64,000 nt of DNA, from positions 59,674 through 123,673 of the forward strand of contig BTWA01000008.1 in assembly GCA_045863295.1 (NCBI GenBank). The letters are read 5' to 3'. Of the stretch, positions 1-64,000 are shown piece by piece. The stretch is from Candidatus Hydrogenedentota bacterium (GTDB taxonomy: Bacteria > Hydrogenedentota > Hydrogenedentia > Hydrogenedentales > SLHB01). The notes under the pieces are model-generated. The model was given only the letters and a program-made list of their open reading frames with translations, was not told the origin of the DNA and made no database searches. The translations under genes were made by a program, and so were the position numbers. Each line of letters begins with the position of its first letter. Position 1 is the first letter of the stretch.

Positions 1-1
1 C

Positions 2-598
2 GGTAGTTCAGCGACTGGTTCCGGCGAGCAATCGGTGCCCGGAAAACAACAACACACTGACGCCGAATATGCGAAAGAGTTTACAAAGATGTTGTCTCAA
101 CTCGATAGTATCAGGAATTTTGATGCCATAAAGATCGATATTGAAAAGAAGATAGGCACCGCATACCTCTCGAACTCGAACGCGAGCATGTCCAGGGGGA
201 TTGATGGTTTATGCGCTGTCTTGTTTGAAGTAGTTGGATTAAACGCGCGCATAGCTTTGATGGAAGACAGATCGGAAGTCATTTGCTTCGAGTTCAAGCC
301 GGCCGTTCCGCGCGGGTTTACGTACAGAGTCTCTGCGGGAGATACTCAAAACTTAGAGCGCGTACCCAATGACACCTTGAGAGAAGGTCTGGACAAGAAT
401 ACCTTTGTTCCACTTCTATACCCTGTGCGCATATCCGCACAAGGTTTAACTGAACTCGATCCCGACCCTTTAGTTTATTATCAATTTGAACCCTTTGAAG
501 CGAAGCAGTTTGTTCGGTCGTCTAAAATAGTGTTTATGGACGAACTGCAATCAATTAACGCTCGCATGCGCGAAAAAGGCCTGAAGCCCACTTACTGA
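2..598 (+). CDS. Hypothetical protein, probably 5'-truncated by the window edge
   Basis: Frame is open from position 2 to TGA at 598; no recognisable motif. Confidence 0.5.
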   Translation, partial: GSSATGSGEQSVPGKQQHTDAEYAKEFTKMLSQLDSIRNFDAIKIDIEKKIGTAYLSNSNASMSRGIDGLCAVLFEVVGLNARIALMEDRSEVICFEFKPAVPRGFTYRVSAGDTQNLERVPNDTLREGLDKNTFVPLLYPVRISAQGLTELDPDPLVYYQFEPFEAKQFVRSSKIVFMDELQSINARMREKGLKPTY

Positions 599-1186
599 TA
601 CTTAAAAACAGACTACGAATTAACTTGATTGTCTATGCTGCTTTTGAGTGTATGTACAGTAATCGTATTAACCCCACCACCAATGACGAGAATGGTCTCC
701 TCCCCCGTTGTGGCAGGGTTTCTGACTCCGCCACGCCCGATGACCAGAATGGTCGTCTATTCGTCTTGAATGCAGAGCAAACATCCACCGGCCCTGCCGA
801 ACTTGCGCATGAAAGGGTAGTCTCTTCTCCCACCGCCACGACCTATTCCGCCTCATTCCACGCAAGAGCAAACTGCGCGCCCACACAATTTGCCCATTCG
901 CCGATGCAACGGACCATTTCTACTTCCACTACCCCGCACATCCGCCAAATCGATGATTTACCCTTGTTTTGTTTTTTTGCTCTACAGCTCGCCAACAATG
1001 ACCTCGAGAAGTGAACCGAGGGTCCGTCGCGCTCCAGTGCAACAACACGTGCTAATAAATAGGGCGAAATGGCCGAGACCGCGCGTCATCTCCCCGGCCT
1101 CGCGCATTTACGTCCCGCTCACCATTTCTGCCGCCATGGTGTCATAAAAGCGTACACTCAATGGCGCAATACGGAATTTCATTCTC

Positions 1187-4100
1187 ATGAACACAACCGA
1201 CTCTATTCTGCTCCAACGCTGGGCGGCAAACCACGATGCCGAAGCCCTGCATGAAATCGTCTCCCGGCATTCACGCATGGTGTACAACACCTGTCTGCGC
1301 GTGCTGGGCAACGCGTCGGACGCCGAGGACGTCGCGCAGGAATGTTTTGTCAAGTTGGCCCGGGGCGTGAAGCCGCGCGGCGATTCGCTGGCGGGGCTGC
1401 TGCACACCATGGCCACGAACATGGCCCTCAACCGCATCAAGATGGAATCGCGCCGCCGCGCCCGCGAAAAGCGGTATACCGATCAGTTGGATCAAACAGT
1501 CGAGATCACCTGGGAAGACGTGCAACTGCATGTTGACGAAGCACTGGCGGAATTGCCGGACGACGTGCAGGCGGTTCTGGTTGCTCATTTCTTTGAAGGC
1601 CGGACACATGAATCCATCGCGATGGATGAAGGGGTGACGCGATCGGCGATCACGCACCGAGTTGGCAAGGGCGTGGACCTGTTGCGGGCCAAGCTCGCCA
1701 GGCGCGGCGTGACCGTGGCGGGCGGCGCGCTTGCCGCGTTGTTGGAAGCCGCGCCGGCGGAAGCGGCTGCGCCCAGCCTCGCGATCGCCTTGGGCAAACT
1801 CGCGATGGCCGGCACGGCGGGAACCGCAGTGGCGACCGGTGTCGGCGGATTGTCCATAGCCGCAAAGGTGGCGATAGGAGTCGCCGTGATGGCGGTGAGC
1901 GCGACGCCGTTCTTCTGGCGATATGCCGGCCCGTCTGTTGGATCCGGACAATTGGACGTTGATGAAGTCGCGACCGCACAGGCACAGCCGGAACCCCCGG
2001 CGCCGCAATTAGCCGCGGCGGCGAAACCCAACGATGAGCCGGGCAAAGCGCCGGATGGAATTGAGATCGAAACGGTTACCGTGAGCGACACGGGATTCGT
2101 TCGCGGCGGCGTGCATTGGACAAACGATTGGCCATATGGAAAGTTCAGAGGCGAAACCACCGATCGTGACGGAAAGGCAACGTTGACGGTCCAGCCCGAT
2201 GGGTCGGAGTCGTGGATGGCATTCAGCCAGAACACAACGAAGTGCGCGCTTGTGCGCTTTTCGCGGGCCGACGCCGAAAAGCCTCGGCAGATCGCTCTCA
2301 CCCTTAACAGCGCGGCGCTATACGGCCGCATCGTCGGACCGGATGGATCCGGTGTGGGCAAAGCGCAGGTACAACTTCGATACACGGCGGAGGATGGCGA
2401 AGAATTTCTCAGCGCACCAATCACGGCCAACAAGTATGGCTACTACGGATCGGAATCACTGCCCACCGCGGATCATTGGTCACTCAGTGTCCGGGTCGTG
2501 CCGCCTGGAGATGAACCGGCGGGGCCGTGGAGCGAACCGATGCCGCTGATGAGCAAGTGTACTGCGATTACATTTCCTGACGTGGCGGTCTCGGCCGAAA
2601 CGGCCGCCAACATCGAAGCCAACCAGGTTTTGGAAGGCTTCCGTGAGCGCATATACGAAACCGGCCCTGTTGTTGCCTATGGCGGATTCGTCCGCGACGA
2701 GGCCGGTGCTCCCGTCACGTTTGCAAGCGTCGAATTGATGCACGATGTACCGTCAGGCATGGTCACCACTTCCCAGGCCATGACCGACGAGAAAGGCCAC
2801 TGGACCCGCATGTTGCCGGAAAACGTGACGGGCCTGCAGGTTCGTGTGCAGCATCCTCAATTCATACCCACCACCGTGGACGAGGAGTACAAAGATCCGC
2901 CGCTGGCGCGAATGAAGGACGGCACAAGTGAAATTCGATTGCGCCGCGGACGCACAGTGAAGGGCCTCGTACAGAACGAGAAAGGCGAACCGATTCCCGA
3001 TGCCTTGGTGCTCTGCGGCCGCTTCTACAGCTATACGCCCGGCGGATATGAACCCAATGCCTCAACGCCTATTGAGGACATGACCACGACGCGAACCAAC
3101 GCCAACGGTGAATTCGAATTGGCCTGTCTCGCTCCGGGCGAGGTAACGATGCCTGTCTCGGCAAAAGGATATGCACCCGCGATCGCAAAGCTTTCCGTCG
3201 GCGAAACCGCAAATGAGATTCAAGTCACCTTGCCAAAAGGCGGAACGGTCAAAGGCCGAATCGTCGACACGCAAGGGAACCCATTGTCCGGCGGATATGC
3301 CTATGGGAATCAGTGGGTGATGGATCAACAGTACCAAATCAGCATGTCGGCATTGGCGGACGAGAACGGCCAGTTTGTGCTAGACAATGTCCCCATGGAA
3401 GGAACAGTCTCGCTCAGCTTCGGCGTGCGGGGTATCGATGGCCGCCGCGATCGCCGGTTTCTTTCGATGACTAGCAACGAGATGACGCCGCGGGAGGAAC
3501 CGTATGTCATCACGATGTACATGCCGCCGGTGTTCAAGGGCAAGGTTGTGGATGACGAAACCGGCCAACCGGTCACCGACTTCTGGGTGAAGAACGGTTG
3601 GATCTTTTCCAATAGCGAGTCGGTGGATTGGATTCAAATGTCGAGCCCATCCCACTTCGAAAACGCGGCGGACGGATCGTTTGAAAAGAAAGTGGACGGC
3701 GTTCACCTCAGCTATCCCATCAACGTGACGTTCGTCGTCGGTGTGTTTGCCGACGGATACTATGAATCCGTCTCGCCGGCGATGCAGCCGGGCGAGGAAC
3801 TCGCGCCATTTGAAATCCGCCTCAAAAAAGGCGCACCCGTGACCGGCCGCGTGGCCGATGCGCAAGGCAATCCCGTGGCCAAGGCGAATGTCGTGTGGGT
3901 CGGTTCGAACACAAAGGCCTTTGTTGAGAATGCCATCGTGGCGCCGCGTTACGGTGGACAACCGGAGTTCACTGTAGAGACCGGTGACGACGGCTTGTTC
4001 TCCCTGCAACGCAATGCGGAGTCTGGCATTGTTCTCGTGCTGCACGAATCCGGCTATGCCCATATCAACGCCACGGAGCACGCCCCCGGAGGCGACGTGC

Positions 4101-5170
4101 TGCTCACGCCTTGGGCGCGCGTTGAGGGCATGGTACATCTCGCGGCGGATGCGGAGAAGAATGCGATGATGCAATTGAAGCCGCTGTCGCAAGAGGACTA
4201 CGCGGAATCGGGAAGGGTCTACTGGATGTTCAGTCAGACCGCGCACGTGGACGGAAGGTTCGAGTTCGATCGCGTGCCGTCTATTCCGCTGGAAGTGGGC
4301 CGGATGGTGATTGCCGCGCAACGCGCGGAATTGTCGCACACCACGACGCTCACGCCCGCGCCCGGCGAAACGAGCATCGTGCACATCGGCGGCGATGGCG
4401 CGGTCGTGGAAGGGTCCATCGATCTCGCCGCCTTGAGCGAAACCGGTAGGAAGGCCTTTGATCCAAAGCACATTCGCGCGGCGGCGGTGCTTGTAAACGG
4501 AACTGGCAACGCACCCGCTTCGCGATACGTGCCGCAATTCAAAGAAGACGGATCGTTTCGAATCGACGGAATGCCGCGGGGCGATTATGAAATGGAATTC
4601 TTCTTCCACGCCCCTCCCTCCCGCTATGTGTGCGGGTCCGGCATACTGCTCGCCACCGCTACGGCATCCTTTTCGGTGGCGAAAGGCATCAGGGGTGAGA
4701 CCGTGGTCATCCCGGCGATTCCAATGGAAGAGCCCAACACCCCGCAAACAGGCGGAACCGCGCCTGCGCTGCTCGCCTTTACTTTGGACGGCCGGGAGTT
4801 CTCCCTGGAATCGCTGCGCGGAAAGACCGTGCTCCTCGATTTCTGGGCGACGTGGTGCCCTCCCTGCCGTGACATGACGCCAAAGCTGAAGGCGCTATAC
4901 GATGCCATCGGCGCAGCCGAATCGCTTGCGTTTGTGGGGCTATGCTTTGACGAACGCAAAGAGGCGGCACAGAAATACGCAAGCGAATCGGGAATGACTT
5001 GGCCGCAATTGATGACGGACAAATGGACTCCGGAAAACGTTACCTTGCGTGAATTCGGCGTTACCAGCATTCCATCCCTGTGGGTCCTCGGCCCCGATGG
5101 CACCGTGCTTGGACGTGACTTGACCCTGGAGGAAGCCGAAGTGCTCCTGCGCGAAGCATCCAACCCGTGA
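1187..5170 (+). CDS. ECF sigma-70 factor fused to a TM helix, carboxypeptidase-regulatory-like repeats and a C-terminal TlpA/thioredoxin domain
   Basis: Sigma region 2 (RHSRMVYNTCLRVLGNASDAEDVAQECF) and region 4 (LPDDVQAVLVAHFFEGRTHESIA); Ala-rich linker; TM KVAIGVAVMAVSATPFFW; repeated GxVxDxxGxP units; LLDFWATWCPPC. Confidence 0.9.
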   Translation: MNTTDSILLQRWAANHDAEALHEIVSRHSRMVYNTCLRVLGNASDAEDVAQECFVKLARGVKPRGDSLAGLLHTMATNMALNRIKMESRRRAREKRYTDQLDQTVEITWEDVQLHVDEALAELPDDVQAVLVAHFFEGRTHESIAMDEGVTRSAITHRVGKGVDLLRAKLARRGVTVAGGALAALLEAAPAEAAAPSLAIALGKLAMAGTAGTAVATGVGGLSIAAKVAIGVAVMAVSATPFFWRYAGPSVGSGQLDVDEVATAQAQPEPPAPQLAAAAKPNDEPGKAPDGIEIETVTVSDTGFVRGGVHWTNDWPYGKFRGETTDRDGKATLTVQPDGSESWMAFSQNTTKCALVRFSRADAEKPRQIALTLNSAALYGRIVGPDGSGVGKAQVQLRYTAEDGEEFLSAPITANKYGYYGSESLPTADHWSLSVRVVPPGDEPAGPWSEPMPLMSKCTAITFPDVAVSAETAANIEANQVLEGFRERIYETGPVVAYGGFVRDEAGAPVTFASVELMHDVPSGMVTTSQAMTDEKGHWTRMLPENVTGLQVRVQHPQFIPTTVDEEYKDPPLARMKDGTSEIRLRRGRTVKGLVQNEKGEPIPDALVLCGRFYSYTPGGYEPNASTPIEDMTTTRTNANGEFELACLAPGEVTMPVSAKGYAPAIAKLSVGETANEIQVTLPKGGTVKGRIVDTQGNPLSGGYAYGNQWVMDQQYQISMSALADENGQFVLDNVPMEGTVSLSFGVRGIDGRRDRRFLSMTSNEMTPREEPYVITMYMPPVFKGKVVDDETGQPVTDFWVKNGWIFSNSESVDWIQMSSPSHFENAADGSFEKKVDGVHLSYPINVTFVVGVFADGYYESVSPAMQPGEELAPFEIRLKKGAPVTGRVADAQGNPVAKANVVWVGSNTKAFVENAIVAPRYGGQPEFTVETGDDGLFSLQRNAESGIVLVLHESGYAHINATEHAPGGDVLLTPWARVEGMVHLAADAEKNAMMQLKPLSQEDYAESGRVYWMFSQTAHVDGRFEFDRVPSIPLEVGRMVIAAQRAELSHTTTLTPAPGETSIVHIGGDGAVVEGSIDLAALSETGRKAFDPKHIRAAAVLVNGTGNAPASRYVPQFKEDGSFRIDGMPRGDYEMEFFFHAPPSRYVCGSGILLATATASFSVAKGIRGETVVIPAIPMEEPNTPQTGGTAPALLAFTLDGREFSLESLRGKTVLLDFWATWCPPCRDMTPKLKALYDAIGAAESLAFVGLCFDERKEAAQKYASESGMTWPQLMTDKWTPENVTLREFGVTSIPSLWVLGPDGTVLGRDLTLEEAEVLLREASNP

Positions 5171-5282
5171 GGAATCGGATGATCGATTTCGGGCCGCGTG
5201 GTCATGATATACTGCGCAACAGGATTCCCGTTGCCGGGGCAACGCGAAATTCACCAAGTCAGATTTCCGATGGAGACTGATC

Positions 5283-5627
5283 ATGGCCTTCAAGAAATCC
5301 GATTTCAAAATGCGTATACGCGAGGAAGCCCATCGCAAGGTAAAGCCGCAAGGCGGCGCGAAAGGTCAAGCGGGCTTTCGCGACGCGGTGGAACGGGGCC
5401 GTCGTGAATTGCTGCTGAAAGGCGACGAAGGCGGAGACAGCAAGGCCCAACGCATCAAAGGCGAATTACTGTACCTGATTAACAACTACGTACCCGCCAA
5501 CGATGCCCGTATCGAAACGCTAATCGATCAGTGGCGAACCAGCGGCGACCCATCCTATTCGACCGACATTCGCGCCAAGTTCTTGCGCGCCCGCCGCGAC
5601 TACAGCAAGAAAAGCGACGCGCTGTAA
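5283..5627 (+). CDS. Hypothetical protein (114 aa)
   Basis: GGAGA RBS upstream; protein-like composition. Confidence 0.7.
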   Translation: MAFKKSDFKMRIREEAHRKVKPQGGAKGQAGFRDAVERGRRELLLKGDEGGDSKAQRIKGELLYLINNYVPANDARIETLIDQWRTSGDPSYSTDIRAKFLRARRDYSKKSDAL

Positions 5628-5686
5628 GACGCGCCCCGCCTTGCCAGACCCGCATCCGTGCACACTCAATACTGGCCAAACCCAGT

Positions 5687-5716
5687 TTGTACCGCACTCG
5701 ATTTAATTGCTATACT
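5687..5716 (+). promoter_or_regulatory. Sigma70-type promoter of tRNA-Val
   Basis: TTGTAC-N18-TATACT with extended -10 TG, 17 bp before the tRNA. Confidence 0.55.
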
Positions 5717-5733
5717 CCCACATTCCCACCTCG

Positions 5734-5810
5734 GGGCGGTTAGCTCAGTTGGTTAGAGCATCTGCCTTACACGCAGAGGGCCAAAGGTTCGAGTCCTTTA
5801 CCGCCCACCA
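5734..5810 (+). tRNA. tRNA-Val(TAC)
   Basis: Acceptor GGGCGGT/ACCGCCC-A-CCA; anticodon arm TCTGC-CTTACAC-GCAGA; T arm AAAGG-TTCGAGT-CCTTT. Confidence 0.97.
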
Positions 5811-7442
5811 TTTTTCTACCCCGTTTTTTTCTTGGGTTTTCTCAAAACCCCTGTCTTTATTGGCCGATCCGCGTGTCGTGTCCGATGCACTAGGTAATGT
5901 CTTATTTGTTGCAATATGTGACTCAGATTGACTCGAAATGTCACCGTTTGGGGAAGAATTGGGGAAGGAATGGGGGAAGGAATTCGCGGGGGCATCTGCC
6001 GATCCGTGTGCCGCTTGGGCAACGTCTTGCCCTTGGGCTTCGCCGCCGATCCATGGCAAGGATTCCACCGCGCCGCGCATATCGAGGGCTTGCGGGTCCG
6101 TGTAGGTTTGCATCGTTAGGCGAATGTCCGAATGCCGCGCCAATGCCTGGGCCGTCCGTGGGGCCACGCCCGCCGCGTTCATCCACGAGATGCACGTCAT
6201 GCGAAGGCTATGCACGTCCACCGTGCGCCCGCGCTGGTCTCGCTTGGCAATGCCCGCCGCCTTCAAGTCGAGGTTGAAGGGCTTGATCATCTTCAAGGGC
6301 AAGTCATCGAACAATCGGGATTGCGGGTCCAATGCCATCGGGAAGGGCCGCCGGGCCGCTTGTGCGCCTTCCTGGGCCGTTTTCAGCCGTAGGGCAAGAT
6401 ATTCGCGCAAGGCTTCGCAGACTTCGCCACGCAGGGGCACCGTGGCCGCTTGCCGGTTCTTTGCGTTTGCCGCCGCAAGGTGCAATCGCTTGCCGGGCAA
6501 GTCGAGGTCACACACGCGAAGCGAATGAAGTTCGCCCATGCGCAAGCCGCTATAGATCGCCGTTGTGTAGAAGGCCGCGTTCCGTTCGCCATGCAATCGC
6601 GCCGCTGCCAAGACGTGGGGCCGTGGATTCGCCTTGTGGGGTTTCCGTTCCTTGGGGGCCGCGCCCTTGGGCTTGCGTCCGCCGTGGTTATAAAGCACTT
6701 CGTATGTGGGCCGTTGCCGGGCCGCTTGAATGAGCCGGGCCGCTTCATCCGGGGTCAAGGCCCGCCGTTGCCGCCGTTGATCCACCGCTTCGCTTGCGCG
6801 ATCCATCCGGGCGAAAGGGTTCGCCGTATGCCGCCCCGTTTCGAGTAGCCAATTCCCGAAGGCCGTCAAGGCGATTACGTGGGCATTGTGCAGACGCGCA
6901 CCCATGGGGTTGCCAGACTGCCGCCGTTGTTCGTGAAGCCATCGCATCGCGCCTTGTCTGTCGAGGTCGGCAATGCGCCGGAAGCCGCAACCGTTGATCA
7001 CGCGGTTCAAGTATCGCGCCACACTGGCAACATGCTTCGAGGTTGCGCCGCGCAATTCGAGGGCTTGCCGGTAGGCTTCAACGTGGGCCGTCAAGGGCAC
7101 CGCCGCATGCTGGGCCGCCTTCGCTTCCGAGGGCGATACAAGGCCCGCCCGGATTCGTTCCGCTTCGCCTTCCCATTTGGAAAGCACCGCCGCCGCCGCG
7201 CTCTTGTCTTTACAGCCCGTGGATCGTTCGATCACCGTGTCATCGCCGCCGCGATACTTCGCCACCCATGCCGGGCTTGTGCGTTGAATCCGCAAGGCAT
7301 CGCCTTTGCCGCTCACAACCGGGGCCGTCTGTGTCTTGCCCTGGGCATCGATCCACCGCGCAAACCGCTTGCCCTTCGAGGTGAACAATTCCGCGCCGTC
7401 TGGCATCGGGGCCGTGTATTTCTTGCGAATCAGGCTTGCCAT
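5745..7442 (-). CDS. int: Tyrosine recombinase/integrase; reads antisense through the att core into the tRNA
   Basis: Catalytic motifs YSGLRMGEL (R), AKNR (K), HSLR (HxxR), ARHS and MQTY. Confidence 0.92.
   Translation of the reverse strand: MASLIRKKYTAPMPDGAELFTSKGKRFARWIDAQGKTQTAPVVSGKGDALRIQRTSPAWVAKYRGGDDTVIERSTGCKDKSAAAAVLSKWEGEAERIRAGLVSPSEAKAAQHAAVPLTAHVEAYRQALELRGATSKHVASVARYLNRVINGCGFRRIADLDRQGAMRWLHEQRRQSGNPMGARLHNAHVIALTAFGNWLLETGRHTANPFARMDRASEAVDQRRQRRALTPDEAARLIQAARQRPTYEVLYNHGGRKPKGAAPKERKPHKANPRPHVLAAARLHGERNAAFYTTAIYSGLRMGELHSLRVCDLDLPGKRLHLAAANAKNRQAATVPLRGEVCEALREYLALRLKTAQEGAQAARRPFPMALDPQSRLFDDLPLKMIKPFNLDLKAAGIAKRDQRGRTVDVHSLRMTCISWMNAAGVAPRTAQALARHSDIRLTMQTYTDPQALDMRGAVESLPWIGGEAQGQDVAQAAHGSADAPANSFPHSFPNSSPNGDISSQSESHIATNKTLPSASDTTRGSANKDRGFEKTQEKNGVEKWWAVKDSNLWPSACKADALTN
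5947..5983. repeat. Putative integrase arm-type sites, left set (3 x GGGGAAG)
   Basis: TTTGGGGAAGAA-TTGGGGAAGGAA-TGGGGGAAGGAA; the same motif recurs at 10743-10766. Confidence 0.55.
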
Positions 7443-7512
7443 GATCGTGTGATTCCTTTCCGGTTGCCGGGCCGAATCCTAACGCGACAAACGCAAGGCT
7501 GCAAGTTCGTGG

Positions 7513-7743
7513 TCATCGCCGGGGCCGTGTTGTGCGAACGTCCGGGCATCCATCCGCAATCCATTGTTCGATTTCCGCAATGCGCCACCGCACCGCGCCG
7601 CCAATGCGAATAGGCCGGGGCATCGCGCCCTTGTCGCGCATGCGAAACACTTGCCGCGTGGAAATGCTGCATGCTTGCGCCACGTCTTTGGCCGTCCAGA
7701 GTAGGCCGGTTTGCCGTACATCGTTTTCATGGGGTCCGTGCAT
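7513..7743 (-). CDS. AlpA-family excisionase/regulator
   Basis: LLWTAKDVAQACSISTRQVFRMRDKGAMPRPIRIGGAVRWRIAEIEQWI; directly upstream of int. Confidence 0.88.
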   Translation of the reverse strand: MHGPHENDVRQTGLLWTAKDVAQACSISTRQVFRMRDKGAMPRPIRIGGAVRWRIAEIEQWIADGCPDVRTTRPRR

Positions 7744-7804
7744 ACTGTTTTTGATTCCTTGATTTAACGTGCGAACGGGGTCACTGGCGGTACACTGTGA
7801 GCGA

Positions 7805-7984
7805 TCACGATCTTTTACCCCCCATTGGGGGCCGGGGCTTGTCCGCGCATTGCACCGTGGGTTTGCCGCGCAACGGAATGCCGGGGCCGATCAATGCCCG
7901 CGCCTTGCGTTCCGCATCGCTTGGATCGCTTGCCCAAACCCGCGCCACCGGGCCGCGCTTGAATGTGACAATGTATCGAGTCAT
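7805..7984 (-). CDS. Small hypothetical protein (59 aa, MTRYIVTFKRGPVARVWA...)
   Basis: Translated by hand (below the track cutoff); GGAG RBS; same strand as neighbours. Confidence 0.45.
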   Translation of the reverse strand: MTRYIVTFKRGPVARVWASDPSDAERKARALIGPGIPLRGKPTVQCADKPRPPMGGKRS

Positions 7985-8062
7985 CCGCCATTCTCCGGTT
8001 GTGTGTGTAACCGATACGCTACGTCCAATTTCGCGGGTTCACGCATGCGACGTTCTCCGCGC

Positions 8063-8947
8063 TCAATCGCCGCTGGGGTCTGAGTTTTCGATACCCCTTG
8101 CCCGGCATGATCCGTGTGTAAGTTGAACCCACGCTGACAGGTGTTTTAGGAATGGATTCGAGTCGTTCGCGCATTTGAGCGACATTCGCACCCCGTCCGC
8201 CGCTTGACTTGGATCAATGTGCATCAGAATTCGCGCCGCTTCAGTTCGATCCCGGCCAACTATGCCAAAGCCATCCAAAATCGCATCCAATGCGCCCGGG
8301 GTACAGCAATCATCGGCATTCGCAGACTTAGGCTGGATGGTACTTATACTGATCGGCGCACTTCGTGCGGGAGAGAATCCCGAATCTGGATCATGTATCG
8401 GCGCATTCTGTGCGGGAGGTTGTTTCTCACACCCGGAGGTATCGGCGCATTTCGTGCGGGACATATCGGCGCACTTGGTATGTGAGCATTTTTTCACCCT
8501 GTAGTCTGTACGTCTAATCCGTTTTCCGTTTGCTCTTGCTTTTCGGCTTGTGATTTGAACCTGAATTTTCGGGTTAATAGTGGCGTCCTTCCACCGAATC
8601 GATGCTTCGTACCGCCGTGGTGCGCCTGCACGCGATTCTTGAATGTCCGCTGGGGCATCGAAGAAGCCCGCTATACAGATTTCCTTCACCGCTCTATGAA
8701 AGGCCCGCTCGCTGAAAGGCAATTCGCCTGTATAGGCGAAGATGAACACGGCATTACACGTGTCCCACTTGCTTGCGCGATAGTAGGCGAGAGCCATGTA
8801 GGGGAACACAGCCTTAGCCATTAATGAGAGTTGAAAATACGCAGGACAGTCGAGTAGGTCACATCTAAGAGGGACAGACTTTCCACTTCCAAGAAACCCG
8901 CGAATATTCGAGTTGCTTTTCCCGGTCTTTTGATTCTTCCTTGCCAT
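8063..8947 (-). CDS. Putative replication initiator (wHTH, phage O-like layout)
   Basis: Homologous to 13229..14092; contains internal DNA iterons; follows the DUF1580 gene. Confidence 0.6.
   Translation of the reverse strand: MARKNQKTGKSNSNIRGFLGSGKSVPLRCDLLDCPAYFQLSLMAKAVFPYMALAYYRASKWDTCNAVFIFAYTGELPFSERAFHRAVKEICIAGFFDAPADIQESRAGAPRRYEASIRWKDATINPKIQVQITSRKARANGKRIRRTDYRVKKCSHTKCADMSRTKCADTSGCEKQPPAQNAPIHDPDSGFSPARSAPISISTIQPKSANADDCCTPGALDAILDGFGIVGRDRTEAARILMHIDPSQAADGVRMSLKCANDSNPFLKHLSAWVQLTHGSCRARGIENSDPSGD
8352..8484. repeat. Iteron-like repeats (4 x about 20 bp, ATCGGCGCAyTyyGTGCGGG); putative ori
   Basis: Copies at 8352, 8397, 8441 and 8465 (the last degenerate). Confidence 0.7.
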
Positions 8948-9065
8948 CGCTCATGCTTTCAGCCTTGCACGAACGGCGCATATCATGGCAGAATTCCAAT
9001 ACAAGAAATCGCCTAGTATATGGCCGCGATACCCTGCAAGTGCTACCCGCTTGCGGGGTTTCGTG

Positions 9066-9263
9066 TTATTGGCCGCTGATTTCGTGCAGGAAAGATTCGA
9101 GGTCGTGGGATGCAACGAAAAGCCGCCCACCCACGCGGTTAACTGCAAGCCGCCTGCCACCTACCCCTTGCTTTGCCCAACGCCACAACGTTGCGCGGTG
9201 GATCCGTGTGCCCATGGTTTGGTGAATGTAGTGGGCCGCTTCGCTCAGTGTGAAGTTTTTCAT
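9066..9263 (-). CDS. DUF1580-like HTH protein
   Basis: TLSEAA...HRATLWRWAKQGVGGRRLAVNRVGGRLF...LESFL; paralog of 14083..14427. Confidence 0.8.
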   Translation of the reverse strand: MKNFTLSEAAHYIHQTMGTRIHRATLWRWAKQGVGGRRLAVNRVGGRLFVASHDLESFLHEISGQ

Positions 9264-9354
9264 GACTCATGCTCCAAGGTTTACGGTTGCGTCAAACACA
9301 ACTGAAGTTAACCATGAAACAGAAGAGTTGGAAAGAGCTTGGAGAGGCAATATA

Positions 9355-9408
9355 GGACAAATACTAGCAGTGTCCCATGAAAATGGGACAAATACTAGCA
9401 GTGTCCCA
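9355..9408. promoter_or_regulatory. Tandem palindromic operator-like repeat
   Basis: GGACAAATACTAGCAGTGTCCCA exactly at 9355 and 9386; each copy is a GGACA-N11-TGTCC inverted repeat. Confidence 0.65.
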
Positions 9409-10039
9409 AGTCCTTAGATTCCAGTCTGGCAATATTGCGTCCCAAGGTCTTCAAAGACACACGCGGTTTCTCTAACATTGCAATCACTTCCGGCATTGCC
9501 CTGAACCGATCAAACTTCGCCGCACGTTCATATAGAAAAGAATGGGCATACTTTAGCGCCAGATTCCGAGAGGCCGTAGGATTCCGTTGCCGGTATTCTT
9601 GATAGACATTGAACACTTCGGAAAGGATTTCTTCTGGTACTACTGTACCCTTCAATTGGGGACCGCGCTTCGTATCATTTAGATTCTTTTCGCCGCGCAC
9701 TTGCAAGGCTTCGAGACGAATTGCCCTGTCTGCTCCGGGGATTAATTTATCGAAGTCACTAACTGACATCATGAAATGTGGCAACACCATTTCAGTTAGT
9801 TCTTTCAAGAGACTGTCAACTTCCCATCTTCGGTCTGCATTCTCTGGACTGCCGGGGTTTTCCCAGATCACTTCAAGAATTGAACGCAATTCCTGTAATC
9901 GGTGGTCGACTGTTTTTGCAAAATTAATGTGTTCGACAATCCACTTCATTGCTCCATTTGCGTTCAGTTCCATACCCGCGTTTTTGTATAAAGAATCGTC
10001 ATCGTCGGGAAAAATTGCATTGTAATCATCGCGTTCCAT
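9395..10039 (-). CDS. Hypothetical protein (214 aa), possible C-terminal HTH
   Basis: Start MERDD at 10039 with AAGGA RBS; C-terminus VSLKTLGRNIARL. Confidence 0.65.
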   Translation of the reverse strand: MERDDYNAIFPDDDDSLYKNAGMELNANGAMKWIVEHINFAKTVDHRLQELRSILEVIWENPGSPENADRRWEVDSLLKELTEMVLPHFMMSVSDFDKLIPGADRAIRLEALQVRGEKNLNDTKRGPQLKGTVVPEEILSEVFNVYQEYRQRNPTASRNLALKYAHSFLYERAAKFDRFRAMPEVIAMLEKPRVSLKTLGRNIARLESKDLGHC

Positions 10040-10341
10040 GTGCTCACATCCTTTGTCACTTGCAATGCACGCAACATTATAGACGCTTTGGGTCCTTCCT
10101 TCATGCCTTGGCACCGTGCGCCCCTGGAATCGCCAAACTTTTGTGCAGCCGAAGATCATTTTTGCGGGTTCCGGTTTCGAGTTGGGGCTAATTGACTAGC
10201 ATGCGAATCGGTACGCGGGGTATCTAAGTCGTTTAGATTTGAAACCCAAATAGGCAAAAATCGCCCCGCGAACACACAACACTAAACGGGCGGTACGCGG
10301 GCAAGACGGTTCAACCGGCAACCCCCTACCCCCTGGGGCCG

Positions 10342-10554
10342 TCAATGCAATTGCAAGGCTTTGCCGCACCGTCCGCAATAGTTTGCATGTGGCGGGGCAA
10401 TCGTGGGCTTCCCGCACGCGGGGCAAGGGGCCATGTTTTGAACCGGCACGGGTTCAAGGGTAGGGCAATACACGAGGTCATGGTGTGCGCTCATACCGAA
10501 AGGCCCGGCAACCGGGGTCACACCATCGGGGGCATGTGAACGTTTCGAGGGCAT
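10342..10554 (-). CDS. Small zinc-ribbon protein
   Basis: CPACG...YCGRCG; AAGGA RBS right after the stop of the preceding segment. Confidence 0.55.
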   Translation of the reverse strand: MPSKRSHAPDGVTPVAGPFGMSAHHDLVYCPTLEPVPVQNMAPCPACGKPTIAPPHANYCGRCGKALQLH

Positions 10555-10560
10555 GGTCCT

Positions 10561-10824
10561 TTATCCCTTTCCGTTGCCTTCGAGTAGGGCCGCAATGAGC
10601 CGTGCCCGGTCCATTGCGTTCAATGCCCGGAAGGCATCCGCCAAGGCCGCTACGGGGTCCGCCGCCACGCCCTGGGCCGTTGACTCCGTGGGCCGTTCCT
10701 GGGGGCTTGCCGGGGCCGGTTCACCCGCGCCAATTTCGGATTTTGGGGAAGCCACAGGGGAAGGAAAATCCGGGGCACTCGCAAGTGTAGTGCTTTCAAT
10801 TCCTTCCGAGGTGAGGCCGTCTGA
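10561..10824 (-). other. Detached 87-codon C-terminal segment of the island-1 integrase (fused only in the excised attP form)
   Basis: Open from the att core to TAA at 10561 and in frame with int across the CTT of the core. Confidence 0.75.
10743..10766. repeat. Putative integrase arm-type sites, right set
   Basis: TTGGGGAAG and AGGGGAAGGAA, matching the 5947-5983 motif. Confidence 0.5.
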
Positions 10825-10869
10825 CTTACACGCAGAGGGTCGTAGGTTCGAGTCCTACACCGCCCACCA
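10825..10869 (+). repeat. Displaced 3' half of tRNA-Val (attR of island 1, left border of island 2)
   Basis: CTTACACGCAGAGGGTCGTAGGTTCGAGTCCTACACCGCCCACCA; 40/45 identical to 5766-5810. Confidence 0.93.
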
Positions 10870-10872
10870 GTT

Positions 10873-10881
10873 TGGTATAAT
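10873..10881 (+). promoter_or_regulatory. Extended -10 promoter for integrase 2
   Basis: TGGTATAAT (TGnTATAAT) 3 bp after the CCA of the tRNA fragment. Confidence 0.55.
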
Positions 10882-10996
10882 GTAACCCGCGCTGAAATCA
10901 CCGTTTGCGTGATTACCCGCCAAAACGCGGCGCAGCCCAATAGGTCCGGGTTTCGTGGTCAATGACCACAAAACCCCTACTGAGAGGTTTGTGCCC

Positions 10997-12190
10997 ATGG
11001 GTAGACCACGTAACAGAATTCCTTCCCTTCTTCGCCGATTATCCCCCCTTGAACGCGCTTCCGGCGCACCGGGCCGGGCGTTCACCCGGGTCAACGGCCA
11101 AGACCACTATTTCGGTCCATGGGGTACCGACGAAGCACACAGGGCATACCATGCCTTCGTGGCGCAATATGTGGCCGCCGGGTACCGCGTGCCCGTGCCC
11201 GCCGACGAAATCACCATCACGGAACTGTGTGCCGCCTACTGGACATTTGCCAAGGGGTATTACCACTCCGAGGGCGAGCGGTTTATGATTCACCGGGTGT
11301 GCGAGGCGCTCAAGAATCATTACGGCGGGGAACCAGCGGCGGACTTCGGGCCGCTCAAGTGCGAGGCGTTGCTTCACTGGTTTGTGTCCCAAGACCTGAG
11401 CCGCACCGGCGTCAATCACTGCCTGGGCCGCATCAAGCGGCTTCTCCGCTGGGGCGTGACCAAGGAACTGGTGCAACCCGACACCTATGCCAAGGTTGCG
11501 GCGCTGCCGGGCCTCCGGAAAGGCCGAAGCGCGGCGCGTGAGGGGCGCACGGTACTTCCCCCGCCCGTTGCCGACGTGGACGCCCTCTTGGCGGACGAGG
11601 GCACGACGCGGGTTCTTCGCGCACTGGTCACGGTACAACGGCATTCGGGGGCCCGGGCCGGGGAACTCATGAACTTGACGCCGGGCCATATTGACACCGC
11701 AGGGCCGGTGTGGGAAGCCCGGTTGACCGAACACAAGACGGCATACAGGGGCCGTGAGCGGATCTTGTTCTTCGGGCCGGAATGTCAGGCGGTCTTGAAG
11801 CCGTTGATGCTTCGGAAGGCGGACGCTCCGCTGTTCTCCCCCGCCGAAAGCGAAGCGGAACGCCGTGCGTTGATTCACTCCAAACGCAAGACGCCGTTAT
11901 CGTGTGGCAACCGGCCCGGGACGAATCGGGTTGCCAACCCGGAAACCGCTCCGGCGGATCGCTACACCGTGGATTCTTACCGGCGGGCATTGTCCCATGC
12001 GTGCCGTCGGGCCAAGGTGAAGGCATTCAGTCCGCATCAACTCCGGCATCTGGCCGCGACTGAGATTCGCGCTAAGTACGGTCTTGAAGCCGCCCAAGTC
12101 ATGCTGGGCCACGCGGGCATGGCCATTACGCAATTGTATGCGGAACAAGACTTCAATCTTGCCCGCCGCGTGGCTCAGGCCATGGGATGA
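10997..12190 (+). CDS. int: Tyrosine integrase 2
   Basis: SGARAGEL, EHKT, HQLRH, MLGH and QLY motifs; GAGAGG RBS before ATG 10997. Confidence 0.92.
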   Translation: MGRPRNRIPSLLRRLSPLERASGAPGRAFTRVNGQDHYFGPWGTDEAHRAYHAFVAQYVAAGYRVPVPADEITITELCAAYWTFAKGYYHSEGERFMIHRVCEALKNHYGGEPAADFGPLKCEALLHWFVSQDLSRTGVNHCLGRIKRLLRWGVTKELVQPDTYAKVAALPGLRKGRSAAREGRTVLPPPVADVDALLADEGTTRVLRALVTVQRHSGARAGELMNLTPGHIDTAGPVWEARLTEHKTAYRGRERILFFGPECQAVLKPLMLRKADAPLFSPAESEAERRALIHSKRKTPLSCGNRPGTNRVANPETAPADRYTVDSYRRALSHACRRAKVKAFSPHQLRHLAATEIRAKYGLEAAQVMLGHAGMAITQLYAEQDFNLARRVAQAMG

Positions 12191-12703
12191 ACACCCATGC
12201 AAAAAAACAAGCTCACGGACGTTGCGTTGAACTTACTGGTCGCGGATGTGGCCGGACTCCGGGATGAACTCCGGGGCTTTGCCGCTAACCTGCAATCCCT
12301 GTTCGATGGACTCGGGGGCACCGCGAGGGCAACTAGGAAGACTTGAGGCGCTATGCGGTCCGCAAGGTGGCGTGCATCTCGCGCATGGGCGTGCCGTATC
12401 TCCCGAGGAAATGGCGCGCGTCATGGCGGCCGGCGACGCGATTGAACGATTCGGAATGGCCCTCAAGGGCGCGGTCAATGCGGCGCCCGTGGCACTTGCA
12501 CGCTGGCTTGCGAATGTGGCGAACTCCGGTACCGGCACGGTGACGGAGAGTGAAGACAGTCCGACAGCAGGAGATGTATCAACCGCAAGTAGAGACTGTG
12601 GGGACCGGAAGTGGGAATCACACTATTGTTGCCCGACCCAAGAATGCTGGAGACGTCATGGAGGCTCTGCAAGGTTGGGCCACCATCCTAACGCAGAAAC
12701 GTT

Positions 12704-13156
12704 TCACTTTACGTTTGGAGTTCCCCGAGACTCTTCATGACCCGCGTTCGCCAGGTCTTCTTCGGACATCCCCATCCGTATGATTCCCGAACCGACTGCA
12801 TCCAGCTTCTGCTTGTAGCTTTCCCGGTACATGGAAGGCTTACGGGCCTTCAACAGAAAGATCAGCAGGGAATCCGAATACTTCGTGTAATAATCCACAA
12901 TCTTCTTGCCCCTCCATATCGGCTTCTTGACACCGTGCACTGCACGCCTATATGCCTCAGCCTCCATAGCCTCCGTGCCTACTTCGTACGCTTCATCCCA
13001 GTCCTGCGAGAATCGCTCACACTTGCGCTTCAAATCATATGCCGCTTGCCGCGATATGCCGACCGCCTTTGCGGCCATTTCAATCGTTGCACCACTCTGA
13101 ATATGAACCAGAAATACCTCGCGCTTTGACAATGTGAAGGTAATCCGCCTGGGCAT
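12704..13156 (-). CDS. terS: Phage terminase small subunit-like protein
   Basis: HTH AAKAVGISRQAAY, then WDEA..G.EAMEAEAYRRAVHGV and YSDSLLIFLLKARKP..YRE. Confidence 0.75.
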   Translation of the reverse strand: MPRRITFTLSKREVFLVHIQSGATIEMAAKAVGISRQAAYDLKRKCERFSQDWDEAYEVGTEAMEAEAYRRAVHGVKKPIWRGKKIVDYYTKYSDSLLIFLLKARKPSMYRESYKQKLDAVGSGIIRMGMSEEDLANAGHEESRGTPNVK

Positions 13157-13228
13157 ACGTTCTCACACCCCTACGTCGTGTAAAGCAATGTAAAGTTTCG
13201 CATGGAAGCGTATTCGCGTTCAGGTGTT

Positions 13229-14092
13229 CTAAACATGGTTCCTGCAAATCGACAGCAAGCGCTTCTCGAGTACCTGTCCCAGTGGCGACTTCAACTCACG
13301 TGACATGGAATCCGCCCAATTGAGTTCACTCATAAATTGCTCTAGCGGCATTCCAGGGCCAATTCTGGCAGTCGTAGGTCCGATGTCGCCCATACTCAAG
13401 CCAAACTCGCTCAACGCGCTCATAAACTCGCCGGGAAGCTTGTTGGGGTTGGGGAAAGCTAAGATTGACTTTCTTTCATCCAATTTGGATTCGGAATTCG
13501 GCACTCGGTCGGTATCTAAATCATTTTCTTTATTTTTTCTTAATCTTAAGATCGGCGCATTCTCTACATGGGTCACCTGTGCAAATTTTGCATGGGGGGG
13601 CATGCAAGGAATGCAGGACCCCGCAAGCAAATTCTGCATGGGTTCAGCCGCTTGTGCAGAATTTGCATGGGTTATTGACGTACTTTGAATTGGCAGGCGT
13701 GCCCGCTTGGCTTCATGGCTTTGTCTTCTGGCTTCTTGAGACAGTTTGGCTGCTTCGGTCGCGACATACCTTTTCCAGCGCGATGACGGCGAGTACTCTG
13801 TGGCAATTCCTGCAGACCCTTTTATGCGATTCACAAACCCAACTAACTCAAGCTGCCGCATTGCTAACCGGAAAGAACGTTCACATGCCACGGATCGTGG
13901 AGAATACGGAAACGGAATTGATGGGAGTTTGATTGTGCGGCATTTGGTGGCACGATGCCAAGCCAAATGGTACTCGATCAGCACATTGCGAGCTGTCGGG
14001 AAAAGTTCTCTGTATGCATCGCTTTGAAGCATTCTTTCGGGGACTTTTACCCAGAAGCCCTCGCGCTTTGTACTCGTTGTCATTATTCGCAC
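13229..14092 (-). CDS. Putative replication initiator, paralog of 8063..8947
   Basis: Shared blocks AY.L...A, ERSFRLAM/ERAFHRAV and YSPSSRWK/YEASIRWK; internal iterons. Confidence 0.6.
   Translation of the reverse strand: MRIMTTSTKREGFWVKVPERMLQSDAYRELFPTARNVLIEYHLAWHRATKCRTIKLPSIPFPYSPRSVACERSFRLAMRQLELVGFVNRIKGSAGIATEYSPSSRWKRYVATEAAKLSQEARRQSHEAKRARLPIQSTSITHANSAQAAEPMQNLLAGSCIPCMPPHAKFAQVTHVENAPILRLRKNKENDLDTDRVPNSESKLDERKSILAFPNPNKLPGEFMSALSEFGLSMGDIGPTTARIGPGMPLEQFMSELNWADSMSRELKSPLGQVLEKRLLSICRNHV
13514..13671. repeat. Iterons (4 x 16 bp, GCAnnnnTrCATGGG-like) plus an AT-rich tract; putative ori
   Basis: Copies at 13557, 13581, 13627 and 13656; AT-rich tract 13514-13550. Confidence 0.7.
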
Positions 14093-14427
14093 CTCCCAAG
14101 CTCTCGACGGGCTTGAGCGACTGCATGAGCGCGCTGTTTCTCCGTACGGCCGCGGCTGACATTCATTTTCGAATTTTCTTGATCGAGAAGTTTCTGCCGT
14201 TTCGAGTAGAATTCGACATCTGCCTCGGCAAGTACTCGAAAGAACTCATCTAAATCGGCTTGGGTTGTAAAAACACGCGATCCGATCCTGACATGCTTCA
14301 GCCGGATTCGCTCCCCGGTCCGGGCCTTCAGCCCAATTCGCATCCACCGCCAAACCACGGATGCGTGCACATGCTGCGGCGTTTGTTTAGCCGCCTCTGC
14401 TACAGTTAGAAAATCACCTCTCTCCAT
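14083..14427 (-). CDS. DUF1580-like HTH protein
   Basis: LTVAEAAK...HASVVWRWMRIG...LKHVRIGSRVFTTQADLDEFF; AAGGAGG RBS. Confidence 0.82.
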   Translation of the reverse strand: MERGDFLTVAEAAKQTPQHVHASVVWRWMRIGLKARTGERIRLKHVRIGSRVFTTQADLDEFFRVLAEADVEFYSKRQKLLDQENSKMNVSRGRTEKQRAHAVAQARRELGRCE

Positions 14428-14945
14428 CGATTGCGCCTCCTTTCAGTGCGCTGGAGGCAATTTCGATCATTTTCTACTGGAGAATCTGCATGGTTGCTTT
14501 TGCCAAAAAGCGTACATATGTAAGTCTATTTAATTCAGTTACTTACAGAAAACATATAGGTTTTTCCAAAAGCATGGTCGGCGTTTAGCTTATTTTTCCT
14601 TAAATCGCACCAATGTAGGCGAGACGCATATGTTGCATTTCTATGGAACGTTCAGATGGGAAAGGTACTGAGGGAAGCAGATTGCTCGGATTGTGGAGGA
14701 AGTCGGATGACTCATCGGGTCAGAGTACGGGTAACTTGACCTTCGCTCGCAGATTTGGAGCCTTTTATCGATGACACACGAGCTACAGTTGTATAGGCGT
14801 CATTGATTCAAGCAGCTTGAGGATGAGAATAGGCTCAAAAGCCTGGTAGTGGTACGGGCCTGAAGATTAAAGTGAGAAATGTCTAGCCACGCTGCCAAAT
14901 CGACGGTTGTTTCGCTCTGTTGAGTTGAGTTGTCGTGTAGACAGG

Positions 14946-16199
14946 TCATTCTGCCTGGGCAAGGTAGCTCTTACCTTGCTCGGTGAGTGTTCGCTTCTGA
15001 GGGCCAGATATGAATCCCATATCGTGAAGCCGCTTAAGCTTGATTTGGACAGTTGTGAATTCTGGGTCCAGGTCCTCGTCAATTTCTGAAATGGCCTCGC
15101 ATAGATTCGTTCTGACCTTTACCAAATCTGAAGTCATTGATGGATTGTAGGTATCACTTCGCACCTCGCGTATTTCGTACGCTCTTGAGTTGCGAATCCC
15201 TGGATACTTTTTCACAGCTTTGAGAATTGCGAGCTCCAGCCTGTTGATTTTGAAGTTAAGGTGGGAAGTAGACTGTCGAGGCCTCAAGAACTCATCCTCG
15301 TAAGCGGAATTCCAGCCATCCATTGCGCGCACCAGTTTCCTAAGGCCTAGCAGAGTACGCTCAGATACGTTTGGCAATGCATTGTTTCCTGCGCGCGCGA
15401 ACACGCGCCACACATCGGTGGTTGAGAGTGCCAGGCCGGTACACCACTTTCCGTCTTCTCTTATTTGTATCTCCTTAAGCGTAACCGCACCGGACTGACC
15501 CATCTCTGCGGCCAAGTTGCACAAATTTTCAACGCGCTGAAGAACGCCCAAATTGCTAAACTGTCCAAGACTCATGCCATGCGTATGAAAGCGTAAGTAC
15601 CAATGAAGGATGTGCCTGCGCAATGGATCCGAGTCTTTGGATAGCTGACGCACTTCCGGGGCATCAAACACCTGTTGCGATTCGTCAATTGGGCGCACCA
15701 CGATTTCTTCGGCGTCCGCCAGCGGTAGGACCGTCTCGGCACCATTCAGTATCCTGTAAAGTGTCGGCTCCGGAGCCTGGGGCGGCAATTGGAGAACATA
15801 GGAATTGTTGAAACGGTCCAGCCTAGATACCGCCCTGGGACTCAAATAGGCGCATTTATTGAGGTCGTCTTTTGGCAGCTTGCAGAGGGTGTCGCTTATC
15901 TCTTCCAACGAAAGCAGCGAGTTTCTCGATTCGACTTCCTTTAACAAGTCTTTGTGGCTAACCAAAAGGGATCGAGTCGAGAGACAATGTGTTGCCTCTC
16001 GCAGGCGATTCAGGTGCTCAGTGTCCAACTGAATGTCAACGCATCGGCCTTCCTTGACCCGCCCTTCGCCATTCCAGATGAAAGTAACGAACCATGCCAA
16101 AAAGTCGTCCTTTGTTGGCAGTTCGGGGTAGGTTGGATAGGTATCATCGAAATGCCAAGTTCCAATGACAATTGGCTGATCATGGGCTAAACCTGACAT
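14946..16199 (-). CDS. Hypothetical protein with a probable C-terminal winged helix
   Basis: 417-aa ORF; C-terminus LKRLHDMGFI...LTEQGKSYL. Confidence 0.7.
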   Translation of the reverse strand: MSGLAHDQPIVIGTWHFDDTYPTYPELPTKDDFLAWFVTFIWNGEGRVKEGRCVDIQLDTEHLNRLREATHCLSTRSLLVSHKDLLKEVESRNSLLSLEEISDTLCKLPKDDLNKCAYLSPRAVSRLDRFNNSYVLQLPPQAPEPTLYRILNGAETVLPLADAEEIVVRPIDESQQVFDAPEVRQLSKDSDPLRRHILHWYLRFHTHGMSLGQFSNLGVLQRVENLCNLAAEMGQSGAVTLKEIQIREDGKWCTGLALSTTDVWRVFARAGNNALPNVSERTLLGLRKLVRAMDGWNSAYEDEFLRPRQSTSHLNFKINRLELAILKAVKKYPGIRNSRAYEIREVRSDTYNPSMTSDLVKVRTNLCEAISEIDEDLDPEFTTVQIKLKRLHDMGFISGPQKRTLTEQGKSYLAQAE

Positions 16200-16362
16200 T
16201 TGAGTTCACTCCACACTCGTCAATTCGCCAGCATGAATGCGCTCGTCCTTCCGACTAGCCATTGGCTCGAATCGGATGGTGGAGCCTCCTTGTGTGCTCC
16301 GACGTGCTCAAAACTCCATCTCTCATTTTCAGAGACGGCCTCCATTCTATCGTATTGCATTT

Positions 16363-19300
16363 CTACTCTCTTTCGAATCCTTGGCTGGTGAACTTCAACG
16401 TCCGCCCGTTCTCTGTCACCGTTCTAACTACGTTCTCAGGTGCGCCGGATTGAAATTGTGCTTCTATTTCAAGTGTCACGGTGACATCTGCGCCCACCAG
16501 GCCTGCCAAATGCGCGATCACCTCGTCTGCAACCCGGCTTGCGTCGCGCCCAACACGGGCGGGATCCAGCACCACGGTGCCGTGATATCGCTTTGGCCTG
16601 ACTTGAATGGGGGCAGGGGACGCACCCGCGTTTCCAGAATCGCCGCCTGTAGACGGGACTTGAGCATCTCCCGCAACCACTCCCGATTCGCCAGTTGCCG
16701 GGTCCGCTTGGGCTTTGCTGGTCTCCGCCTCCAACTGCTTGCGCGCGACATCCGGCTTGACCAACAGTCCCGGTGCATCCGCGCCAGCCGTGAAAATGGA
16801 TTGTCCCCCGCGCAGACCTCGATAGCGATGCAATTCCTCATCATAAGTGTCCGCAAAGGCGAACGCGTCGTGCTCCCACGTGAGCAACGAGACACCTTCG
16901 TTGACCGCGCCCAAAAGGACGTTCGTATCCCGCAACCGCGGCAGGTAGATGTACCGTGCAAAATCTTCCGCCAACTGCTGCACCGAAACGTGTTCGCCCC
17001 GCCACAACGGTATCTTGTCCAAATCCATCCGTAGCCGCGTCGCCGCCAGTTTGGTCACCAACAGTTCCTCGTGCTTGAGCTTCTTGCTCGCGCGGATAGC
17101 CAGCGGATCCTGCCCGGTCACACGAATGGCATTCCAATGCACCGGGTCCTGGGGCTTGGGTTGCTCAGGAACCAAAAGCCACTGATAGGTTTCCGGAAGC
17201 CTCGCCGTTACCGCGCCATCAGCAGCCGATCTCTGCGTCTCCGCCTGCTTCACCTGGAAGGGCGTCAAACCAAGTTCGGTACGTTCAGTAAGAATGGAAT
17301 CCCAGGCCAGGTACCGTCTGACCGCTTCGTCCAAATCCTGCAGGCGCGTCTTGTCAGCCGCCAGGAACACCAGCGCATTGCGATAAAGGCGTGGGCTGTT
17401 GCCACGCGCCTCCAGCATGGACTTGGCGGCCGCGTCGGCGGAGTTCCCCGCATCCTTGGTGTACGGGTGATCCGGACCTAACACGACCAACCGCGCATCC
17501 ACGTCGTCCGGCACTTCCTGACCAGTCGCAGGCATGGCGTGCACACGGTTAAAGTCGCCCCGTTGTTCGAGGTCCCTCCTGAGCCGCTTCTCCATTTCCT
17601 GCACAACCTTGTCCGATTCGCGCTTCAATTGTTCTGCTCGATCCTCCGCCAACTTCGTGACCGTGGGCTGCGTGGAATACCAATACCTCGGCCCATCCTG
17701 ATACAGATACGTCGCAGCACCGGCCAGCCTGCGCAATGCATCTCCGAACACCGCAGGCGATTCGCCCGGCATCACGCACCCCAATTTCACCCGGCGATCT
17801 TCGATCCCCAAATGCGCAGCGCCGGCCATCGGTGCCGACCCCAGGTAGATCGTCCGTGCCACGCGACGGCATGCGGCAAACTTGCCCAGGTTCGCGATCT
17901 CACCGTCCAGTCGCAGCGGCAACGAATTGGGGCCATCCACATCCTTGGCCAGCACAGGCACCCAGTTATCGGATAAATATCGAGTCAACTCGAATTGCAC
18001 GCGCGAGTCGTCGATGGCAATGTTGGCAGGCAGTATCAAGGGATTCCGGTCGCCCTTCTCCCACAAGCTATGGATCACCGCTGCCATGAGCCGCAGCACG
18101 CCGCGCGTACGTTGAAACTTTATCAACGTCGACCAATCCGTATACAGACGGTCGAATATCTCTGGATGGATCGGATAGGCCGCTTTGATCCGCTTCTCAT
18201 AGTCCGCATCGCGGCATTCGGGAGGAAATTCGGCCTGCTGTGTCCGATACAAGTCGGCAAATTCCCGCGCCACCACGTCCCTGTCCTTGAACTGCTGCGG
18301 ATCGGACATCGGCTCGAACAGGCGCCGCCGCACAATCTCAAAGCCTTCTTCCGCGCTGGCCGGCCGCCATGAAGACTCCACTCGACCGATAACATTCCGC
18401 AACCGGTCCAACGCTTCGCGCCCCCGCTGGCCGCCCACTTCCACGTCGTTGGCCTGCGTATGCGGCGAACCCGTCGTGTCCGATGCGGGCAGGCTGATTA
18501 CCAAGAGACAGTTCTTCGCCAACTTGGCCGATTCCGTCAACACCTGCGCAAACGTGAATTGCGTTTCAAAACTGCCCGCGGGGAGGTCGCTCTGATCGTG
18601 CAACTGCCGCGCATAGGCCACCCACTCATCAATGAGGATCAGGCACGGTCCGTATTCATTGAACATCTCTCGCAGTACATCGCCCGGACTTGTCGCCCTC
18701 TCGTCATCAGCCTTGATGCGCGCGAAGGCCTTCTTGCCCCCTAACTGCCAAGCCAATTCACCCCAGAGCGTGTGCACCACAGTCCCGTCCGCCTTGGTGG
18801 AGGGATTACCCGGCGAGATCTTATTGCCCACCAGCACGGCCCGGCGCACGGACGGCAGCGTATCCGCCGCCGCGCCTTTCATTACGGTGTCGACGCCGGA
18901 CAGTTCGGCGGGACTAATGCCGGAAAATAGGTGATACAGCGCCAGCATGGAGTGCGTCTTGCCGCCGCCGAAGTTCGTCTGCAACTGCACCACCGGGTCG
19001 CCGCCCCCGGCAGTCAACCGTTGCACCGCACCCGTCAGCATGCTCTTTAGGCTCTCGGTCACAAAGGTCCGCCGGAAGAATTCCACCGGATCCTTGTATT
19101 CCGCCGTTCCTTCCCCAACGTGCACCTGCCACAAGTCTGCCGCGAACTCCGCTTGTTGATAGCGCCCGCTGGCCACATCCTTGTGTGGGGTCACCACCTC
19201 GCGCCAGGGTTTCAAATGGCCCGTGGCCGCGCTTTCGATGGCCGTGCCCGAACTCTTCCGCTTTTCGCTTCGTACTTGCTCGTCGAAGCGGAGCCGCAAC

Positions 19301-19716
19301 AGCTCCATCTTCATTCGCTCAATATCTTCCGCTTGCGGCGCGGAAACGGACACCAGCAGCCGCGAAACCGAATCAAGCACACGATACGCATCATCGCTGG
19401 AAAAATTGGCCTGGTGCGCCCACTTGTTGCGCGCGTCTCGAAGTTCGCTCACCATCGACCGTTCAGCGTTCCCAAGCGTGTTCTTGAAAACCAGATTCCA
19501 CTGGTTCCACATCACGCCCAACAATGAAGCGGCATCCCAAGGTGGTTGCTCTTCATCCTTGAAAAGTTTGGCTTGCGAAGGCCCCACGGCGGCCTTTACC
19601 TCGTCGAACCAGGTTTGTTGATGCTGCGCCTTGAGTTCCCGCTCCACAAACGGCTGCAACCCCAGTGTAAGCAATTCCAGCCCCTTGCCGACCCGGTCTC
19701 GATTAGTTATTGCCAT
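16363..19716 (-). CDS. Swt1-type HEPN + DUF499 AAA+ ATPase
   Basis: RNKWAH (Rx4H); LKPWREVVTPH; EFAADLWQV; Walker A FGGGKTH; Walker B LILIDE. Confidence 0.9.
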   Translation of the reverse strand: MAITNRDRVGKGLELLTLGLQPFVERELKAQHQQTWFDEVKAAVGPSQAKLFKDEEQPPWDAASLLGVMWNQWNLVFKNTLGNAERSMVSELRDARNKWAHQANFSSDDAYRVLDSVSRLLVSVSAPQAEDIERMKMELLRLRFDEQVRSEKRKSSGTAIESAATGHLKPWREVVTPHKDVASGRYQQAEFAADLWQVHVGEGTAEYKDPVEFFRRTFVTESLKSMLTGAVQRLTAGGGDPVVQLQTNFGGGKTHSMLALYHLFSGISPAELSGVDTVMKGAAADTLPSVRRAVLVGNKISPGNPSTKADGTVVHTLWGELAWQLGGKKAFARIKADDERATSPGDVLREMFNEYGPCLILIDEWVAYARQLHDQSDLPAGSFETQFTFAQVLTESAKLAKNCLLVISLPASDTTGSPHTQANDVEVGGQRGREALDRLRNVIGRVESSWRPASAEEGFEIVRRRLFEPMSDPQQFKDRDVVAREFADLYRTQQAEFPPECRDADYEKRIKAAYPIHPEIFDRLYTDWSTLIKFQRTRGVLRLMAAVIHSLWEKGDRNPLILPANIAIDDSRVQFELTRYLSDNWVPVLAKDVDGPNSLPLRLDGEIANLGKFAACRRVARTIYLGSAPMAGAAHLGIEDRRVKLGCVMPGESPAVFGDALRRLAGAATYLYQDGPRYWYSTQPTVTKLAEDRAEQLKRESDKVVQEMEKRLRRDLEQRGDFNRVHAMPATGQEVPDDVDARLVVLGPDHPYTKDAGNSADAAAKSMLEARGNSPRLYRNALVFLAADKTRLQDLDEAVRRYLAWDSILTERTELGLTPFQVKQAETQRSAADGAVTARLPETYQWLLVPEQPKPQDPVHWNAIRVTGQDPLAIRASKKLKHEELLVTKLAATRLRMDLDKIPLWRGEHVSVQQLAEDFARYIYLPRLRDTNVLLGAVNEGVSLLTWEHDAFAFADTYDEELHRYRGLRGGQSIFTAGADAPGLLVKPDVARKQLEAETSKAQADPATGESGVVAGDAQVPSTGGDSGNAGASPAPIQVRPKRYHGTVVLDPARVGRDASRVADEVIAHLAGLVGADVTVTLEIEAQFQSGAPENVVRTVTENGRTLKFTSQGFERE

Positions 19717-19736
19717 TTCGCTTCAACCCCGATTAG

Positions 19737-19766
19737 AACCACAGATGAACACGGATGGACACAGAT
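19737..19766. repeat. Decamer repeat arm (CACrGATGrA x3)
   Basis: AACCACAGATGAACACGGATGGACACAGAT, same family as the arms at 21368 and 21916. Confidence 0.8.
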
Positions 19767-19912
19767 GAAAAGAGCCCAAACCCAATCAATCATTTCACTT
19801 TAGTGCAGCATCGATCACAACCAAGCACCGATCCAATCCCGCTTCTTTCAATAGCCACGGCCGGTTCTCAGTACTTATGCTGCACTATCGCCTCTGTCCT
19901 AACTTCTAAGTC

Positions 19913-20254
19913 CTAACTACTACGCCCTAACTTCTTCAATCGCGACTGAATCGCCGACGGCTGGCGGCCAAAATGAGCGGCCATGTCCTTGACACTTTTG
20001 CCCTCGCCCCAAAGCAACTCCAGATCCCGATCCTCCTCATCGCTCCAAGGCTCATACGCCCGCGGATGCTTTGCCTTAATCTCCGCCAGACGTTCCGCAT
20101 AGTCCGGCTTGGCCTTGTCAGCCAGCGTCAACGCCTCCGCAGCCGCATCGAAGATGTCCTTGTACGTATACCCCGGGTGCAACGCTAATATCTGCCCATA
20201 ATCCCGCCCCTCGGCGATAAGCTGCAGAATCACTTTTGCTTTCTCGCTCAGCAT
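19913..20254 (-). CDS. Small HTH protein (DUF433-like N-terminus, Myb-like C-terminus)
   Basis: HPGYTYKDIFDAAAEAL; RAYEPWSDEED...MAAHFGRQPSAIQSRL. Confidence 0.75.
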   Translation of the reverse strand: MLSEKAKVILQLIAEGRDYGQILALHPGYTYKDIFDAAAEALTLADKAKPDYAERLAEIKAKHPRAYEPWSDEEDRDLELLWGEGKSVKDMAAHFGRQPSAIQSRLKKLGRSS

Positions 20255-20293
20255 TCATGGTCCCCTTGCCAAGACCGCGACTCTTGATGGCAA

Positions 20294-21337
20294 TTAGCTA
20301 AGCAACGCTTTACGCCAATCGCTCTTGCTATAGTCTTTGGCATCGCCTTTATCCGGTCCTAGGTGCCAATTGATATCTTTTTCGCTCTTATCCACGAGTC
20401 GACAGTATCGCCCCTTGATATCGGTCGATTCGTTTCTTCCTACCACATGAACAGTCGCACGTGTATGGCCCCAGTATTTGCGCGCCCAATCCCAGTCCGT
20501 ATCCGGTGCCGACCAGCCGACAAAGTAGATCTCCTCGGCATTTCGGGATACATCAAATAGACGTTCGTGAACTCTCTGTAGTGAAGTCAGTGCCGCCCAC
20601 TCCGTCGGACGTTGTTTCATCCCAGGCGGCACCATCAGAAAATGCAGATCGCTGTGCAGATGCGGGCACCTGCCATGGCCGGTGTGCTTTTCGCGGCCGG
20701 TCCCCCAATTGGCCGGCAAGTGCGGGTCCGGCTTGTCAAACTTCACGGTCACGGTATTGCAGACATCGAACGGGAGATCACAAACTAACCAGTTCAGCGA
20801 TCCATTCGGCTTGAGGAGATTTACCCCAGGAGGCCGGCCTTCATTGACATAAAGCACTTCCTTCGATCCCAGACAGTATTCAGGCAGAGCACCAACCGCC
20901 ATGATCGCCTGATCCAAAAGCAAGTCATAGTTGAATGTACAGACTTCGATATCGGGCGTATTCAACAGGTCACGTGCAAATCGTTGATATAGACAGCACC
21001 ACAAACACTCTCGTTCCGCCTGGTCCTCTGACTGCATCACAAGTTCAAGACCACGGATGAATACTCGGGAAAATCGCTTCAGCTCGAATGTACTGTGCCC
21101 ACTCATTCGAATCAGTGTGTCACCGTAGACTTCCACGTTGGCGTCCACCGATTCCCAATCCAGGAAGGTGTCGTGCGCCGCTTTGGCTTCTGGAATGTCT
21201 ATGCCATGAATAGACCATGTGTGCGATTTGTGCCAAGGCAACTTTTTGAATCGGCAGAGGATGCCGCTCATCGCCGGAATACCCATGGGACACGAGAACC
21301 CCGCGCCCAACACCACCAGCTTCTTTGGATAACTCAT
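20294..21337 (-). CDS. SIR2-like protein
   Basis: VVLGAGFS..MGIP, TFNYDLLLD, KPNGSLNW, FVGWS. Confidence 0.8.
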   Translation of the reverse strand: MSYPKKLVVLGAGFSCPMGIPAMSGILCRFKKLPWHKSHTWSIHGIDIPEAKAAHDTFLDWESVDANVEVYGDTLIRMSGHSTFELKRFSRVFIRGLELVMQSEDQAERECLWCCLYQRFARDLLNTPDIEVCTFNYDLLLDQAIMAVGALPEYCLGSKEVLYVNEGRPPGVNLLKPNGSLNWLVCDLPFDVCNTVTVKFDKPDPHLPANWGTGREKHTGHGRCPHLHSDLHFLMVPPGMKQRPTEWAALTSLQRVHERLFDVSRNAEEIYFVGWSAPDTDWDWARKYWGHTRATVHVVGRNESTDIKGRYCRLVDKSEKDINWHLGPDKGDAKDYSKSDWRKALLS

Positions 21338-21367
21338 TGGGAATTCCTACGCTTCAATCTGAAATCA

Positions 21368-21510
21368 AACCACAGATGGACACAGATTAACACGGATAAG
21401 ACAGTCGAACGGGAACAGCCCTGGTCTATCAGGCGGGCCACACTCCTCCTTTTTTCTCTCATAATTCAATCTTCCCATCTGTGTGAATCTGTGTTCATCT
21501 GTGGTTCAAT
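21368..21510. repeat. REP-like hairpin element with 30-bp decamer arms
   Basis: 21368-21397 and 21477-21506 are inverted, 27/30 match. Confidence 0.85.
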
Positions 21511-21522
21511 TCTTATCCCTGT

Positions 21523-21894
21523 TTACAGTGAAACCCGCTTCCATTCCAGCTTCGCTCTTTTGAAATTGATGATTAGTCCCGTCTTTAACCCCGCAATCTT
21601 CAGGTAATTCAGCATCTGCCCCAACTCGTGGTCGCCGATTCGCTCTATTACTTTGGCATCCACAATTACCGCGTCTTGTACCACCAAATCCGGGACATAC
21701 GCGCCCACCGTCTTCCCCTTGTACACCACATCGTATGTGCATTGCTGGAGGGCCGACAGTCCGCGAAGCCCCAGTTCCACCACAAGCGCGTTCTCGTACG
21801 GCTTTTCCAACAGGCCGTGGCCTAAAGTATTCAGCACCTCCATCGCCGCCCCGATGATGGCCTCCGTCACGCTACTGTTCGGTGCGCCGCTCAA
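21523..21894 (-). CDS. GxxExxY protein (PD-(D/E)XK-like)
   Basis: LGHGLLEKPYENAL, PDLVV..AVIVDAK, QMLNYLK..G...GLIINF; likely TTG start at 21894. Confidence 0.9.
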   Translation of the reverse strand: MSGAPNSSVTEAIIGAAMEVLNTLGHGLLEKPYENALVVELGLRGLSALQQCTYDVVYKGKTVGAYVPDLVVQDAVIVDAKVIERIGDHELGQMLNYLKIAGLKTGLIINFKRAKLEWKRVSL

Positions 21895-21915
21895 GCGACA
21901 TCCCCTGAGAGTTTT

Positions 21916-22045
21916 AACCACAGATGAACACAGATGCACACGGATAAGAGCAGGGCCGAGGCTTCGGCCGTTAGCCGGTAGCCGGTAGCCATCTTTCCTC
22001 ACTTCTCTCTCCTCTTTTCTCTCTTCTTCCCATCTGTGGTTCAAT
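21916..22045. repeat. Second REP-like element, right arm shortened by two decamers
   Basis: Arm at 21916-21945; ends CTTCCCATCTGTGGTTCAAT like the 21368 copy. Confidence 0.8.
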
Positions 22046-25000
22046 CACAATTCCAAATCCCCCTGCTCGGGCGTAATCACCCGCTGTTCCCGTGCCAGGC
22101 GCACGATTTCCGGCCAGCTTTGTACCAAGGCGTTGTACGACAGGGCCTCGGCCGATCGTTTTTTGCGCTCGCACAGTGTGTACAGCCGGTACGCCAATTC
22201 CCGGGCCGTTTCCGCCTTGGCCCCTAGCTTGCCTGCGAGTGCGGCCGCGGCCGATTCGCCGCCCCCTTCCAGTACGCGAATAAGGTGGTGCACGGTCTCC
22301 CATACTGTCAGGCGGGTATCCGTGGCCGGGTCCCAGCTCTCGGGCAGTTCCGACGGTTTAAACAACCGCACTTTGCCCTTGCCGGCCTTCAGGATGCCCG
22401 CCTCCACCATGCCGTTCACGCTGGTGTTTTTCGACTTCGACAATTGCTCCGCCACGCCGTACTCGCCTTCCGCGAATCCAAACTGATCGAACCACGCCAA
22501 AGCCCAGCGTGTGTCGGGATCGAAATCGCCTTCCTGTTCGGCGAGGGCTTCATCCAACGTCTGATTGATGAGGGCCAAGGCCTCGCGCACCGTCAGCGGT
22601 TTGCCTTCCGCGTCGAGCACTTTCGCGAATCGCGTATACACGGCCATGCCCGGGCCAATCGCCGCCTGGGCCAAATCCACAGGGGCGATGTTGCCGCGCT
22701 GTAAGTGAAGAAGGGCAGCAGGCAGTTCGGCTTTGAGGGCATTCAGAAATTCGCGCCGCGTGGCGGTCGGCGCCTCTTTCGAACGTGGACGACCCACGAG
22801 CACTATGCTGGAGGCCAGGGCGTTGGTGCCGGACCCAATCATGCGGTTGCTGAGTTCGGTCCGCATGGGCCACGTGCCGCTTATGGCAAACCCCGCTTCG
22901 ATAACCGCCGCCAGGAACGTATCCCAACCCGTGCTGGCGGTACCATCGATTGCGTCGCTCTCGGCTTGCTTGAAAGCATAGTAGATGGTGACGGGGAAAG
23001 CTGGATGCGCCTGTTCGGCGAGACGGCTCATGGCCTGTGTCATGCCATTGAGAAAAAAAGTCTCAGCTTTTTGTTTATTGCCATGGCGATAAGGGGTAGC
23101 AACAAGTTCTTGGGCCTTGGGCACTGCCAACGTGGAGAAATCTTCCGCAAAAGCTGGCTTAAGGGAGCGACGTAGCCAAACATAGAAGAAGTCGGCAAGA
23201 TCAGCATAACCAATATTATCGTAATAAGGCGGGTCTGTAGAAACTACACGATCAGCCGATATAGTTTGAGCCTGCGCATCAGCCTGTTGTGCATACCCAT
23301 GTGGAGACTCTGGAAATGCGCAAATGGCTTTTTTCGCCCATTCAACTCCGCTGGATACGTTGCCCGAAGAATCGGAGAAAATGTTTGTTTCAACGTAGTC
23401 CCACGTCATAGGAATAGCTTGGCGACCAAAAGTATTTCGAATAAGTTCCTTACTCGAATGCCACGTGCAGATCGTTGACCAGTAGTCAGCTGCTTTGTCA
23501 ATGGTAAACGCCAAATACACCGCCACGGCGTCGGCGTAGTCCTGGGCGGTGGGTATGGGTGGGGCGCCTTTGGCGGGTTTGGGGGCGTGTTCGGGGAAAC
23601 CCGCCGCGAGGGCATCCTGCTTCACCCGTACCCGCGCCTCCTGCACCAAATCCGAAAACGTCGTCAACGCCACCAACTGCCGTGGCGTGAACAGGTCGCC
23701 GAACGTGGTGAGGCCGTAATTAGGTGTCTTGAAGTCACGTGGATTGACAGGCAAGGCCAAATCTGGCTTCCATGTTGGCCGTGCCTTGAGAGCGATAGCT
23801 TCCATCTGTGAAGTTGGCGAAAGATATATACGCCCATTCTCACCTTCCGCCACAATAGCCATTAGCCTTGCGCCCATAAAACCCGTCTTGCCTTGATCCC
23901 GAATGTGATCATACGTAACAGGCACGCCTGACATCAGGCAACGAAATGCTGCGCGTTTGCCGGCTGTGGTACCTAGTCTGGCGGCCTCCGCATCCTTTGG
24001 CTTCCCCACTTTGACCGTGAATCGGTAACCGCCGTTTTCTATCACCGGTTCCACGTAGGCTTCCTTGCCCACCTTGGTGGACAGCATAAAGGTTGAGGCC
24101 AAGGGTACATCGACATCCGCATACGCTGGGTTGGGGCTCTTGACGGTGCGCGCCCAAAGCCAGGCGATGACGGTAAGTTCTTTAGCGGTTAGGACGGAGG
24201 ACTTAGGATATAGGGGGACTTTGTCGTGGGGGTTTTTGGCCCAGTAGGTATCGACTTCTTCGCGGGTATAGTAGCGGCTCTTAGCCGGGTCAAAATAGAC
24301 TTTGGCCTTGGGGTATAGGTGGCCAATGCGCTTCTCGGCTTCGTCGCGCATCCATTGACCGTAGTAGCGGACATCGGCGGCGAGTCCGGCTGCGCCTTTC
24401 CATTCTCTAGCGAATAGCAATTGGGAGTTAGGATTTAGGGGGGAGGAGGCAGTCGATTCTAGCGATTCTCGCGAAACTTGCGCCGAAGCGTGCTGAGCAT
24501 CTTGCCCACTTCCACGATCAGACTCCGCGCCACGCTTGTTTCCGTGACTTGCATCCATCCGATCTCCTCGCAAAGCGTGAGAAACGTCTCCGTCTCCGCC
24601 AGGGAACCTTGCGCTATGGCCAGAAACTGAGCCCGCTCCTTTTCGGATTCTCTTGTCCATCCCTCCGCGATGTTGGCTGGCACTGACGCTGCCGCCCGTG
24701 TGATCTGCGAACGCATCCCGTACATTTCTTCCTTGGGAAGATGCGCTACCAGACGATAGACCTCTTTTGCCAGGTCCATCGATTTCCTCCATACCATCAG
24801 TTCTCGATAGTGAAGTCCCATCGCCCCCCCTAAGTTCTAAGTCCTCACCACTTTCTTCCCTACTATGTCCTAAATCCTCTGTTCTACTCGCTCCATTGAC
24901 GGGCGGTTGCCCGGCAAACCGCGGCGGTATCTCGATCATCGCCTTGTTAATCAGCACAGCAACCGGATTCAGATCGCTCGCGTAGGCTTCCAGTCCGAGG

Positions 25001-25452
25001 CGTTGGGCTTCGAGAGGGAGTGCGCCGCCACCGGCAAAGGGGTCGTGGAAAGCGGGGAGTTTGTAACGGTCGAAGAGTTCCTTGGCGCGAGGGTGGTCGG
25101 CGTTCTCGGCGCAGGCGCGGCGCCAGCTTTGCCAGATTTCCTCGCGGGCCTGCTGGAGCACGGCCTCGTTTGTGGTGTTCTCCCATTTGACGAGTTCTTC
25201 AATAATCTTGAACAGGCGCTGCCGTTCCTTGTTCTGCGCCTTTTCCGTGGGGAACAGGTCGGGCCATGCGGAAGGGTCGTCAACCATTTGCGCAAAGATG
25301 ACGGCCCGCGCCGCCGCCAAAGGCCGCCGCGCCCACCAGAGGTGCAACGTGGAAGGATGCCCGTGTCGAATAGACTTCTCCCGCGCGGAAGCCACGTTGA
25401 TCGCTTCCAAAGGCAGGGCCACTTCAATGAGTTTCTTGCGGATCTTGGTCAT
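22045..25452 (-). CDS. DUF1156 amino-methyltransferase with an in-frame insertion of about 154 aa
   Basis: [26 protein letters not shown] (motif I), TDPPYYD (motif IV); alternative start at 25479. Confidence 0.9.
24190..24886. repeat. Nested inverted repeats built from TCCTAA-like heptamers
   Basis: Inner pair 24424-24443 / 24825-24844 (17/20); outer pair 24190-24213 / 24863-24886 (20/24). Confidence 0.75.
24459..24821 (-). CDS. Four-helix-bundle protein (23S rRNA IVS / bAvd-like), nested in the methyltransferase in the +1 frame
   Basis: [18 protein letters not shown]...[26 protein letters not shown]...[14 protein letters not shown]. Confidence 0.92.
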
Positions 25453-25510
25453 ATAACCCACACTTTCAAAACCCCCCATTTCCTAAATCCTATCTTCTAC
25501 CTTCTACCTA

Positions 25511-26089
25511 CTAGTATTCCAAGCTCCATGAAGTATCGATGACGCGGGGCAACCCTTTGCGCTCGATGGCACGCAAACACTCGCGCAGGGCTTCCGTCAC
25601 GTTTTCGGGCACGGGGTCCTTGGGGAAACCACCCGCGATCCGGAAGATATCCGGAGCTGGCACGACGGTCTCCAGGATTGCCATCGCAGAGGCGTCGAAC
25701 AGGATAATCGTGGCAACGGGATTCCGCGCATAACGCGGGGTGGTGACCCAGCCCATCCGGTCACCGGCCCTGAGCCGCCACAAGTTGGGCGCGTCCATGG
25801 GCGCATCGGGCACAGGCGGCGCATTGGCACCGGCGGCATTGTAATTATTAACCCACCGCATACCCAGCAAATTGGACATTTCCGTTGGGTGGAGTTCGAC
25901 CCAGGAGGGTAAATCGAAAGAGCGACTGGTCACTGTCACATAGTCGCCGTCGCGTGTGTACCATGCATCATGCAGACCCCAAGCGGGGGGCTCGTAGATG
26001 GCCGATGTCAGCCGGAACCAGCCCAGCAAATCTCCGGCCCGGCATGACAGGCGTTGTGTCTGGTCAATATCAAAAGTGATTTCTACCAT
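25511..26089 (-). CDS. Hypothetical protein (192 aa)
   Basis: Same strand as the locus; its 5' end is duplicated at 28738-28872. Confidence 0.65.
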   Translation of the reverse strand: MVEITFDIDQTQRLSCRAGDLLGWFRLTSAIYEPPAWGLHDAWYTRDGDYVTVTSRSFDLPSWVELHPTEMSNLLGMRWVNNYNAAGANAPPVPDAPMDAPNLWRLRAGDRMGWVTTPRYARNPVATIILFDASAMAILETVVPAPDIFRIAGGFPKDPVPENVTEALRECLRAIERKGLPRVIDTSWSLEY

Positions 26090-26173
26090 AAATTATCGCT
26101 CGAAGATGTTGGGTGCCCCAAGTCTTCAGTCGGTATCACATGCATGGCGCGCGACCTGTTTGCTACAAGGACT

Positions 26174-27196
26174 TTATCGTCGGCCTATCACTTCAGTCTC
26201 TTGACCAGCAGCCGCTTTTTTCTCTGACCGCGCGAGTATTTCGTTCGCAAGAGACTTAAAGTCTAGATAGCATTTCGACACCGCCGCGGCATGGGCTCCA
26301 ATTGCTCCATCCGCAGGCGACAATTTGAAAACCGGTTTTCGAGCATCTTCCGCGAGCGGCATCAGGCTTTGGTAGTTCTTAATGAATCCAATCCGATTAG
26401 GGTCGGCCTCGACATTCACCTCAGTGATTGGCTTACGCAGGACATGGGTTGTGTAAACTTGGGGAATCTTGGAAACCCAACGTTGGTAGGCTTTGACAGG
26501 ACGATTCCTTCGCTCAACATGCTGCATGACGACATAACCCGCAGGCGTCATGGAGCCGGACGGCATTGGTATGTTTAGATCTTCAGGCTTCTCATCCAAC
26601 ATTTTTTGCCAATGCTTTCTCCAAGCATCAATGGTTGGGCCGAGGTTCTTCAAACCCTGCAGAGAGAACAGCCCCGGCGCAAGCGGCATTACGATATTAT
26701 CGGATGCAATCAAAGATGCCCGATTGATAGCGCCGAGATTGGGTCCAACATCCATCAGAATAACATCGGCGTCTAAAGATTCCGCTGCATGGTGAACAAT
26801 GCGGTAAAAAGCGGTCGTTGTGCGAAACGCACCTACATCTCCCATAAAACATTTGGGCCACGCCTCGGAGAGTTTGTCCTCGAATCGGGACAGACCCAGG
26901 TCTCCTGGGAGAAGAAATAGATTTGCATTTAGCTTCTGCAATGGAGCAACAGCAATATCCCCCGTGTTTTCGATAAGCGGAGAAATGCAGGCCAAAATGC
27001 TTTTGTTCTCGCCTTCTTCCGGCCATAAGTCTATCAAAGTGTCGTCATCGAGAAACATGCTTGTGAGATTGGCTTGGGGGTCCAAATCAACCGCGAGGAC
27101 CTTTTTGCCTAGTTCGGAACACATCCATGCGAGGTGATATACAAGAGTGGTTTTACCAACGCCGCCCTTGTTATTGAAGAAGGCGATGGTTTTCAT
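26174..27196 (-). CDS. ParA-family ATPase
   Basis: FNNKGGVGKTT, VDLDPQANLT, MDVGPNLG. Confidence 0.9.
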   Translation of the reverse strand: MKTIAFFNNKGGVGKTTLVYHLAWMCSELGKKVLAVDLDPQANLTSMFLDDDTLIDLWPEEGENKSILACISPLIENTGDIAVAPLQKLNANLFLLPGDLGLSRFEDKLSEAWPKCFMGDVGAFRTTTAFYRIVHHAAESLDADVILMDVGPNLGAINRASLIASDNIVMPLAPGLFSLQGLKNLGPTIDAWRKHWQKMLDEKPEDLNIPMPSGSMTPAGYVVMQHVERRNRPVKAYQRWVSKIPQVYTTHVLRKPITEVNVEADPNRIGFIKNYQSLMPLAEDARKPVFKLSPADGAIGAHAAAVSKCYLDFKSLANEILARSEKKAAAGQETEVIGRR

Positions 27197-28386
27197 CTGA
27201 GGATTCCCTTGATAGTGGCCAGAAAATGAGCTGGCTCATTAATATTAAACTCAGCGGGTGGGTTACCGTTCTCCTTCAATGCGTTTTGGGCGCGGACGAT
27301 TCCCCTGCCGAATTGATTTACGTATCCCAGGACCTTCATGGCCTCGGCAATCTTTGGATTGCGGTAGTCATTCTGGTTGGGAAAGGTTTGAGGCGTGACG
27401 GAACCGTAGAGCCCGCCGGGATTTTGAATTTCGATGCGGTCACTGAACCGGTATAAGCGAATGGGCGAATTGGACTGGTAATCGCGGTGCATCACAGCAT
27501 TCATTAGAAGTTCTCGTATAGCTGTCGCGGGATACGGTGTCCGGCTAATTTCTTTTAGAGTCGACACTGATTCCGGATACATGGGGATCATGGTTTTTAC
27601 AAAACTATCCAATTCACGAAGCAGGTTTATTAGATCGCCTTCAAATCGTCGTTCATCGAGCACTTCTGATTCAAGACCTTCACCTTCAAAATGCACGTAT
27701 TGAATAGCGGCCCCTGGAATCCAATTCAATGTATCATGGGCGAATAGAATCGCTCCTGCATTTGTGGCGCATTTATCTTTGGTTGACCACAAACCTAAAG
27801 ACGCCATCTGTAGGAGCATATCTCGATTGTTTTCCTCGATAAGCTCTGGCGCGATTGCAGCACTACGGTAAGTAAGTTGGAACAGGTCAAGTGCAAGCTC
27901 ATTCTCGTCGCATCCCTTGCATGGCATGAGGTCGAAAGTTCGGGCGTGTGATGTTCGACGTTCGGTTAGAATTCGCTCATCCTGTTCTCCCGCGATCGCT
28001 TTACGCGGCCCGCGACGTATCCAGACTTGTCCCTTATAACGGACAGGAGGAATATCTGAAGGCCTCACTTCGACGACGGCAAGGTCTCCTTCTGGCAATG
28101 AGACCCTTTCCACTACCATGGAAGGCAATGGTACGATTTGCCCGGAATCCGCGTGGCTGGCAAGATTACGCAAGAGTTCGTCCGAGACATTGACACCCGT
28201 GATGGTTCCGGTCGAATCGCTCGCGCCGATGATCAGATAGCCTGGAAGATTATTTCCTGGCATGTCGTTTGCAAATGCGCATATGGCCTCGCAAAACTTG
28301 CGGCTGTCCGTTGTCGAAGTAGTTCGTTCGACCCGGGCAGACTCCATGTCTGCCAGCAAGTTCCTTAGTTCTGTCTCGTTGATCAT
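27193..28386 (-). CDS. AlbA_2 (Schlafen-like) + RecG-C/HATPase-like protein
   Basis: ESARVER, ICAFAND, YLIIGASD, RELLMNAVMHRDY, NPGGL, YRNPKIA; ATGA overlap with parA. Confidence 0.85.
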   Translation of the reverse strand: MINETELRNLLADMESARVERTTSTTDSRKFCEAICAFANDMPGNNLPGYLIIGASDSTGTITGVNVSDELLRNLASHADSGQIVPLPSMVVERVSLPEGDLAVVEVRPSDIPPVRYKGQVWIRRGPRKAIAGEQDERILTERRTSHARTFDLMPCKGCDENELALDLFQLTYRSAAIAPELIEENNRDMLLQMASLGLWSTKDKCATNAGAILFAHDTLNWIPGAAIQYVHFEGEGLESEVLDERRFEGDLINLLRELDSFVKTMIPMYPESVSTLKEISRTPYPATAIRELLMNAVMHRDYQSNSPIRLYRFSDRIEIQNPGGLYGSVTPQTFPNQNDYRNPKIAEAMKVLGYVNQFGRGIVRAQNALKENGNPPAEFNINEPAHFLATIKGILR

Positions 28387-28733
28387 TTGCCGCCTTCGGT
28401 TATGCCTGGCAGGGGACTCTCCAACTGAGTGGCCATGCAGGCAGTATGTAGCCGTAGACTATCAAATTCGTGCGCGATAATCTCGCTAGAATTGAGTTTC
28501 TGCCGTAAATTGCTCCTTTTGGGCCACATACCGGCACTGTTGGCAAGATATTGCATGAAGCGGACATTGCGCTGATTGGGGTTGAAGTCGACTAGCAGAT
28601 TGGATATGTCGGACTTGACAGACGTATTGTGTTGAAATGGAGGTACAAACAGTGTTGATGGACGGTGCCTTTTTTATGTGTGTGAGAAACTTGGACATCT
28701 CAATTCACGGTGTGCGTGGCAATCCGTAAGCAA

Positions 28734-28862
28734 CTACGCATCATGCCAAGCCCAAACGGGTGGCTCGTAGATGGCCGATGTCAGCCGGAACCAGCCCAGC
28801 AAATCCCCGGCCCGGCATGACAGGCGCTGTGTCTGGCCAGTATCAAAAGTGATTTCTACCAT
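28734..28862 (-). pseudogene. 42-codon truncated copy of the 25511..26089 gene
   Basis: 135-bp direct repeat (28738-28872 vs 25965-26099, about 11 mismatches); reads MVEITFDTGQTQRLS...WHDA then stop. Confidence 0.8.
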
Positions 28863-28913
28863 AAGTTGTCGCCTTGTAGGAACCCGACTAGTTTGATTGG
28901 CTAGGCTTACCCC

Positions 28914-29993
28914 CTACCCTTCGTTTCGCAGCCATAGTACGAGTAGCAGCCAAAATACGGCAAACAAGAGCCAAAGTATCACAAGCAGTAGTAATCTGAC
29001 TTGTTCTTCATAAGGAGTATACCTGTTTAAATCATCGCCCGAATTGTGTTGTATGTGGCTTGGATTCATTCTGGATCCTGGAATTGCGGACACGTCTCGC
29101 AACAGTTCCAGAAGTGAATGCACGGGTACATAGGCGCCGCGTCGTCGAATTTCTCTCGCGCAGATTTGACCAACGTCGGGGACTCTTTTTTGCAATATGA
29201 TGCACAGGATGATGTCGAGCAGTATGTTCCGGAAAAGTGGAGCAACGGAGACCGATAGTGCGGAGCATGGAATGAGAAACAGGACCGCCGCGAAGGAAAG
29301 CATATTCAGCACGACAAGCAAGAAGACGCATAGTATGAAGCAGATGGAAACCGTATATGCCCAGAGTTCAGCAATGACCCAGTGTGCACGGCCGACCTCC
29401 GGGTAAGCCCGTTCTTGAATCCGTGAAACGACCGGGTCCACAGTTTCTTTGCTTTCTTCGGCAAAAGGGGCATGGGGTTCTTGCGCCAAACGGCCGGATA
29501 TCTTCGTGGCTTCCGCCTCACCTTGCGACTCGGGAAGAGTTACTCGTTGGACTCCGCGGGCGAACAGGGCATACAAGGGCATATTCGCTTGATGGTATGC
29601 CTGATTCTTGTGTTGATGTTCCGACTTGGCAGTAGAATAGAAGCCTCGTTTGATTCGATCCAACTCGACTTCTCGATTGTGATTTGTCGATCCCCTCCGT
29701 TTGCGATTCCTTTCCTCATTGACCGATATGTTCGCACGAGTATCGGTGTTCTCCGAATACCGTTCGTCGTCAAGGTCGACCTTTGTCGCCCCAGAGCCAC
29801 CTGTGTAAGCCCAACCGGATTCGACCAAATGGTTGAGCGTTCTGACATCAAATTTATCTCCAACTTTTAGTCCTCGCTCTTTAATAAGGTAGTTGATTCC
29901 CTCTTCCTCAAGCTGAAAGGTGCACATATACCCGCCAACATTGGATCGAATGTAATAGCCTCGGCCATCGCGATACCTATTAAAGGTAGGCAT
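28914..29993 (-). CDS. Hypothetical membrane protein
   Basis: 359 aa with three hydrophobic segments in the C-terminal half. Confidence 0.65.
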   Translation of the reverse strand: MPTFNRYRDGRGYYIRSNVGGYMCTFQLEEEGINYLIKERGLKVGDKFDVRTLNHLVESGWAYTGGSGATKVDLDDERYSENTDTRANISVNEERNRKRRGSTNHNREVELDRIKRGFYSTAKSEHQHKNQAYHQANMPLYALFARGVQRVTLPESQGEAEATKISGRLAQEPHAPFAEESKETVDPVVSRIQERAYPEVGRAHWVIAELWAYTVSICFILCVFLLVVLNMLSFAAVLFLIPCSALSVSVAPLFRNILLDIILCIILQKRVPDVGQICAREIRRRGAYVPVHSLLELLRDVSAIPGSRMNPSHIQHNSGDDLNRYTPYEEQVRLLLLVILWLLFAVFWLLLVLWLRNEG

Positions 29994-30368
29994 GACTATT
30001 CCTTGTCCTTCGCTTGCAGACGGTTCTGGCTTTCCTGTTTTCGTACCTGCACACGATCTTGGTGCGGCCGAGTTTGGGATGTTCTACAGTTGCGACCAGG
30101 CAAATCGGCATGTCCAGCAGGGTCTCCAGGAACTGAATGAACTTGTACTGTAAGTTTGTAGGCACCAGGCGCTCCCACTCGGCAGGTACAATGGGCCAAG
30201 CCACGCCATTCGAAAGAACTAAAGAACTGCAATCCAACGTAAAGACAAGTCGTCGTTCGTAGCGCGCCGGCAAAGGCAGTTTGGCCAACCTGCGGAGCGT
30301 CAGCAGAGGTCCGGCTGCATGGCCTCCATCCAGCCCTTTACCGGGTCGTTCATGGTCCTGCCATTATC

Positions 30369-30917
30369 TTACTTGGGTTCGCATCCGTGCTGTTGCCACC
30401 AAATCCTGTCCTGATCGCGTTTGGTCACTGCCCGCGCCTTAATACGTTCGTGTTTTCGCGTTTCCCTTTCTCTACGGTTCTGTTCGTGTTCCAATTTCGT
30501 TCGTTGTAACCGTTCAATGTGGTCACGATAGTGGGCTTGCATGTTGGCCAGGACCTCTCCGCCCCATGTGCCCTCCAGGCATCTTGCTAACTCGAGTTCC
30601 GCATGCACGTCCTTCCCCATTTCCTGCCAAAGGCGATGAATGATTTTCCGCGTGACTGGCTGTAGTTTTTGCGCTTCCTCGATGTCTGGGCAAAAGGATC
30701 TAAATGCATCTATAACTCGGCGGGTTGCGTTTGCCCCCAGCCTTGGGGAGTTTTCATCGCTATACCCCATTGCCTCGAGCAATTTCTGTACAAATACGCA
30801 ACTACAAATACCACAGCCTGGAAAACAGAACTCGACGTCGGCATTGGCATGGAGAAACTCGCAGAACCAATCCCCACATGGGCCAAGAGGCACTGTATTT
30901 CGCGTGTTCGTGCTCAT
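30369..30917 (-). CDS. Hypothetical protein (CPGCGICSC-like Cys cluster, coiled tail)
   Basis: ATGA overlap with the DUF262 gene; CFPGCGICSC. Confidence 0.65.
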   Translation of the reverse strand: MSTNTRNTVPLGPCGDWFCEFLHANADVEFCFPGCGICSCVFVQKLLEAMGYSDENSPRLGANATRRVIDAFRSFCPDIEEAQKLQPVTRKIIHRLWQEMGKDVHAELELARCLEGTWGGEVLANMQAHYRDHIERLQRTKLEHEQNRRERETRKHERIKARAVTKRDQDRIWWQQHGCEPK

Positions 30918-32617
30918 GGGATTTCGTATTCGGACTCAACTTGTTCCGTACGGTTATGTATGCCTGTTAACCTCTGTATTTCCTGCCACAGCGCCTCTTG
31001 CCGCCATGCGATGAAGTGATCAAAGTCGTCGCGCACAAGCGGGGACTCATCCCCACGCGGCAGGCAATGCGATGACAGCACTGCGTCAAGCGGAAATCCG
31101 TCAGTATCGCGAAGGCGCGCCAAATAAATCGAAGGGGGCTTGTCTCCGATCATCTGGTTTGTCGTACGGTCGATCAGCGTTCGGTTCAGTACACAATCCC
31201 GCAACCGCGCTGGCTTTACACCTTGGCGATCCAGATACGCGGCCGGAAAGACGTGGTGGTCGTCAATTCCACTCGATGTAATCAATTTTCCAGTTATGAC
31301 CGATTGGGTGTGAAAATCCCGCGCACCCATTCCCAGGATTAGGCATATTGCGCTCCGGTATATGGAGCGCTGCTTGGGCGTTGTTTCGCGTAGAAAATTC
31401 GGATCGAATCGAGCTTTAGAAACGGAATCAGGCGGGTCGCCACCGGTGAGCCACGCGCAAAGCTCCGTGACATCGCGTGCGGCCTGGCTGTTCGGCGCAT
31501 TTTCATAGACTTGGCCAAAGGAAACACACCAGAACCACCGTTTGAGCTTTTCACGGTAAGACCCTGCCTCTGCGGTCTTAGGCATGCCTAGCTTGGCCAA
31601 GACTGCTGCAAGCGGAATCAGAATGGTTTGATAAGGGAGCCATTTGGGCAACACGACGTTGCAGTCATCCCGAAGTATTTCCAGCCCCAATGCAAGTCCT
31701 CGAATCGCCTTGGGCCAGTATTCATCGATGTCTGCTGCAACCAGATCGAGCACGTCGCTCCGTTTGCAGGACGGCGTCTTTCGGGAAACGAGGGCAATAC
31801 TCTGCAACACGTAGTAGGGATCGACACTGTAGTCTTCAATTATGGGGAATTCTTCAAGAGTCGCGTCCCATAGCGCCCTCAAATTGATTCCCTGAGGCCA
31901 GAATCGTGCAGTCAGTAGCTCGAATGGACTCAGGCGCACACCGGTCCGGTTCAGCGTCTCAAAGATGGTGCATAGAGCATCCGCCTCGGTCTTGTCGGAG
32001 AGCGTGACGACAGGAAAATGATAATCGTCAATAGTACTGAGCCATCTCTCTTCGATGTGATCGAGCGCATCCTCCAACGCGATGCGCTCTTTGTCGGGTA
32101 GATGGCGCGCGACCTTACGCGCCCATTTACCAAAGCCACCTGACCCGTGTTTGAGCACGGAAAGGGGCAGTAACAGTTCCTTTGCCTGCATTTCAAACGC
32201 CTCACGCCGTTTGACCCATTTTGTGGTCGAACGAACGTTAAAAATGGCTTCGTCAAAGTCGGCACCTTCAATTAGAAGATTCAAACGAATGTAGTACCGA
32301 TGATCGCCAACGCCATAAAACGCCTGGTATAGCGAGGTGAGCCGTTGTTGTCCATCCAGTACGAGAAAGGTGTGCTTCGCGCCATCCAATGGTGGCGCTC
32401 CCTCGAATTCACGTGCAACAAAAGATCGTTTGACGTCGCGCACGCGCAGAATGCTTCCAGCAGGATAGTTATTGGCAATGGAAACGACCAACTCTTGGGT
32501 CGCGCTGGGCTCCCACACAAAATCACGCTGAAAATCGGGCAAGACCATGGTTCTTCCATGGATCTCCGCCAGGAGTTCTTTCAGAGCCCGGGGGTTGGTG
32601 TCTTCAAAAACACTCAT
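30914..32617 (-). CDS. DUF262 (GmrSD-like) protein with a C-terminal HNH-like motif
   Basis: LPDFQRDFVW, LDGQQRLTS, IFETLN, DDHHVFP...N...N. Confidence 0.88.
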   Translation of the reverse strand: MSVFEDTNPRALKELLAEIHGRTMVLPDFQRDFVWEPSATQELVVSIANNYPAGSILRVRDVKRSFVAREFEGAPPLDGAKHTFLVLDGQQRLTSLYQAFYGVGDHRYYIRLNLLIEGADFDEAIFNVRSTTKWVKRREAFEMQAKELLLPLSVLKHGSGGFGKWARKVARHLPDKERIALEDALDHIEERWLSTIDDYHFPVVTLSDKTEADALCTIFETLNRTGVRLSPFELLTARFWPQGINLRALWDATLEEFPIIEDYSVDPYYVLQSIALVSRKTPSCKRSDVLDLVAADIDEYWPKAIRGLALGLEILRDDCNVVLPKWLPYQTILIPLAAVLAKLGMPKTAEAGSYREKLKRWFWCVSFGQVYENAPNSQAARDVTELCAWLTGGDPPDSVSKARFDPNFLRETTPKQRSIYRSAICLILGMGARDFHTQSVITGKLITSSGIDDHHVFPAAYLDRQGVKPARLRDCVLNRTLIDRTTNQMIGDKPPSIYLARLRDTDGFPLDAVLSSHCLPRGDESPLVRDDFDHFIAWRQEALWQEIQRLTGIHNRTEQVESEYEIP

Positions 32618-35600
32618 TTCTAGTGCTATTCCTCTTGCATAGTCTGTAGGTTGCTGGAAACAACTCAACCATTCCTTGTTTCTTCAGTTCCATTAACTTT
32701 GTACCGGTCAGTACAGTAGGGCGGTCATTGCGGTCGGAAAGGACCAGATTGTGCGAATCCGGTTCATTCGAAATCATCCCCCACTGTTCATAAGTAAGTT
32801 CAACGGCTTCCGTTTCCAGACACTTATCGCTGGCAAGGTAGTATTGCGTGGGAGACCCATCCTTTGCTATCCACTCCCAGGGGAATATGTGCTCAGAATT
32901 TTTCGCAACAAAAGTACCGTCTGATCTAACGAACCGCCCTCCATTGTCTTTAACGAACCCCTGGCCAATGAGAAAATTCTCAATAAGGGGTACTGACGCC
33001 GCCTGCTTTCGAGTTGGTCTCGGATCAGGATCTGCGGTATCTTCTAGCCCTTCCAATTCCTCTACGGTGTCATCAGGGTGTATCTCTCCGAGGTCGCCGT
33101 CCCCAAGGATTAATTCCACGCCCAATACCGACTCCAAATCTATTACTTTTCTATCGACTGAGAACCCGTCCACAGGATCAATAGCTTCCACATTTAACTC
33201 CGGTCTTACTGTTTCAGGCTCAGCCGACCGGTCGCAAACCTCCGGTAAGAGTTTGAAATTCTCTTCCAAATAGGCACGAATCTCGTTGGGTTGACGCTCA
33301 TAGCAATAGCTCATGGCCATTGCAAAGTCCTCGCGGCCGAACTGCTTGCCAAGCACTTCGGGAACGAGTTTTGCCAATCGAGCGGACTCAGTGCTTGTAA
33401 CATATAGCATCCCATTCTTCCACACTAACGAATGCTGCTCAGCAGGCCCGGCCGGCACGTCGTCCACGTATGGAACAACGCTTAAATGTTCCACATAAAC
33501 TAACATTGCATTGGATAATTCCGTGGTCAGCTGCGCAATGCGACTTGCGTCATCATCTTCCATGCCTATATCCAGTCGCTGCAAATGGTATCCAAATTGA
33601 TTCAACCAAGGTATGGGCATTACTTCACCTAATAGTGCGACATTCGAGTCCAAATGAAACTCGACGATTCTTCCAATGGACGGCAGTTGTGAAAACGGTT
33701 GCTCAGCCAATACGTCCTGGTGAACTCGACCAAAGTCCCCAATTCGCCCGAGAAACGGGGGAAAGAGATCAGGACAGTCTTTTCTGTCGGAATAGAGTCC
33801 AAACTGAATCGCCCCGGTTGGCACCCACTCGTCGCACAGGTTCAGCCAATGACCGCACTCGACCCAAACGCGAGAGGGGTGGCGTGCCATCAGTGCCTTT
33901 ACCCGGTGCAAGTTCTCTCTAGAGAGTCTAGACCTGGATGGAAGAGTGCCTAACCAGCCAATCGCGCGCTCAACCGTGGGACGCTCTGCAACTCCCACCT
34001 TACTCCATAGTGATAGATCCCTAGCACCCGACAAGACAAGTGGCGCATCTGGTACATCATCGTCTGCCGAAGCAACATAGGCATTAGCTGTGGTCACCCA
34101 CCCATGCTCAGAAGTGAATACAAGGGCCTCTGACTGAAAGGCCCTCCGTATTTGTTCCTGATCGCTGGTTGAACCATTGCTGGCCATAAGATCGAGACGC
34201 CGGTACCACTTGCAGAGTTCATCCCGTGGCGGATCGCTACTATTCATGAATACACGAACAAGATCCAAGAGCCGTTCTGGCCCATTGCCTTTGTCCTGAA
34301 CCCCCAGTTTCTTCAGAAGTGGCCTTGTTTGTTCCGTATCAAGATGACTGTCCACAAACGATTCAATATCTATTAATGCTTCGGTCTCTGCATTTCGGAG
34401 AAGCAACTCGTATGGCTTGCATGTATTACCCCTCGTATCTGGAAGGCAAGGAAGCTGCTTCAACTTGTGTATCCATAAGGGCGTCACGTAGCCCCAGCTC
34501 AGATCACGCCAGTTTTTGGCGGTTGTGACTTGCTGGACCACTGCCTGCATCGACTTTTTCCAGAAATCAATCCGTTGGCTGAGGATACAAGTACCCAGTC
34601 GGTTCCAAACCCTATCGTCAGTCGTTGCGCACTCCCGCCAGAAAGTCCACAGTTCATCGTCAAAGTCCCAATCCGTCAGTCGGTATTCGTGAGTGCTAAA
34701 ACGTGTATAGGCGTCGGTCTTATCGCCTCGACGTCGGATTTCCTCGTTTATCTCGATTAACTTATACACTTGGGAATAGACGCAGCGAAGTGGGGGGAAG
34801 GCAAATGCGCGGGCGTGACCGCTTTCGATCCAATCTTTCCACTTCTGTGCGAAGGAAGCCGGCTGCCCGGCCAAATACTCCTCATGCAAGGCGTAGTTAT
34901 TGAGCCAAATAGGTGGCATGTATGCCATTAGGCCGTTGCTTTCGGCGCAGTACAACCCGTCTCTTGCCTGTTTTGTGATTCCACTTCTCACCAGAAACGG
35001 GAATTGCTCGTCTACCTTTGCCTCCACCTCGGCAGCAATTCTACCAATGCGAATCACATGTTCTTTGGGTGCAGATTTCTGCCGTACAATGGCATCACCA
35101 ACGAGATTGATGACTTTATCCTTAGGGGTTGGCCTGTCCAAATGGACAATTTCAAGCACCTCTCTTGCTACCCTTGCTCGCGTCGCCTGGGAGTCATCCA
35201 TTTCATCTTGGTCAGGCTCCTTAATATACGAGAGCCACTCGCCGTCCAGTATCTTGACGTATTCGTTTACAAGGGCCCAACCGTTCTCGGTACTGATGAG
35301 CGGTGTCTCGCCCATACGAACAACGACTTCCGACGCCAACAGAGACTGCACACCTCGTACCGGCACTAACCTTACTGCATCGGCTACTTTCGTATCGTAA
35401 CGTCTTTGCCGCAGTTCAGGCAGTATAAAAGTCCATAGCCGCAAAAGTTTATGCCAACTGTCGGGCTTGGCAGGGCTGGCTGTCATTAGAGCGGTGAAGA
35501 CGTCTTTCAGCGCACGAGATTCCAAGTATCCCTTTGCCATAAGCCAATCCCGGCTTTTCAGTGATACGTAGCGGGATAGTGGCGGCCTGTTGCCGTTGTC

Positions 35601-36815
35601 GAACAGGCGCGTTATTTCCTTACCATCCCAGATTTCAAACAATTCGGTGGGAATACCGAAGCATTTCTTACTCTGTTGAAGATTTCCATTGTCGTCCAAC
35701 AGGAGCAGTTGCCCATTTACTGTCTCTTGAAATGAATCGGCAACAATACTCGCGCACGTCCCGTCGATTCCGGAGTCATTCCTACAAGTGGGCACCAAGC
35801 AATAGGCATTAGCTCTTTCCTTTACCGAGATACTGAAGTTCCCCAACCAACCCAAAGTAGACTGCCCCGCCAAGACTCCAGCCCGTTGGAGTAACCAGCG
35901 GTTTGTTGGTGAAATCTCCGGGTCCTTAATTCCCATTCGGGCAGGATCTTGTATGAATGGTGCATTGACAGCAAAGGGAATGTCGGGAGTCACGTCTGTC
36001 GGTAGCACTACATAAAGACGCCCCGGCAAACCGCAGACCAGTTGAATTTCGCAAGCAAGTAACTGGGCATCGACTTCCTGATCGACGGATCTTTCATCGA
36101 GTATTTCTTTCTTGGCATTATCAGGAAACGGCTCACGCACTGAATTAATCAACAAGTACCGGGTATCATCGCCGTTAAGTCGAACCCACTTAGAGTTTGG
36201 AACGGGTCCTAGGCCATCGTCCTGCCACTTAATGACCATCGTGCCTATTGTGAGCTTTCGGATTGACCGGAAGAACAACAGCGAGAGTGGGTTGTTAAGC
36301 CACTCTCGAAAGTTGTTTTCTACGTCGTGTATACGTCCATTCTGCAATGGGACTCTTATCACTGTATTGTAAGATTCACCAACGCAGGTGTCCGGATCCC
36401 AAATGGGCTGGGTGAATCGATGCTTTTGAAACTGAACGGAGAGCGTGGGGGTCTGCAGGTGCACTTCAGGACCAAGGCTGAAAAGACTCTTGAACCCGAT
36501 GCCGCGGAATCCAATTGTGTGTAATGTCCGCTTGTTCGAGTATCCAAATCGACAGAGGGAAGAGAACTGCTGATCCGTAAAGTCTTCACCATTGTGGGTA
36601 AACTCGAAGGACCCGTCCTGAATGCGCACGGTAGCCTCTGTTGCTCCGGCGTCATCTGCATTTTGCAGCAATTCAGACACCACATGCCGGGGTAGTTGCA
36701 CCTGCCGAAATAGTTGGTGCCAAGGCGCTGCCAAGACCGGATCGCTTTCAAGCTGATTCCAGCGCACAGTGGCCCCACTTTCGATTGCATCAAAGTAGGC
36801 TGGTGGCACGTTCAT
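32604..36815 (-). CDS. Sacsin-like GHKL ATPase protein (1403 aa)
   Basis: ELLQNADDA, HNGEDFT, IGFRGIGFKSLF, PFAVNAPF. Confidence 0.82.
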   Translation of the reverse strand: MNVPPAYFDAIESGATVRWNQLESDPVLAAPWHQLFRQVQLPRHVVSELLQNADDAGATEATVRIQDGSFEFTHNGEDFTDQQFSSLCRFGYSNKRTLHTIGFRGIGFKSLFSLGPEVHLQTPTLSVQFQKHRFTQPIWDPDTCVGESYNTVIRVPLQNGRIHDVENNFREWLNNPLSLLFFRSIRKLTIGTMVIKWQDDGLGPVPNSKWVRLNGDDTRYLLINSVREPFPDNAKKEILDERSVDQEVDAQLLACEIQLVCGLPGRLYVVLPTDVTPDIPFAVNAPFIQDPARMGIKDPEISPTNRWLLQRAGVLAGQSTLGWLGNFSISVKERANAYCLVPTCRNDSGIDGTCASIVADSFQETVNGQLLLLDDNGNLQQSKKCFGIPTELFEIWDGKEITRLFDNGNRPPLSRYVSLKSRDWLMAKGYLESRALKDVFTALMTASPAKPDSWHKLLRLWTFILPELRQRRYDTKVADAVRLVPVRGVQSLLASEVVVRMGETPLISTENGWALVNEYVKILDGEWLSYIKEPDQDEMDDSQATRARVAREVLEIVHLDRPTPKDKVINLVGDAIVRQKSAPKEHVIRIGRIAAEVEAKVDEQFPFLVRSGITKQARDGLYCAESNGLMAYMPPIWLNNYALHEEYLAGQPASFAQKWKDWIESGHARAFAFPPLRCVYSQVYKLIEINEEIRRRGDKTDAYTRFSTHEYRLTDWDFDDELWTFWRECATTDDRVWNRLGTCILSQRIDFWKKSMQAVVQQVTTAKNWRDLSWGYVTPLWIHKLKQLPCLPDTRGNTCKPYELLLRNAETEALIDIESFVDSHLDTEQTRPLLKKLGVQDKGNGPERLLDLVRVFMNSSDPPRDELCKWYRRLDLMASNGSTSDQEQIRRAFQSEALVFTSEHGWVTTANAYVASADDDVPDAPLVLSGARDLSLWSKVGVAERPTVERAIGWLGTLPSRSRLSRENLHRVKALMARHPSRVWVECGHWLNLCDEWVPTGAIQFGLYSDRKDCPDLFPPFLGRIGDFGRVHQDVLAEQPFSQLPSIGRIVEFHLDSNVALLGEVMPIPWLNQFGYHLQRLDIGMEDDDASRIAQLTTELSNAMLVYVEHLSVVPYVDDVPAGPAEQHSLVWKNGMLYVTSTESARLAKLVPEVLGKQFGREDFAMAMSYCYERQPNEIRAYLEENFKLLPEVCDRSAEPETVRPELNVEAIDPVDGFSVDRKVIDLESVLGVELILGDGDLGEIHPDDTVEELEGLEDTADPDPRPTRKQAASVPLIENFLIGQGFVKDNGGRFVRSDGTFVAKNSEHIFPWEWIAKDGSPTQYYLASDKCLETEAVELTYEQWGMISNEPDSHNLVLSDRNDRPTVLTGTKLMELKKQGMVELFPATYRLCKRNSTRNECF

Positions 36816-39800
36816 CCAGGCGGCTCCGCGCGAGTGATTAGGTCTGCAAAGTCATAGTTGACACTCGTCACCCCGAAATCCGGTTCCCTCTTGAAGGGTT
36901 CACGGATGTAGTGCACACGATGGGTGTCATTGTCGATGAACTCAACAATGGCCAGGACGTAATCCTCCGGCTTGTTCAGCGAATACAAAATCTCATTGCG
37001 GGTGACCGTGATGGTTGAAGCGCCGGACACCCTTCCTTTTACTTCAAGGAAACGAAGTTTGCCGTTACCTATCACTCGACTTTCGATATCGTATCCGAGC
37101 TTTTCCAGTTCCCTGTCCGTCGGTTCGTGGCCCAAGCTTCGCTCAACATCCATGATGATGGAACGGGCACGGGCGGCACTTGCTTGCGTATCGACCGCAT
37201 GCAGGAGTTTCGATGCCTCCTTGCCCATCATCTTATCGATTAACCCGATGGGTACAATGAGCATTCCACCTAATACAACCGGCGGCAGCGGGGAAATCTG
37301 GGCCTCTAGCTTGAGCTCCTCCAACCGCTTCTGGAGGCGAGCCTGCAAACCATCGGCGCGCTTTCGCGCTTCATCGGAATTCAGCCGGGCGTTTGGTTTT
37401 CCGGCTTGCTCTTGATGCTTGAGTTCATTGGCACGATGATCCCAGAAGGTTACTTCCTTTGTCAGCCGCGCTTTGACAGCCGCTTCGATCTTCATGATGA
37501 GTTCAAGCCTGGGTACGCGCACCTCGCTTAGATGCTCGGGCACCACATCCGCAATAGCATGTTGCTGCGCTTTTTGCTCCAATGTCCGGTCAATCCACGC
37601 GGATTCCGGCCTTGCCAGGATTTCTTCCACGCCGGGTTCGTTTGCCTTGAGCGGCCGGAAATCCAGATAGGGCGCATAGTGGAGGTGTCTTGCCTCGCCG
37701 TTTGCTGAGTATTCAATGTAGAGCATTCGTTTGGAAATCACGCGCCGATCGCCAGAGTGCGTATGGCTCGCGTCTTGGATGGCATGCTCCAAGTAAAAAA
37801 TCACTCGGGGGTCTGTGCCCATGTCGCGCTCGTCGACTAGGATGGTCCCGCGTCGCAGGATATCCACACTCCGTTCAAGAGTCAGGTCTATGACGGCATC
37901 AAGCAGGGGATGCCCCGGACAAACAAATGCGGCAAGGGGTTGACCCTGCGGGGCGATGAGCGACTTTTCAAAAGCAATACGCTCATAACGCTGCAATACG
38001 GGCCCGCCAAGTCCAATCAGGCGATCCCGGTTAATGATGGGCGCCGGCACATGGGTTATCTCATGTCGCCTGGGTTCTCGTTGCTTGACCGATCCTCCTA
38101 AGCGTTTAAACGCTTCCTGGAAAAACGATTCAATATAGTGCGGTTGAAGTCTGCGCGCGTCGGCTCGCTCCATATCCTCCCGGATGCGCTGAACGCGGCT
38201 GAAGTCCATGGCATCTTGGACGAGAACTTTTTCCTCCAGGATGCCTCTCAGGTTCTGAATGTCGAAGGTATGATCCAAGACTGTGTTCAAGTACTCCTTG
38301 ATTTCGGGACTCTCGCCTTCGCGAATGGCCTGAATGAGGAGATCGCGCAACGACTTTCCTTCGAACTGAAGCTTTCCCAAAACATCGAAGACCTGTCCAC
38401 CGAGCGCCTTCCGTGCCTCCTCCAGTTTTTCCAGCAACTTTCGATACACATCCCCTTCGCGCGTCTCGTCGGCCACGAGGTTCCATAAGTGACAAACCTC
38501 AGTTTGACCAATTCGGTGGATACGGCCGAAACGTTGCTCAATGCGATTGGGATTCCACGGTAAGTCGTAGTTCACCATAAGGTGTGCACGCTGCAGGTTA
38601 ATTCCTTCACCTGCGGCATCGGTGGCAAGTAGCACCTGCACACTGGGATCGTGCCGGAATCGCTCTTGCGTGGTAAGCCGATCTTCGCGCCCCATAGCGC
38701 CGTGTATCACGACCACTGCCTCATGGCGGCCCAGCAGCGTCTCGATCTTGTTCTTGAGATAGTTCAAGGTGTCGCGATGCTCGGTGAAAATGACGAGCTT
38801 TTGGAGCGGGGAAGGTATGTGACCGGCGATGACGCCCGCACCATAAGGAGCCACTTCCTCCGATACCCGGACGGCAGAACCGCCGGTCTGGAAGATTTCA
38901 TTCAGCAGACTTGCCAATTCGCACCACTTGGTATCCGTGCCACTTTGCCGTACTTCAAGAGCAAGCGATTCCAGCCGCTTCAGAATTCCAATTTCAACCT
39001 TCAAATCGGAGATGGAGCGGGCTGCGGTGGCCTGGTCCAGAAACTTCTCTTCAGCCGCCTCCAACTCATTGTCTGGCGCATCCTCTAAGTCCTCCACATC
39101 TTCATCATCTAGAAGGAAACTAAGTTCAAACCTGACGCCCGTCTTTCCCCCTCGCTGCAATACCTCCAACTCCCTGAGGCTGCTCTCCAGGCGTTCCCGC
39201 CTGCGACGCAAAGACTGATAGATGGCTTCTGGAGACGATGCCAAACGCCGCTGCAAAATGGTGAGCGCAAAACCGACGGTCCCTGCCTGCTTTCCGTTTG
39301 CCAGTGCCTCGGCGCGATTGAACTCATCACGGACATATTCCGTCACTTCCTTGTAGAGTTGCGCCTCCTGATTGGACAGTTTGTAAGGGACGGTATACGC
39401 CATCCGGGGTGGAAAAAGCGGCTTACCGTCGAATTTCAGCAGCTTTTCCTTTACCATGCGTCGCATCAAATCAGATACGTCGACCACATGGGCCCCATCG
39501 CGAAAACGGCCCTCGAAGCGATCGCCGTCCAGCAGCGCCAAGAACAATTGAAAATCCGACTCCTTGCCATTGTGCGGGGTTGCTGTCATAAGCAAGAAGT
39601 GGCGCGTCAAGGTGGAAAGAAGCTGCCCCAGCCGATACCGTTTGGTGTACTTCGTCTCATTGCCAAACACGGTCGCGGACATTTTGTGGGCCTCATCACA
39701 CACCACGAGATCCCAGCGGCAATCTGGGGCTTGTAGCTTAAGCTGAATGTCTTCATTGCGGGACAGTTTGTCGAGCCGCGCAATTACAAAACGGGTCTCC

Positions 39801-40387
39801 AAAAACCAATTCCCGGTGCGGGCTGACTCCAGCTTGTCGTTGGTTAGGATTTCAAATGATAGATGGAAACGTTGATACAACTCGTCTTGCCATTGCTCCG
39901 CAAGACTGCCTGGACACACCACGAGGCACCGTTGCAGATCGCCCCGAGCCACCAGTTCCTTTATCAGCAGCCCTGCCATGATGGTTTTTCCAGCGCCAGG
40001 GTCATCGGCTAGGAGAAAGCGCAGCGGTTGGCGAGGCAGCATCGATTCATAGACGGCCGTAATTTGGTGGGGCAAGGGATCCACCTGGGAAGTATGCACA
40101 GCCAGCACCGGATCAAACAGGTGCGCCAGCCGTATTCGTTGGGCCTCGGAGACCAAGCGAAACAAGGAGCCGTCCCCATCAAAACTCCACGGGCGGCCCT
40201 GCTCCACAATTTCCAGCCGGGCTTCGTCATGCCGGTACAGCAATTCATTCGCGACCTTGCCGTTCGCGGACTTGTATGTCAGTTCCAGGGCTTCGGATCC
40301 AAACCACTGCACACTGACCACGGTAACAACGCCATCATTGGCAATTCCGCGCAAGGCGGCGTTGGGTTGCAGGTCTTCCAGTTTCAT
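36812..40387 (-). CDS. SNF2-family helicase with a C-terminal DUF3883 nuclease-like domain
   Basis: LLADDPGAGKT, DEAH, TATPH, QRFGRIHRIG; GYDIES...LEVKG. Confidence 0.93.
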   Translation of the reverse strand: MKLEDLQPNAALRGIANDGVVTVVSVQWFGSEALELTYKSANGKVANELLYRHDEARLEIVEQGRPWSFDGDGSLFRLVSEAQRIRLAHLFDPVLAVHTSQVDPLPHQITAVYESMLPRQPLRFLLADDPGAGKTIMAGLLIKELVARGDLQRCLVVCPGSLAEQWQDELYQRFHLSFEILTNDKLESARTGNWFLETRFVIARLDKLSRNEDIQLKLQAPDCRWDLVVCDEAHKMSATVFGNETKYTKRYRLGQLLSTLTRHFLLMTATPHNGKESDFQLFLALLDGDRFEGRFRDGAHVVDVSDLMRRMVKEKLLKFDGKPLFPPRMAYTVPYKLSNQEAQLYKEVTEYVRDEFNRAEALANGKQAGTVGFALTILQRRLASSPEAIYQSLRRRRERLESSLRELEVLQRGGKTGVRFELSFLLDDEDVEDLEDAPDNELEAAEEKFLDQATAARSISDLKVEIGILKRLESLALEVRQSGTDTKWCELASLLNEIFQTGGSAVRVSEEVAPYGAGVIAGHIPSPLQKLVIFTEHRDTLNYLKNKIETLLGRHEAVVVIHGAMGREDRLTTQERFRHDPSVQVLLATDAAGEGINLQRAHLMVNYDLPWNPNRIEQRFGRIHRIGQTEVCHLWNLVADETREGDVYRKLLEKLEEARKALGGQVFDVLGKLQFEGKSLRDLLIQAIREGESPEIKEYLNTVLDHTFDIQNLRGILEEKVLVQDAMDFSRVQRIREDMERADARRLQPHYIESFFQEAFKRLGGSVKQREPRRHEITHVPAPIINRDRLIGLGGPVLQRYERIAFEKSLIAPQGQPLAAFVCPGHPLLDAVIDLTLERSVDILRRGTILVDERDMGTDPRVIFYLEHAIQDASHTHSGDRRVISKRMLYIEYSANGEARHLHYAPYLDFRPLKANEPGVEEILARPESAWIDRTLEQKAQQHAIADVVPEHLSEVRVPRLELIMKIEAAVKARLTKEVTFWDHRANELKHQEQAGKPNARLNSDEARKRADGLQARLQKRLEELKLEAQISPLPPVVLGGMLIVPIGLIDKMMGKEASKLLHAVDTQASAARARSIIMDVERSLGHEPTDRELEKLGYDIESRVIGNGKLRFLEVKGRVSGASTITVTRNEILYSLNKPEDYVLAIVEFIDNDTHRVHYIREPFKREPDFGVTSVNYDFADLITRAEPPG

Positions 40388-40989
40388 GCTTCCGCTTCAC
40401 CCCGGTTGTGCCACGGCCGTGCAGGACGCCATTGGCCTCAAATCCAGTACTCTTCGGCTGAAATAGTAGTGCATATCTATGGACCTGACTTCAACCCATG
40501 AATCAACCCAGAATAGAAGCGAATACAGAAGAATTGAGGCATGTAGGCGCTTTCTTGCTTCGCCATGGGATATGGTTCCGGGCCACCCAGGATTCCCGGA
40601 TAATTAACCGAAATAGACTATCCATAAAGATGAATTGGAGTGTGTATTCGCTTTCGTAACGTCAAGCGCTTTCACCGTTTGCCGCAGGAAAAGCAACATG
40701 GTTATACCCGCCACCCCCTGCGGTCCGAGCAGGAACTGTAGGGCCTAACAACCGACGGCCGCAGCCATACGCTGAATTGATGCCTATGTAATGCAATTCT
40801 TGTCGATTTATCAGCTTCTTTTGTCAAACAGTCAATGCATGAAATTTGTTGAACGTTAAGTGAAAGCATCGAATGTTTGCGAGTTCAAGTGGATTCGATA
40901 GGAAACACGTTCAAATGTCCTGTTGTTAAACTTGAGATACCTGCATTGTTGCCCATTCAGTTCGCTGTTTGGACATGGCGATTGGCTTC

Positions 40990-43900
40990 TCATTCGTCAA
41001 ACTTTGCTCTCCTAGCTGCAAGCAATAGTGCGACGCCTGTTAGGACCAGAGCGCACAGCGAACCCAACGTCACTGATCCGCTTAGCCCAGCAGGTGACGC
41101 GGCCTTTCTATCGTCCATCGTTGGAGCGATGCTTAGCATGCCGCCATGATTGAGGTGGAGAACCCATTCCCCTGTGGCGAGCACGGGTTCGTCGTACAGG
41201 AGACCTTGCACATTCCCCACGGGGTGCCAGCCTGGGTCTTCGCCGTCGGGGAGGTAGTAGTAGAGCGCGAGGGTACTGGGGTCGTGGCCGGTGGGCACGG
41301 GGATGCGGATTTCCACCGGGGTGGCGAATGGGCCGGTGGCTTCGGTGGTGTAAGTTTCGCCGAGGGCGTTATCCATAGGGGTTGGTTCAGGCAGAACGGA
41401 GTCTTGTGGCACGACGGTGAACGTGATGGCGTCGCTTTGGATGGCGTCGTCACCTTCGCTTGTTGCTTCGGCGGTGATGCTGATCACTGTGCCTACGGGC
41501 CACTCGCCATTGTGCCGCACGATGGCCCAGCCGTCGTTGTCTTGGTTGTTAATCGGCATCCATTCCACGATTACTTCGTCCGCCGGTACACCTTCGATGG
41601 TGACATCCAGTGACGTTGGATCGATGGCATCGTCGGCGCGCAGACGCAGCGCGAGCGTGTCGTCGAGTTTTGCAGCGCGGGTGCCGTCTTCCAGCAGCGC
41701 CGTTGGCAGGGCGCGTTCGTAGACCATTGGTTGCGGCGTGTCCAACCAGTCCTCCAGTTTCGCCGTGCTGCCGCGGTAGCCGTCGTTGGGTTCACTCCAA
41801 TCGCTCTGGATGCCACCTGAGTCGAGGGCTTGGACCCAATAGACGTAGTACACTTCGCCCGCCTTCTCAGCCGGTGTAGCGGCTTTGCAACCGCCACCAC
41901 TGCCCCCTGTACTTTGCGGAGGAAGGGCCGTGAAGTCGTCATAGGTTGTTCCGCTTGTTGTGCCGATCGTCGCGGCCTCGCCGCCATTCCACGTGCTCGC
42001 ACGAAAGATTTTGTAGTTCGTAGCCCCGGCCACGTCGGTCCAGGTGAGTCGCACTTTGTCTGTAAATGTGCCATCGCTGGCTTGCAGATTCGTGGGCCTC
42101 GCAATCGTGGTGCGCGCGTAGGTTCCACCGTGCGTGGACGTTTGGTCTTTCGCCACCGTCGCGAGCTGCACAGTAGGCGTCACCCATCCATCGACGGACT
42201 TAAAGGATACGGCGTGGTTGCCTACCGGCACGCCGGTAGCGGTCGTGCCGCTGTTGCGGAATGTAGCTTCATTGTCCAGCTTCCATTGCGCACCCGCGCT
42301 CACTGCTTCGGCGGGCGATATGTTCACAAGAATTGATCCAATGTGTTGCACATAGATACCGGTGACCGGTTCGTCTTCGCGGGCGGTTACCGTGACCGTC
42401 TGATCGGGCGGCGTCGTCCAGTTGGACACGGACTTGAACTGCACTGTGTGGCTGCCTGGCGCAAGATTAGAAAGCCTTGCACCGCTGTTCTGCCACGCCC
42501 CACCGTCGACTTTCCATTGCGCGCCTGCTGTGACAGCATCCATGGGCTCAATAGTCGTTATGATCGAACCGGCCTCGATGTAGGCACCGCTTTCGTTGGT
42601 GGTTGTGTCTCTTGTGATGGACACATTCAGCGCCGTCGGTTCGACCCAGTGATCCACCCCACGGAACGTCACCACATGATTGCCGGTGGCAAGTCCGCTT
42701 ACTGTGTCGCCTGTCGCATGCCAGTCGCCTCCATCCACCTGCCAGCCTGCACCGGCCGTCACGGCCTCAGGAGGTGACAGGGTCACCGTCAGCGATCCGG
42801 TGTCGCGTGTGTAAGTGCCCGATTCCGAGGTGGTAGCGTTATGCGAGATCGTTGTGTTGATATTGCCGGGTTTCGCCCAGTCCGCAATTGTGGTAAACGA
42901 AACCGTGTGTGACCCAACGGGCAAACCGGTAACCGTCGCGCCACTGTTTTGCAGGGGGCCTCCATCCACCTGCCACTGTGCGCCAGCGGCAATTGCGCCT
43001 GGCGGGTTGAGGGTGACGGTCAACGAACCCGTGTGTCGCACATAAGCGCCAGAGTCGTTGGTAGTGGTCTCCTCGCTGATTGTCACCGTCTTGTTCGTAG
43101 GCGCGTCCCAGTTCGCGATGGCGTCGAACGAGACGGTGTGATCGCCGATGGGCAGGCCGCTCACGGTCGCGCCACTGTCTTGCGGGGTACCACCGTCCAC
43201 GCGCCATTTTGCGCCTGCCGATATCGCGCCCGCAGGAGAGATAGTTACGTTAAGCGAGCCGACCTTCGGCGCGTATACGCCTGTTTCTTGCGTAGTCTGA
43301 TTGGAGACTATTACAGTTGTAAAGTTGGAGGGCGAATTCCAGCGGGGGATCGCCTTAAACGACACCGTATGCGTGCCTGGAGCAAGATTGCTTTCGGTTT
43401 CTCCACTGTTGTGCCACGCGCCGCCGTCCACGCACCATTGCGCCTCCTCGATACGGGCCAGTTCCGGCTCGATGGAAACACGAATTCCTCCTGGAATTAC
43501 GTACATTCCAGTGAGTTCGACAATTTCCCCTGCTTCCACTGTCACAATTGCCGATTCTGGAGCGAGCCACCCACTTACTGGCATGTATTGGACGGTATAA
43601 TTACCGGGAGTAAGCCCTGACACCCCCTCTCCGCTGCCTCTAAGAATGTTGTCGCCCAAGTGCCACTGCGCCCCGGCCACAACGGCGGCTCCAGGCTCAA
43701 GTGAAACCAAAACACCACCTGTCAACGATGTATACGTGCCAACTTCGCTGACCGCCGACCCATCTAAGACGGTTACAGGCAGTAACGCGGGCGTCACCCA
43801 GCCGTCGACCGGCTTGAACGCGACCGTGTAGCTGGCCGCAGGTAACATCACTTCTTCTCCGCTAGAATGCCACGTCGTTCCTCCGTCGACACTCCAACCC

Positions 43901-46900
43901 GCGCCATCAAGCGTTGGATCGAACGGAGCATGCTGGACGTTCAACGTACCCCACGCGCTAGACGGCGTAACCTGAATGTACTGGGTCTTGATTGCCGTAT
44001 CGACGCCATGCGGGCTTGACACGGTCAAATGAACGGTATACCAGCCTGGATCAGTGTACGTGGTTGACGCATTCTGATCTCTGGAGTCTATTGTCCCGTC
44101 TGCGTCGAAATCCCACATCCACGTATCCAGTTCACCAGCGGATTGATCCGTAAATTGCACGGACAGAGGCACGGCCCCAAGCGTCATATCCGCCGTAAAC
44201 TGGGCTGAGACCGATTCGCTATTCGCCGCAAAACCGCCAATAAAGCTCTCTGCCACCGCCGCATTCAGAGAGACTACCGCGTATTCCCAAGCATCCGCGC
44301 TATCGGGCGCAACCCAAGCGTGACCGGGGCTGTACGTCGGATTCGTTGGCTCACTTAGTACTGAGAACCATGTGTAACCGGCCTGCCGCCCATACACACG
44401 ATAACCCGTGACGCGACTGTCATCAGGTGCATCCCAAGCCAGTTGCACAAGCGAATTGATATTCTGAGCGCGAAGGTTGACGGGCGGAGCGACAGGAGAC
44501 ACGACATCCATGGCTGACTCTGGATTGTCCGCCAGGATAACATCGAATCCGTACCAGTCGCCATTCCCCATGAACTGAAACGTGGTGCTTTCGACTTGAT
44601 CTCCGTATGCGTAGCTCACTGACGAATCAACAACTTCCCCCGCAACACCCAATACCTGCACGTCATATTCGCCTAACTTGGCTGTCTCTATTTCCAACGA
44701 TGACAAGATGTCATCCGAGAAGAACGAGCCCTTTTCTATCGTGCTGACACTATTGCCCGAGGCAGGATCGATCCCTAGTTGGCCACCTGCCGGGTCAGCA
44801 ACAAATGGCTGAGTACGGCCAAGGAAACGCAAGGAGAGGCTATTGGAAACAGCATCTCTTGATCCGCTGGTCGTTGGCGATTGGCTCAACTGGCGCGCGG
44901 GGTCGCCTCCGATGAACTCGGCAATTTGGTCGACATATCCATCCATAAGAAAGGCATGTGAGGTGTCGCCCCCTTGAACACTATCGGCATAGGCAAAAGA
45001 TTCCCCGCTATCCGACGCGCCTATCAGACCGTACGAGGCGGAAACCGAGGGTACCGTGCCATCGCCCGAATTTGTATGAACCCTGTCTACTGGAGATCCA
45101 TACTCGTAAACACCCGTCCAAAAACTAGCTCCAGGTGACACCTTAATCTGCGACAGCGTCTTTTTTTTCGTGGAATAGAACAACCGGGTGGGAATTCTGT
45201 TCGCTGGATCAGAATTTGCTCCGGAACAGAACAAGTTGGACCTGTTGGAGTCGGAAGCCAGTTTCCACAGCAATTGCTGGTTGCGCGAAGTCTGGTTGTA
45301 CATGGGATGTTGAAACGCGCCAGTATCCATATTAGCCTGAACCAGAAAAGGCTGCGCATACATCAGCTGCCCGAGACTTGGCGCCTCGTCTCGGATAAAA
45401 TTCCGAACTTCCATTTGCGTAAGGCTAGATGCAGAGTAGAGAATGGCTGGAGTTGTCGCTGTATTGCTATAGGCGCTTGATACAGGTCTTCCAAGTATGG
45501 AGCGGATTTGTAAATTGATTACGTCGCCATACGCAAAACCAGTCAAGTCCATAATTGGCCCAGCTTCGCGATTCGCGTTTGCAGTATCTCCGCCATCCCA
45601 CAAGTAATAAGCTATAGGTCCTCCACCTGCCGGCGATCCTACTAGGGCCAGCATCTCAATATCGTTCTCGTAAGCGACACCCGCAAAGCCTTGAATGTAG
45701 CTCCGGACAATCAGCCCGCCCATGCTATGGGCGACCACGGAGACCCTCGCATCTCCAGACTCGGAAATGGCTCTTCTCATCGCTGGAACAAAATATTCGC
45801 GGGCCGCTTCTTCAATCGGCATCCGCCAGTCATACGGCACGTTAATCACGGTGTGAGTTTGCTTCAAATTTTGCCGTAGGTCATCCCACACCAAGCCCAG
45901 CGGGTTGACAAGTTCCATCTTGTCCGCGCCCAGTTTTTTCCGCCGAGTCTTTGGCAAATATGGCGTCCCTACTTTGCGTCCGGAACCCCATGTAGTTCCC
46001 ATGATGCCTGGCACTAACAACACAACAGGTTTCACGGAAGCACTGGCATGAAGCTGGATACGCCGGTCCTCATGAGCTCCAGCGCGAACTGTGATGTATA
46101 CAGGAGAATCAAGCCAGTACGCTGCGCCGGGAGGTAATGTGATCTCGTAACCCCCAGGCGGTACACTCGAGATCAAATATTCTCCTTGCGAATCAGAAAT
46201 TACCTCACTATAGACACTCCCACCACGCCGCAGTTGCAACGTTACCGGATCAGACAAAGGGGACTCTTCGAGGAACACGGTACCGCTCACGAATCCCGTC
46301 GAAGCGACAGCGGAATCCACCGAAAAGACATTGCTTTCACCAATTATTGACTCGCAGTATCCTTGTATCGTTACCGTTTCAGACGCACTGTCAATTGTTA
46401 CCGTTCCTGACCACGTGCCACCTGTCAGATCGACATATGCTCTACTCAAACCGACGCCACCGGTGGCGCCAAGATACACCCGGCCTGTAAAATCACTTTG
46501 CAAGATTCCCGCTTCATTCTCGACACGCAGAGTAAATGGAATATCTGAGTTGACATGCTGGGGTGAAGCAACAGGAGAAAGCACAAGCTTAAGAGTGTTA
46601 TCCGAATTTGCCCGTGTGTAGCTGGCAAAAATTACAGTTGTTTGATTACCTGTGACTGACACTGAAAGGCGAGCTGGCGCGAGCCAGCCCGGGACTTCCT
46701 TAAACTCAATTTCATAGATACCTTTTGGAATTATTTCCTCTCTGAATCCGCTTTCATACCAGGTGTTAGTTCCTACACGGCGCCAGGCTGCCCCCGAAAC
46801 TGTTGAAGGCTCAAGTAAAATTCTCATAGAGCCTACTGTATCAGCGAAATTTGGAATGCTTAGCAGAAAACCATCTCCCAATCCGCTGTAGCTACTAGAA

Positions 46901-48293
46901 AGCCAGCCCGGTGAATCCGTTTCACCTGCAATGGTCACTTGGCCATCTGGGTTTGCACAAATTGAATATCCAAAGTCGGAAAGGGAGCCTCCCAAAAGCA
47001 CAAAATTATCTAAGTCGCCAAGAGGTAAGAACTTTGCCAAGAATACGTCACAAGGCCCACTGACATCCCAATCATTGTCCATCCAGGTGACAGACGAGGT
47101 GTTACCAAGAAGCATTACGTTATTCGCTGCGTCCACTGCTACACTGTGACCCTCGTCCCACGTACCTCCACCCACGAATGTTGACCAAATGTGGCTGCCG
47201 TTTGAATTGAGCTTGACCAGATATGAATCGCCAAACCCGGACAAGTAGTCACCAAGAGTCGTATCCCACCCATCGCTGACCCAACCGTCCGAAAAGGTGG
47301 TTCCCACAAGGTAGAATGCTCCAGAGCTGTCTATTGCGATGTCGGATACCACATCATTTCGATTGCCACCAATGTAACTGGACCATTCTTCGGCTCCATT
47401 CGCTGTCAGTTTTACCACGAACCCATCTTTTGGGTATGGCCCACTGCCGTTGTATTGACTATCCCAACCACCTGAGCACCAGTCCGTGGAGCTCGTTTCT
47501 CCAGCTACGACTATCTCATCATTTCGGCTAATAGCGACTGCATAGGCTTCGTCCCAATAGTTGCCGCCTAAGTATCTTGCCCACACCATCGATCCATCAG
47601 ACGTCAACTTTACGATGAAGCCATCCAGCCCACCATCAAGCGTTGCGTCGGGTCCGTCCCCGATCCAGTCCGAAGATGCTGTGGCACCAACTAGAACAAT
47701 TTGATCTGTGCTCGTAATAGCAACGCCGAAGCACATATCATCAATCTCACCACCTATACTATGAAGCCAAATGATGTTACCGTTGCCTGAAAGTTTACTT
47801 ACAAATCCAGCCTGAAAACCATCGTTCGGAATCCAATCCTTTGACTGAGTAAACCCTGCAACAACCAAGTTGCCTTCGCTGTCAATAGCAATGCTCTTAA
47901 CCTGATCCCGCGTACTTCCTCCTAGATAGGTAAACCAAAGTAATTCACCTGACTGAGAATACTTTGCAACAAAACCGTCATATGTGCCTCCGCCATATTC
48001 TTGGCCAATGCCTCCATCAATCCAGTTGCTTGAGCCTGTATAGCCCACGGCGTAAATATTGCCAGAAGCATCGCATGCAACGTCCAGGCAGGTATCTAGC
48101 TCACTTCCGCCGAGATATGTTGACCAAACAAATTGTGGTGTCACTCGCTGGTACTTTTCTAGCTTGCTCTCCTGACTCATTGCGACAGACCCAAACGCAC
48201 CAAACACAATCAGCGCGATGACAGCGGTTTGGATATCTATATGGGTGCAGAACATAAAAGACCATTTGTCCTTGACCTCAGGAACTGTTCGCA
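40990..48293 (-). CDS. Giant surface protein: SBBP beta-propeller, alpha/beta hydrolase, FN3, PKD, nine PEGA-like AQWxVDGG repeats, C-terminal anchor
   Basis: WSTYLGGS repeats; VPGIMG...YDWR...AHSMGG; WDFDADG; C-terminal TM plus basic tail; start uncertain (48387, 48293 or 48256). Confidence 0.85.
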
Positions 48294-48395
48294 TCTCTCC
48301 ACCCTCTCTACTGCAATTCACAAAACTGGCAGCCAAGCCTTGTCTTTCCGTGACGTAAGACGCGGCATTCCTTCGCTTAATACACATGAATGTCG

Positions 48396-49316
48396 CTAAG
48401 CATCGATTTGTAGTTCTCTCAAAGCGTGAATATCCTCATGTATTTTAAACAGCACAATTACCACTTCGAGAAGAATGCGAATGCCCAACAGTATAAGCAG
48501 ACCTCCGACGGTATAGGCGAACAAGAAAGGCATCACAATAGCTGCGGCTTCTGTGCCGCCAGCAAATGCGGCAAGTGCCATGAGGCCGCCGGAGTCAACT
48601 GCCAAAACGTTGCCGAACAGGATCAGTAGGAACAGGACCTGCACCAATTTTGGAGCCACCATGACATCAAAAGCGAGGAAGGCGCCAAGGCCTGCCTTTT
48701 CTCGCACTTTCTTGGGCTGCTGTATTTCCGTAAGGGCTTCCGTTGGGGCATATGTGCTGTCAGGGCTACTGGCTAATCCGATTGTCTCAAAGACCTCTTC
48801 GTAGCTCTCTGCTGCTTCATCAACACTCTGATTCTCCACAACCGCGTTGATCTCATCAAGCACGGCTTCAGGAGAAATCATGGCCTGTATATCAACGTCA
48901 ACATAGCCGCCGGCATCAGCGCTGCTCCGGAATTGGAGGCATGCCTCAATGCGCGACAGAATTTTACGTCGCGAATCACTCTCACGGCTGATCTCCCGCA
49001 TTCGAGCGGACTCGCTAGGGCCGACTTGGCCGGCTCTTGTCAATTCGCCCAAACTCTGCAATTCATCATTAAGTCTGGTAATTGCACTCTTGTGCTTATC
49101 CCGCTCCGCTTTGAGTGTTGTTCGAATCTGCATCAAGTTCTGCTTGGACTGTTCGTACAAGGCCTGATACTTTTGCGCTTGCTTGTTGAATTGCGAATCT
49201 TCCACTTCGCCCTTGGCGCGAAGGTCCTTCAGGTTATTGATTGTACGCGTGATTTTCTCTAACTGCGAGAATGCTTTTCGCATTGTCTGCATGTGCATTC
49301 GCCCCCCGTTGACCAA
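48396..49316 (-). CDS. Coiled-coil protein with a DUF4282-like C-terminal membrane domain
   Basis: FLAFDVMVAPKLVQVLF...RILLEVVIVLFKIHEDI. Confidence 0.75.
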   Translation of the reverse strand: MVNGGRMHMQTMRKAFSQLEKITRTINNLKDLRAKGEVEDSQFNKQAQKYQALYEQSKQNLMQIRTTLKAERDKHKSAITRLNDELQSLGELTRAGQVGPSESARMREISRESDSRRKILSRIEACLQFRSSADAGGYVDVDIQAMISPEAVLDEINAVVENQSVDEAAESYEEVFETIGLASSPDSTYAPTEALTEIQQPKKVREKAGLGAFLAFDVMVAPKLVQVLFLLILFGNVLAVDSGGLMALAAFAGGTEAAAIVMPFLFAYTVGGLLILLGIRILLEVVIVLFKIHEDIHALRELQIDA

Positions 49317-49359
49317 AGTATACGAGCGAATCGAGTGTCAACAGTAAAGGTGTTTTCCC

Positions 49360-52300
49360 TTAGTCCGATTGTCTCGCACTTCTTCGAATCGTGAACGAAA
49401 AGACCGCCAATGCCAATACGGCAAACACAAGCAGCCAACCGCGGCCGGATGTTGACCATCGCATTTCATTTGGTGCCAATCCGCTTGCTGCTGCCGCCGC
49501 AGTTTTTCCAAGTTGCAGAACACCCGAATGATTGACTTCGAAAACCACGTGCTGTTGACCATCAATCACCTCGTTGCGTATTTCAGAGTCTTTCAGCCAC
49601 CCTTTAACTTCGTGTGCGGGAAACCACCCGCGATGATCGTTGGACTCACTGAAGTAACATAGAGTGAGGTTTGCAGGGTCTTCTCCTTCCGGAACTGGAA
49701 TCGCAATTGAAACCGCATTTGCATAAGCGCCCTGAGGTAAAACGTGATAAGTATCCCCGACGGAAATGCCACAATACTCAGGCAATGGATCCGCGCCCGT
49801 GAACTTGGTCAACTGGCCGAGTGACAAATTGCTCCGATGCGCCACGCCGGCACTAATCACTCTAAACTCGTGGCTAATCGGGTCCACCGGAGCCTGTCCA
49901 TTGGCTAGTCCCCCTACCTCGACTCGGAATGTGTCGGATTCCGGCCAAGCTACATCTGGAAATACTACAATCCAACCATCGGTGTTAAGGGAGTCTGCAA
50001 TTGGACGCCACTCAAGGAGGTCGGGAGTACATAATGTGTCATCGACCTTTGCCCACACGGAACCCGGGACTACTCCTTGCGGATCAGATAGGCGGATCAT
50101 GATGGGGGCATTGGGCGCAATGGCGATTGGCTCGGAGGTTGTTTTCACCGGAAAGACGCCCTCAACGATCCCATTGCGCGCCAGTTTTCCGGGTGCACAC
50201 CCGGAAGGTGGAGGGGGCGGGTTCTGTGTGCCAGGGTTCTGGTAGATTGGAATAGTCGCTGACGTTCCATCTTCAGAGGAAGTCTGAACGGTTATCACGC
50301 ATGCCCGAGAACTGAAGTCAACGTTCTCCGAAAAGGTCAGGTTCAGTACCTGCTCTTGCCCTGGATTCAGATTTCCAAGTGTTGGAGTGATACTTGTCAA
50401 CCAATTACACGAGACTGTCGCTGTCCAAGCGTAATTTGTAGCCCCCGAATTCCTAAGTACAAACGAGGTGCTTCCTGCCATAGAGTCAACGACTCGTTGA
50501 TCAGGGGTGACAGTAAGGCTAGAGACGCCAGACTGCGCTATGTTGATATCAAACGGCCCTCCACCGATATTGGATGTGAATGTCAGTCTACAGACTCTTG
50601 GATCAGTCGAACTATTCGACGTATATGAAACCACCGCTGCAAATGTCTGACCGCCCAGCAAGTTCCCGTTCGGGGGCGATACAGTAAGCCAATCACATGG
50701 TTCCGACACGGACCATGTCAGAGTGTCTCCTCCATTATTTCTGACAGAAACCTGGTAGGATCCAGACCCTCGACCCACGGTAATCTGGGTCGGTGTAACC
50801 GAAAAGGCCGCCGCCGACATTTGGGTTACGTTGACGTTCACTGGGCTGCCCGTTGCCCCGCTTGCCGTAAAACTCAACGGACTTGTGCGCTGTCCCCCAG
50901 TGCCATTCTGATCACAGGAAACGATTACATCTTGGGTTTGACCGGCACCAAGCGCACCGTTGCTCGGCAATGCGCTGGATATCCAGGGGCTGTTCTCCGA
51001 CACAGACCAATTGAGAACACCCACCCCGGAATTCTTTACCGTGAATTTTGTCGTGCCCGCCGCCGAAGGAATGGTGCGGCCCACAGGTTCAACATGGAGC
51101 GCCGGTTTGCCGGCCTCTTGGGTTACGGTCACAACTCTTGGATTGCCGTCGGCTCCCGGTGCGCTGAACGTTAGCTCACAAACCCTTGGATTCGTAGTGG
51201 GATTGGGGGCGCAATTTACCTGAACCTGGGCAGCGTTTCCTCCAGCGAAAATCGTTCCACTTGGAGAGGGCAAGGTAATCCAGTCCCCATTTTCCTTGGA
51301 AACTGACCAATTGAGTGTTTCGTCACCTCCGTTTGCCACCTCAAACGCCGTCGATTCCAGTAAGGGGCCAACATCCTGATTATCTGGGGAAACCAGCAAT
51401 TTTGGAGGTGACTTCTGCGACAATAGGATCTTCTTTGGTGTCCCAATTGTTGTACCGTCAGCACTGAAGATGAGTTCACATTCGCGCCGCCCACCGGAAT
51501 CGTTTTGGGTATAGGAGACATCGATCGAATCAAATTCCTCGGCGCCTAATGTGCCACTCGTGGCAGAAGGTGTCAGCCATCCGCAGGTCTCTGCTAACGA
51601 CCAGTTCATGGTACCAATTCCAGAATTCACAACAAAGACTTGGATATTGCCGGATCCAGAGCCAAAAGTTGTTGTATTTGCATTGACAATGAGTTCTGGA
51701 GTACCGCCATTTTGATTGATTGTGACCACATCTGGACTGCCTACAGCCCCGGGCGCGGTGACCGTAATTTGCCCTGAACGTGGTAAAATGGCATCGTTTT
51801 CAGTGAAGTTAACTACTACCTCCTCATGGTCGTTTGGGTTTAGAGTGCCGCCGGACGGCTGCAGAGACAGCCAAGACAATCCCTCCGCAGCGGACCAATT
51901 CATGGATTCGCCACCGATGTTCTTCACTTCAAAACTTGTTGAACCGGCACGAAACCCGACAGGGCGGCTACCGGGCGAGACACTTAGTTTTGCTGAGTGC
52001 CTTTGCGTGACCGTTACTTGCAGAGGACTATTCGTCGCGCCGCTGGCGGTAAAGGTCAATTCGCAGGACCGAGGAGAAGTTCCACTGTGATCCCCGTAAC
52101 TCACGTCAATCGATTGACTGGCTCCCGCCCCAAGGGCCCCGTTGGAAGGGAGGCTCTGCAGCCATCCACATGGTTCCGAAACCGACCAGTTCAGTGTGCC
52201 AATACCTGTGTTCTTTATTTCGAAAGTCGTAATCCCTGCAACCGAACCCACCTCTCGGGAGGTTGGAGTCACTGATAGAACTGGTGAACCAGCAGCTTGC

Positions 52301-54222
52301 GTTACGGTAACGGATTTTGGACTGCCGATAGCGCCCGGTGCCGTGAATGTGAATGTGCATGATCGCGTGGACGTAGTTGGGTTTGCCGAGTACGTTACGT
52401 GGGCATTCGTGCTGCTCCCTGGATTCAGAGGTCCACTCGATGGAACGATGTCGGGCCAAGTGACATCCCTGGTCACGGTCCAGTTCATGGATTCGCCACC
52501 GGCATTCTTTACAGAGAAATCTAGTGTGCCCGCACCGGGCCCAACGTTTTGCGTGCTTGTCGGTGTAACTTCGAGAATCGGCGGCGCTTTTTGTTTTATC
52601 TGAAATGAGATTGGACTACCCAGGGCGCCATTCCCCGTAACAACTATATTGCCGATTCTTTCCGGGCCAGCATTCGTAGTGTAAGTAACAGTGAGTTCAA
52701 TTGTTTCTCCGGCGTCGAGATCGCCATTCAAAGGTGAGACAGTCAGCCAGGAGGAATTTTCATTGGCAGACCAAGTCAAATTCCCGATGCCGTTGTTTGT
52801 TACACTAATCGTCGTCGTGCTTCCTGCGGACCCCACAGTCTGACTAGCCGGGGTCACCGAGGAGAGTATTAGTGGGGCATAGAGTCTCGCGAATATGTCG
52901 GTGGGGCCGTTTCGAGAATCTTCCCAACCAAAAAGAAAAAGTCCGCCGATTGCGTGAATCTCGGGTCGGACTTGAGTGGCCACATTATCATCAACGACCA
53001 TCTTATCCAGTAAAATTGGGGATGCTCCGCGAAGATCAACCGGCCTGCACAGGATATCCGAATTCACTCCCTGTACAGCGGATTCCCAGCTGACGATAAA
53101 GAGAGCAGGGTCTATGCCCCATGCGACACTGGGGCGGTTTTCAGACTTTGGTGTTGCGGTTGACCCTTCCACGCTGATTTCAATTATTGTCGGTACTATC
53201 GCGCCGGTGGTCATATTCACTGTACTAGAGGCGCCAAAGATGTCTAAGTCGCCGTTTGACCCTTCGCTTTGCCAAACAATCAATGCCCGGTCTGAATCTC
53301 GCGTTCCGTGGGCTATACTGGGAAGTCGTTCGGAAGCGCCGTCAACCGTGCTGATAGCCTGTCTTGAGCTTCCAATTTTTGTTGCAGCACTGTCAAGCAT
53401 GCGGGCATAAATGTCCCAATCCCATGGAGATTCAGTAACATCCCTGGCCCTTTGATAAGTAATAATTACGCGATTGTCACCAACTCGGCACGCGGAGGGA
53501 TACACAGCATCCGTGTCAATCTCAACTTCGCTTGAAGCTGGGCTAATCGAACTTGAAAATACTTGTATTCGCTTGCCCATAATTCTTGGACGTGCGCTGG
53601 CGGAGAAAGTCGTGCTCGTGTTCCTAGTGTAGCTGAGTACAACATCGCCACTTGACGCCCCGTCCCGCTGCGCCAGGCCCAAAGTCGCCGCAAACTCATG
53701 GTCCTCAGAGTCTCGGTCTGATGCAATTACAGGGGCTGACGGGGATTGACCCGTTTTCCCAAATGACTTTGCATAGATTTTCCAGTAATTGCTCTCCTTT
53801 TGCTCCCAAGCAACTACAAATCGTTCAACAACAGGGACATAAACGGCAACTGGATATGCGGCATCCTTGGTATTGTTTAGAGGCTCCAAGAGGAATGGGG
53901 TCCCGACAACACCAGTTGACTCTACGAATACACCATAAATGTCTCCATTTGAGTCCGATGCCTGGTGGCGATACACCACCAAGAAATCCGTCCCATTCGA
54001 AGCTATTGAACACTGCATGTCGTTCTTGGGCAACACGGGAGTAACTTTGAACGACTGTCCGACGAATGCACGGTTCGCCCCGTTATCAATAAAGGGGAGA
54101 GTAAACGTACCCTCAAATAGGTGCGCCGAATTGCCACCGGCAGTATTTTCCTGAGCCGGTGCAAGCGAGGCAAAAAAGAGAGCAGGCAGGCACCCGATAA
54201 GCGCGGCAAGTCGAAACGGCAT
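49360..54222 (-). CDS. Secreted surface protein with nine BACON-like repeats and a C-terminal anchor
   Basis: Signal peptide ending APA-QE; LxVxP...N.G...LxWSV...WL...Q repeats; TM plus basic tail; GGAGG RBS. Confidence 0.88.
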   Translation of the reverse strand: MPFRLAALIGCLPALFFASLAPAQENTAGGNSAHLFEGTFTLPFIDNGANRAFVGQSFKVTPVLPKNDMQCSIASNGTDFLVVYRHQASDSNGDIYGVFVESTGVVGTPFLLEPLNNTKDAAYPVAVYVPVVERFVVAWEQKESNYWKIYAKSFGKTGQSPSAPVIASDRDSEDHEFAATLGLAQRDGASSGDVVLSYTRNTSTTFSASARPRIMGKRIQVFSSSISPASSEVEIDTDAVYPSACRVGDNRVIITYQRARDVTESPWDWDIYARMLDSAATKIGSSRQAISTVDGASERLPSIAHGTRDSDRALIVWQSEGSNGDLDIFGASSTVNMTTGAIVPTIIEISVEGSTATPKSENRPSVAWGIDPALFIVSWESAVQGVNSDILCRPVDLRGASPILLDKMVVDDNVATQVRPEIHAIGGLFLFGWEDSRNGPTDIFARLYAPLILSSVTPASQTVGSAGSTTTISVTNNGIGNLTWSANENSSWLTVSPLNGDLDAGETIELTVTYTTNAGPERIGNIVVTGNGALGSPISFQIKQKAPPILEVTPTSTQNVGPGAGTLDFSVKNAGGESMNWTVTRDVTWPDIVPSSGPLNPGSSTNAHVTYSANPTTSTRSCTFTFTAPGAIGSPKSVTVTQAAGSPVLSVTPTSREVGSVAGITTFEIKNTGIGTLNWSVSEPCGWLQSLPSNGALGAGASQSIDVSYGDHSGTSPRSCELTFTASGATNSPLQVTVTQRHSAKLSVSPGSRPVGFRAGSTSFEVKNIGGESMNWSAAEGLSWLSLQPSGGTLNPNDHEEVVVNFTENDAILPRSGQITVTAPGAVGSPDVVTINQNGGTPELIVNANTTTFGSGSGNIQVFVVNSGIGTMNWSLAETCGWLTPSATSGTLGAEEFDSIDVSYTQNDSGGRRECELIFSADGTTIGTPKKILLSQKSPPKLLVSPDNQDVGPLLESTAFEVANGGDETLNWSVSKENGDWITLPSPSGTIFAGGNAAQVQVNCAPNPTTNPRVCELTFSAPGADGNPRVVTVTQEAGKPALHVEPVGRTIPSAAGTTKFTVKNSGVGVLNWSVSENSPWISSALPSNGALGAGQTQDVIVSCDQNGTGGQRTSPLSFTASGATGSPVNVNVTQMSAAAFSVTPTQITVGRGSGSYQVSVRNNGGDTLTWSVSEPCDWLTVSPPNGNLLGGQTFAAVVSYTSNSSTDPRVCRLTFTSNIGGGPFDINIAQSGVSSLTVTPDQRVVDSMAGSTSFVLRNSGATNYAWTATVSCNWLTSITPTLGNLNPGQEQVLNLTFSENVDFSSRACVITVQTSSEDGTSATIPIYQNPGTQNPPPPPSGCAPGKLARNGIVEGVFPVKTTSEPIAIAPNAPIMIRLSDPQGVVPGSVWAKVDDTLCTPDLLEWRPIADSLNTDGWIVVFPDVAWPESDTFRVEVGGLANGQAPVDPISHEFRVISAGVAHRSNLSLGQLTKFTGADPLPEYCGISVGDTYHVLPQGAYANAVSIAIPVPEGEDPANLTLCYFSESNDHRGWFPAHEVKGWLKDSEIRNEVIDGQQHVVFEVNHSGVLQLGKTAAAAASGLAPNEMRWSTSGRGWLLVFAVLALAVFSFTIRRSARQSD

Positions 54223-54484
54223 GGTCTTACCTCCGTATACGACGCACTACCGTAATACGCCAATTTCAATATTAGTGTCAAGCTGCTTTTCTCTCACTAC
54301 GTCACCTCAAATAAAGCGCAAGTGTGTTTTGTGCTGGTTTTTGTAATGGATATTCTTTCTTGTGTAGTTATGGGCATTATTCTGATCCCAATCGCATGAG
54401 CCTGGCCCTTCGTATTGCATCGTTCTTCGAGGTTGTGTTACAAAACGTCGGATACTTGATGATAAAAAACAACGAAATGAAACA

Positions 54485-55093
54485 ATGGGCAACATGCTTT
54501 CACCAGCGGATCGGGTACTGGCCCTCGCCCGTAAGCAAGGTATTGTCCGCCCCCGCGATCTGGAAAAACACGGGATACCGAGGCATGTCATAGCCGTCCT
54601 GTATCGCTCCGGACGGCTGCTTCGTGTCGGGCGCGGCCTCTATACTCATCCGGAAACATCACCCACGGAGAACCACGACTTCGCGCTCATCACGAAGCGG
54701 ACGCCGGGTGCCATAATCTGCCTTCTTTCCGCACTCCGGTTCCATGAACTTACGACTCAATTGCCGACCACAATCTGGATCGCGCTGCACCCTAAGGCCA
54801 GGCGTCCCCACATCCCCGATCTGTCCTTTGAGGTAGTTCGCTTTTCCGGGAAGGCACTTACCGAAGGTATTGAAGACCACCTGGTTGATGGGATCCCCGT
54901 TCGTATCACCAGCCCCGCTCGCACCGTAATTGACTGCTTCCGCTATCGGCGTAGAATCGGGCGTGACGTGGCGGTGGAGGCCCTGCGGGATGCCATGGCG
55001 CAGAAAAAGGCGACCGTGCCGGAACTCGTGAAATACGCTGTAATTTGCCGAGTCACCAAGGTCGTACAGCCCTATCTCGAGTTTTTTCAATGA
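54485..55093 (+). CDS. abiEi: Type IV TA antitoxin, AbiEi family
   Basis: GIVRPRDL...RVGRGLY, ICLLSAL.FHELTTQ, ARTVIDCFRYR..IG. Confidence 0.88.
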   Translation: MGNMLSPADRVLALARKQGIVRPRDLEKHGIPRHVIAVLYRSGRLLRVGRGLYTHPETSPTENHDFALITKRTPGAIICLLSALRFHELTTQLPTTIWIALHPKARRPHIPDLSFEVVRFSGKALTEGIEDHLVDGIPVRITSPARTVIDCFRYRRRIGRDVAVEALRDAMAQKKATVPELVKYAVICRVTKVVQPYLEFFQ

Positions 55094-56010
55094 CACCACT
55101 GCCAAAGAATATCCCCGCCTCCATTCGCGAGCGTCTCCGCAATCTGGCAAGGCCCGACGGTTCGGACTTCAACCTGCTCCCTGCGGCCTTCGCCACGGAG
55201 CGCTTTCTCTATCACCTGAGCCAATCGAAACGCGCGGAGCTTTTCATCCTCAAGGGAGCGCGGCTCTTTGCGCTTTAGTCCCGTAAACCGCACCGCCCTA
55301 CGCCCGATCTTGACTTGCTGGGCTTTGGCGATCCATCCACGAGAGCACTCACACAGTTCATGCGGGACATTTGCCGCATGGAGGCAACTTCCGACGGACT
55401 GATCTTCGATGTACAATCCATCCACGTCGAAGAAATTCGCGTCGAGCACGAGTACAACGGCCAGCGTGTCAAACTCGTTGCCGCTCTTGAAAACGCCCGC
55501 ATCCCATTGCAGATAGACATTGGCTTCGGCGACGCCGTCACCCCGGAACCTCAGCAGGTGGAATACAAGGCGCTCCTTTCCTCGCTGCCCGCGCCAATCA
55601 TCCGCGTTTACCCGCGGGAAACGGTCGTGGCCGAGAAGCTCCATGCGATGGTTTCTCTTGACGTGCTCAATACCCGCATGAAGGACTTCTACGACCTTTG
55701 TGTACTTGCGCGCGAGTTCGACTTCAAAGGTTGCACCCTTTGCCAGGCCATACATGCGACCTTCGAGCGTCGAAATACAGACATCCCCAGCGAAGTACCC
55801 GCGTGCCTGCTGGAGAACTTTCCCAGTCGAAGCGACAAACGCGACATCTGGACCGCATTTCTCAAGCGCGCAGGTCTGCCGGACATTCCCGAGAACGACT
55901 TTACAACGGTCCATCGAGAACTGATCGAATTTCTCTACCTTCCCCTCCTCTCTGCCGCGCAACCCGGCGATTTCAATAAAATATGGACGGCGGGAAAAGG
56001 CTGGGAGTGA
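55090..56010 (+). pseudogene. abiEii: AbiEii nucleotidyltransferase toxin with a premature in-frame TAG at 55276
   Basis: FILKGARLFAL*SRKPHRPTPDLDLL; IDIGFGD, AEKLHA, NTRMKDFYD; both track ORFs are in the same frame. Confidence 0.85.
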
Positions 56011-56283
56011 AGATTGCCCCGCAACCATTCCTTGGCATGTCACTGCCGCGAAAGGACGCTAAGCACCGATTAATGTGGCCGCTAACCGTGGCTTCCGTTG
56101 TCGCCACCGAAAGCGGCCAGGAAGCATTCTGGACCTCCGATGACCCTGTCGGGCCATCCGATGTCAATATCGAGTATTTACACGCCGTTTGTGGCCCCCC
56201 TCGGACTCCGGAACCGATCCGGTAGGCGGGTGAAGCCGCGCAAGGTACCGTCCTCAAACCGCCGCCGCCGGGTTCCGGTGCAT

Positions 56284-56368
56284 AGCAGACCGCGCCGCGG
56301 CCTCAAGGACACTACGCCTGCGGCGTTCCTCCTTGACCCCGCTTCAACGCGGTCTGCTCCCCGTTCTG
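56284..56368. other. Long nested inverted repeat (non-coding)
   Basis: AGCAGACCGCG...CGCGGTCTGCT enclosing TCAAGGA...TCCTTGA and ACGCC/GGCGT. Confidence 0.65.
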
Positions 56369-56519
56369 GTCACCCGAAGACGACGGTCCGAAAACGGTAG
56401 GCCCAAGCTGTGGCCTATATTCCTCGCACTTGTCGCTGATCACAAGTCCGGTGTAAAGTGGTGAAGCCTCACCAGGAACGTGCTTAATAAAGAAATCGAA
56501 ATCTAGGAAAGAGGCCCTT

Positions 56520-56675
56520 GTGCGAACGTCGATAGGTTTTCCGCCGGAGCTCTTTCGGGCATTGGAAGCTGTCGCCGATCAAAAGAGGTTTTCTCTAGCA
56601 TGGGTGGTCCGAGACGCGGCCGCAATGTATCTGAAAAGCCAAGCCGATGATTCAATACGCGAAAGCGGCCCATAG
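56520..56675 (+). CDS. CopG/ribbon-helix-helix protein (start uncertain)
   Basis: Translated by hand: VRTSIGFPPELFRALEAVADQKRFSLAWVVRDAAAMYL. Confidence 0.65.
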   Translation: MRTSIGFPPELFRALEAVADQKRFSLAWVVRDAAAMYLKSQADDSIRESGP

Positions 56676-56774
56676 CGTGCTACCCGTCATGAGCCTGCCT
56701 ATTCGCCCTTTGTAGCTGGGGTTGGATTTCGCAGATCATGCGAGTTTTCTTCACTGCGGACAGGAACTCCCAAA

Positions 56775-57155
56775 ATGACTGATTCCGATACCAGCGCGCC
56801 GAATCCCGAGTGTATGCGCAACGCCGTTGTCAGTATGTCAATCGAATCTTGGCGCTTTGCCAAAGTGTTCGACCGATTGCTCACCAAGCTAGATGCCGGG
56901 GAACAAGGCAGATATCGGGGTCAATTTCGGTGGTTCATCAAAAAAGTCGAGGAGGCCTTGGAAACGGCCGAACTCAGGATCGTAAATGTTGAGGGCCAAC
57001 CGTTTGACCCTGGCATGGCAGCGACCCCGCTGAACATCGAAGAATTCGACACGAACACGCATCTGATAGTCGATCAGATGCTCGAACCCATCATCATGGG
57101 GCGAGAAGGATTGGTGAAGACGGGGATCGTCACCCTGAGGAAAGCGGAGCCATGA
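56775..57155 (+). CDS. GrpE-like protein (short)
   Basis: VEGQPFDPGM...IVDQMLEPII...LVKTGIVTL; ATGA overlap with Hsp70. Confidence 0.7.
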   Translation: MTDSDTSAPNPECMRNAVVSMSIESWRFAKVFDRLLTKLDAGEQGRYRGQFRWFIKKVEEALETAELRIVNVEGQPFDPGMAATPLNIEEFDTNTHLIVDQMLEPIIMGREGLVKTGIVTLRKAEP

Positions 57156-59647
57156 AGAGCTTTGTAGGCATCGATCTGGGCACAACGAACAGCGCAATCT
57201 GCTCGTACGATGGTTCAGATGTTCGTATCTGGAAAAGCCCGGAACAAAACGATGTGACGCCATCGGCTATCTACATTGACCGGCGCGGCAACCGGTATGT
57301 CGGCAAGCGGGCGTATGATTCGGCGCCGCATAGCCCGGACAATGCCGCGATGTTGTTCAAGCGACTCATGGGCACAAGTACGCCAGTCCACCTTTCTGCG
57401 GTGAATCTCACCAAATCCCCGGAAGAGTGCTCGGCGGAAGTCTTGAAGGTGTTGTTCGGATACTTGCCAGAAGAAATCCGCAACGATCCCGACACGGGCA
57501 CGGTAATCACGGTGCCAGCCGCCTTCAATCAGATGCAAAAAGATGCAACCATGCAAGCCGCAAGTATGGCGGGCCTCGGAAAGGTTGCGTTGATGCAAGA
57601 GCCCGTAGCCGCCGTAATGAGCGTTATGCGGACGCGGAATACAGACGGCATATTTCTTATTTACGACCTGGGGGGCGGCACACTGGATATCGCTATTGCG
57701 GAGAGCATAAGCGGTAGAGTAAATCTTCTTTCGCATGGCGGTATTGCGATGTGTGGCGGTCGAGATTTTGACCGTGTTCTGGTCGACAATGTGATTCGTC
57801 CCTGGCTCTTGGAACGCTTCAACCTGCCAGACGATTTTTCGGTGAATCCAACGTTTAAGCCCCTTAACCGCCTAGCCACCTGGGCCGCTGAACGGGCAAA
57901 GATTGAACTTTCCGCGCGGGAAGAAACGGTCATCAGTCTTTCCGAGACAGAGGCGCGAATTCGAGACCTCGATGGGGAAGACATTTACCTAGACATAGCC
58001 TTGAGACGAGACACATATGATCAGCTGATCGCCGAACGTGTAGGAGAATCGATCAACGCGGCCCGTGAGGCGCTCGCGAAGTCTGGACTCACTCCTCACG
58101 ATCTAGAGCGTATCGTTTTTGTTGGTGGACCCACAAATTACAAACCATTGCGGGACAGGGTCGCTTTCGAGCTTGGACTTCCAGGGAGCACGGACGTTAA
58201 TCCGATGACTGCAGTGGCGGAAGGAGCAAGTCTATTCGCTGAATCGATTGACTGGGATACCGAAAACCGCTCAAGAAAGAATACCCGTGACCAGATTACT
58301 TCCGGGGGTGGACTTGCGCTCTCATTCAACTACATCGCCCGCACGCCCGATGCAAAAGCCAAGATTGCCGTTCAACTCAAGGAGCAAGTCGCCTCAGGAA
58401 TTGAATTCCAGATAGACAGTGTCGATACAGGCTGGACTTCGGGCCGTCTGCCTCTCGAACACGGTGCAACCATCGATGTCACCTTGGCTAGAACCGGAGA
58501 CAACACGTTCAAGGTATTCGTGTTTGATTCCGTCGGCGGTCCTATCCCGCTTGACCAGAATCGGATTGTCATTACCCGTACCGCCGCTACTGTCGATGCC
58601 ATTCCTGCCTCACATTCGGTAGGAATCGAGGTATTGGAACGGCTTGGTGGCCGGCCTGTGCTTGACTATCTCATCCGGTCGGGCGATTCGCTACCGAAGA
58701 AAGGCAAGAAGGTTTTTAAGGCAGCGGAGTCACTGAAGTCTGGCGCTGCCGGATCGCTTAATCTGAAGCTCTGGGAAGGTGAAATCGAGGACCCCATTGC
58801 CGACAACCGCCCCATCGGCGTTTTGAAGATTTCTGGTTCGGACTTCGATTCCGGTGTAATTCCGGCCGGGGCTGATCTCGAATGCGACTATGAAATTCTT
58901 GACTCCGGCAACATTGTCATTGAGGTTTCGGTCCCGTGTATCGGCGGCACTTTTCACTCCGGTAGAAATTTTTATTCACGCCAAGAGGGACAGCTCGACT
59001 ACACAGCCGCGTCTGCCTTGGTACTCGAAGAAGGCGAGCGAACGTTAAACCGCATAGAGGAAATCAACGAGGTTGTCGAAAGTCCGAAACTGGATCAGGC
59101 ACGCCAAAAACTCGAATCGGCGATATCACTTGTCCGCGATGAACCGGAGACGGAAAAAACTCAGGAAGCCATGGAAAAGGTCTTCGAGGCGCGAAGGCTC
59201 CTCGCCCAAGTAAGGAAGGAGAACCTCAAGGAGATTCGTCAGATTGAACTCGACGGTGTGACATCTTTTTTCGATGAGCACATCCGACAGCATGCCCGGC
59301 CATCGGAATCCACAGCCTTCGACAATTTGGCTAAGACGGCGCAACGCTCCGTTGACCGGAACAGCAAAGACTTCGAACATCATCTTGACGAACTCAAAGG
59401 AAAGAACTTCGAAATCCTGTGGCGGCAGGATTGGTTTGTCGTCGAGAGGTTCAAGGCGATAGTGGGATCGCCCCATCTATTTGCAGACAATCACCGATTC
59501 GAAGAGCTTGCGAAGCTCGGTGTTCAACTCATGCGCGCGGACGATATCGACCAACTCCGCACCGTGGTCGTGCAGCTCTCTATGATTCAGATAGGCGGTG
59601 GGCCAGACAACGACATGTTCGATGTGGCCAATATAGTAAGAGGATAA
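57152..59647 (+). CDS. Atypical Hsp70-family protein (831 aa)
   Basis: GIDLGTTNS, ITVPAAF, EPVAA, YDLGGGTLD, GGRDFD, FVGGPT. Confidence 0.92.
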   Translation: MKSFVGIDLGTTNSAICSYDGSDVRIWKSPEQNDVTPSAIYIDRRGNRYVGKRAYDSAPHSPDNAAMLFKRLMGTSTPVHLSAVNLTKSPEECSAEVLKVLFGYLPEEIRNDPDTGTVITVPAAFNQMQKDATMQAASMAGLGKVALMQEPVAAVMSVMRTRNTDGIFLIYDLGGGTLDIAIAESISGRVNLLSHGGIAMCGGRDFDRVLVDNVIRPWLLERFNLPDDFSVNPTFKPLNRLATWAAERAKIELSAREETVISLSETEARIRDLDGEDIYLDIALRRDTYDQLIAERVGESINAAREALAKSGLTPHDLERIVFVGGPTNYKPLRDRVAFELGLPGSTDVNPMTAVAEGASLFAESIDWDTENRSRKNTRDQITSGGGLALSFNYIARTPDAKAKIAVQLKEQVASGIEFQIDSVDTGWTSGRLPLEHGATIDVTLARTGDNTFKVFVFDSVGGPIPLDQNRIVITRTAATVDAIPASHSVGIEVLERLGGRPVLDYLIRSGDSLPKKGKKVFKAAESLKSGAAGSLNLKLWEGEIEDPIADNRPIGVLKISGSDFDSGVIPAGADLECDYEILDSGNIVIEVSVPCIGGTFHSGRNFYSRQEGQLDYTAASALVLEEGERTLNRIEEINEVVESPKLDQARQKLESAISLVRDEPETEKTQEAMEKVFEARRLLAQVRKENLKEIRQIELDGVTSFFDEHIRQHARPSESTAFDNLAKTAQRSVDRNSKDFEHHLDELKGKNFEILWRQDWFVVERFKAIVGSPHLFADNHRFEELAKLGVQLMRADDIDQLRTVVVQLSMIQIGGGPDNDMFDVANIVRG

Positions 59648-59650
59648 CTC

Positions 59651-61120
59651 ATGGCAATAGACGTGTGGCTGCCGCGAGGCCATGTCTTGGCTGACAGATC
59701 GAAGATGCGGTCCCTTCTCCATTCCGGAGATGAATGGCAGCTATTCGAGACCGATGGCCCAGACAACCTGCTGCTCGTCCTGCCGCGATTGGCGCAAAAA
59801 TGGATCGAAGCCCGTCTTCTCGATGGATCATTACTCGGTGAATTGGAATTCGGGTCAACGCAATACCGAATCCTTAGCGGCGACAAGCGGTACTCAATCG
59901 CGCCCGTTGAGAATGCGGACTCCCCCTCCAGCAAGGTGGACGCCATAGCCTTTTCTATTGCGTTGAGGGAAAGTAGAAGATTGTCACCCGATGTCTCCTT
60001 TCATGACGCCATCTACGTTGAACAATACTCCCGCTTGCTTCCCACCTGGACGCTGAGTCCCTCCATTGATGACGCGACGGTCTTGGGTACCTGGATCACC
60101 GGTGGCGTAGCCGTATCAACGCAATCCTTCCGTCGGCTCACAAACCTCACCGGCTGGATGCCAGCCGGTGACCTCGCCGAAATCGTTTCTGCAGCGGGCC
60201 TTCCTGTGCCTGGCGATGCGAGCGTTTTGACGAAGCGTCGGGACGCCTCTCTCCCCGAAACCGCCGGCAAGGCTATCAGTCCAGCCATTTCCACCCGTGC
60301 AGAGGAAGCGGCCTCTCCGGAGGAACGAACTTGTCCTGATTCGTTTCGACTTCCCGGCCGACCGCAACTCGAAATGTTTTTTAACGAGCATGTAATCGAC
60401 ATCATCTTCAATGCGGAGAAGTACCGGGCACTTGGCATAGAGTTTCCGTCTGCAATCGTTCTTCACGGACCGCCGGGATGTGGCAAAACCTTCGCTGTCG
60501 AGCGGCTCGTTGAATTCATCGACTGGCCCAGCTATTCGATTGACTCGAACAGTGTCGGGAGCCCCTACATACATGAGACCAGCAAGAAAATCTCCGAGGT
60601 GTTCGACAAAGCCATAGACAGTGCTCCATCGGTTCTCGTGATCGATGAAATGGAATCATTCTTGGCTCACAGGCAGTCTGCTGGAACTTCGGGCTTGCAC
60701 CATGTCGAGGAGGTCGCTGAATTTCTGAGGCGCATACCGGAGGCCATCAAGCAGAGGGTTCTCATCATCGCCATGACAAACCTCATCGAGATGATAGACC
60801 CCGCCATCCTCAGGCGGGGCCGATTCGACCATGTCATCGAGGTCGGAATGCCGTCACGACTCGAAGTTGACTCACTACTTTCCTCGTTACTAAACAAACT
60901 TCCGAAATCCGACGATCTGGATATGGGGCCCGCTTTAGCTGCACTGACCGGTAAGGCCTTGTCGGACGCTGCATTCGTTGTGCGCGAGGCATCGAGACTA
61001 GCCGCCAAGGCGGGTAAGTTGGTAATCGATCAAGAGAGTCTGGACGCGGCCCTCGAAAGTCTGCCAAAGGAAAAGAAGGCCAGTCGCATCGGTTTTGTCC
61101 GAGATGAAAGAACGGAGTGA
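59651..61120 (+). CDS. AAA ATPase with an unknown N-terminal domain
   Basis: GPPGCGKT, VIDEME, MTN...LRRGRFD; C-terminal RIGF. Confidence 0.9.
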   Translation: MAIDVWLPRGHVLADRSKMRSLLHSGDEWQLFETDGPDNLLLVLPRLAQKWIEARLLDGSLLGELEFGSTQYRILSGDKRYSIAPVENADSPSSKVDAIAFSIALRESRRLSPDVSFHDAIYVEQYSRLLPTWTLSPSIDDATVLGTWITGGVAVSTQSFRRLTNLTGWMPAGDLAEIVSAAGLPVPGDASVLTKRRDASLPETAGKAISPAISTRAEEAASPEERTCPDSFRLPGRPQLEMFFNEHVIDIIFNAEKYRALGIEFPSAIVLHGPPGCGKTFAVERLVEFIDWPSYSIDSNSVGSPYIHETSKKISEVFDKAIDSAPSVLVIDEMESFLAHRQSAGTSGLHHVEEVAEFLRRIPEAIKQRVLIIAMTNLIEMIDPAILRRGRFDHVIEVGMPSRLEVDSLLSSLLNKLPKSDDLDMGPALAALTGKALSDAAFVVREASRLAAKAGKLVIDQESLDAALESLPKEKKASRIGFVRDERTE

Positions 61121-61123
61121 ACC

Positions 61124-62779
61124 GTGGACTTGCTACAAAACCCGTTTTACCTCCTCGGGGCCACCTCACGCGATAACCGTCAGAGGCTCATGGAGTTGGC
61201 CGATGAACGCAGCTTGCAACAGGATGCCAATGAATGTATGCAGGCACGCTCCGACCTATCGAACCCTCGCAAGCGACTTACGGCCGAAGTCGCGTGGCTT
61301 CCTGGAGCCAGTCCGAAATACGCCCAGAGAGTACTGGCCTGGTTGTCGAAACCCGTTCAAGCGATTCCTCCGAGGGAAACTTTGGACTCCCTTCCTCCCA
61401 TGGCGCGTTCCAATATCCTTGCCAGCGGGATTCAGCGATTGGCGCGTTACGAGAGCGAGACTCTTGCCGAGTGGGTAGTGGAACTTGCAGTCGCCTTCGA
61501 TGACATCGAGCTTCAAGAACTCTGTAAACTCATCAATGAAGAACGGATCGCTGCGGGCTTTCCTGAAGTGACGGACATCTCTGCGCTCGAATCTGAAGTC
61601 GATGCGCGACGGCGCCACTTTCGGCAGGTCATCAAGTCGGCCCTTGACAACTTACCCGCCAAACAGCTTGTTGAGGCAGTCACGATCGCCGTTTCGACCG
61701 CAACAGAGGATGGCGAGGAGCACGGACCGATTCTGATCTCGGATTTGGTCGATTCTTACGAGGTAGAGGCCCAGACCTTTCTCGAAAATGAAGAGGCTAA
61801 TATCGAAACGCTCGTCAAGAAGTTGCGCGCAATGGTCGATGCCGGAGAACCGGATGTTCATTTCGATCCGATGTTCAAGCAGCTCGCCCAAGTCGTGAGA
61901 AACTGGGATATCGTTGCGCAGCCCATTCAAGTGAGCACCAAGAGCCGCGGATTAGACCATAATGCAAGCCACCGTGTCGCTGGTCTAGTGCGAGGGCTGG
62001 CGATTCACATGTTTAATGAGCACGGCAAGCTCGAATATTCTCAATATCTCACCAACTTGATTCAGGAAGTTTTCGCAGAGGTTGGTGAGGTGGCCGAGCG
62101 CACCGCCGAAGATGCCGAAGCCCTGGACGAAATAGCCGAGCAACGAGTCCAAATTCTGGAAATGGCGAAAACCCAGGCGGAGGAGTGGAAACGGGAAATC
62201 ACCTACGAAGCTGACGTAGGTACGATCTTTAAGGACAAACTGCGGATTTCGCCCGAAGGAATCGAGTGGAAAGGCCGCCGCTGGGAACTTGATTCCATTA
62301 CGCGGCTGCGTTGGGGCGGAACACGACATTCCGTCAACGGTATCCCAACAGGCACCACATACCACATTTTCATCGGAAATGGTTCCGCTGGTACATCCAT
62401 TGAGTTGAAGAAAGAGGCGATCTACAGCAATTTCGTAGAGTGCCTGTGGCGCGCCGTTGGTGTCCGCCTGTTGACCGAGTATCTCGAAGGTCTACGCGAA
62501 GGTCAGAATTACCGTTTCGGTTCAGCCGTGATGAGCGATCTTGGCATGGAACTCGAACGCAAGAAGCTTTTCTCCAGTAATGAACGAAGGTTCTGCCGCT
62601 GGAACGAGCTCGTGATCTGGAATGGTCCAGGCGTCTTCTGCATCGGAAAGAAAGAAGACAAAAAGCTCTCGGAAAGCTTTTCGTACCAGGATCAGGACAA
62701 TATCCACATCTTGGAAGCAGCCATCCGGACCTTTTGGAAGCGCGGTGGAGATCGCCTGAGCAATCTCTTGCAGGAATAG
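61124..62779 (+). CDS. Protein with a degenerate J-domain-like N-terminus and helical body
   Basis: NPFYLLGA...ARSDLSNPRKRL; no HPD motif. Confidence 0.65.
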   Translation: MDLLQNPFYLLGATSRDNRQRLMELADERSLQQDANECMQARSDLSNPRKRLTAEVAWLPGASPKYAQRVLAWLSKPVQAIPPRETLDSLPPMARSNILASGIQRLARYESETLAEWVVELAVAFDDIELQELCKLINEERIAAGFPEVTDISALESEVDARRRHFRQVIKSALDNLPAKQLVEAVTIAVSTATEDGEEHGPILISDLVDSYEVEAQTFLENEEANIETLVKKLRAMVDAGEPDVHFDPMFKQLAQVVRNWDIVAQPIQVSTKSRGLDHNASHRVAGLVRGLAIHMFNEHGKLEYSQYLTNLIQEVFAEVGEVAERTAEDAEALDEIAEQRVQILEMAKTQAEEWKREITYEADVGTIFKDKLRISPEGIEWKGRRWELDSITRLRWGGTRHSVNGIPTGTTYHIFIGNGSAGTSIELKKEAIYSNFVECLWRAVGVRLLTEYLEGLREGQNYRFGSAVMSDLGMELERKKLFSSNERRFCRWNELVIWNGPGVFCIGKKEDKKLSESFSYQDQDNIHILEAAIRTFWKRGGDRLSNLLQE

Positions 62780-62847
62780 AGCGCTATACCACTTTAGGAT
62801 TGGCAACACGCCAGGCGTTTGGTCGCGAGGAAAAGGAAGCAACACTG

Positions 62848-64000
62848 ATGGCCGGAACGGACGACAAAGATAAGAAAGGATTTTCTGGTCTCTCCGACTT
62901 GGTGTCCGACATCAGCAAAGCCAGCGACCAATCGGGCACCAGTCCGATTGGTGGGACTACTCCTCCCCCATTACCGAAAGCAACTCCGCCAAAGCCGAAA
63001 GAGACTGTCCCACAAGATACGCATCAAACCCCAACGATGTCGCCCGTGGCTGGCCCCACCGCTAGTCGCGGAGAGGGTGGCGACAATTCCGGCGCAAAGT
63101 GGATCGTTGGCATCGTTGTCGCCATTGTCGCGCTAATCGTCTGGGTTTCCAACAACAGCGAGTCGAACGCCCCAAAGGAACCATATAAAGCGCCAACAAG
63201 CTCGCCTCGTTACAACTACACCCCGTCAGTCTCGCCTGCAACGTCCCCACTAACGAACTGGACGGGGCAAACCTCCAATGTGCGATACGAGAAACCTCCC
63301 GTTGGACAAAACAACGTTTTATCGGTGCCCCAGATTTGCTGGTGCCTCCGCGAGGACATTCGTATCGAAACCATGAGAGACGTTGCGAACACCGAGGAAA
63401 GTGTCACCAAGTTTAACGGCCTCGTCGACGACTACAACAGCCGTTGCGGGAGTTTCAAATACCGCGAAGGAACTCTTGAGCAGGCCAAACGCACCGTCGA
63501 GTCGCAGCGCAGCGAAATTGTGTCCGAGGCCATCGAAGAAGTGATGCAGTGGGGCCGTTCACCCTCTTTGGCGTTACCAAGCGAGAGCGCGCCCAAGCGG
63601 CCCAACTATCGGGACACACGAGAAGCCCAAGAGCTCTTGACTGCACTGGGATACGACCCCGGCCCCATCGACGGGGACTATGGCCGCTTCACAAGCGATG
63701 CGATAAAGGCATTTCAAAAGGACATGGGACGGCCGCAGAATGGGGCGATTGATGCGGTTATTCTTGACTTATTAAGGAAAGCGAAGGCGGCACTTAAGCC
63801 AATAGCCAGCACACCCGCCCCGGCTCCGCCAATTCAGACGAATCCGGCACCCGTGGTCAATGCACCATCAGTGTCGCCAAGCGACTCTTCCTATTTTACA
63901 CGGGGGTCTTCGCAGGACGACGTATTGAAAATCCAAGGAAGACCTGACGACATCAATGACTACGCGTCACTTGGCCATGAGGTATGGAATTATGGCTACA
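62848..64000 (+). CDS. Membrane protein with a peptidoglycan-binding domain (3'-truncated, missing from the ORF track)
   Basis: Translated by hand, open to the window end; TM KWIVGIVVAIVALIVWV; AQELLTALGYDPGPIDGDYGRFTSDAIKAFQ. Confidence 0.85.
   Translation, partial: MAGTDDKDKKGFSGLSDLVSDISKASDQSGTSPIGGTTPPPLPKATPPKPKETVPQDTHQTPTMSPVAGPTASRGEGGDNSGAKWIVGIVVAIVALIVWVSNNSESNAPKEPYKAPTSSPRYNYTPSVSPATSPLTNWTGQTSNVRYEKPPVGQNNVLSVPQICWCLREDIRIETMRDVANTEESVTKFNGLVDDYNSRCGSFKYREGTLEQAKRTVESQRSEIVSEAIEEVMQWGRSPSLALPSESAPKRPNYRDTREAQELLTALGYDPGPIDGDYGRFTSDAIKAFQKDMGRPQNGAIDAVILDLLRKAKAALKPIASTPAPAPPIQTNPAPVVNAPSVSPSDSSYFTRGSSQDDVLKIQGRPDDINDYASLGHEVWNYGY

Follow-up and report, generated by a model that had tools for sequence, protein, structure and literature searches.

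What becomes of an integrase gene when the site at which its element recombines lies within the gene itself? The question is raised by a 5,059-bp element that lies inside a tRNA-Val(TAC) gene in the stretch of DNA analyzed here (64,000 nucleotides, hereafter the window). The following features were located in the window.

5734-5810, + strand: tRNA-Val(TAC) gene at attL (ARAGORN), the sole tRNA found within the window
5745-7442, - strand: integrase gene (int), chromosomal (integrated) isoform of 565 aa, from the ORF list
5766-5780, no strand assigned: attL core, a 15-bp identity block with an exact duplicate at 10825-10839
5950-5982, no strand assigned: int-side putative arm of three direct repeats (GGGGAAGGAA twice and GGGGAAGAAT, read on the + strand), inside the int coding linker
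7513-7743, - strand: AlpA-like HTH protein, candidate excisionase or regulator (Pfam Phage_AlpA, E 1.4e-7)
7805-10554, all on the - strand: cargo ORFs of 59 aa, 294 aa, 65 aa (DUF1580/HTH), 254 aa and 70 aa
10561-10824, - strand: tail segment of 87 codons and a stop, which continues the int frame after core joining
10564-10689, - strand: conserved C-terminal two-helix hairpin with a motif of the type L-x-x-D-R-x-R-L (tail HMM, alignment A3 and AlphaFold2)
10745-10766, no strand assigned: tail-side putative arm of two direct repeats (GGGGAAGCCA and GGGGAAGGAA, read on the + strand), inside the tail coding linker
10825-10869, + strand: attR, comprising the core (10825-10839) and then the displaced 3' half of the host tRNA-Val gene

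The tRNA-Val(TAC) gene at attL is a hybrid in which the 5' half derives from the host and is followed by the core and a 3' half from the element, and its T-stem carries compensatory changes relative to the displaced host copy. The core spans the anticodon loop together with the 3' strand of its stem. Its 15-bp word, CTTACACGCAGAGGG, has only two exact occurrences (5766-5780 and 10825-10839, both on the + strand), and a 25-nt pattern taken from the displaced tRNA 3' half was found in just two matching places, with 0 expected from shuffled sequences. Immediately to the right of the block the two tRNA 3' halves diverge, from the very next base, and to its left homology ends, which places the crossover inside the 15-bp block, as a sequence-only reading of this locus had required. 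There are no indels between the two core copies, and the reading frame is therefore independent of the exact crossover point.

The C-terminus of the 565-aa integrase is encoded by antisense reading through the tRNA gene and includes six residues beyond those encoded by the core. Residues 284-451 match Pfam Phage_integrase (PF00589; E 1.9e-18), and R301, K328, H411, R414 and Y447 are invariant among 40 homologues, with H437 nearly so; judged by its sequence, the protein has the catalytic domain of a lambda-type (heterobivalent) tyrosine recombinase. The core is reached near residue 559, about 110 residues past the catalytic tyrosine, and the catalytic domain is undivided by integration. Joining the cores yields an open 646-aa integrase frame that continues for 87 residues past the core to a stop at 10561-10563. 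The sequence-only reading had described an attP inside int, with a 565-aa product antisense to the tRNA, a 646-aa joined product and an exchange of a 6-aa for an 87-aa tail; these were confirmed using ARAGORN, the ORF list and core joining, the last of which reproduced both tail lengths. The joined frame runs for 195 codons past the catalytic domain without a stop, whereas the remaining five frames each contain 1-9 stops over that stretch. Since an equally open frame arose in 214 of 20,000 first-order Markov simulations (~1%), the window alone is suggestive, and it is the relatives that make the case decisive.

Homologues were collected by scoring 8000 candidates, 518 of which were retained at E <= 1e-10. 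A regular-expression screen of the 120 homologues listed identified peptides antisense to the tRNA T-loop, in all three phases, in the C-termini of 97 (43 GxEP, 41 DSN, 12 IRT and 1 double, with 23 having none). At the DNA level, the int frame terminates within a complementary-strand tRNA gene at 117 of the 176 related loci plus the window, and among those 117 the attR was in reach for the window and 13 relatives. The sequence-only reading had staked itself on conservation of frame and tail in related elements, and had asked whether related tRNA islands keep an in-frame tail at attR. They do so in 13 of 13 relatives, where the joined frame is open for 67-304 codons and the targets are tRNA genes for Val, His, Arg, Asp, Pro, Ala and Gly in all three phases. 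The tail HMM matched in the int frame only, and never in any other frame, in 11 of these 13; nine of the 11 matching tails had helped to build the HMM, and two (L102 and L104) had been left out of its building. The two relatives with no match carry a WPxLP-type variant. At L019, joining inside the exact block gives an open, motif-bearing frame, and the neighboring mismatch bears the attL stop codon.

Long forms encoded contiguously are rare, occurring at 1 of the 176 loci and in 7 of the 120 proteins listed. The single locus, L155, has one ORF for both catalytic domain and tail and is without a full tRNA gene. Such forms could originate in tandem arrays instead of free circles. Twenty-two of the 176 relatives end shortly past the catalytic domain, and the tail is therefore dispensable for the wider family. 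The hosts belong to Planctomycetota and neighboring phyla, and a full-text literature search found no description of this planctomycete integrase family. As judged by sequence comparison, the placement of attP within int is the rule in this family of hundreds, across seven or more tRNA isoacceptor types.

The tail HMM was built from ten tails (the window and nine relatives) and matches the hairpin of the window exclusively in the int frame (E 2.6e-18). This E-value is not independent, because the window is among the ten rows used for building, and it is the frame specificity that counts. Of the ten tails aligned, that of the window diverges furthest, sharing 18-38% identity with the other nine (alignment A3). 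Among codon pairs encoding the same residue in the hairpin, 387 match exactly and 315 differ synonymously, a pattern which indicates that the hairpin is conserved as protein. A helical tail domain had been anticipated from the letters alone, and AlphaFold2 now predicts two high-confidence helices for the 42-aa hairpin by itself (residues 12-22 and 25-40, with 22 residues at pLDDT >= 90). For a long-form homologue, the predicted model has a folded body at residues 15-510, with an N-terminal beta-sheet domain, a core-binding domain and a catalytic domain, then a linker at 514-652 with pLDDT < 50, and then helices at 655-664 and 668-679. Because the tail helices are confident when predicted alone, their high pLDDT in the full-length model is uninformative on docking. 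A Foldseek search with this model returned full-length lambda integrase among its best matches (447 columns), and a Protein Atlas search with the tail gave a best score of 0.86 to unnamed clusters and no lead.

The linker that joins catalytic domain to tail shows a different kind of conservation. The int-side repeats are spaced 11-12 bp apart (-213, -201 and -190 from the core end) and share their position with TTGCACCA pairs of relatives, and the tail-side repeats lie 12 bp apart (+62 and +74 from the core end). In the relatives, TTGCACCA returns past the core as a 12-bp-spaced pair that is translated as VCTxVCT; the paired repeats flanking the core are thus translated in two different frames. 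Codon choice in the APxxAP peptides of the linker is strongly skewed, with GCA used for 193 of 200 Ala codons against a catalytic-domain background of 774 of 6556, and CCA for 185 of 200 Pro codons against 268 of 2637. These patterns indicate that the linker is constrained at the DNA level; it is the attP DNA itself, translated. The repeats are of arm type and flank the core as in heterobivalent integrases, with a putative role in arm binding.

The AlpA-like ORF lies 70 bp upstream of int, its product matches PHROG excisionase families, and homologues occur in 70 related loci. None of the cargo ORFs had a homologue in the 176 related loci, and PHROGs and Pfam searches of the element's ORFs beyond int returned only AlpA/HTH, DUF1580 and a weak zinc-ribbon match, the last to the 70-aa ORF. 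Most cargo of two relatives is likewise uncharacterized, one exception being a NikA-like protein in L102.

The element is present as a single copy in a 6.3-Mb genome, in which a search for a second family member found none. Fifteen sequencing runs were found by search, and the contigs of four were compared over positions 4800-11800. A single contig, from the likely source run, spans the integrated form. An attP or attB junction was not seen in the contigs of the four runs, although contigs cannot show absence. Apparent joints in which the element is skipped were rejected, as they contain 16-18 foreign letters and belong to tRNAs of other organisms. Pieces identical to the element, together with host flanks, are present in runs from other studies.

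Several known systems offer a comparison. Lambda integrase shares the domain plan (N-terminal beta-sheet, core-binding and catalytic domains) and repeats flanking the core on either side. The attP of lambda is located outside int; here, the core and both arms are translated as part of Int. The closest arrangement is that of Myxococcus phage Mx8, whose tyrosine integrase IntP/IntX has attP within its coding sequence and targets a tRNA gene. As described in the available portions of the reports, integration of Mx8 exchanges a C-terminal tail of 112 residues for 13 residues (PMC4701971), the integrated form, IntX, is less active than the phage form (PMC4701971, PMC6070905), and very few elements, Mx8 being named, have att sites within the cognate integrase gene (PMC4701971). 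In Mx8 Int, a tRNA-antisense peptide precedes a tail that counts some 110 residues in the printed sequence, and direct repeats lie on both sides of that peptide within the ORF. The excisionase gene uoi is annotated just upstream of Mx8 int, a place taken here by the AlpA-like ORF. No similarity between the window integrase and Mx8 Int was detectable by BLASTP (E 0.28), the tail HMM did not find its motif in Mx8 (E 4.2), and a tblastn search with int against 50,697 phage records gave no match. The arrangement is the same as in Mx8, and the proteins do not belong to one family at a level detectable by sequence. The systems also differ in host phylum, which here is Planctomycetota and its neighbors, in the carrier, which here is a 5-kb element without virion genes, and in extent, a single phage as opposed to a family of hundreds.

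Archaeal SSV-type ("suicidal") integrases likewise have the attachment site within the integrase gene and rewrite that gene upon integration into a tRNA gene, according to the sections available (PMC8371274; Islander, PMC4383910). In that system, the gene is split upon integration, between its N-terminal and catalytic parts, and is inactivated, whereas here the chromosomal gene remains complete; assignment to the SSV type was rejected, since the core lies near residue 559 and the catalytic domain (284-451) is in one piece. The section of PMC8371274 at hand terms gene-disrupting integrases exclusive to archaea. Streptococcal ICEs in rumA also carry an att site within the integrase gene, but these use a serine recombinase and a protein-gene target, and the passage describing them contains no conserved-tail analysis. 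An int/attP overlap was also looked for in a preprint on the mv4 integrase, and the part available mentions none. What was already known, from Mx8, is an attP within int; what is new is its family-wide occurrence with a conserved tail.

We consider it probable (roughly 70%) that this is an integrative element whose lambda-type int spans its own attP, and whose excised form regains a working hairpin tail. The coordinates and frames given above, the in-frame conservation throughout the family, and the constraint on linker DNA and on hairpin protein are the observations behind this reading. In the excised form, the last ~200 int codons would be attP DNA, in the order of three int-side repeats, antisense tRNA 3' half, two tail-side repeats and hairpin, with crossover in the anticodon loop. 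Integration would cut int at the core to leave 565 aa, the last six codons being antisense to the 5' half of the host tRNA, and excision or a tandem copy would give the 646-aa form with its hairpin again. The hairpin would be a functional part of the integrase, most likely aiding assembly of the integrative complex; without it, the enzyme of the integrated form may have lower activity or a different bias, as reported for Mx8 IntX, with excision control presumably supplied by the AlpA-like protein. By analogy, then, the two isoforms would differ in activity, and we infer that this particular copy still excises.

The exchange of tails might instead be real yet neutral, with attP placed in the int 3' end as compaction, equal isoforms, and a hairpin whose role is unrelated to the state of the DNA. 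That integration spares the catalytic domain and every catalytic residue, and that the same 22 relatives do without any extension, would fit such a view. We regard it as unlikely, because the hairpin is under protein-level constraint and is held in phase with int over about 60-120 otherwise unconstrained codons in 13 of 13 relatives, a cost that neutrality can hardly explain, and because the two Mx8 forms do differ according to the part of PMC4701971 available. A separate doubt concerns this copy, which could be a fixed relic that has lost excision, such that the switch is past here even if live in the family; its single-copy state and the lack of a junction in the contigs of the four runs (which, again, cannot show absence) are compatible with this. 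Int, the AlpA-like gene, the tail frame, both cores and all five putative arm repeats are intact, however, and the element-identical pieces with host flanks in runs of other studies also argue against it, such that a relic seems quite improbable.

It is very improbable that the tail is an independent 64-aa gene beside attR, its phase with int being coincidence or read-through junk. An ORF with a GTG start can be drawn at 10561-10755, with the next same-strand gene 7 bp further on, but no purine-rich ribosome-binding word was seen by eye before the GTG (10755). The tail is in int phase in 13 of 13 relatives even though its phase relative to the core varies (0, 1 or 2), for which the chance is ~(1/3)^13. 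In addition, the motif occurs in no other frame, the frame from core to motif is open throughout, and catalytic domain and tail form one ORF in L155 and in 7 of the 120 proteins listed.

Returning to an int that spans its own attP, we tentatively extend this reading to a switch, with the odds against the extension as a whole. The long form with its hairpin would integrate, and the short form would excise only with the AlpA-like protein, so that direction would be set by the state of the DNA. The hairpins may pair and tether protomers on attP via the flexible ~140-residue linker. Since the arm sites double as int codons, an integrase bound there would sit on its own coding DNA and would thereby throttle its own expression.

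The finding bears on annotation as well as mechanism. A long int ORF is genuine even when it overlaps a tRNA gene, and the small "hypothetical" ORFs at attR represent integrase tails cut off from their gene; the ~140 disordered residues are translated attP, with one DNA word read in two frames. With the arrangement present family-wide, the notion of an enzyme rewriting its own gene can be put to the test both comparatively and experimentally. If direction is indeed set by the state of the DNA, a self-rewriting, self-sensing recombinase module would be common across Planctomycetota, beyond one myxophage.

The integrase gene (int) of this element contains the enzyme's own substrate, and our analysis shows that recombination there rewrites the 3' end of the gene. 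The element is 5,059 bp long, occupies a tRNA-Val(TAC) gene and carries every one of its ORFs on the minus strand. Besides those listed below, there are three ORFs without family (59, 294 and 254 aa), a DUF1580/HTH protein of 65 aa and an ORF of 70 aa that weakly matches a zinc ribbon.

Features of the element and of the sequence beside attR
5734-5810, plus strand, tRNA-Val(TAC), sole tRNA gene in the window
5745-7442, minus strand, int
5766-5780, attL core CTTACACGCAGAGGG, 15 bp, spanning the anticodon loop, the anticodon stem's 3' strand and the beginning of the variable region
5950, plus-strand word, degenerate third copy of the repeat, int side
5961 and 5973, plus-strand word, repeat GGGGAAGGAA, int side
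7513-7743, minus strand, AlpA-like HTH protein
10561-10824, minus strand, tail segment, at the element's far end
10745, plus-strand word, repeat GGGGAAGCCA, tail side
10757, plus-strand word, repeat GGGGAAGGAA, tail side
10825-10839, attR core CTTACACGCAGAGGG, 15 bp, second of exactly two occurrences
attR core to 10869, displaced tRNA 3' half, continuing the second core copy
10955-12190, plus strand, second tyrosine integrase, 411 aa, adjoining attR and unrelated to int
16363-19716, HEPN_Swt1+DUF499
22045-25479, DUF1156
27193-28386, Schlafen AlbA_2
30914-32668, GmrSD
36812-40387, SNF2 helicase with NOV_C

The chromosomal int encodes 565 aa, with the Phage_integrase domain at residues 284-451 and conserved catalytic R, K, H-x-x-R, H and Y positions. 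Past the catalytic domain the frame stays open for another 114 codons, crossing the tRNA 3' half in antisense and then the core; in the integrated form a stop follows six codons later, within the D-loop antisense. Joining the cores, as after excision, yields 646 aa with 87 residues past the core, and these ORF coordinates confirm the sequence-only reading that the att core lies inside int and that excision exchanges a short C-terminus for a long one. The homologous blocks at both ends contain no indels, so every crossover point in the core gives the same frame. The crossover itself must fall in the 15-bp block, where it had been placed, since the two copies mismatch to the right of the core and homology is lost to its left. 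Taken by itself, the window has 195 codons past the catalytic domain without a stop, a run that arose in 214 of 20,000 composition-matched simulations.

The two tRNA 3' halves (5781-5810 and 10840-10869) differ at five positions, including compensatory T-stem changes (AAAGG/CCTTT against GTAGG/CCTAC). On this sequence evidence, the complete tRNA gene at attL is a hybrid with an element-supplied 3' half, the host's original 3' half now lying at attR; the working tRNA-Val is therefore a chimera, its 3' half probably derived from another lineage. In one sequencing run (X1), the 45-nt displaced half (10825-10869) forms a separate contig at a depth of 24.7, against 12-13 in the flanks; the excess could reflect a second identical copy in the sample, for example another tRNA gene or a site left unoccupied. 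After the second integrase comes a lower-GC stretch (12700-40400) with defence-type genes, namely those listed above together with one for a ParA-like ATPase. This tRNA-Val gene has the look of a hot spot, the 5-kb element having an apparently older island as its neighbour; no third tRNA fragment was found in the 64-kb window.

A protein search in which 8000 candidates were scored returned 518 homologues at E <= 1e-10. Among the matches listed, identity reaches 41-45% in the closest, and lengths are mostly 545-600 aa. A regular-expression screen for tRNA T-loop antisense peptides found them, in all three phases, in the C-terminus of 97 of the 120 homologues listed (43 GxEP, 41 DSN, 12 IRT, one with two classes; 23 had none). 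Seven of these 120 are longer (611-683 aa) and run past the tRNA-antisense peptide into a tail with the window-type terminal helical motif: P0050, P0067 (assigned by eye), P0072, P0097 (a weak HMM match, E-value 0.074), P0101, P0103 and P0108.

We compared 176 related loci from genomes (80), viral contigs (16) and metagenomes (80), a few contigs being in two collections. Genome loci, as labelled, are mostly Planctomycetota (Pirellulales, Gemmatales, Isosphaeraceae, Planctomycetaceae, Phycisphaerae, Kuenenia), with some Hydrogenedentota. With the window counted, the int frame ends inside a complementary-strand tRNA gene in 117 of 177 loci; it ends shortly past the catalytic domain in 22, has a long C-terminus without a full tRNA in 21, and runs off the contig in 16. 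In the remaining locus (L155), which has neither a full tRNA nor a terminal overlap, the tail motif is contiguous with int. The AlpA-like protein is conserved and was found in 70 loci. Several family members lie at the ends of 26-82-kb viral contigs in IMG/VR. A related 6-kb element encodes a NikA-like mobilisation accessory protein (L102:4035-4439), so at least some of the small elements in this family may be mobilisable rather than phage-like. Full-text literature searches found no published description of this planctomycete integrase family.

An attR was found in 14 of the 117 integrated loci, one of these being the window; in another 13 loci the upstream sequence was too short for the search, and 90 showed no second tRNA fragment within up to 10 kb of sequence. 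The 13 relatives with an attR, whose elements measure 6.0-11.2 kb, target tRNA-Val(TAC), Val(CAC), His, Arg, Asp, Pro, Ala and Gly. Conservation of frame and tail in such elements had been set beforehand as a test, and after joining, the int-continuing frame is open for 67-304 codons in all 13, although its phase relative to the core end varies (0, 1 or 2). A profile HMM made from ten tails, including the window's, matches 11 of the 13, in each case solely in the frame that continues int; of these 11 tails, nine had gone into building the profile and two (L102 and L104) had not. The metagenome loci L117 and L137, and also the viral contig L094, carry a variant tail, which ends in a helix of the W-P-x-L-P/S type (WPxLP) rather than of the L-S-x-x-D-R type and has the same placement after the arm repeats. 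The 304-codon frame (L019:3263-4174) extends beyond the conserved hairpin and probably runs into the next gene, which suggests a lost stop or a fusion. An older or tandem insertion is hinted at in one element, where another tRNA-Ala fragment with a weaker match (L071:2868-2905; 87% over 39 nt) lies 1.1 kb beyond attR.

In the linker between the catalytic domain and the hairpin, constraint is at the DNA level. [quoted passage not shown] The peptide's codons are GCA for 193 of 200 Ala and CCA for 185 of 200 Pro, against 774 of 6556 and 268 of 2637 in these genes' catalytic domains. The same 12-bp-spaced pair recurs 55-72 nt past the core in another phase, where it is read VCTxVCT. Given this codon bias and change of phase, the linker repeats are DNA elements, most plausibly arm-type sites for integrase binding, translated as passengers. 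The window's element has a different word in the same places, at -213, -201, -190, +62 and +74 from the core end. The terminal motif presents the opposite pattern: codon pairs for the same residue are identical in 387 cases and synonymously different in 315, so that by codon comparison it is conserved as a peptide, not as DNA.

The long-form homologue P0101, modelled with AlphaFold2 from an 88-row alignment, has a confidently predicted body at residues 15-510, made up of a beta-sheet domain at the N-terminus, a helical domain and the catalytic domain; the model's best Foldseek matches are the Brujita, full-length lambda and Tn1549 integrases. Residues 514-652 are unstructured (pLDDT < 50), and terminal helices follow at 655-664 and 668-679 (mean pLDDT 74-93 per 10-residue block). 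The window's 42-residue tail, folded with nine relatives, forms helices at 12-22 and 25-40, with 22 residues at pLDDT >= 90. The hairpin is confident by itself, and the models are therefore silent on docking to the enzyme.

An attP within int is already known from phage Mx8; what is added here is family-wide evidence and a dissected anatomy. Mx8 Int has the same layout as the window's integrase, but sequence similarity between them was not detectable and its tail does not match the family's tail motif. Direct repeats spaced by 11 bp lie on both sides of the tRNA-antisense segment of Mx8 int, resembling the family's arm-repeat layout; TGTGACAGCGG occurs twice in tandem at 6369-6390 of the Mx8 sequence, with a third, 9-nt copy 200 nt further (6582-6590). 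A passage in PMC4701971 reports that the Mx8 enzyme becomes less active when 13 residues take the place of 112, and part of PMC6070905 reports a specificity change. A section of the Islander paper (PMC4383910) states that Mx8 and SSV integrases extend across attP. SSV-type integrases, described in part of PMC8371274 as archaea-exclusive, are split before the catalytic domain, unlike the window's integrase.

When integrated, the element encodes an enzyme that is catalytically complete but lacks the hairpin; when excised, it encodes the same enzyme with the hairpin tethered via about 140 flexible residues. We infer that the hairpin has a function within Int, because maintaining it in phase in each of the elements examined, across a long linker that is otherwise unconstrained, would be costly unless attachment mattered. 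The comparison across relatives backs the proposal of state-dependent isoforms, and we place the probability that two encoded isoforms with a functional tail exist at roughly 85%; that they differ in regulation is only slightly favoured. By analogy with Mx8, the tail-less form is predicted to be less active or differently specific. Such a difference would stabilise the integrated state and leave excision dependent on the AlpA-like protein.

Follow-up and report, generated by a model that had tools for sequence, protein, structure and literature searches.

A 23S rRNA intervening-sequence-type cassette nested in frame in a BREX-related methylase gene and probably tolerated by read-through

Introduction

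In 23S rRNA, intervening sequences (IVSs) are cut out of the transcript by RNase III, and the flanking pieces are not re-ligated. Several of them carry an ORF, for example, the IVS in helix 45 of Coxiella burnetii, which encodes an S23p protein, and IVSs of Leptospira, Brucella, and Xanthomonas; the four-helix-bundle (4HB) gene described here is of the same family (PF05635/S23p). The host of an IVS is rRNA, whereas the cassette described here lies in a protein-coding gene. At about 460 to 484 nt, it is somewhat longer than the Coxiella IVS (428 nt), and while the ORF of the latter is reportedly decaying and apparently untranslated in vivo, the nested 4HB copies bear the mark of purifying selection. 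Unlike an IVS, the cassette is dual coding, with a second frame kept open and a length that is a multiple of 3, and it is probably read-through, not excision by RNase III, that makes it tolerable.

Elements within protein-coding genes have been described as well. Inteins are selfish, are translated in the host frame of protein-coding genes, recur at the same site, and splice out of the protein. The cassette shares with them the location inside protein-coding genes, the (predicted) translation in the host frame, and the recurrence at the same site in homologous genes. However, the intein is itself the in-frame product, whereas the in-frame product of the cassette would be a low-complexity loop without a recognizable domain, the conserved protein being encoded in the other frame; Pfam recognized no domain in the in-frame loop, and an intein was set aside. 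Rickettsia palindromic elements (RPEs) are described as palindromic selfish DNA of about 150 bp that lies in frame in protein genes, is translated together with the host in a fold-compatible manner, and encodes just a conserved peptide within the host protein (PMC10969869, citing Ogata et al. 2000, 2002). Like an RPE, the cassette is a palindrome in a coding sequence that preserves the host frame, but it is not an element of about 100 to 150 bp that is read as a host peptide alone: it measures about 460 to 484 nt and contains a 120-aa gene. This conserved gene has its own start in a second frame, which would give two products from the same DNA, and the arms of the cassette are arrays of 7-base words, a further difference from RPEs and intragenic MITEs. 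In the literature searched, which included few subscription journals and no supplements, we found no description of a coding sequence that harbors a PF05635 gene.

The 4HB fold is homologous to that of Avd, the accessory variability determinant of diversity-generating retroelements (DGRs), and a relationship of the two families is noted in PMC10053308. The 4HB protein of the present locus matched Avd models weakly (PF22296 [bAvd], 1.1e-05, 26.3 bits at a cut-off of 40; NF033474, 6.4e-09, 36.1 bits at a cut-off of 80), and because both scores are below the cut-offs, a role as DGR Avd was set aside. The genome has two RVT_1 matches, both on other contigs (C53 and C7).

Results

The window, a 64-kb stretch of contig BTWA01000008.1 of a Candidatus Hydrogenedentota bacterium, contains hmaB as a single open frame (22045..25479 on the minus strand; 1,144 aa including the insert), encoding a DUF1156 N6-adenine methylase of the Hma system, named in PMC12839542 as a type-1 DUF499-centered, BREX-related system. 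Pfam recognized DUF1156 in the product (E = 2.1e-32), and PADLOC identified it as HmaB (1,490 bits, in two stretches); with 104 bits against a cut-off of 1,000, it is not the NCBIfam equivalog NF042963. The assignment to the HmaB class is based on the DUF1156 N terminus, the N6-adenine methylase core, and the genes for a DUF499 ATPase and an SNF2 helicase in the same window. The former, hmaC (16363..19716, minus strand), has an N-terminal HEPN_Swt1 domain (Pfam) and was identified as HmaC by PADLOC (1,169.8 bits). The latter, hmaA (36824..40438, minus strand), is free of a cassette here and was located by tblastn with the helicase parts of a related locus, L009 (two matches separated by 91 nt, one of 63% over 939 aa and one of 49% over 253 aa). 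Three extra genes lie between hmaB and hmaC, and the roughly 11 kb between hmaB and hmaA are filled by other defense-like genes; because the Hma genes are scattered in this way, the system may not function as a unit here. No solved structure similar to HmaB by sequence was found. In an alignment of 48 sequences including the window gene, D146-P147-F148..G150-G152 and D749-P750-P751-Y752 were invariant, and the window hmaB retained all columns that are invariant among the 48 family members. Judged from this alignment, the catalytic motifs (motif I and DPPY) of the window HmaB are intact.

The original prediction had placed an interruption of some 462 nt in the DUF1156 gene between PPVNGASR and LLFAREWKG, with the methylase frame free of stops throughout, and this was confirmed. 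Alignment with orthologs and the tblastn flanks delimit an insert of 462 nt (154 codons; 24427..24888, minus strand) that has no counterpart in uninserted orthologs and is bordered by host residues 197 (..PPVNGASR) and 352 (LLFAREWKG..); the gap between the flanks is in frame and contains 0 stops. The segment is not a normal domain of the family, as had also been anticipated: 112 of 142 HmaB orthologs lack it. In the host frame, it encodes a peptide rich in Gly, Ala, Asp, Arg, and Ser, and no further Pfam family was detected in the whole host protein, loop included. AlphaFold modeled the loop as a coil with a pLDDT near 25; residues 204 to 356 have a pLDDT of <50 and almost no secondary structure except a 4-residue helix (337 to 340). 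The model is poor overall (mean pLDDT of 63; values of <50 also occur in the methylase core) and does not show the loop to exit the fold at a harmless place. At the DNA level, pieces of the insert (short ones) were found with 0 differences in contigs of four other sequencing runs, and no excision polymorphism was seen in those contigs. Contigs that skip 511 to 554 nt were considered as empty-site alleles of the same strain and set aside, as they represent other uninserted hmaB genes of 85 to 95% likeness.

The whole cassette (24409..24892, minus strand) was defined by fold and motif matches and is bounded by its outermost inverted repeat, GCGAGTAG ... CTATTCGC in coding-strand orientation; since the outer codons coincide with residues similar to the native linker, either end may be off by about 10 nt. 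The terminal motif matches at 24875-24891 (minus strand) and 24410-24426 (plus strand), and the cassettes of L009 (in hmaA) and of L077 and L082 (both in type IIG genes) are bounded by identical terminal words. Within the cassette, an intact 120-aa 4HB gene (24459..24821, minus strand) occupies the frame shifted one base downstream (+1) relative to the host, as predicted. Its product is a full-domain member of PF05635 (1.1e-36; 125.7 bits at a cut-off of 33.8; profile positions 1 to 105 of 106) and TIGR02436 (2.9e-36; 124 bits at a cut-off of 24), in both cases above the curated cut-offs, and matches the solved chain 2gsc_A, a Xanthomonas protein, with 2.9e-20. The gene is preceded by a purine-rich 5′ arm (24822..24892, minus strand) of 7-base periodic words (GGATTTA, GGACTTA, GAACTTA) without host-frame stops, whose terminal run of seven G ends two bases short of the 4HB ATG and is likely the ribosome-binding site of the 4HB gene. 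It is followed by a pyrimidine-rich 3′ arm (24409..24458, minus strand; CCCCCC TAAATCC TAACTCC .. CTATTCGCT) that, according to the fold and the repeats, is complementary to the 5′ arm.

The pairing of the arms had been predicted for an inner pair of 20 nt each, 24825..24844, which holds the G run before the 4HB start, and 24424..24443. These indeed pair at 17 of 20 positions (85% complementary), and the pairing extends further out than claimed. An inverted-repeat search found a perfect 10-nt pair (24430-24439/24869-24878), and an outer pair, AGCGAGUAG (24884-24892) and CUAUUCGCU (24409-24417), closes the minimum-energy fold of 24395-24905 on the minus strand (-188 kcal/mol, z = -3.3, with 0 of 100 shuffles as good). 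Hence, complementary borders close a long stem around the element as in an IVS, whereas its position, inside a protein-coding ORF, is not that of an IVS in an rRNA helix. No Rfam family, including those of rRNA and self-splicing introns, matched 24200-25100 at an E value of up to 1, and an intron was set aside. In related loci, the arms differ in sequence and retain complementarity. Duplex energies of 100-nt flanks compared to mononucleotide shuffles ranged from z = +2.4 to -11 (window, -1.7), which is a poor test because the flanks contain host sequence and because shuffled purine and pyrimidine arms still pair; pairing was judged by explicit inverted repeats, the full fold, and the arm sequences.

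To define the occurrence of the arrangement, the best 80 of 421 relatives of the 4HB gene in contigs from one genome per species were inspected, and a copy was called nested if host homology was present on both flanks; a definition by ORF length was avoided as circular for the test of openness. This applied to 38 of the 80 and, with the window, gives 39 loci, whose hosts span many bacterial phyla and comprise 31 hmaB genes, 6 hmaA genes, and 2 type IIG methylase genes. Since the search was seeded with a defense-borne copy, the hosts found are biased. Two loci, L009 and L082, were the source of the hmaA and type IIG flank queries, and their calls rest on Pfam domains on both sides in one ORF. 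In hmaA, there are two insertion sites, that of L009 differing from that of the five other loci. The cassette has the orientation of its host in every case. As the original prediction demanded, host frames are mostly unbroken: 37 of the 39 loci, picked by flank homology alone, have inserts of many different lengths (399 to 654 nt), all divisible by 3 and without a stop in the host frame. The two others, L007 and L020, have frame breaks beside the cassette, which may reflect genuine decay or misassembled metagenome bins, and the relative frame of the 4HB gene is constant across the nested loci except in L020, in which the upstream host frame is shifted. Degradation is seen in L007, L020, L015, L038, and L066; in L038, as in L048, a stop is present in the 4HB frame and the host frame is open. 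Close relatives also occur elsewhere: L010 lies between genes, and L074 follows the 2Fe-2S domains of a metabolic gene.

In the window, the host frame across the 4HB gene was open in 4.25% of 2,000 synonymous shuffles (2.4 stops expected); the arms outside the gene have 0 stops in the host frame, compared to 3 and 6 in the other sense frames. By the codon shuffle, which preserves each protein and its codon counts, 0 host-frame stops were seen versus 61.1 expected over 38 nested 4HB genes, and the frame was open in 38 of 38 genes versus 7.6 expected. Five loci with one recognized flank had 0 stops versus 9.3 expected. In 38 loci without a recognized host, 85 stops were found versus 124.1 expected, and the frame was open in 10 of 38, consistent with the prediction that it would not commonly be open in free-standing relatives. 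As these are also somewhat depleted of stops, part of the openness travels with the cassette and is not maintained per site. Across whole inserts (38 loci, L038 left out), the three sense frames had 3, 101, and 303 stops, host frame first, and the antisense frames 181, 143, and 124; the frames were open in 37, 0, and 0 loci (sense) and in 0, 0, and 4 loci (antisense). The arms alone had 1 host-frame stop versus 64 and 112 in the other two frames. These counts indicate selection against host-frame stops within nested cassettes.

Over the same DNA, identity was 0.716 in the 4HB frame versus 0.408 in the host frame and was higher in the 4HB frame in 496 of 496 pairs. Nested relatives (53 close pairs) differed by 0.149, 0.103, and 0.44 per site at 4HB codon positions 1, 2, and 3, respectively. 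Since substitutions concentrate at third codon positions of the 4HB gene, the 4HB protein is under selection, whereas the host frame is merely kept open; by this substitution pattern, the nested copies are under purifying selection.

The history of the cassette differs from that of its host gene. On a FastTree tree of HmaB (30 inserted and 112 uninserted rows), presence of the insert requires at least 9 changes, 7 of which are forced by well-supported branches, and the window hmaB belongs to a supported group of 16 whose other 15 members are uninserted. The pairwise identity of 4HB proteins did not follow that of the conserved host parts (rho = 0.12 and -0.05 for the C-terminal 380 aa and the N-terminal 180 aa, respectively), while these host parts correlated with each other (rho = 0.40), the pairs being non-independent in all cases; conserved parts were used because the first 260 aa after the insert probably constitute the variable target-recognition region. 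In the 4HB tree, 6 of 71 branches are well supported, and this poor resolution precludes a count of host switches. The decoupled histories imply mobility. In one uninserted hmaB (L055), the linker is unrelated; it was considered that the linkers of uninserted hmaB genes may be scars of lost cassettes.

Discussion

The frame survey, the shuffles, and the decoupled histories support the original prediction of an IVS-like mobile unit that can reside in protein genes without disrupting them. We consider it probable that, as a whole, the following explanation holds: an IVS-type cassette sits in the HmaB linker, is read through as a loop, has its 4HB protein made separately, and is exchanged or mobile. 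The cassette consists of a purine-rich arm, the 4HB gene, and a complementary pyrimidine-rich arm, a type first seen in 23S rRNA IVSs, and has landed in the variable linker of HmaB, just past a conserved stretch downstream of the SAM-binding motif. The stop-free sense frame is the one that starts a base before each 4HB codon, and as one sense frame is kept stop-free, ribosomes that translate hmaB should read straight through the cassette. Most likely, the methylase is still made, with an extra floppy loop; the predicted product is a full-length and presumably functional enzyme with an additional, probably disordered loop of about 155 residues rich in glycine, serine, and acidic residues. Of the three fates offered by the original prediction, translation as a loop is favored, as it alone explains the selection against stops, whereas excision from the RNA and bypass by the ribosome would remove that selection and are disfavored.

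The 4HB protein is probably made separately by internal initiation at its own ATG behind the G-rich ribosome-binding site in the 5′ arm. As no promoter is evident in the cassette and its orientation is always that of the host, the cassette probably rides on the host transcript. The paired arms would hide the 4HB start, and ribosomes in the host frame would open them, which may couple the two translations. In the course of evolution, hmaB alleles appear to have swapped the whole cassette, or just its 4HB core, at the same site, and the cassette appears to have moved into hmaA and other large genes as well. The read-through explanation gives the conserved stem no demonstrated role, and we count this against it.

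It is imaginable that the cassettes go further and are distinct, phylum-spanning, self-propagating dual-coding genes, with the 4HB protein, related to the nucleic-acid-binding Avd, as a mobility or maintenance factor, the arms of 7-base words as recombination sites, active homing into the hmaB linker, and jumps between large genes. With self-folding arms and one stop-free frame, such an element could settle in rRNA helices, intergenic gaps, and protein loops alike. We regard this reading as tentative and rather doubtful.

Alternatively, the cassette may be domesticated, with the 4HB protein or the loop regulating or assisting the respective host enzyme (methylase, helicase, or restriction enzyme). 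Most identified hosts are indeed large defense enzymes (hmaB, hmaA, and type IIG), the nested 4HB protein is under purifying selection, and the related Avd is described as an accessory protein of diversity-generating retroelements (PMC10053308). However, the host spectrum is biased by the defense-borne seed of the search, 112 of 142 HmaB genes do without the cassette, and close relatives reside between genes (L010) or behind domains of a metabolic gene (L074). Furthermore, the loop is unconserved in sequence (0.408 identity), and L048 and L038 have a stop in the 4HB frame yet an open host frame. Domestication is therefore unlikely.

Removal at the RNA level, as in rRNA, would make the host frame irrelevant: RNase III would cut the stem, and the halves would be re-joined or translated separately. 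The complementary arms, locus-specific in sequence, enclose the entire 4HB gene, and excision by RNase III is described for stem-bordered, ORF-bearing IVSs of 23S rRNA (PMC4990558). But there would then be no reason for an open frame or a length that is a multiple of 3, both of which 37 of 39 loci keep, or for 0 host-frame stops where about 61 are expected. If the halves were not re-joined after the cut, the N-terminal piece would lack a stop codon and the C-terminal piece a conserved start. No Rfam family, self-splicing introns included, matched 24200-25100 at an E value of up to 1. Since an open host frame is selected for, excision is not expected to be the main fate, and we consider it improbable.

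The window hmaB may also be dead or dying, its open frame being inherited from a recently functional ancestor or due to luck. The dispersal of the Hma genes among other genes, the splitting of hmaB by a gene caller, and the degraded state of some relatives (L007, L020, L015, L038, and L066) fit this notion, and chance openness across the 4HB gene alone is not negligible (4.25%). Still, the 1,144-aa frame is whole and retains every column invariant in 48 family members, identical pieces of the insert are present in contigs of four other sequencing runs, and the comparative pattern reflects long-term selection for open frames in the nested arrangement. A dead gene is thus quite unlikely. In translational bypass, the ribosome would hop over the insert with the stem juxtaposing take-off and landing sites; the arms do place both host junctions close together in the folded RNA, but a hop of about 460 nt would far exceed the one of roughly 50 nt in phage T4 gene 60, and bypass would select neither open frames nor lengths divisible by 3, so that it is hardly conceivable.

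If read-through holds, the cassette illustrates how a selfish element that carries a gene can inhabit a protein-coding gene and leave it intact: a single stretch of 360 bases would specify a conserved protein and, in another frame, a harmless spacer, an arrangement apparently held by selection across many phyla. In contrast, the known in-frame elements, the RPEs, carry no gene, and the known IVSs are confined to rRNA. The S23p/IVS family, long unexplained, would thereby gain an experimentally easier setting, namely, defense genes that can be expressed in laboratory strains. The nested arrangement also affects annotation: the gene caller of the protein database cut the window hmaB in two and retained just a 791-aa C-terminal product (P0001). 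As gene callers split or shorten such hosts, surveys of defense systems may score intact systems as broken.

A gene nested in an open methylase frame

In the Hma defence system of the window, the methylase gene hmaB (22045..25479, minus strand) is a single ORF of 1,144 codons, and within it, on the same strand and one base off the host frame, lies a 120-codon ORF for a four-helix-bundle protein (4HB; 24459..24821, minus strand). As originally predicted, the methylase frame has no stop across the nested gene, and the latter is intact: its product clearly belongs to the "23S rRNA intervening sequence protein" family (PF05635, 1.1e-36; TIGR02436, 2.9e-36) and matches the solved Xanthomonas protein 2gsc (2.9e-20). 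Alignment of 14 HmaB sequences revealed that about 154 residues between ..PPVN(P/G)xSR and ..LFxRxWKG.. are present in the window and in 7 database proteins but missing in the other 6. Host homology in tblastn ends at residue 197 and restarts at residue 352, and the insert of 462 nt (24427-24888) is in the host frame and stop-free. A second, distant 4HB copy in the same genome (C40:42737-43042; 32% identity) has a TAG within the family match.

The predicted complementary arms flanking the 4HB gene (24424-24443 and 24825-24844) are real, being 20 nt long and 85% complementary, and pairing continues outward through a perfect 10-nt pair (24430-24439/24869-24878) to a terminal pair, GCGAGTAG / CTATTCGC (24884-24892 / 24409-24417), that closes the minimum-energy fold of the region (−188 kcal/mol, z −3.3, with 0 of 100 shuffles as good). 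The 5′ arm is rich in purines, has 7-base periodic words, and ends with seven G two bases upstream of the 4HB ATG; the 3′ arm complements it and is rich in pyrimidines. An Rfam search of the insert region (24200-25100) matched no family, and the two reverse transcriptase matches of the genome are both on contigs other than that of the window.

The host frame in other nested loci

A search with the 4HB protein through 185,579 species, each represented by one genome, yielded 421 confirmed relatives; the top 80, which span more than a dozen phyla with 48 to 82% identity, were analysed. To avoid circularity, the sole criterion for calling a locus nested was that the 4HB gene had host homology on both flanks. 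Cassettes were found in hmaB (31 loci including the window, all at the same site), in the helicase gene hmaA (6 loci), and in Eco57I/MmeI-type (type IIG/DrmMI-like) methylases (2 loci); one locus each (L009 and L082) supplied the queries for the latter two classes, and the evidence for these two loci themselves is the host domains flanking the cassette within one ORF. Five further loci have a single host flank, owing to contig ends or truncated hosts, and 38 have no recognised host. Most surveyed loci are from metagenome bins, and the host families found are biased by the seed sequence. A literature search, with most subscription journals outside its coverage, found no description of a coding sequence that harbours a nested PF05635 gene.

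Nested inserts come in many different lengths (399 to 654 nt), and 37 of the 39 two-flank loci preserve the host frame: the host anchors lie a multiple of 3 apart, both flanks are in one frame, and no stop separates them. The two exceptions (L007 and L020) have frame changes beside the cassette. The relative frame of the 4HB gene is constant, except in L020, whose upstream frame is shifted, and the cassette is oriented like its host in 39/39 loci. Across whole inserts (38 loci; L038 was excluded since a stop cuts its 4HB coordinates), the host frame contains 3 stops and is open in 37 loci, compared to 101 and 303 stops in the second and third sense frames, both of which are open in none. The antisense frames hold 181, 143, and 124 stops and are open in 0, 0, and 4 loci, respectively. 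In the arms alone (4,434 nt), 1 stop in the host frame stands against 64 and 112 in the other two sense frames.

Synonymous codons were then shuffled 1,000 times within each 4HB gene, keeping the protein and the codon counts, and host-frame stops were counted. In this control, which the original prediction had called for, the 38 two-flank genes (without L047, which has an N in the aligned stretch) contained 0 stops, versus 61.1 expected, and all 38 were open, versus 7.6 expected. The 5 one-flank loci likewise had 0 stops versus 9.3 and 5 open genes versus 0.5 expected. For the 4HB gene of the window, 4.25% of the shuffles leave the host frame open. The loci are related, and their stop counts are thus non-independent trials; however, with 44% of third codon positions differing between close pairs, each lineage had ample opportunity to create host-frame stops. 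A mild depletion of host-frame stops is also seen in free-standing copies (85 versus 124.1 expected; 10 open genes versus 2.4 expected; 38 loci), which fits with some of them being recently nested or residing in unrecognised hosts, for example, L074 and L071. The cassette of L074 (2397-3506) lies in frame behind the Fer2/Fer2_2 [2Fe-2S] domains of a metabolic protein, and hosts are therefore not restricted to defence genes; that of L071 occupies the beginning of a hydrolase ORF.

Selection on the two frames and a model for tolerance

The same DNA of 32 nested copies has a mean amino acid identity of 0.716 in the 4HB frame versus 0.408 in the host frame, the former being higher in 496/496 pairs. 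Furthermore, codon positions 1, 2, and 3 of the 4HB frame show 0.149, 0.103, and 0.44 differences per site, respectively, across the 53 pairs whose 4HB proteins are at least 80% identical. Hence, the 4HB product is the conserved one, and the host-frame peptide can vary freely as long as it is stop-free. The peptide contains 20% Gly, 12.5% Ala, 11% Asp, 9.5% Arg, and 9% Ser. An AlphaFold model based on 48 sequences shows residues 204 to 356 as almost all coil, with a lone 4-residue helix (337-340) and block-mean pLDDT values for the most part around 25; its overall quality is mediocre (mean pLDDT, 63), and it gives little indication of the point at which the loop exits the fold. Decay of the passenger is compatible with an intact host frame: L048 (hmaA host) and L038 (hmaB host) have a stop within the 4HB aligned stretch, and their host frames are open across the cassette over 740 and 475 codons, respectively.

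How might a methylase tolerate such an insert? Of the three mechanisms originally offered, translation as a disordered loop is the best supported: ribosomes would read through the insert in the host frame, since only then would there be a reason for selection to remove host-frame stops and to favour lengths divisible by 3. The insert might instead be excised from the RNA or bypassed by the ribosome, but either event would abolish this selection, and both are less well supported than read-through. Alongside read-through, the 4HB protein is presumably translated separately, because in nearly all loci it has its own ATG a few bases past a G-rich stretch and is under purifying selection. The stem would sequester this start, and ribosomes travelling in the host frame may open it. 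As all nested cassettes are co-oriented with their hosts and only that orientation and frame are open, the cassette may depend on host transcription, with insertions in other orientations or frames being purged.

The nearest relatives are ORF-bearing 23S rRNA intervening sequences, which are of similar size, encode a protein of the same family, and are likewise closed by a stem; they sit in rRNA rather than in a protein gene and are excised by RNase III (PMC4990558). Among functional analogues, the closest is the Rickettsia palindromic element, which also inserts in frame and is translated as part of host proteins; it is short and has no gene of its own (PMC10969869), whereas the cassette carries the 4HB gene.

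Probable mobility of the cassette

The segment is not a domain common to orthologs. On a quick FastTree phylogeny of the HmaB part downstream of the insert, with insert columns excluded (30 inserted versus 112 uninserted rows, the latter biased towards relatives of the window), the inserted state requires at least 9 changes, 7 of them forced by well-supported branches, and the hmaB of the window falls in a supported group of 16 whose other 15 members are uninserted. Among 20 full-length inserted loci (190 non-independent pairs), 4HB identity tracks neither the C-terminal 380 aa (rho 0.12) nor the N-terminal 180 aa (rho −0.05) of the host, whereas the two host parts track each other (rho 0.40). 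The hmaA-borne cassettes occupy at least two places on a weakly resolved 4HB tree and two insertion sites, after ..LDYRPLTDAERETF.. in L009 and before ..YAPYLDYRPL.. in five others (L026, L031, L033, L035, and L055), about 15 to 20 codons apart on either side of the conserved LDYRPL motif. The 4HB type and the GCGAGTAGGAC.. arm type of L009 are both common to hmaB-borne cassettes such as that of the window. Taken together, these patterns point to a cassette exchanged between alleles and occasionally moving to new genes. Arm words vary by cassette lineage (GGACTTA-, AGGAAAT-, GGAGTGA-, and GAGAAAC-like), with the arms staying mutually complementary, and the outermost arm codons mimic native linker residues (ESR.. 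/ ..LFxR). Possible routes are microhomology-guided insertion, allele-to-allele recombination, or cassette swapping through the arms.

In L066 (1510-3300), a truncated DUF1156 N terminus is fused in frame to a 4HB domain beside an ABC transporter ATPase ORF, probably a rearranged remnant of an hmaB-borne cassette. In addition to the 4HB cassette, a 1,324-aa HmaB homologue (P0055) has another short insert and, in the host frame, an IS200-like Y1 transposase domain (PF01797); the same methylase apparently also tolerates this other type of mobile gene in frame. Another homologue (P0028) has two extra in-frame inserts, EIGNRKQEIGNRK... and then ...SYFLSSISY, which read like both arms of a 7-base-word hairpin with no intervening 4HB gene and look like gutted cassettes.

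The host methylase and its neighbourhood

The hmaB product has a DUF1156 domain (residues 21-92) and a weak D12-methylase match (residues 134-184) in Pfam, and the PADLOC HmaB model matches it with 1,490 bits in two stretches, the best being residues 357 to 1134. The columns that are invariant throughout the 48-sequence HmaB alignment, which contains the window gene, include motif I and the DPPY motif. Such Hma systems have been named type-1 DUF499-centred BREX-related systems, and this methylase type has been described (2026; PMC12839542). The partner gene hmaC (16363..19716) encodes a DUF499 ATPase with an N-terminal HEPN_Swt1 domain, and hmaA, an SNF2 helicase gene, was located by sequence match at about 36824-40438. 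Since the Hma genes are dispersed in the window, the function of its hmaB copy is not assured.

A SIR2-like gene and a small HTH gene (19913-21337) separate hmaB from hmaC, and about 11 kb (25511-36815) with a ParA-like ATPase, an AlbA_2/HATPase_c_4 protein, a GmrSD-type nuclease, and a TmtA-like giant ATPase separates it from hmaA, making the region a defence island nested within a defence system. Directly past the hmaB stop codon starts a GxxExxY/PD-(D/E)XK_3 gene (21523-22044, minus strand; TIGR04256, 2.1e-37), bracketed on both sides by hairpin-like repeats (flanks 21380-22047) with CACAGAT/ATCTGTG words and purine-rich centres; this gene may represent a further small cassette, positioned precisely between genes. 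Two more divergent Hma-like loci are found on other contigs of the same genome (C16 and C39), with 27 to 37% identity to parts of the window HmaB and to the L009 helicase.
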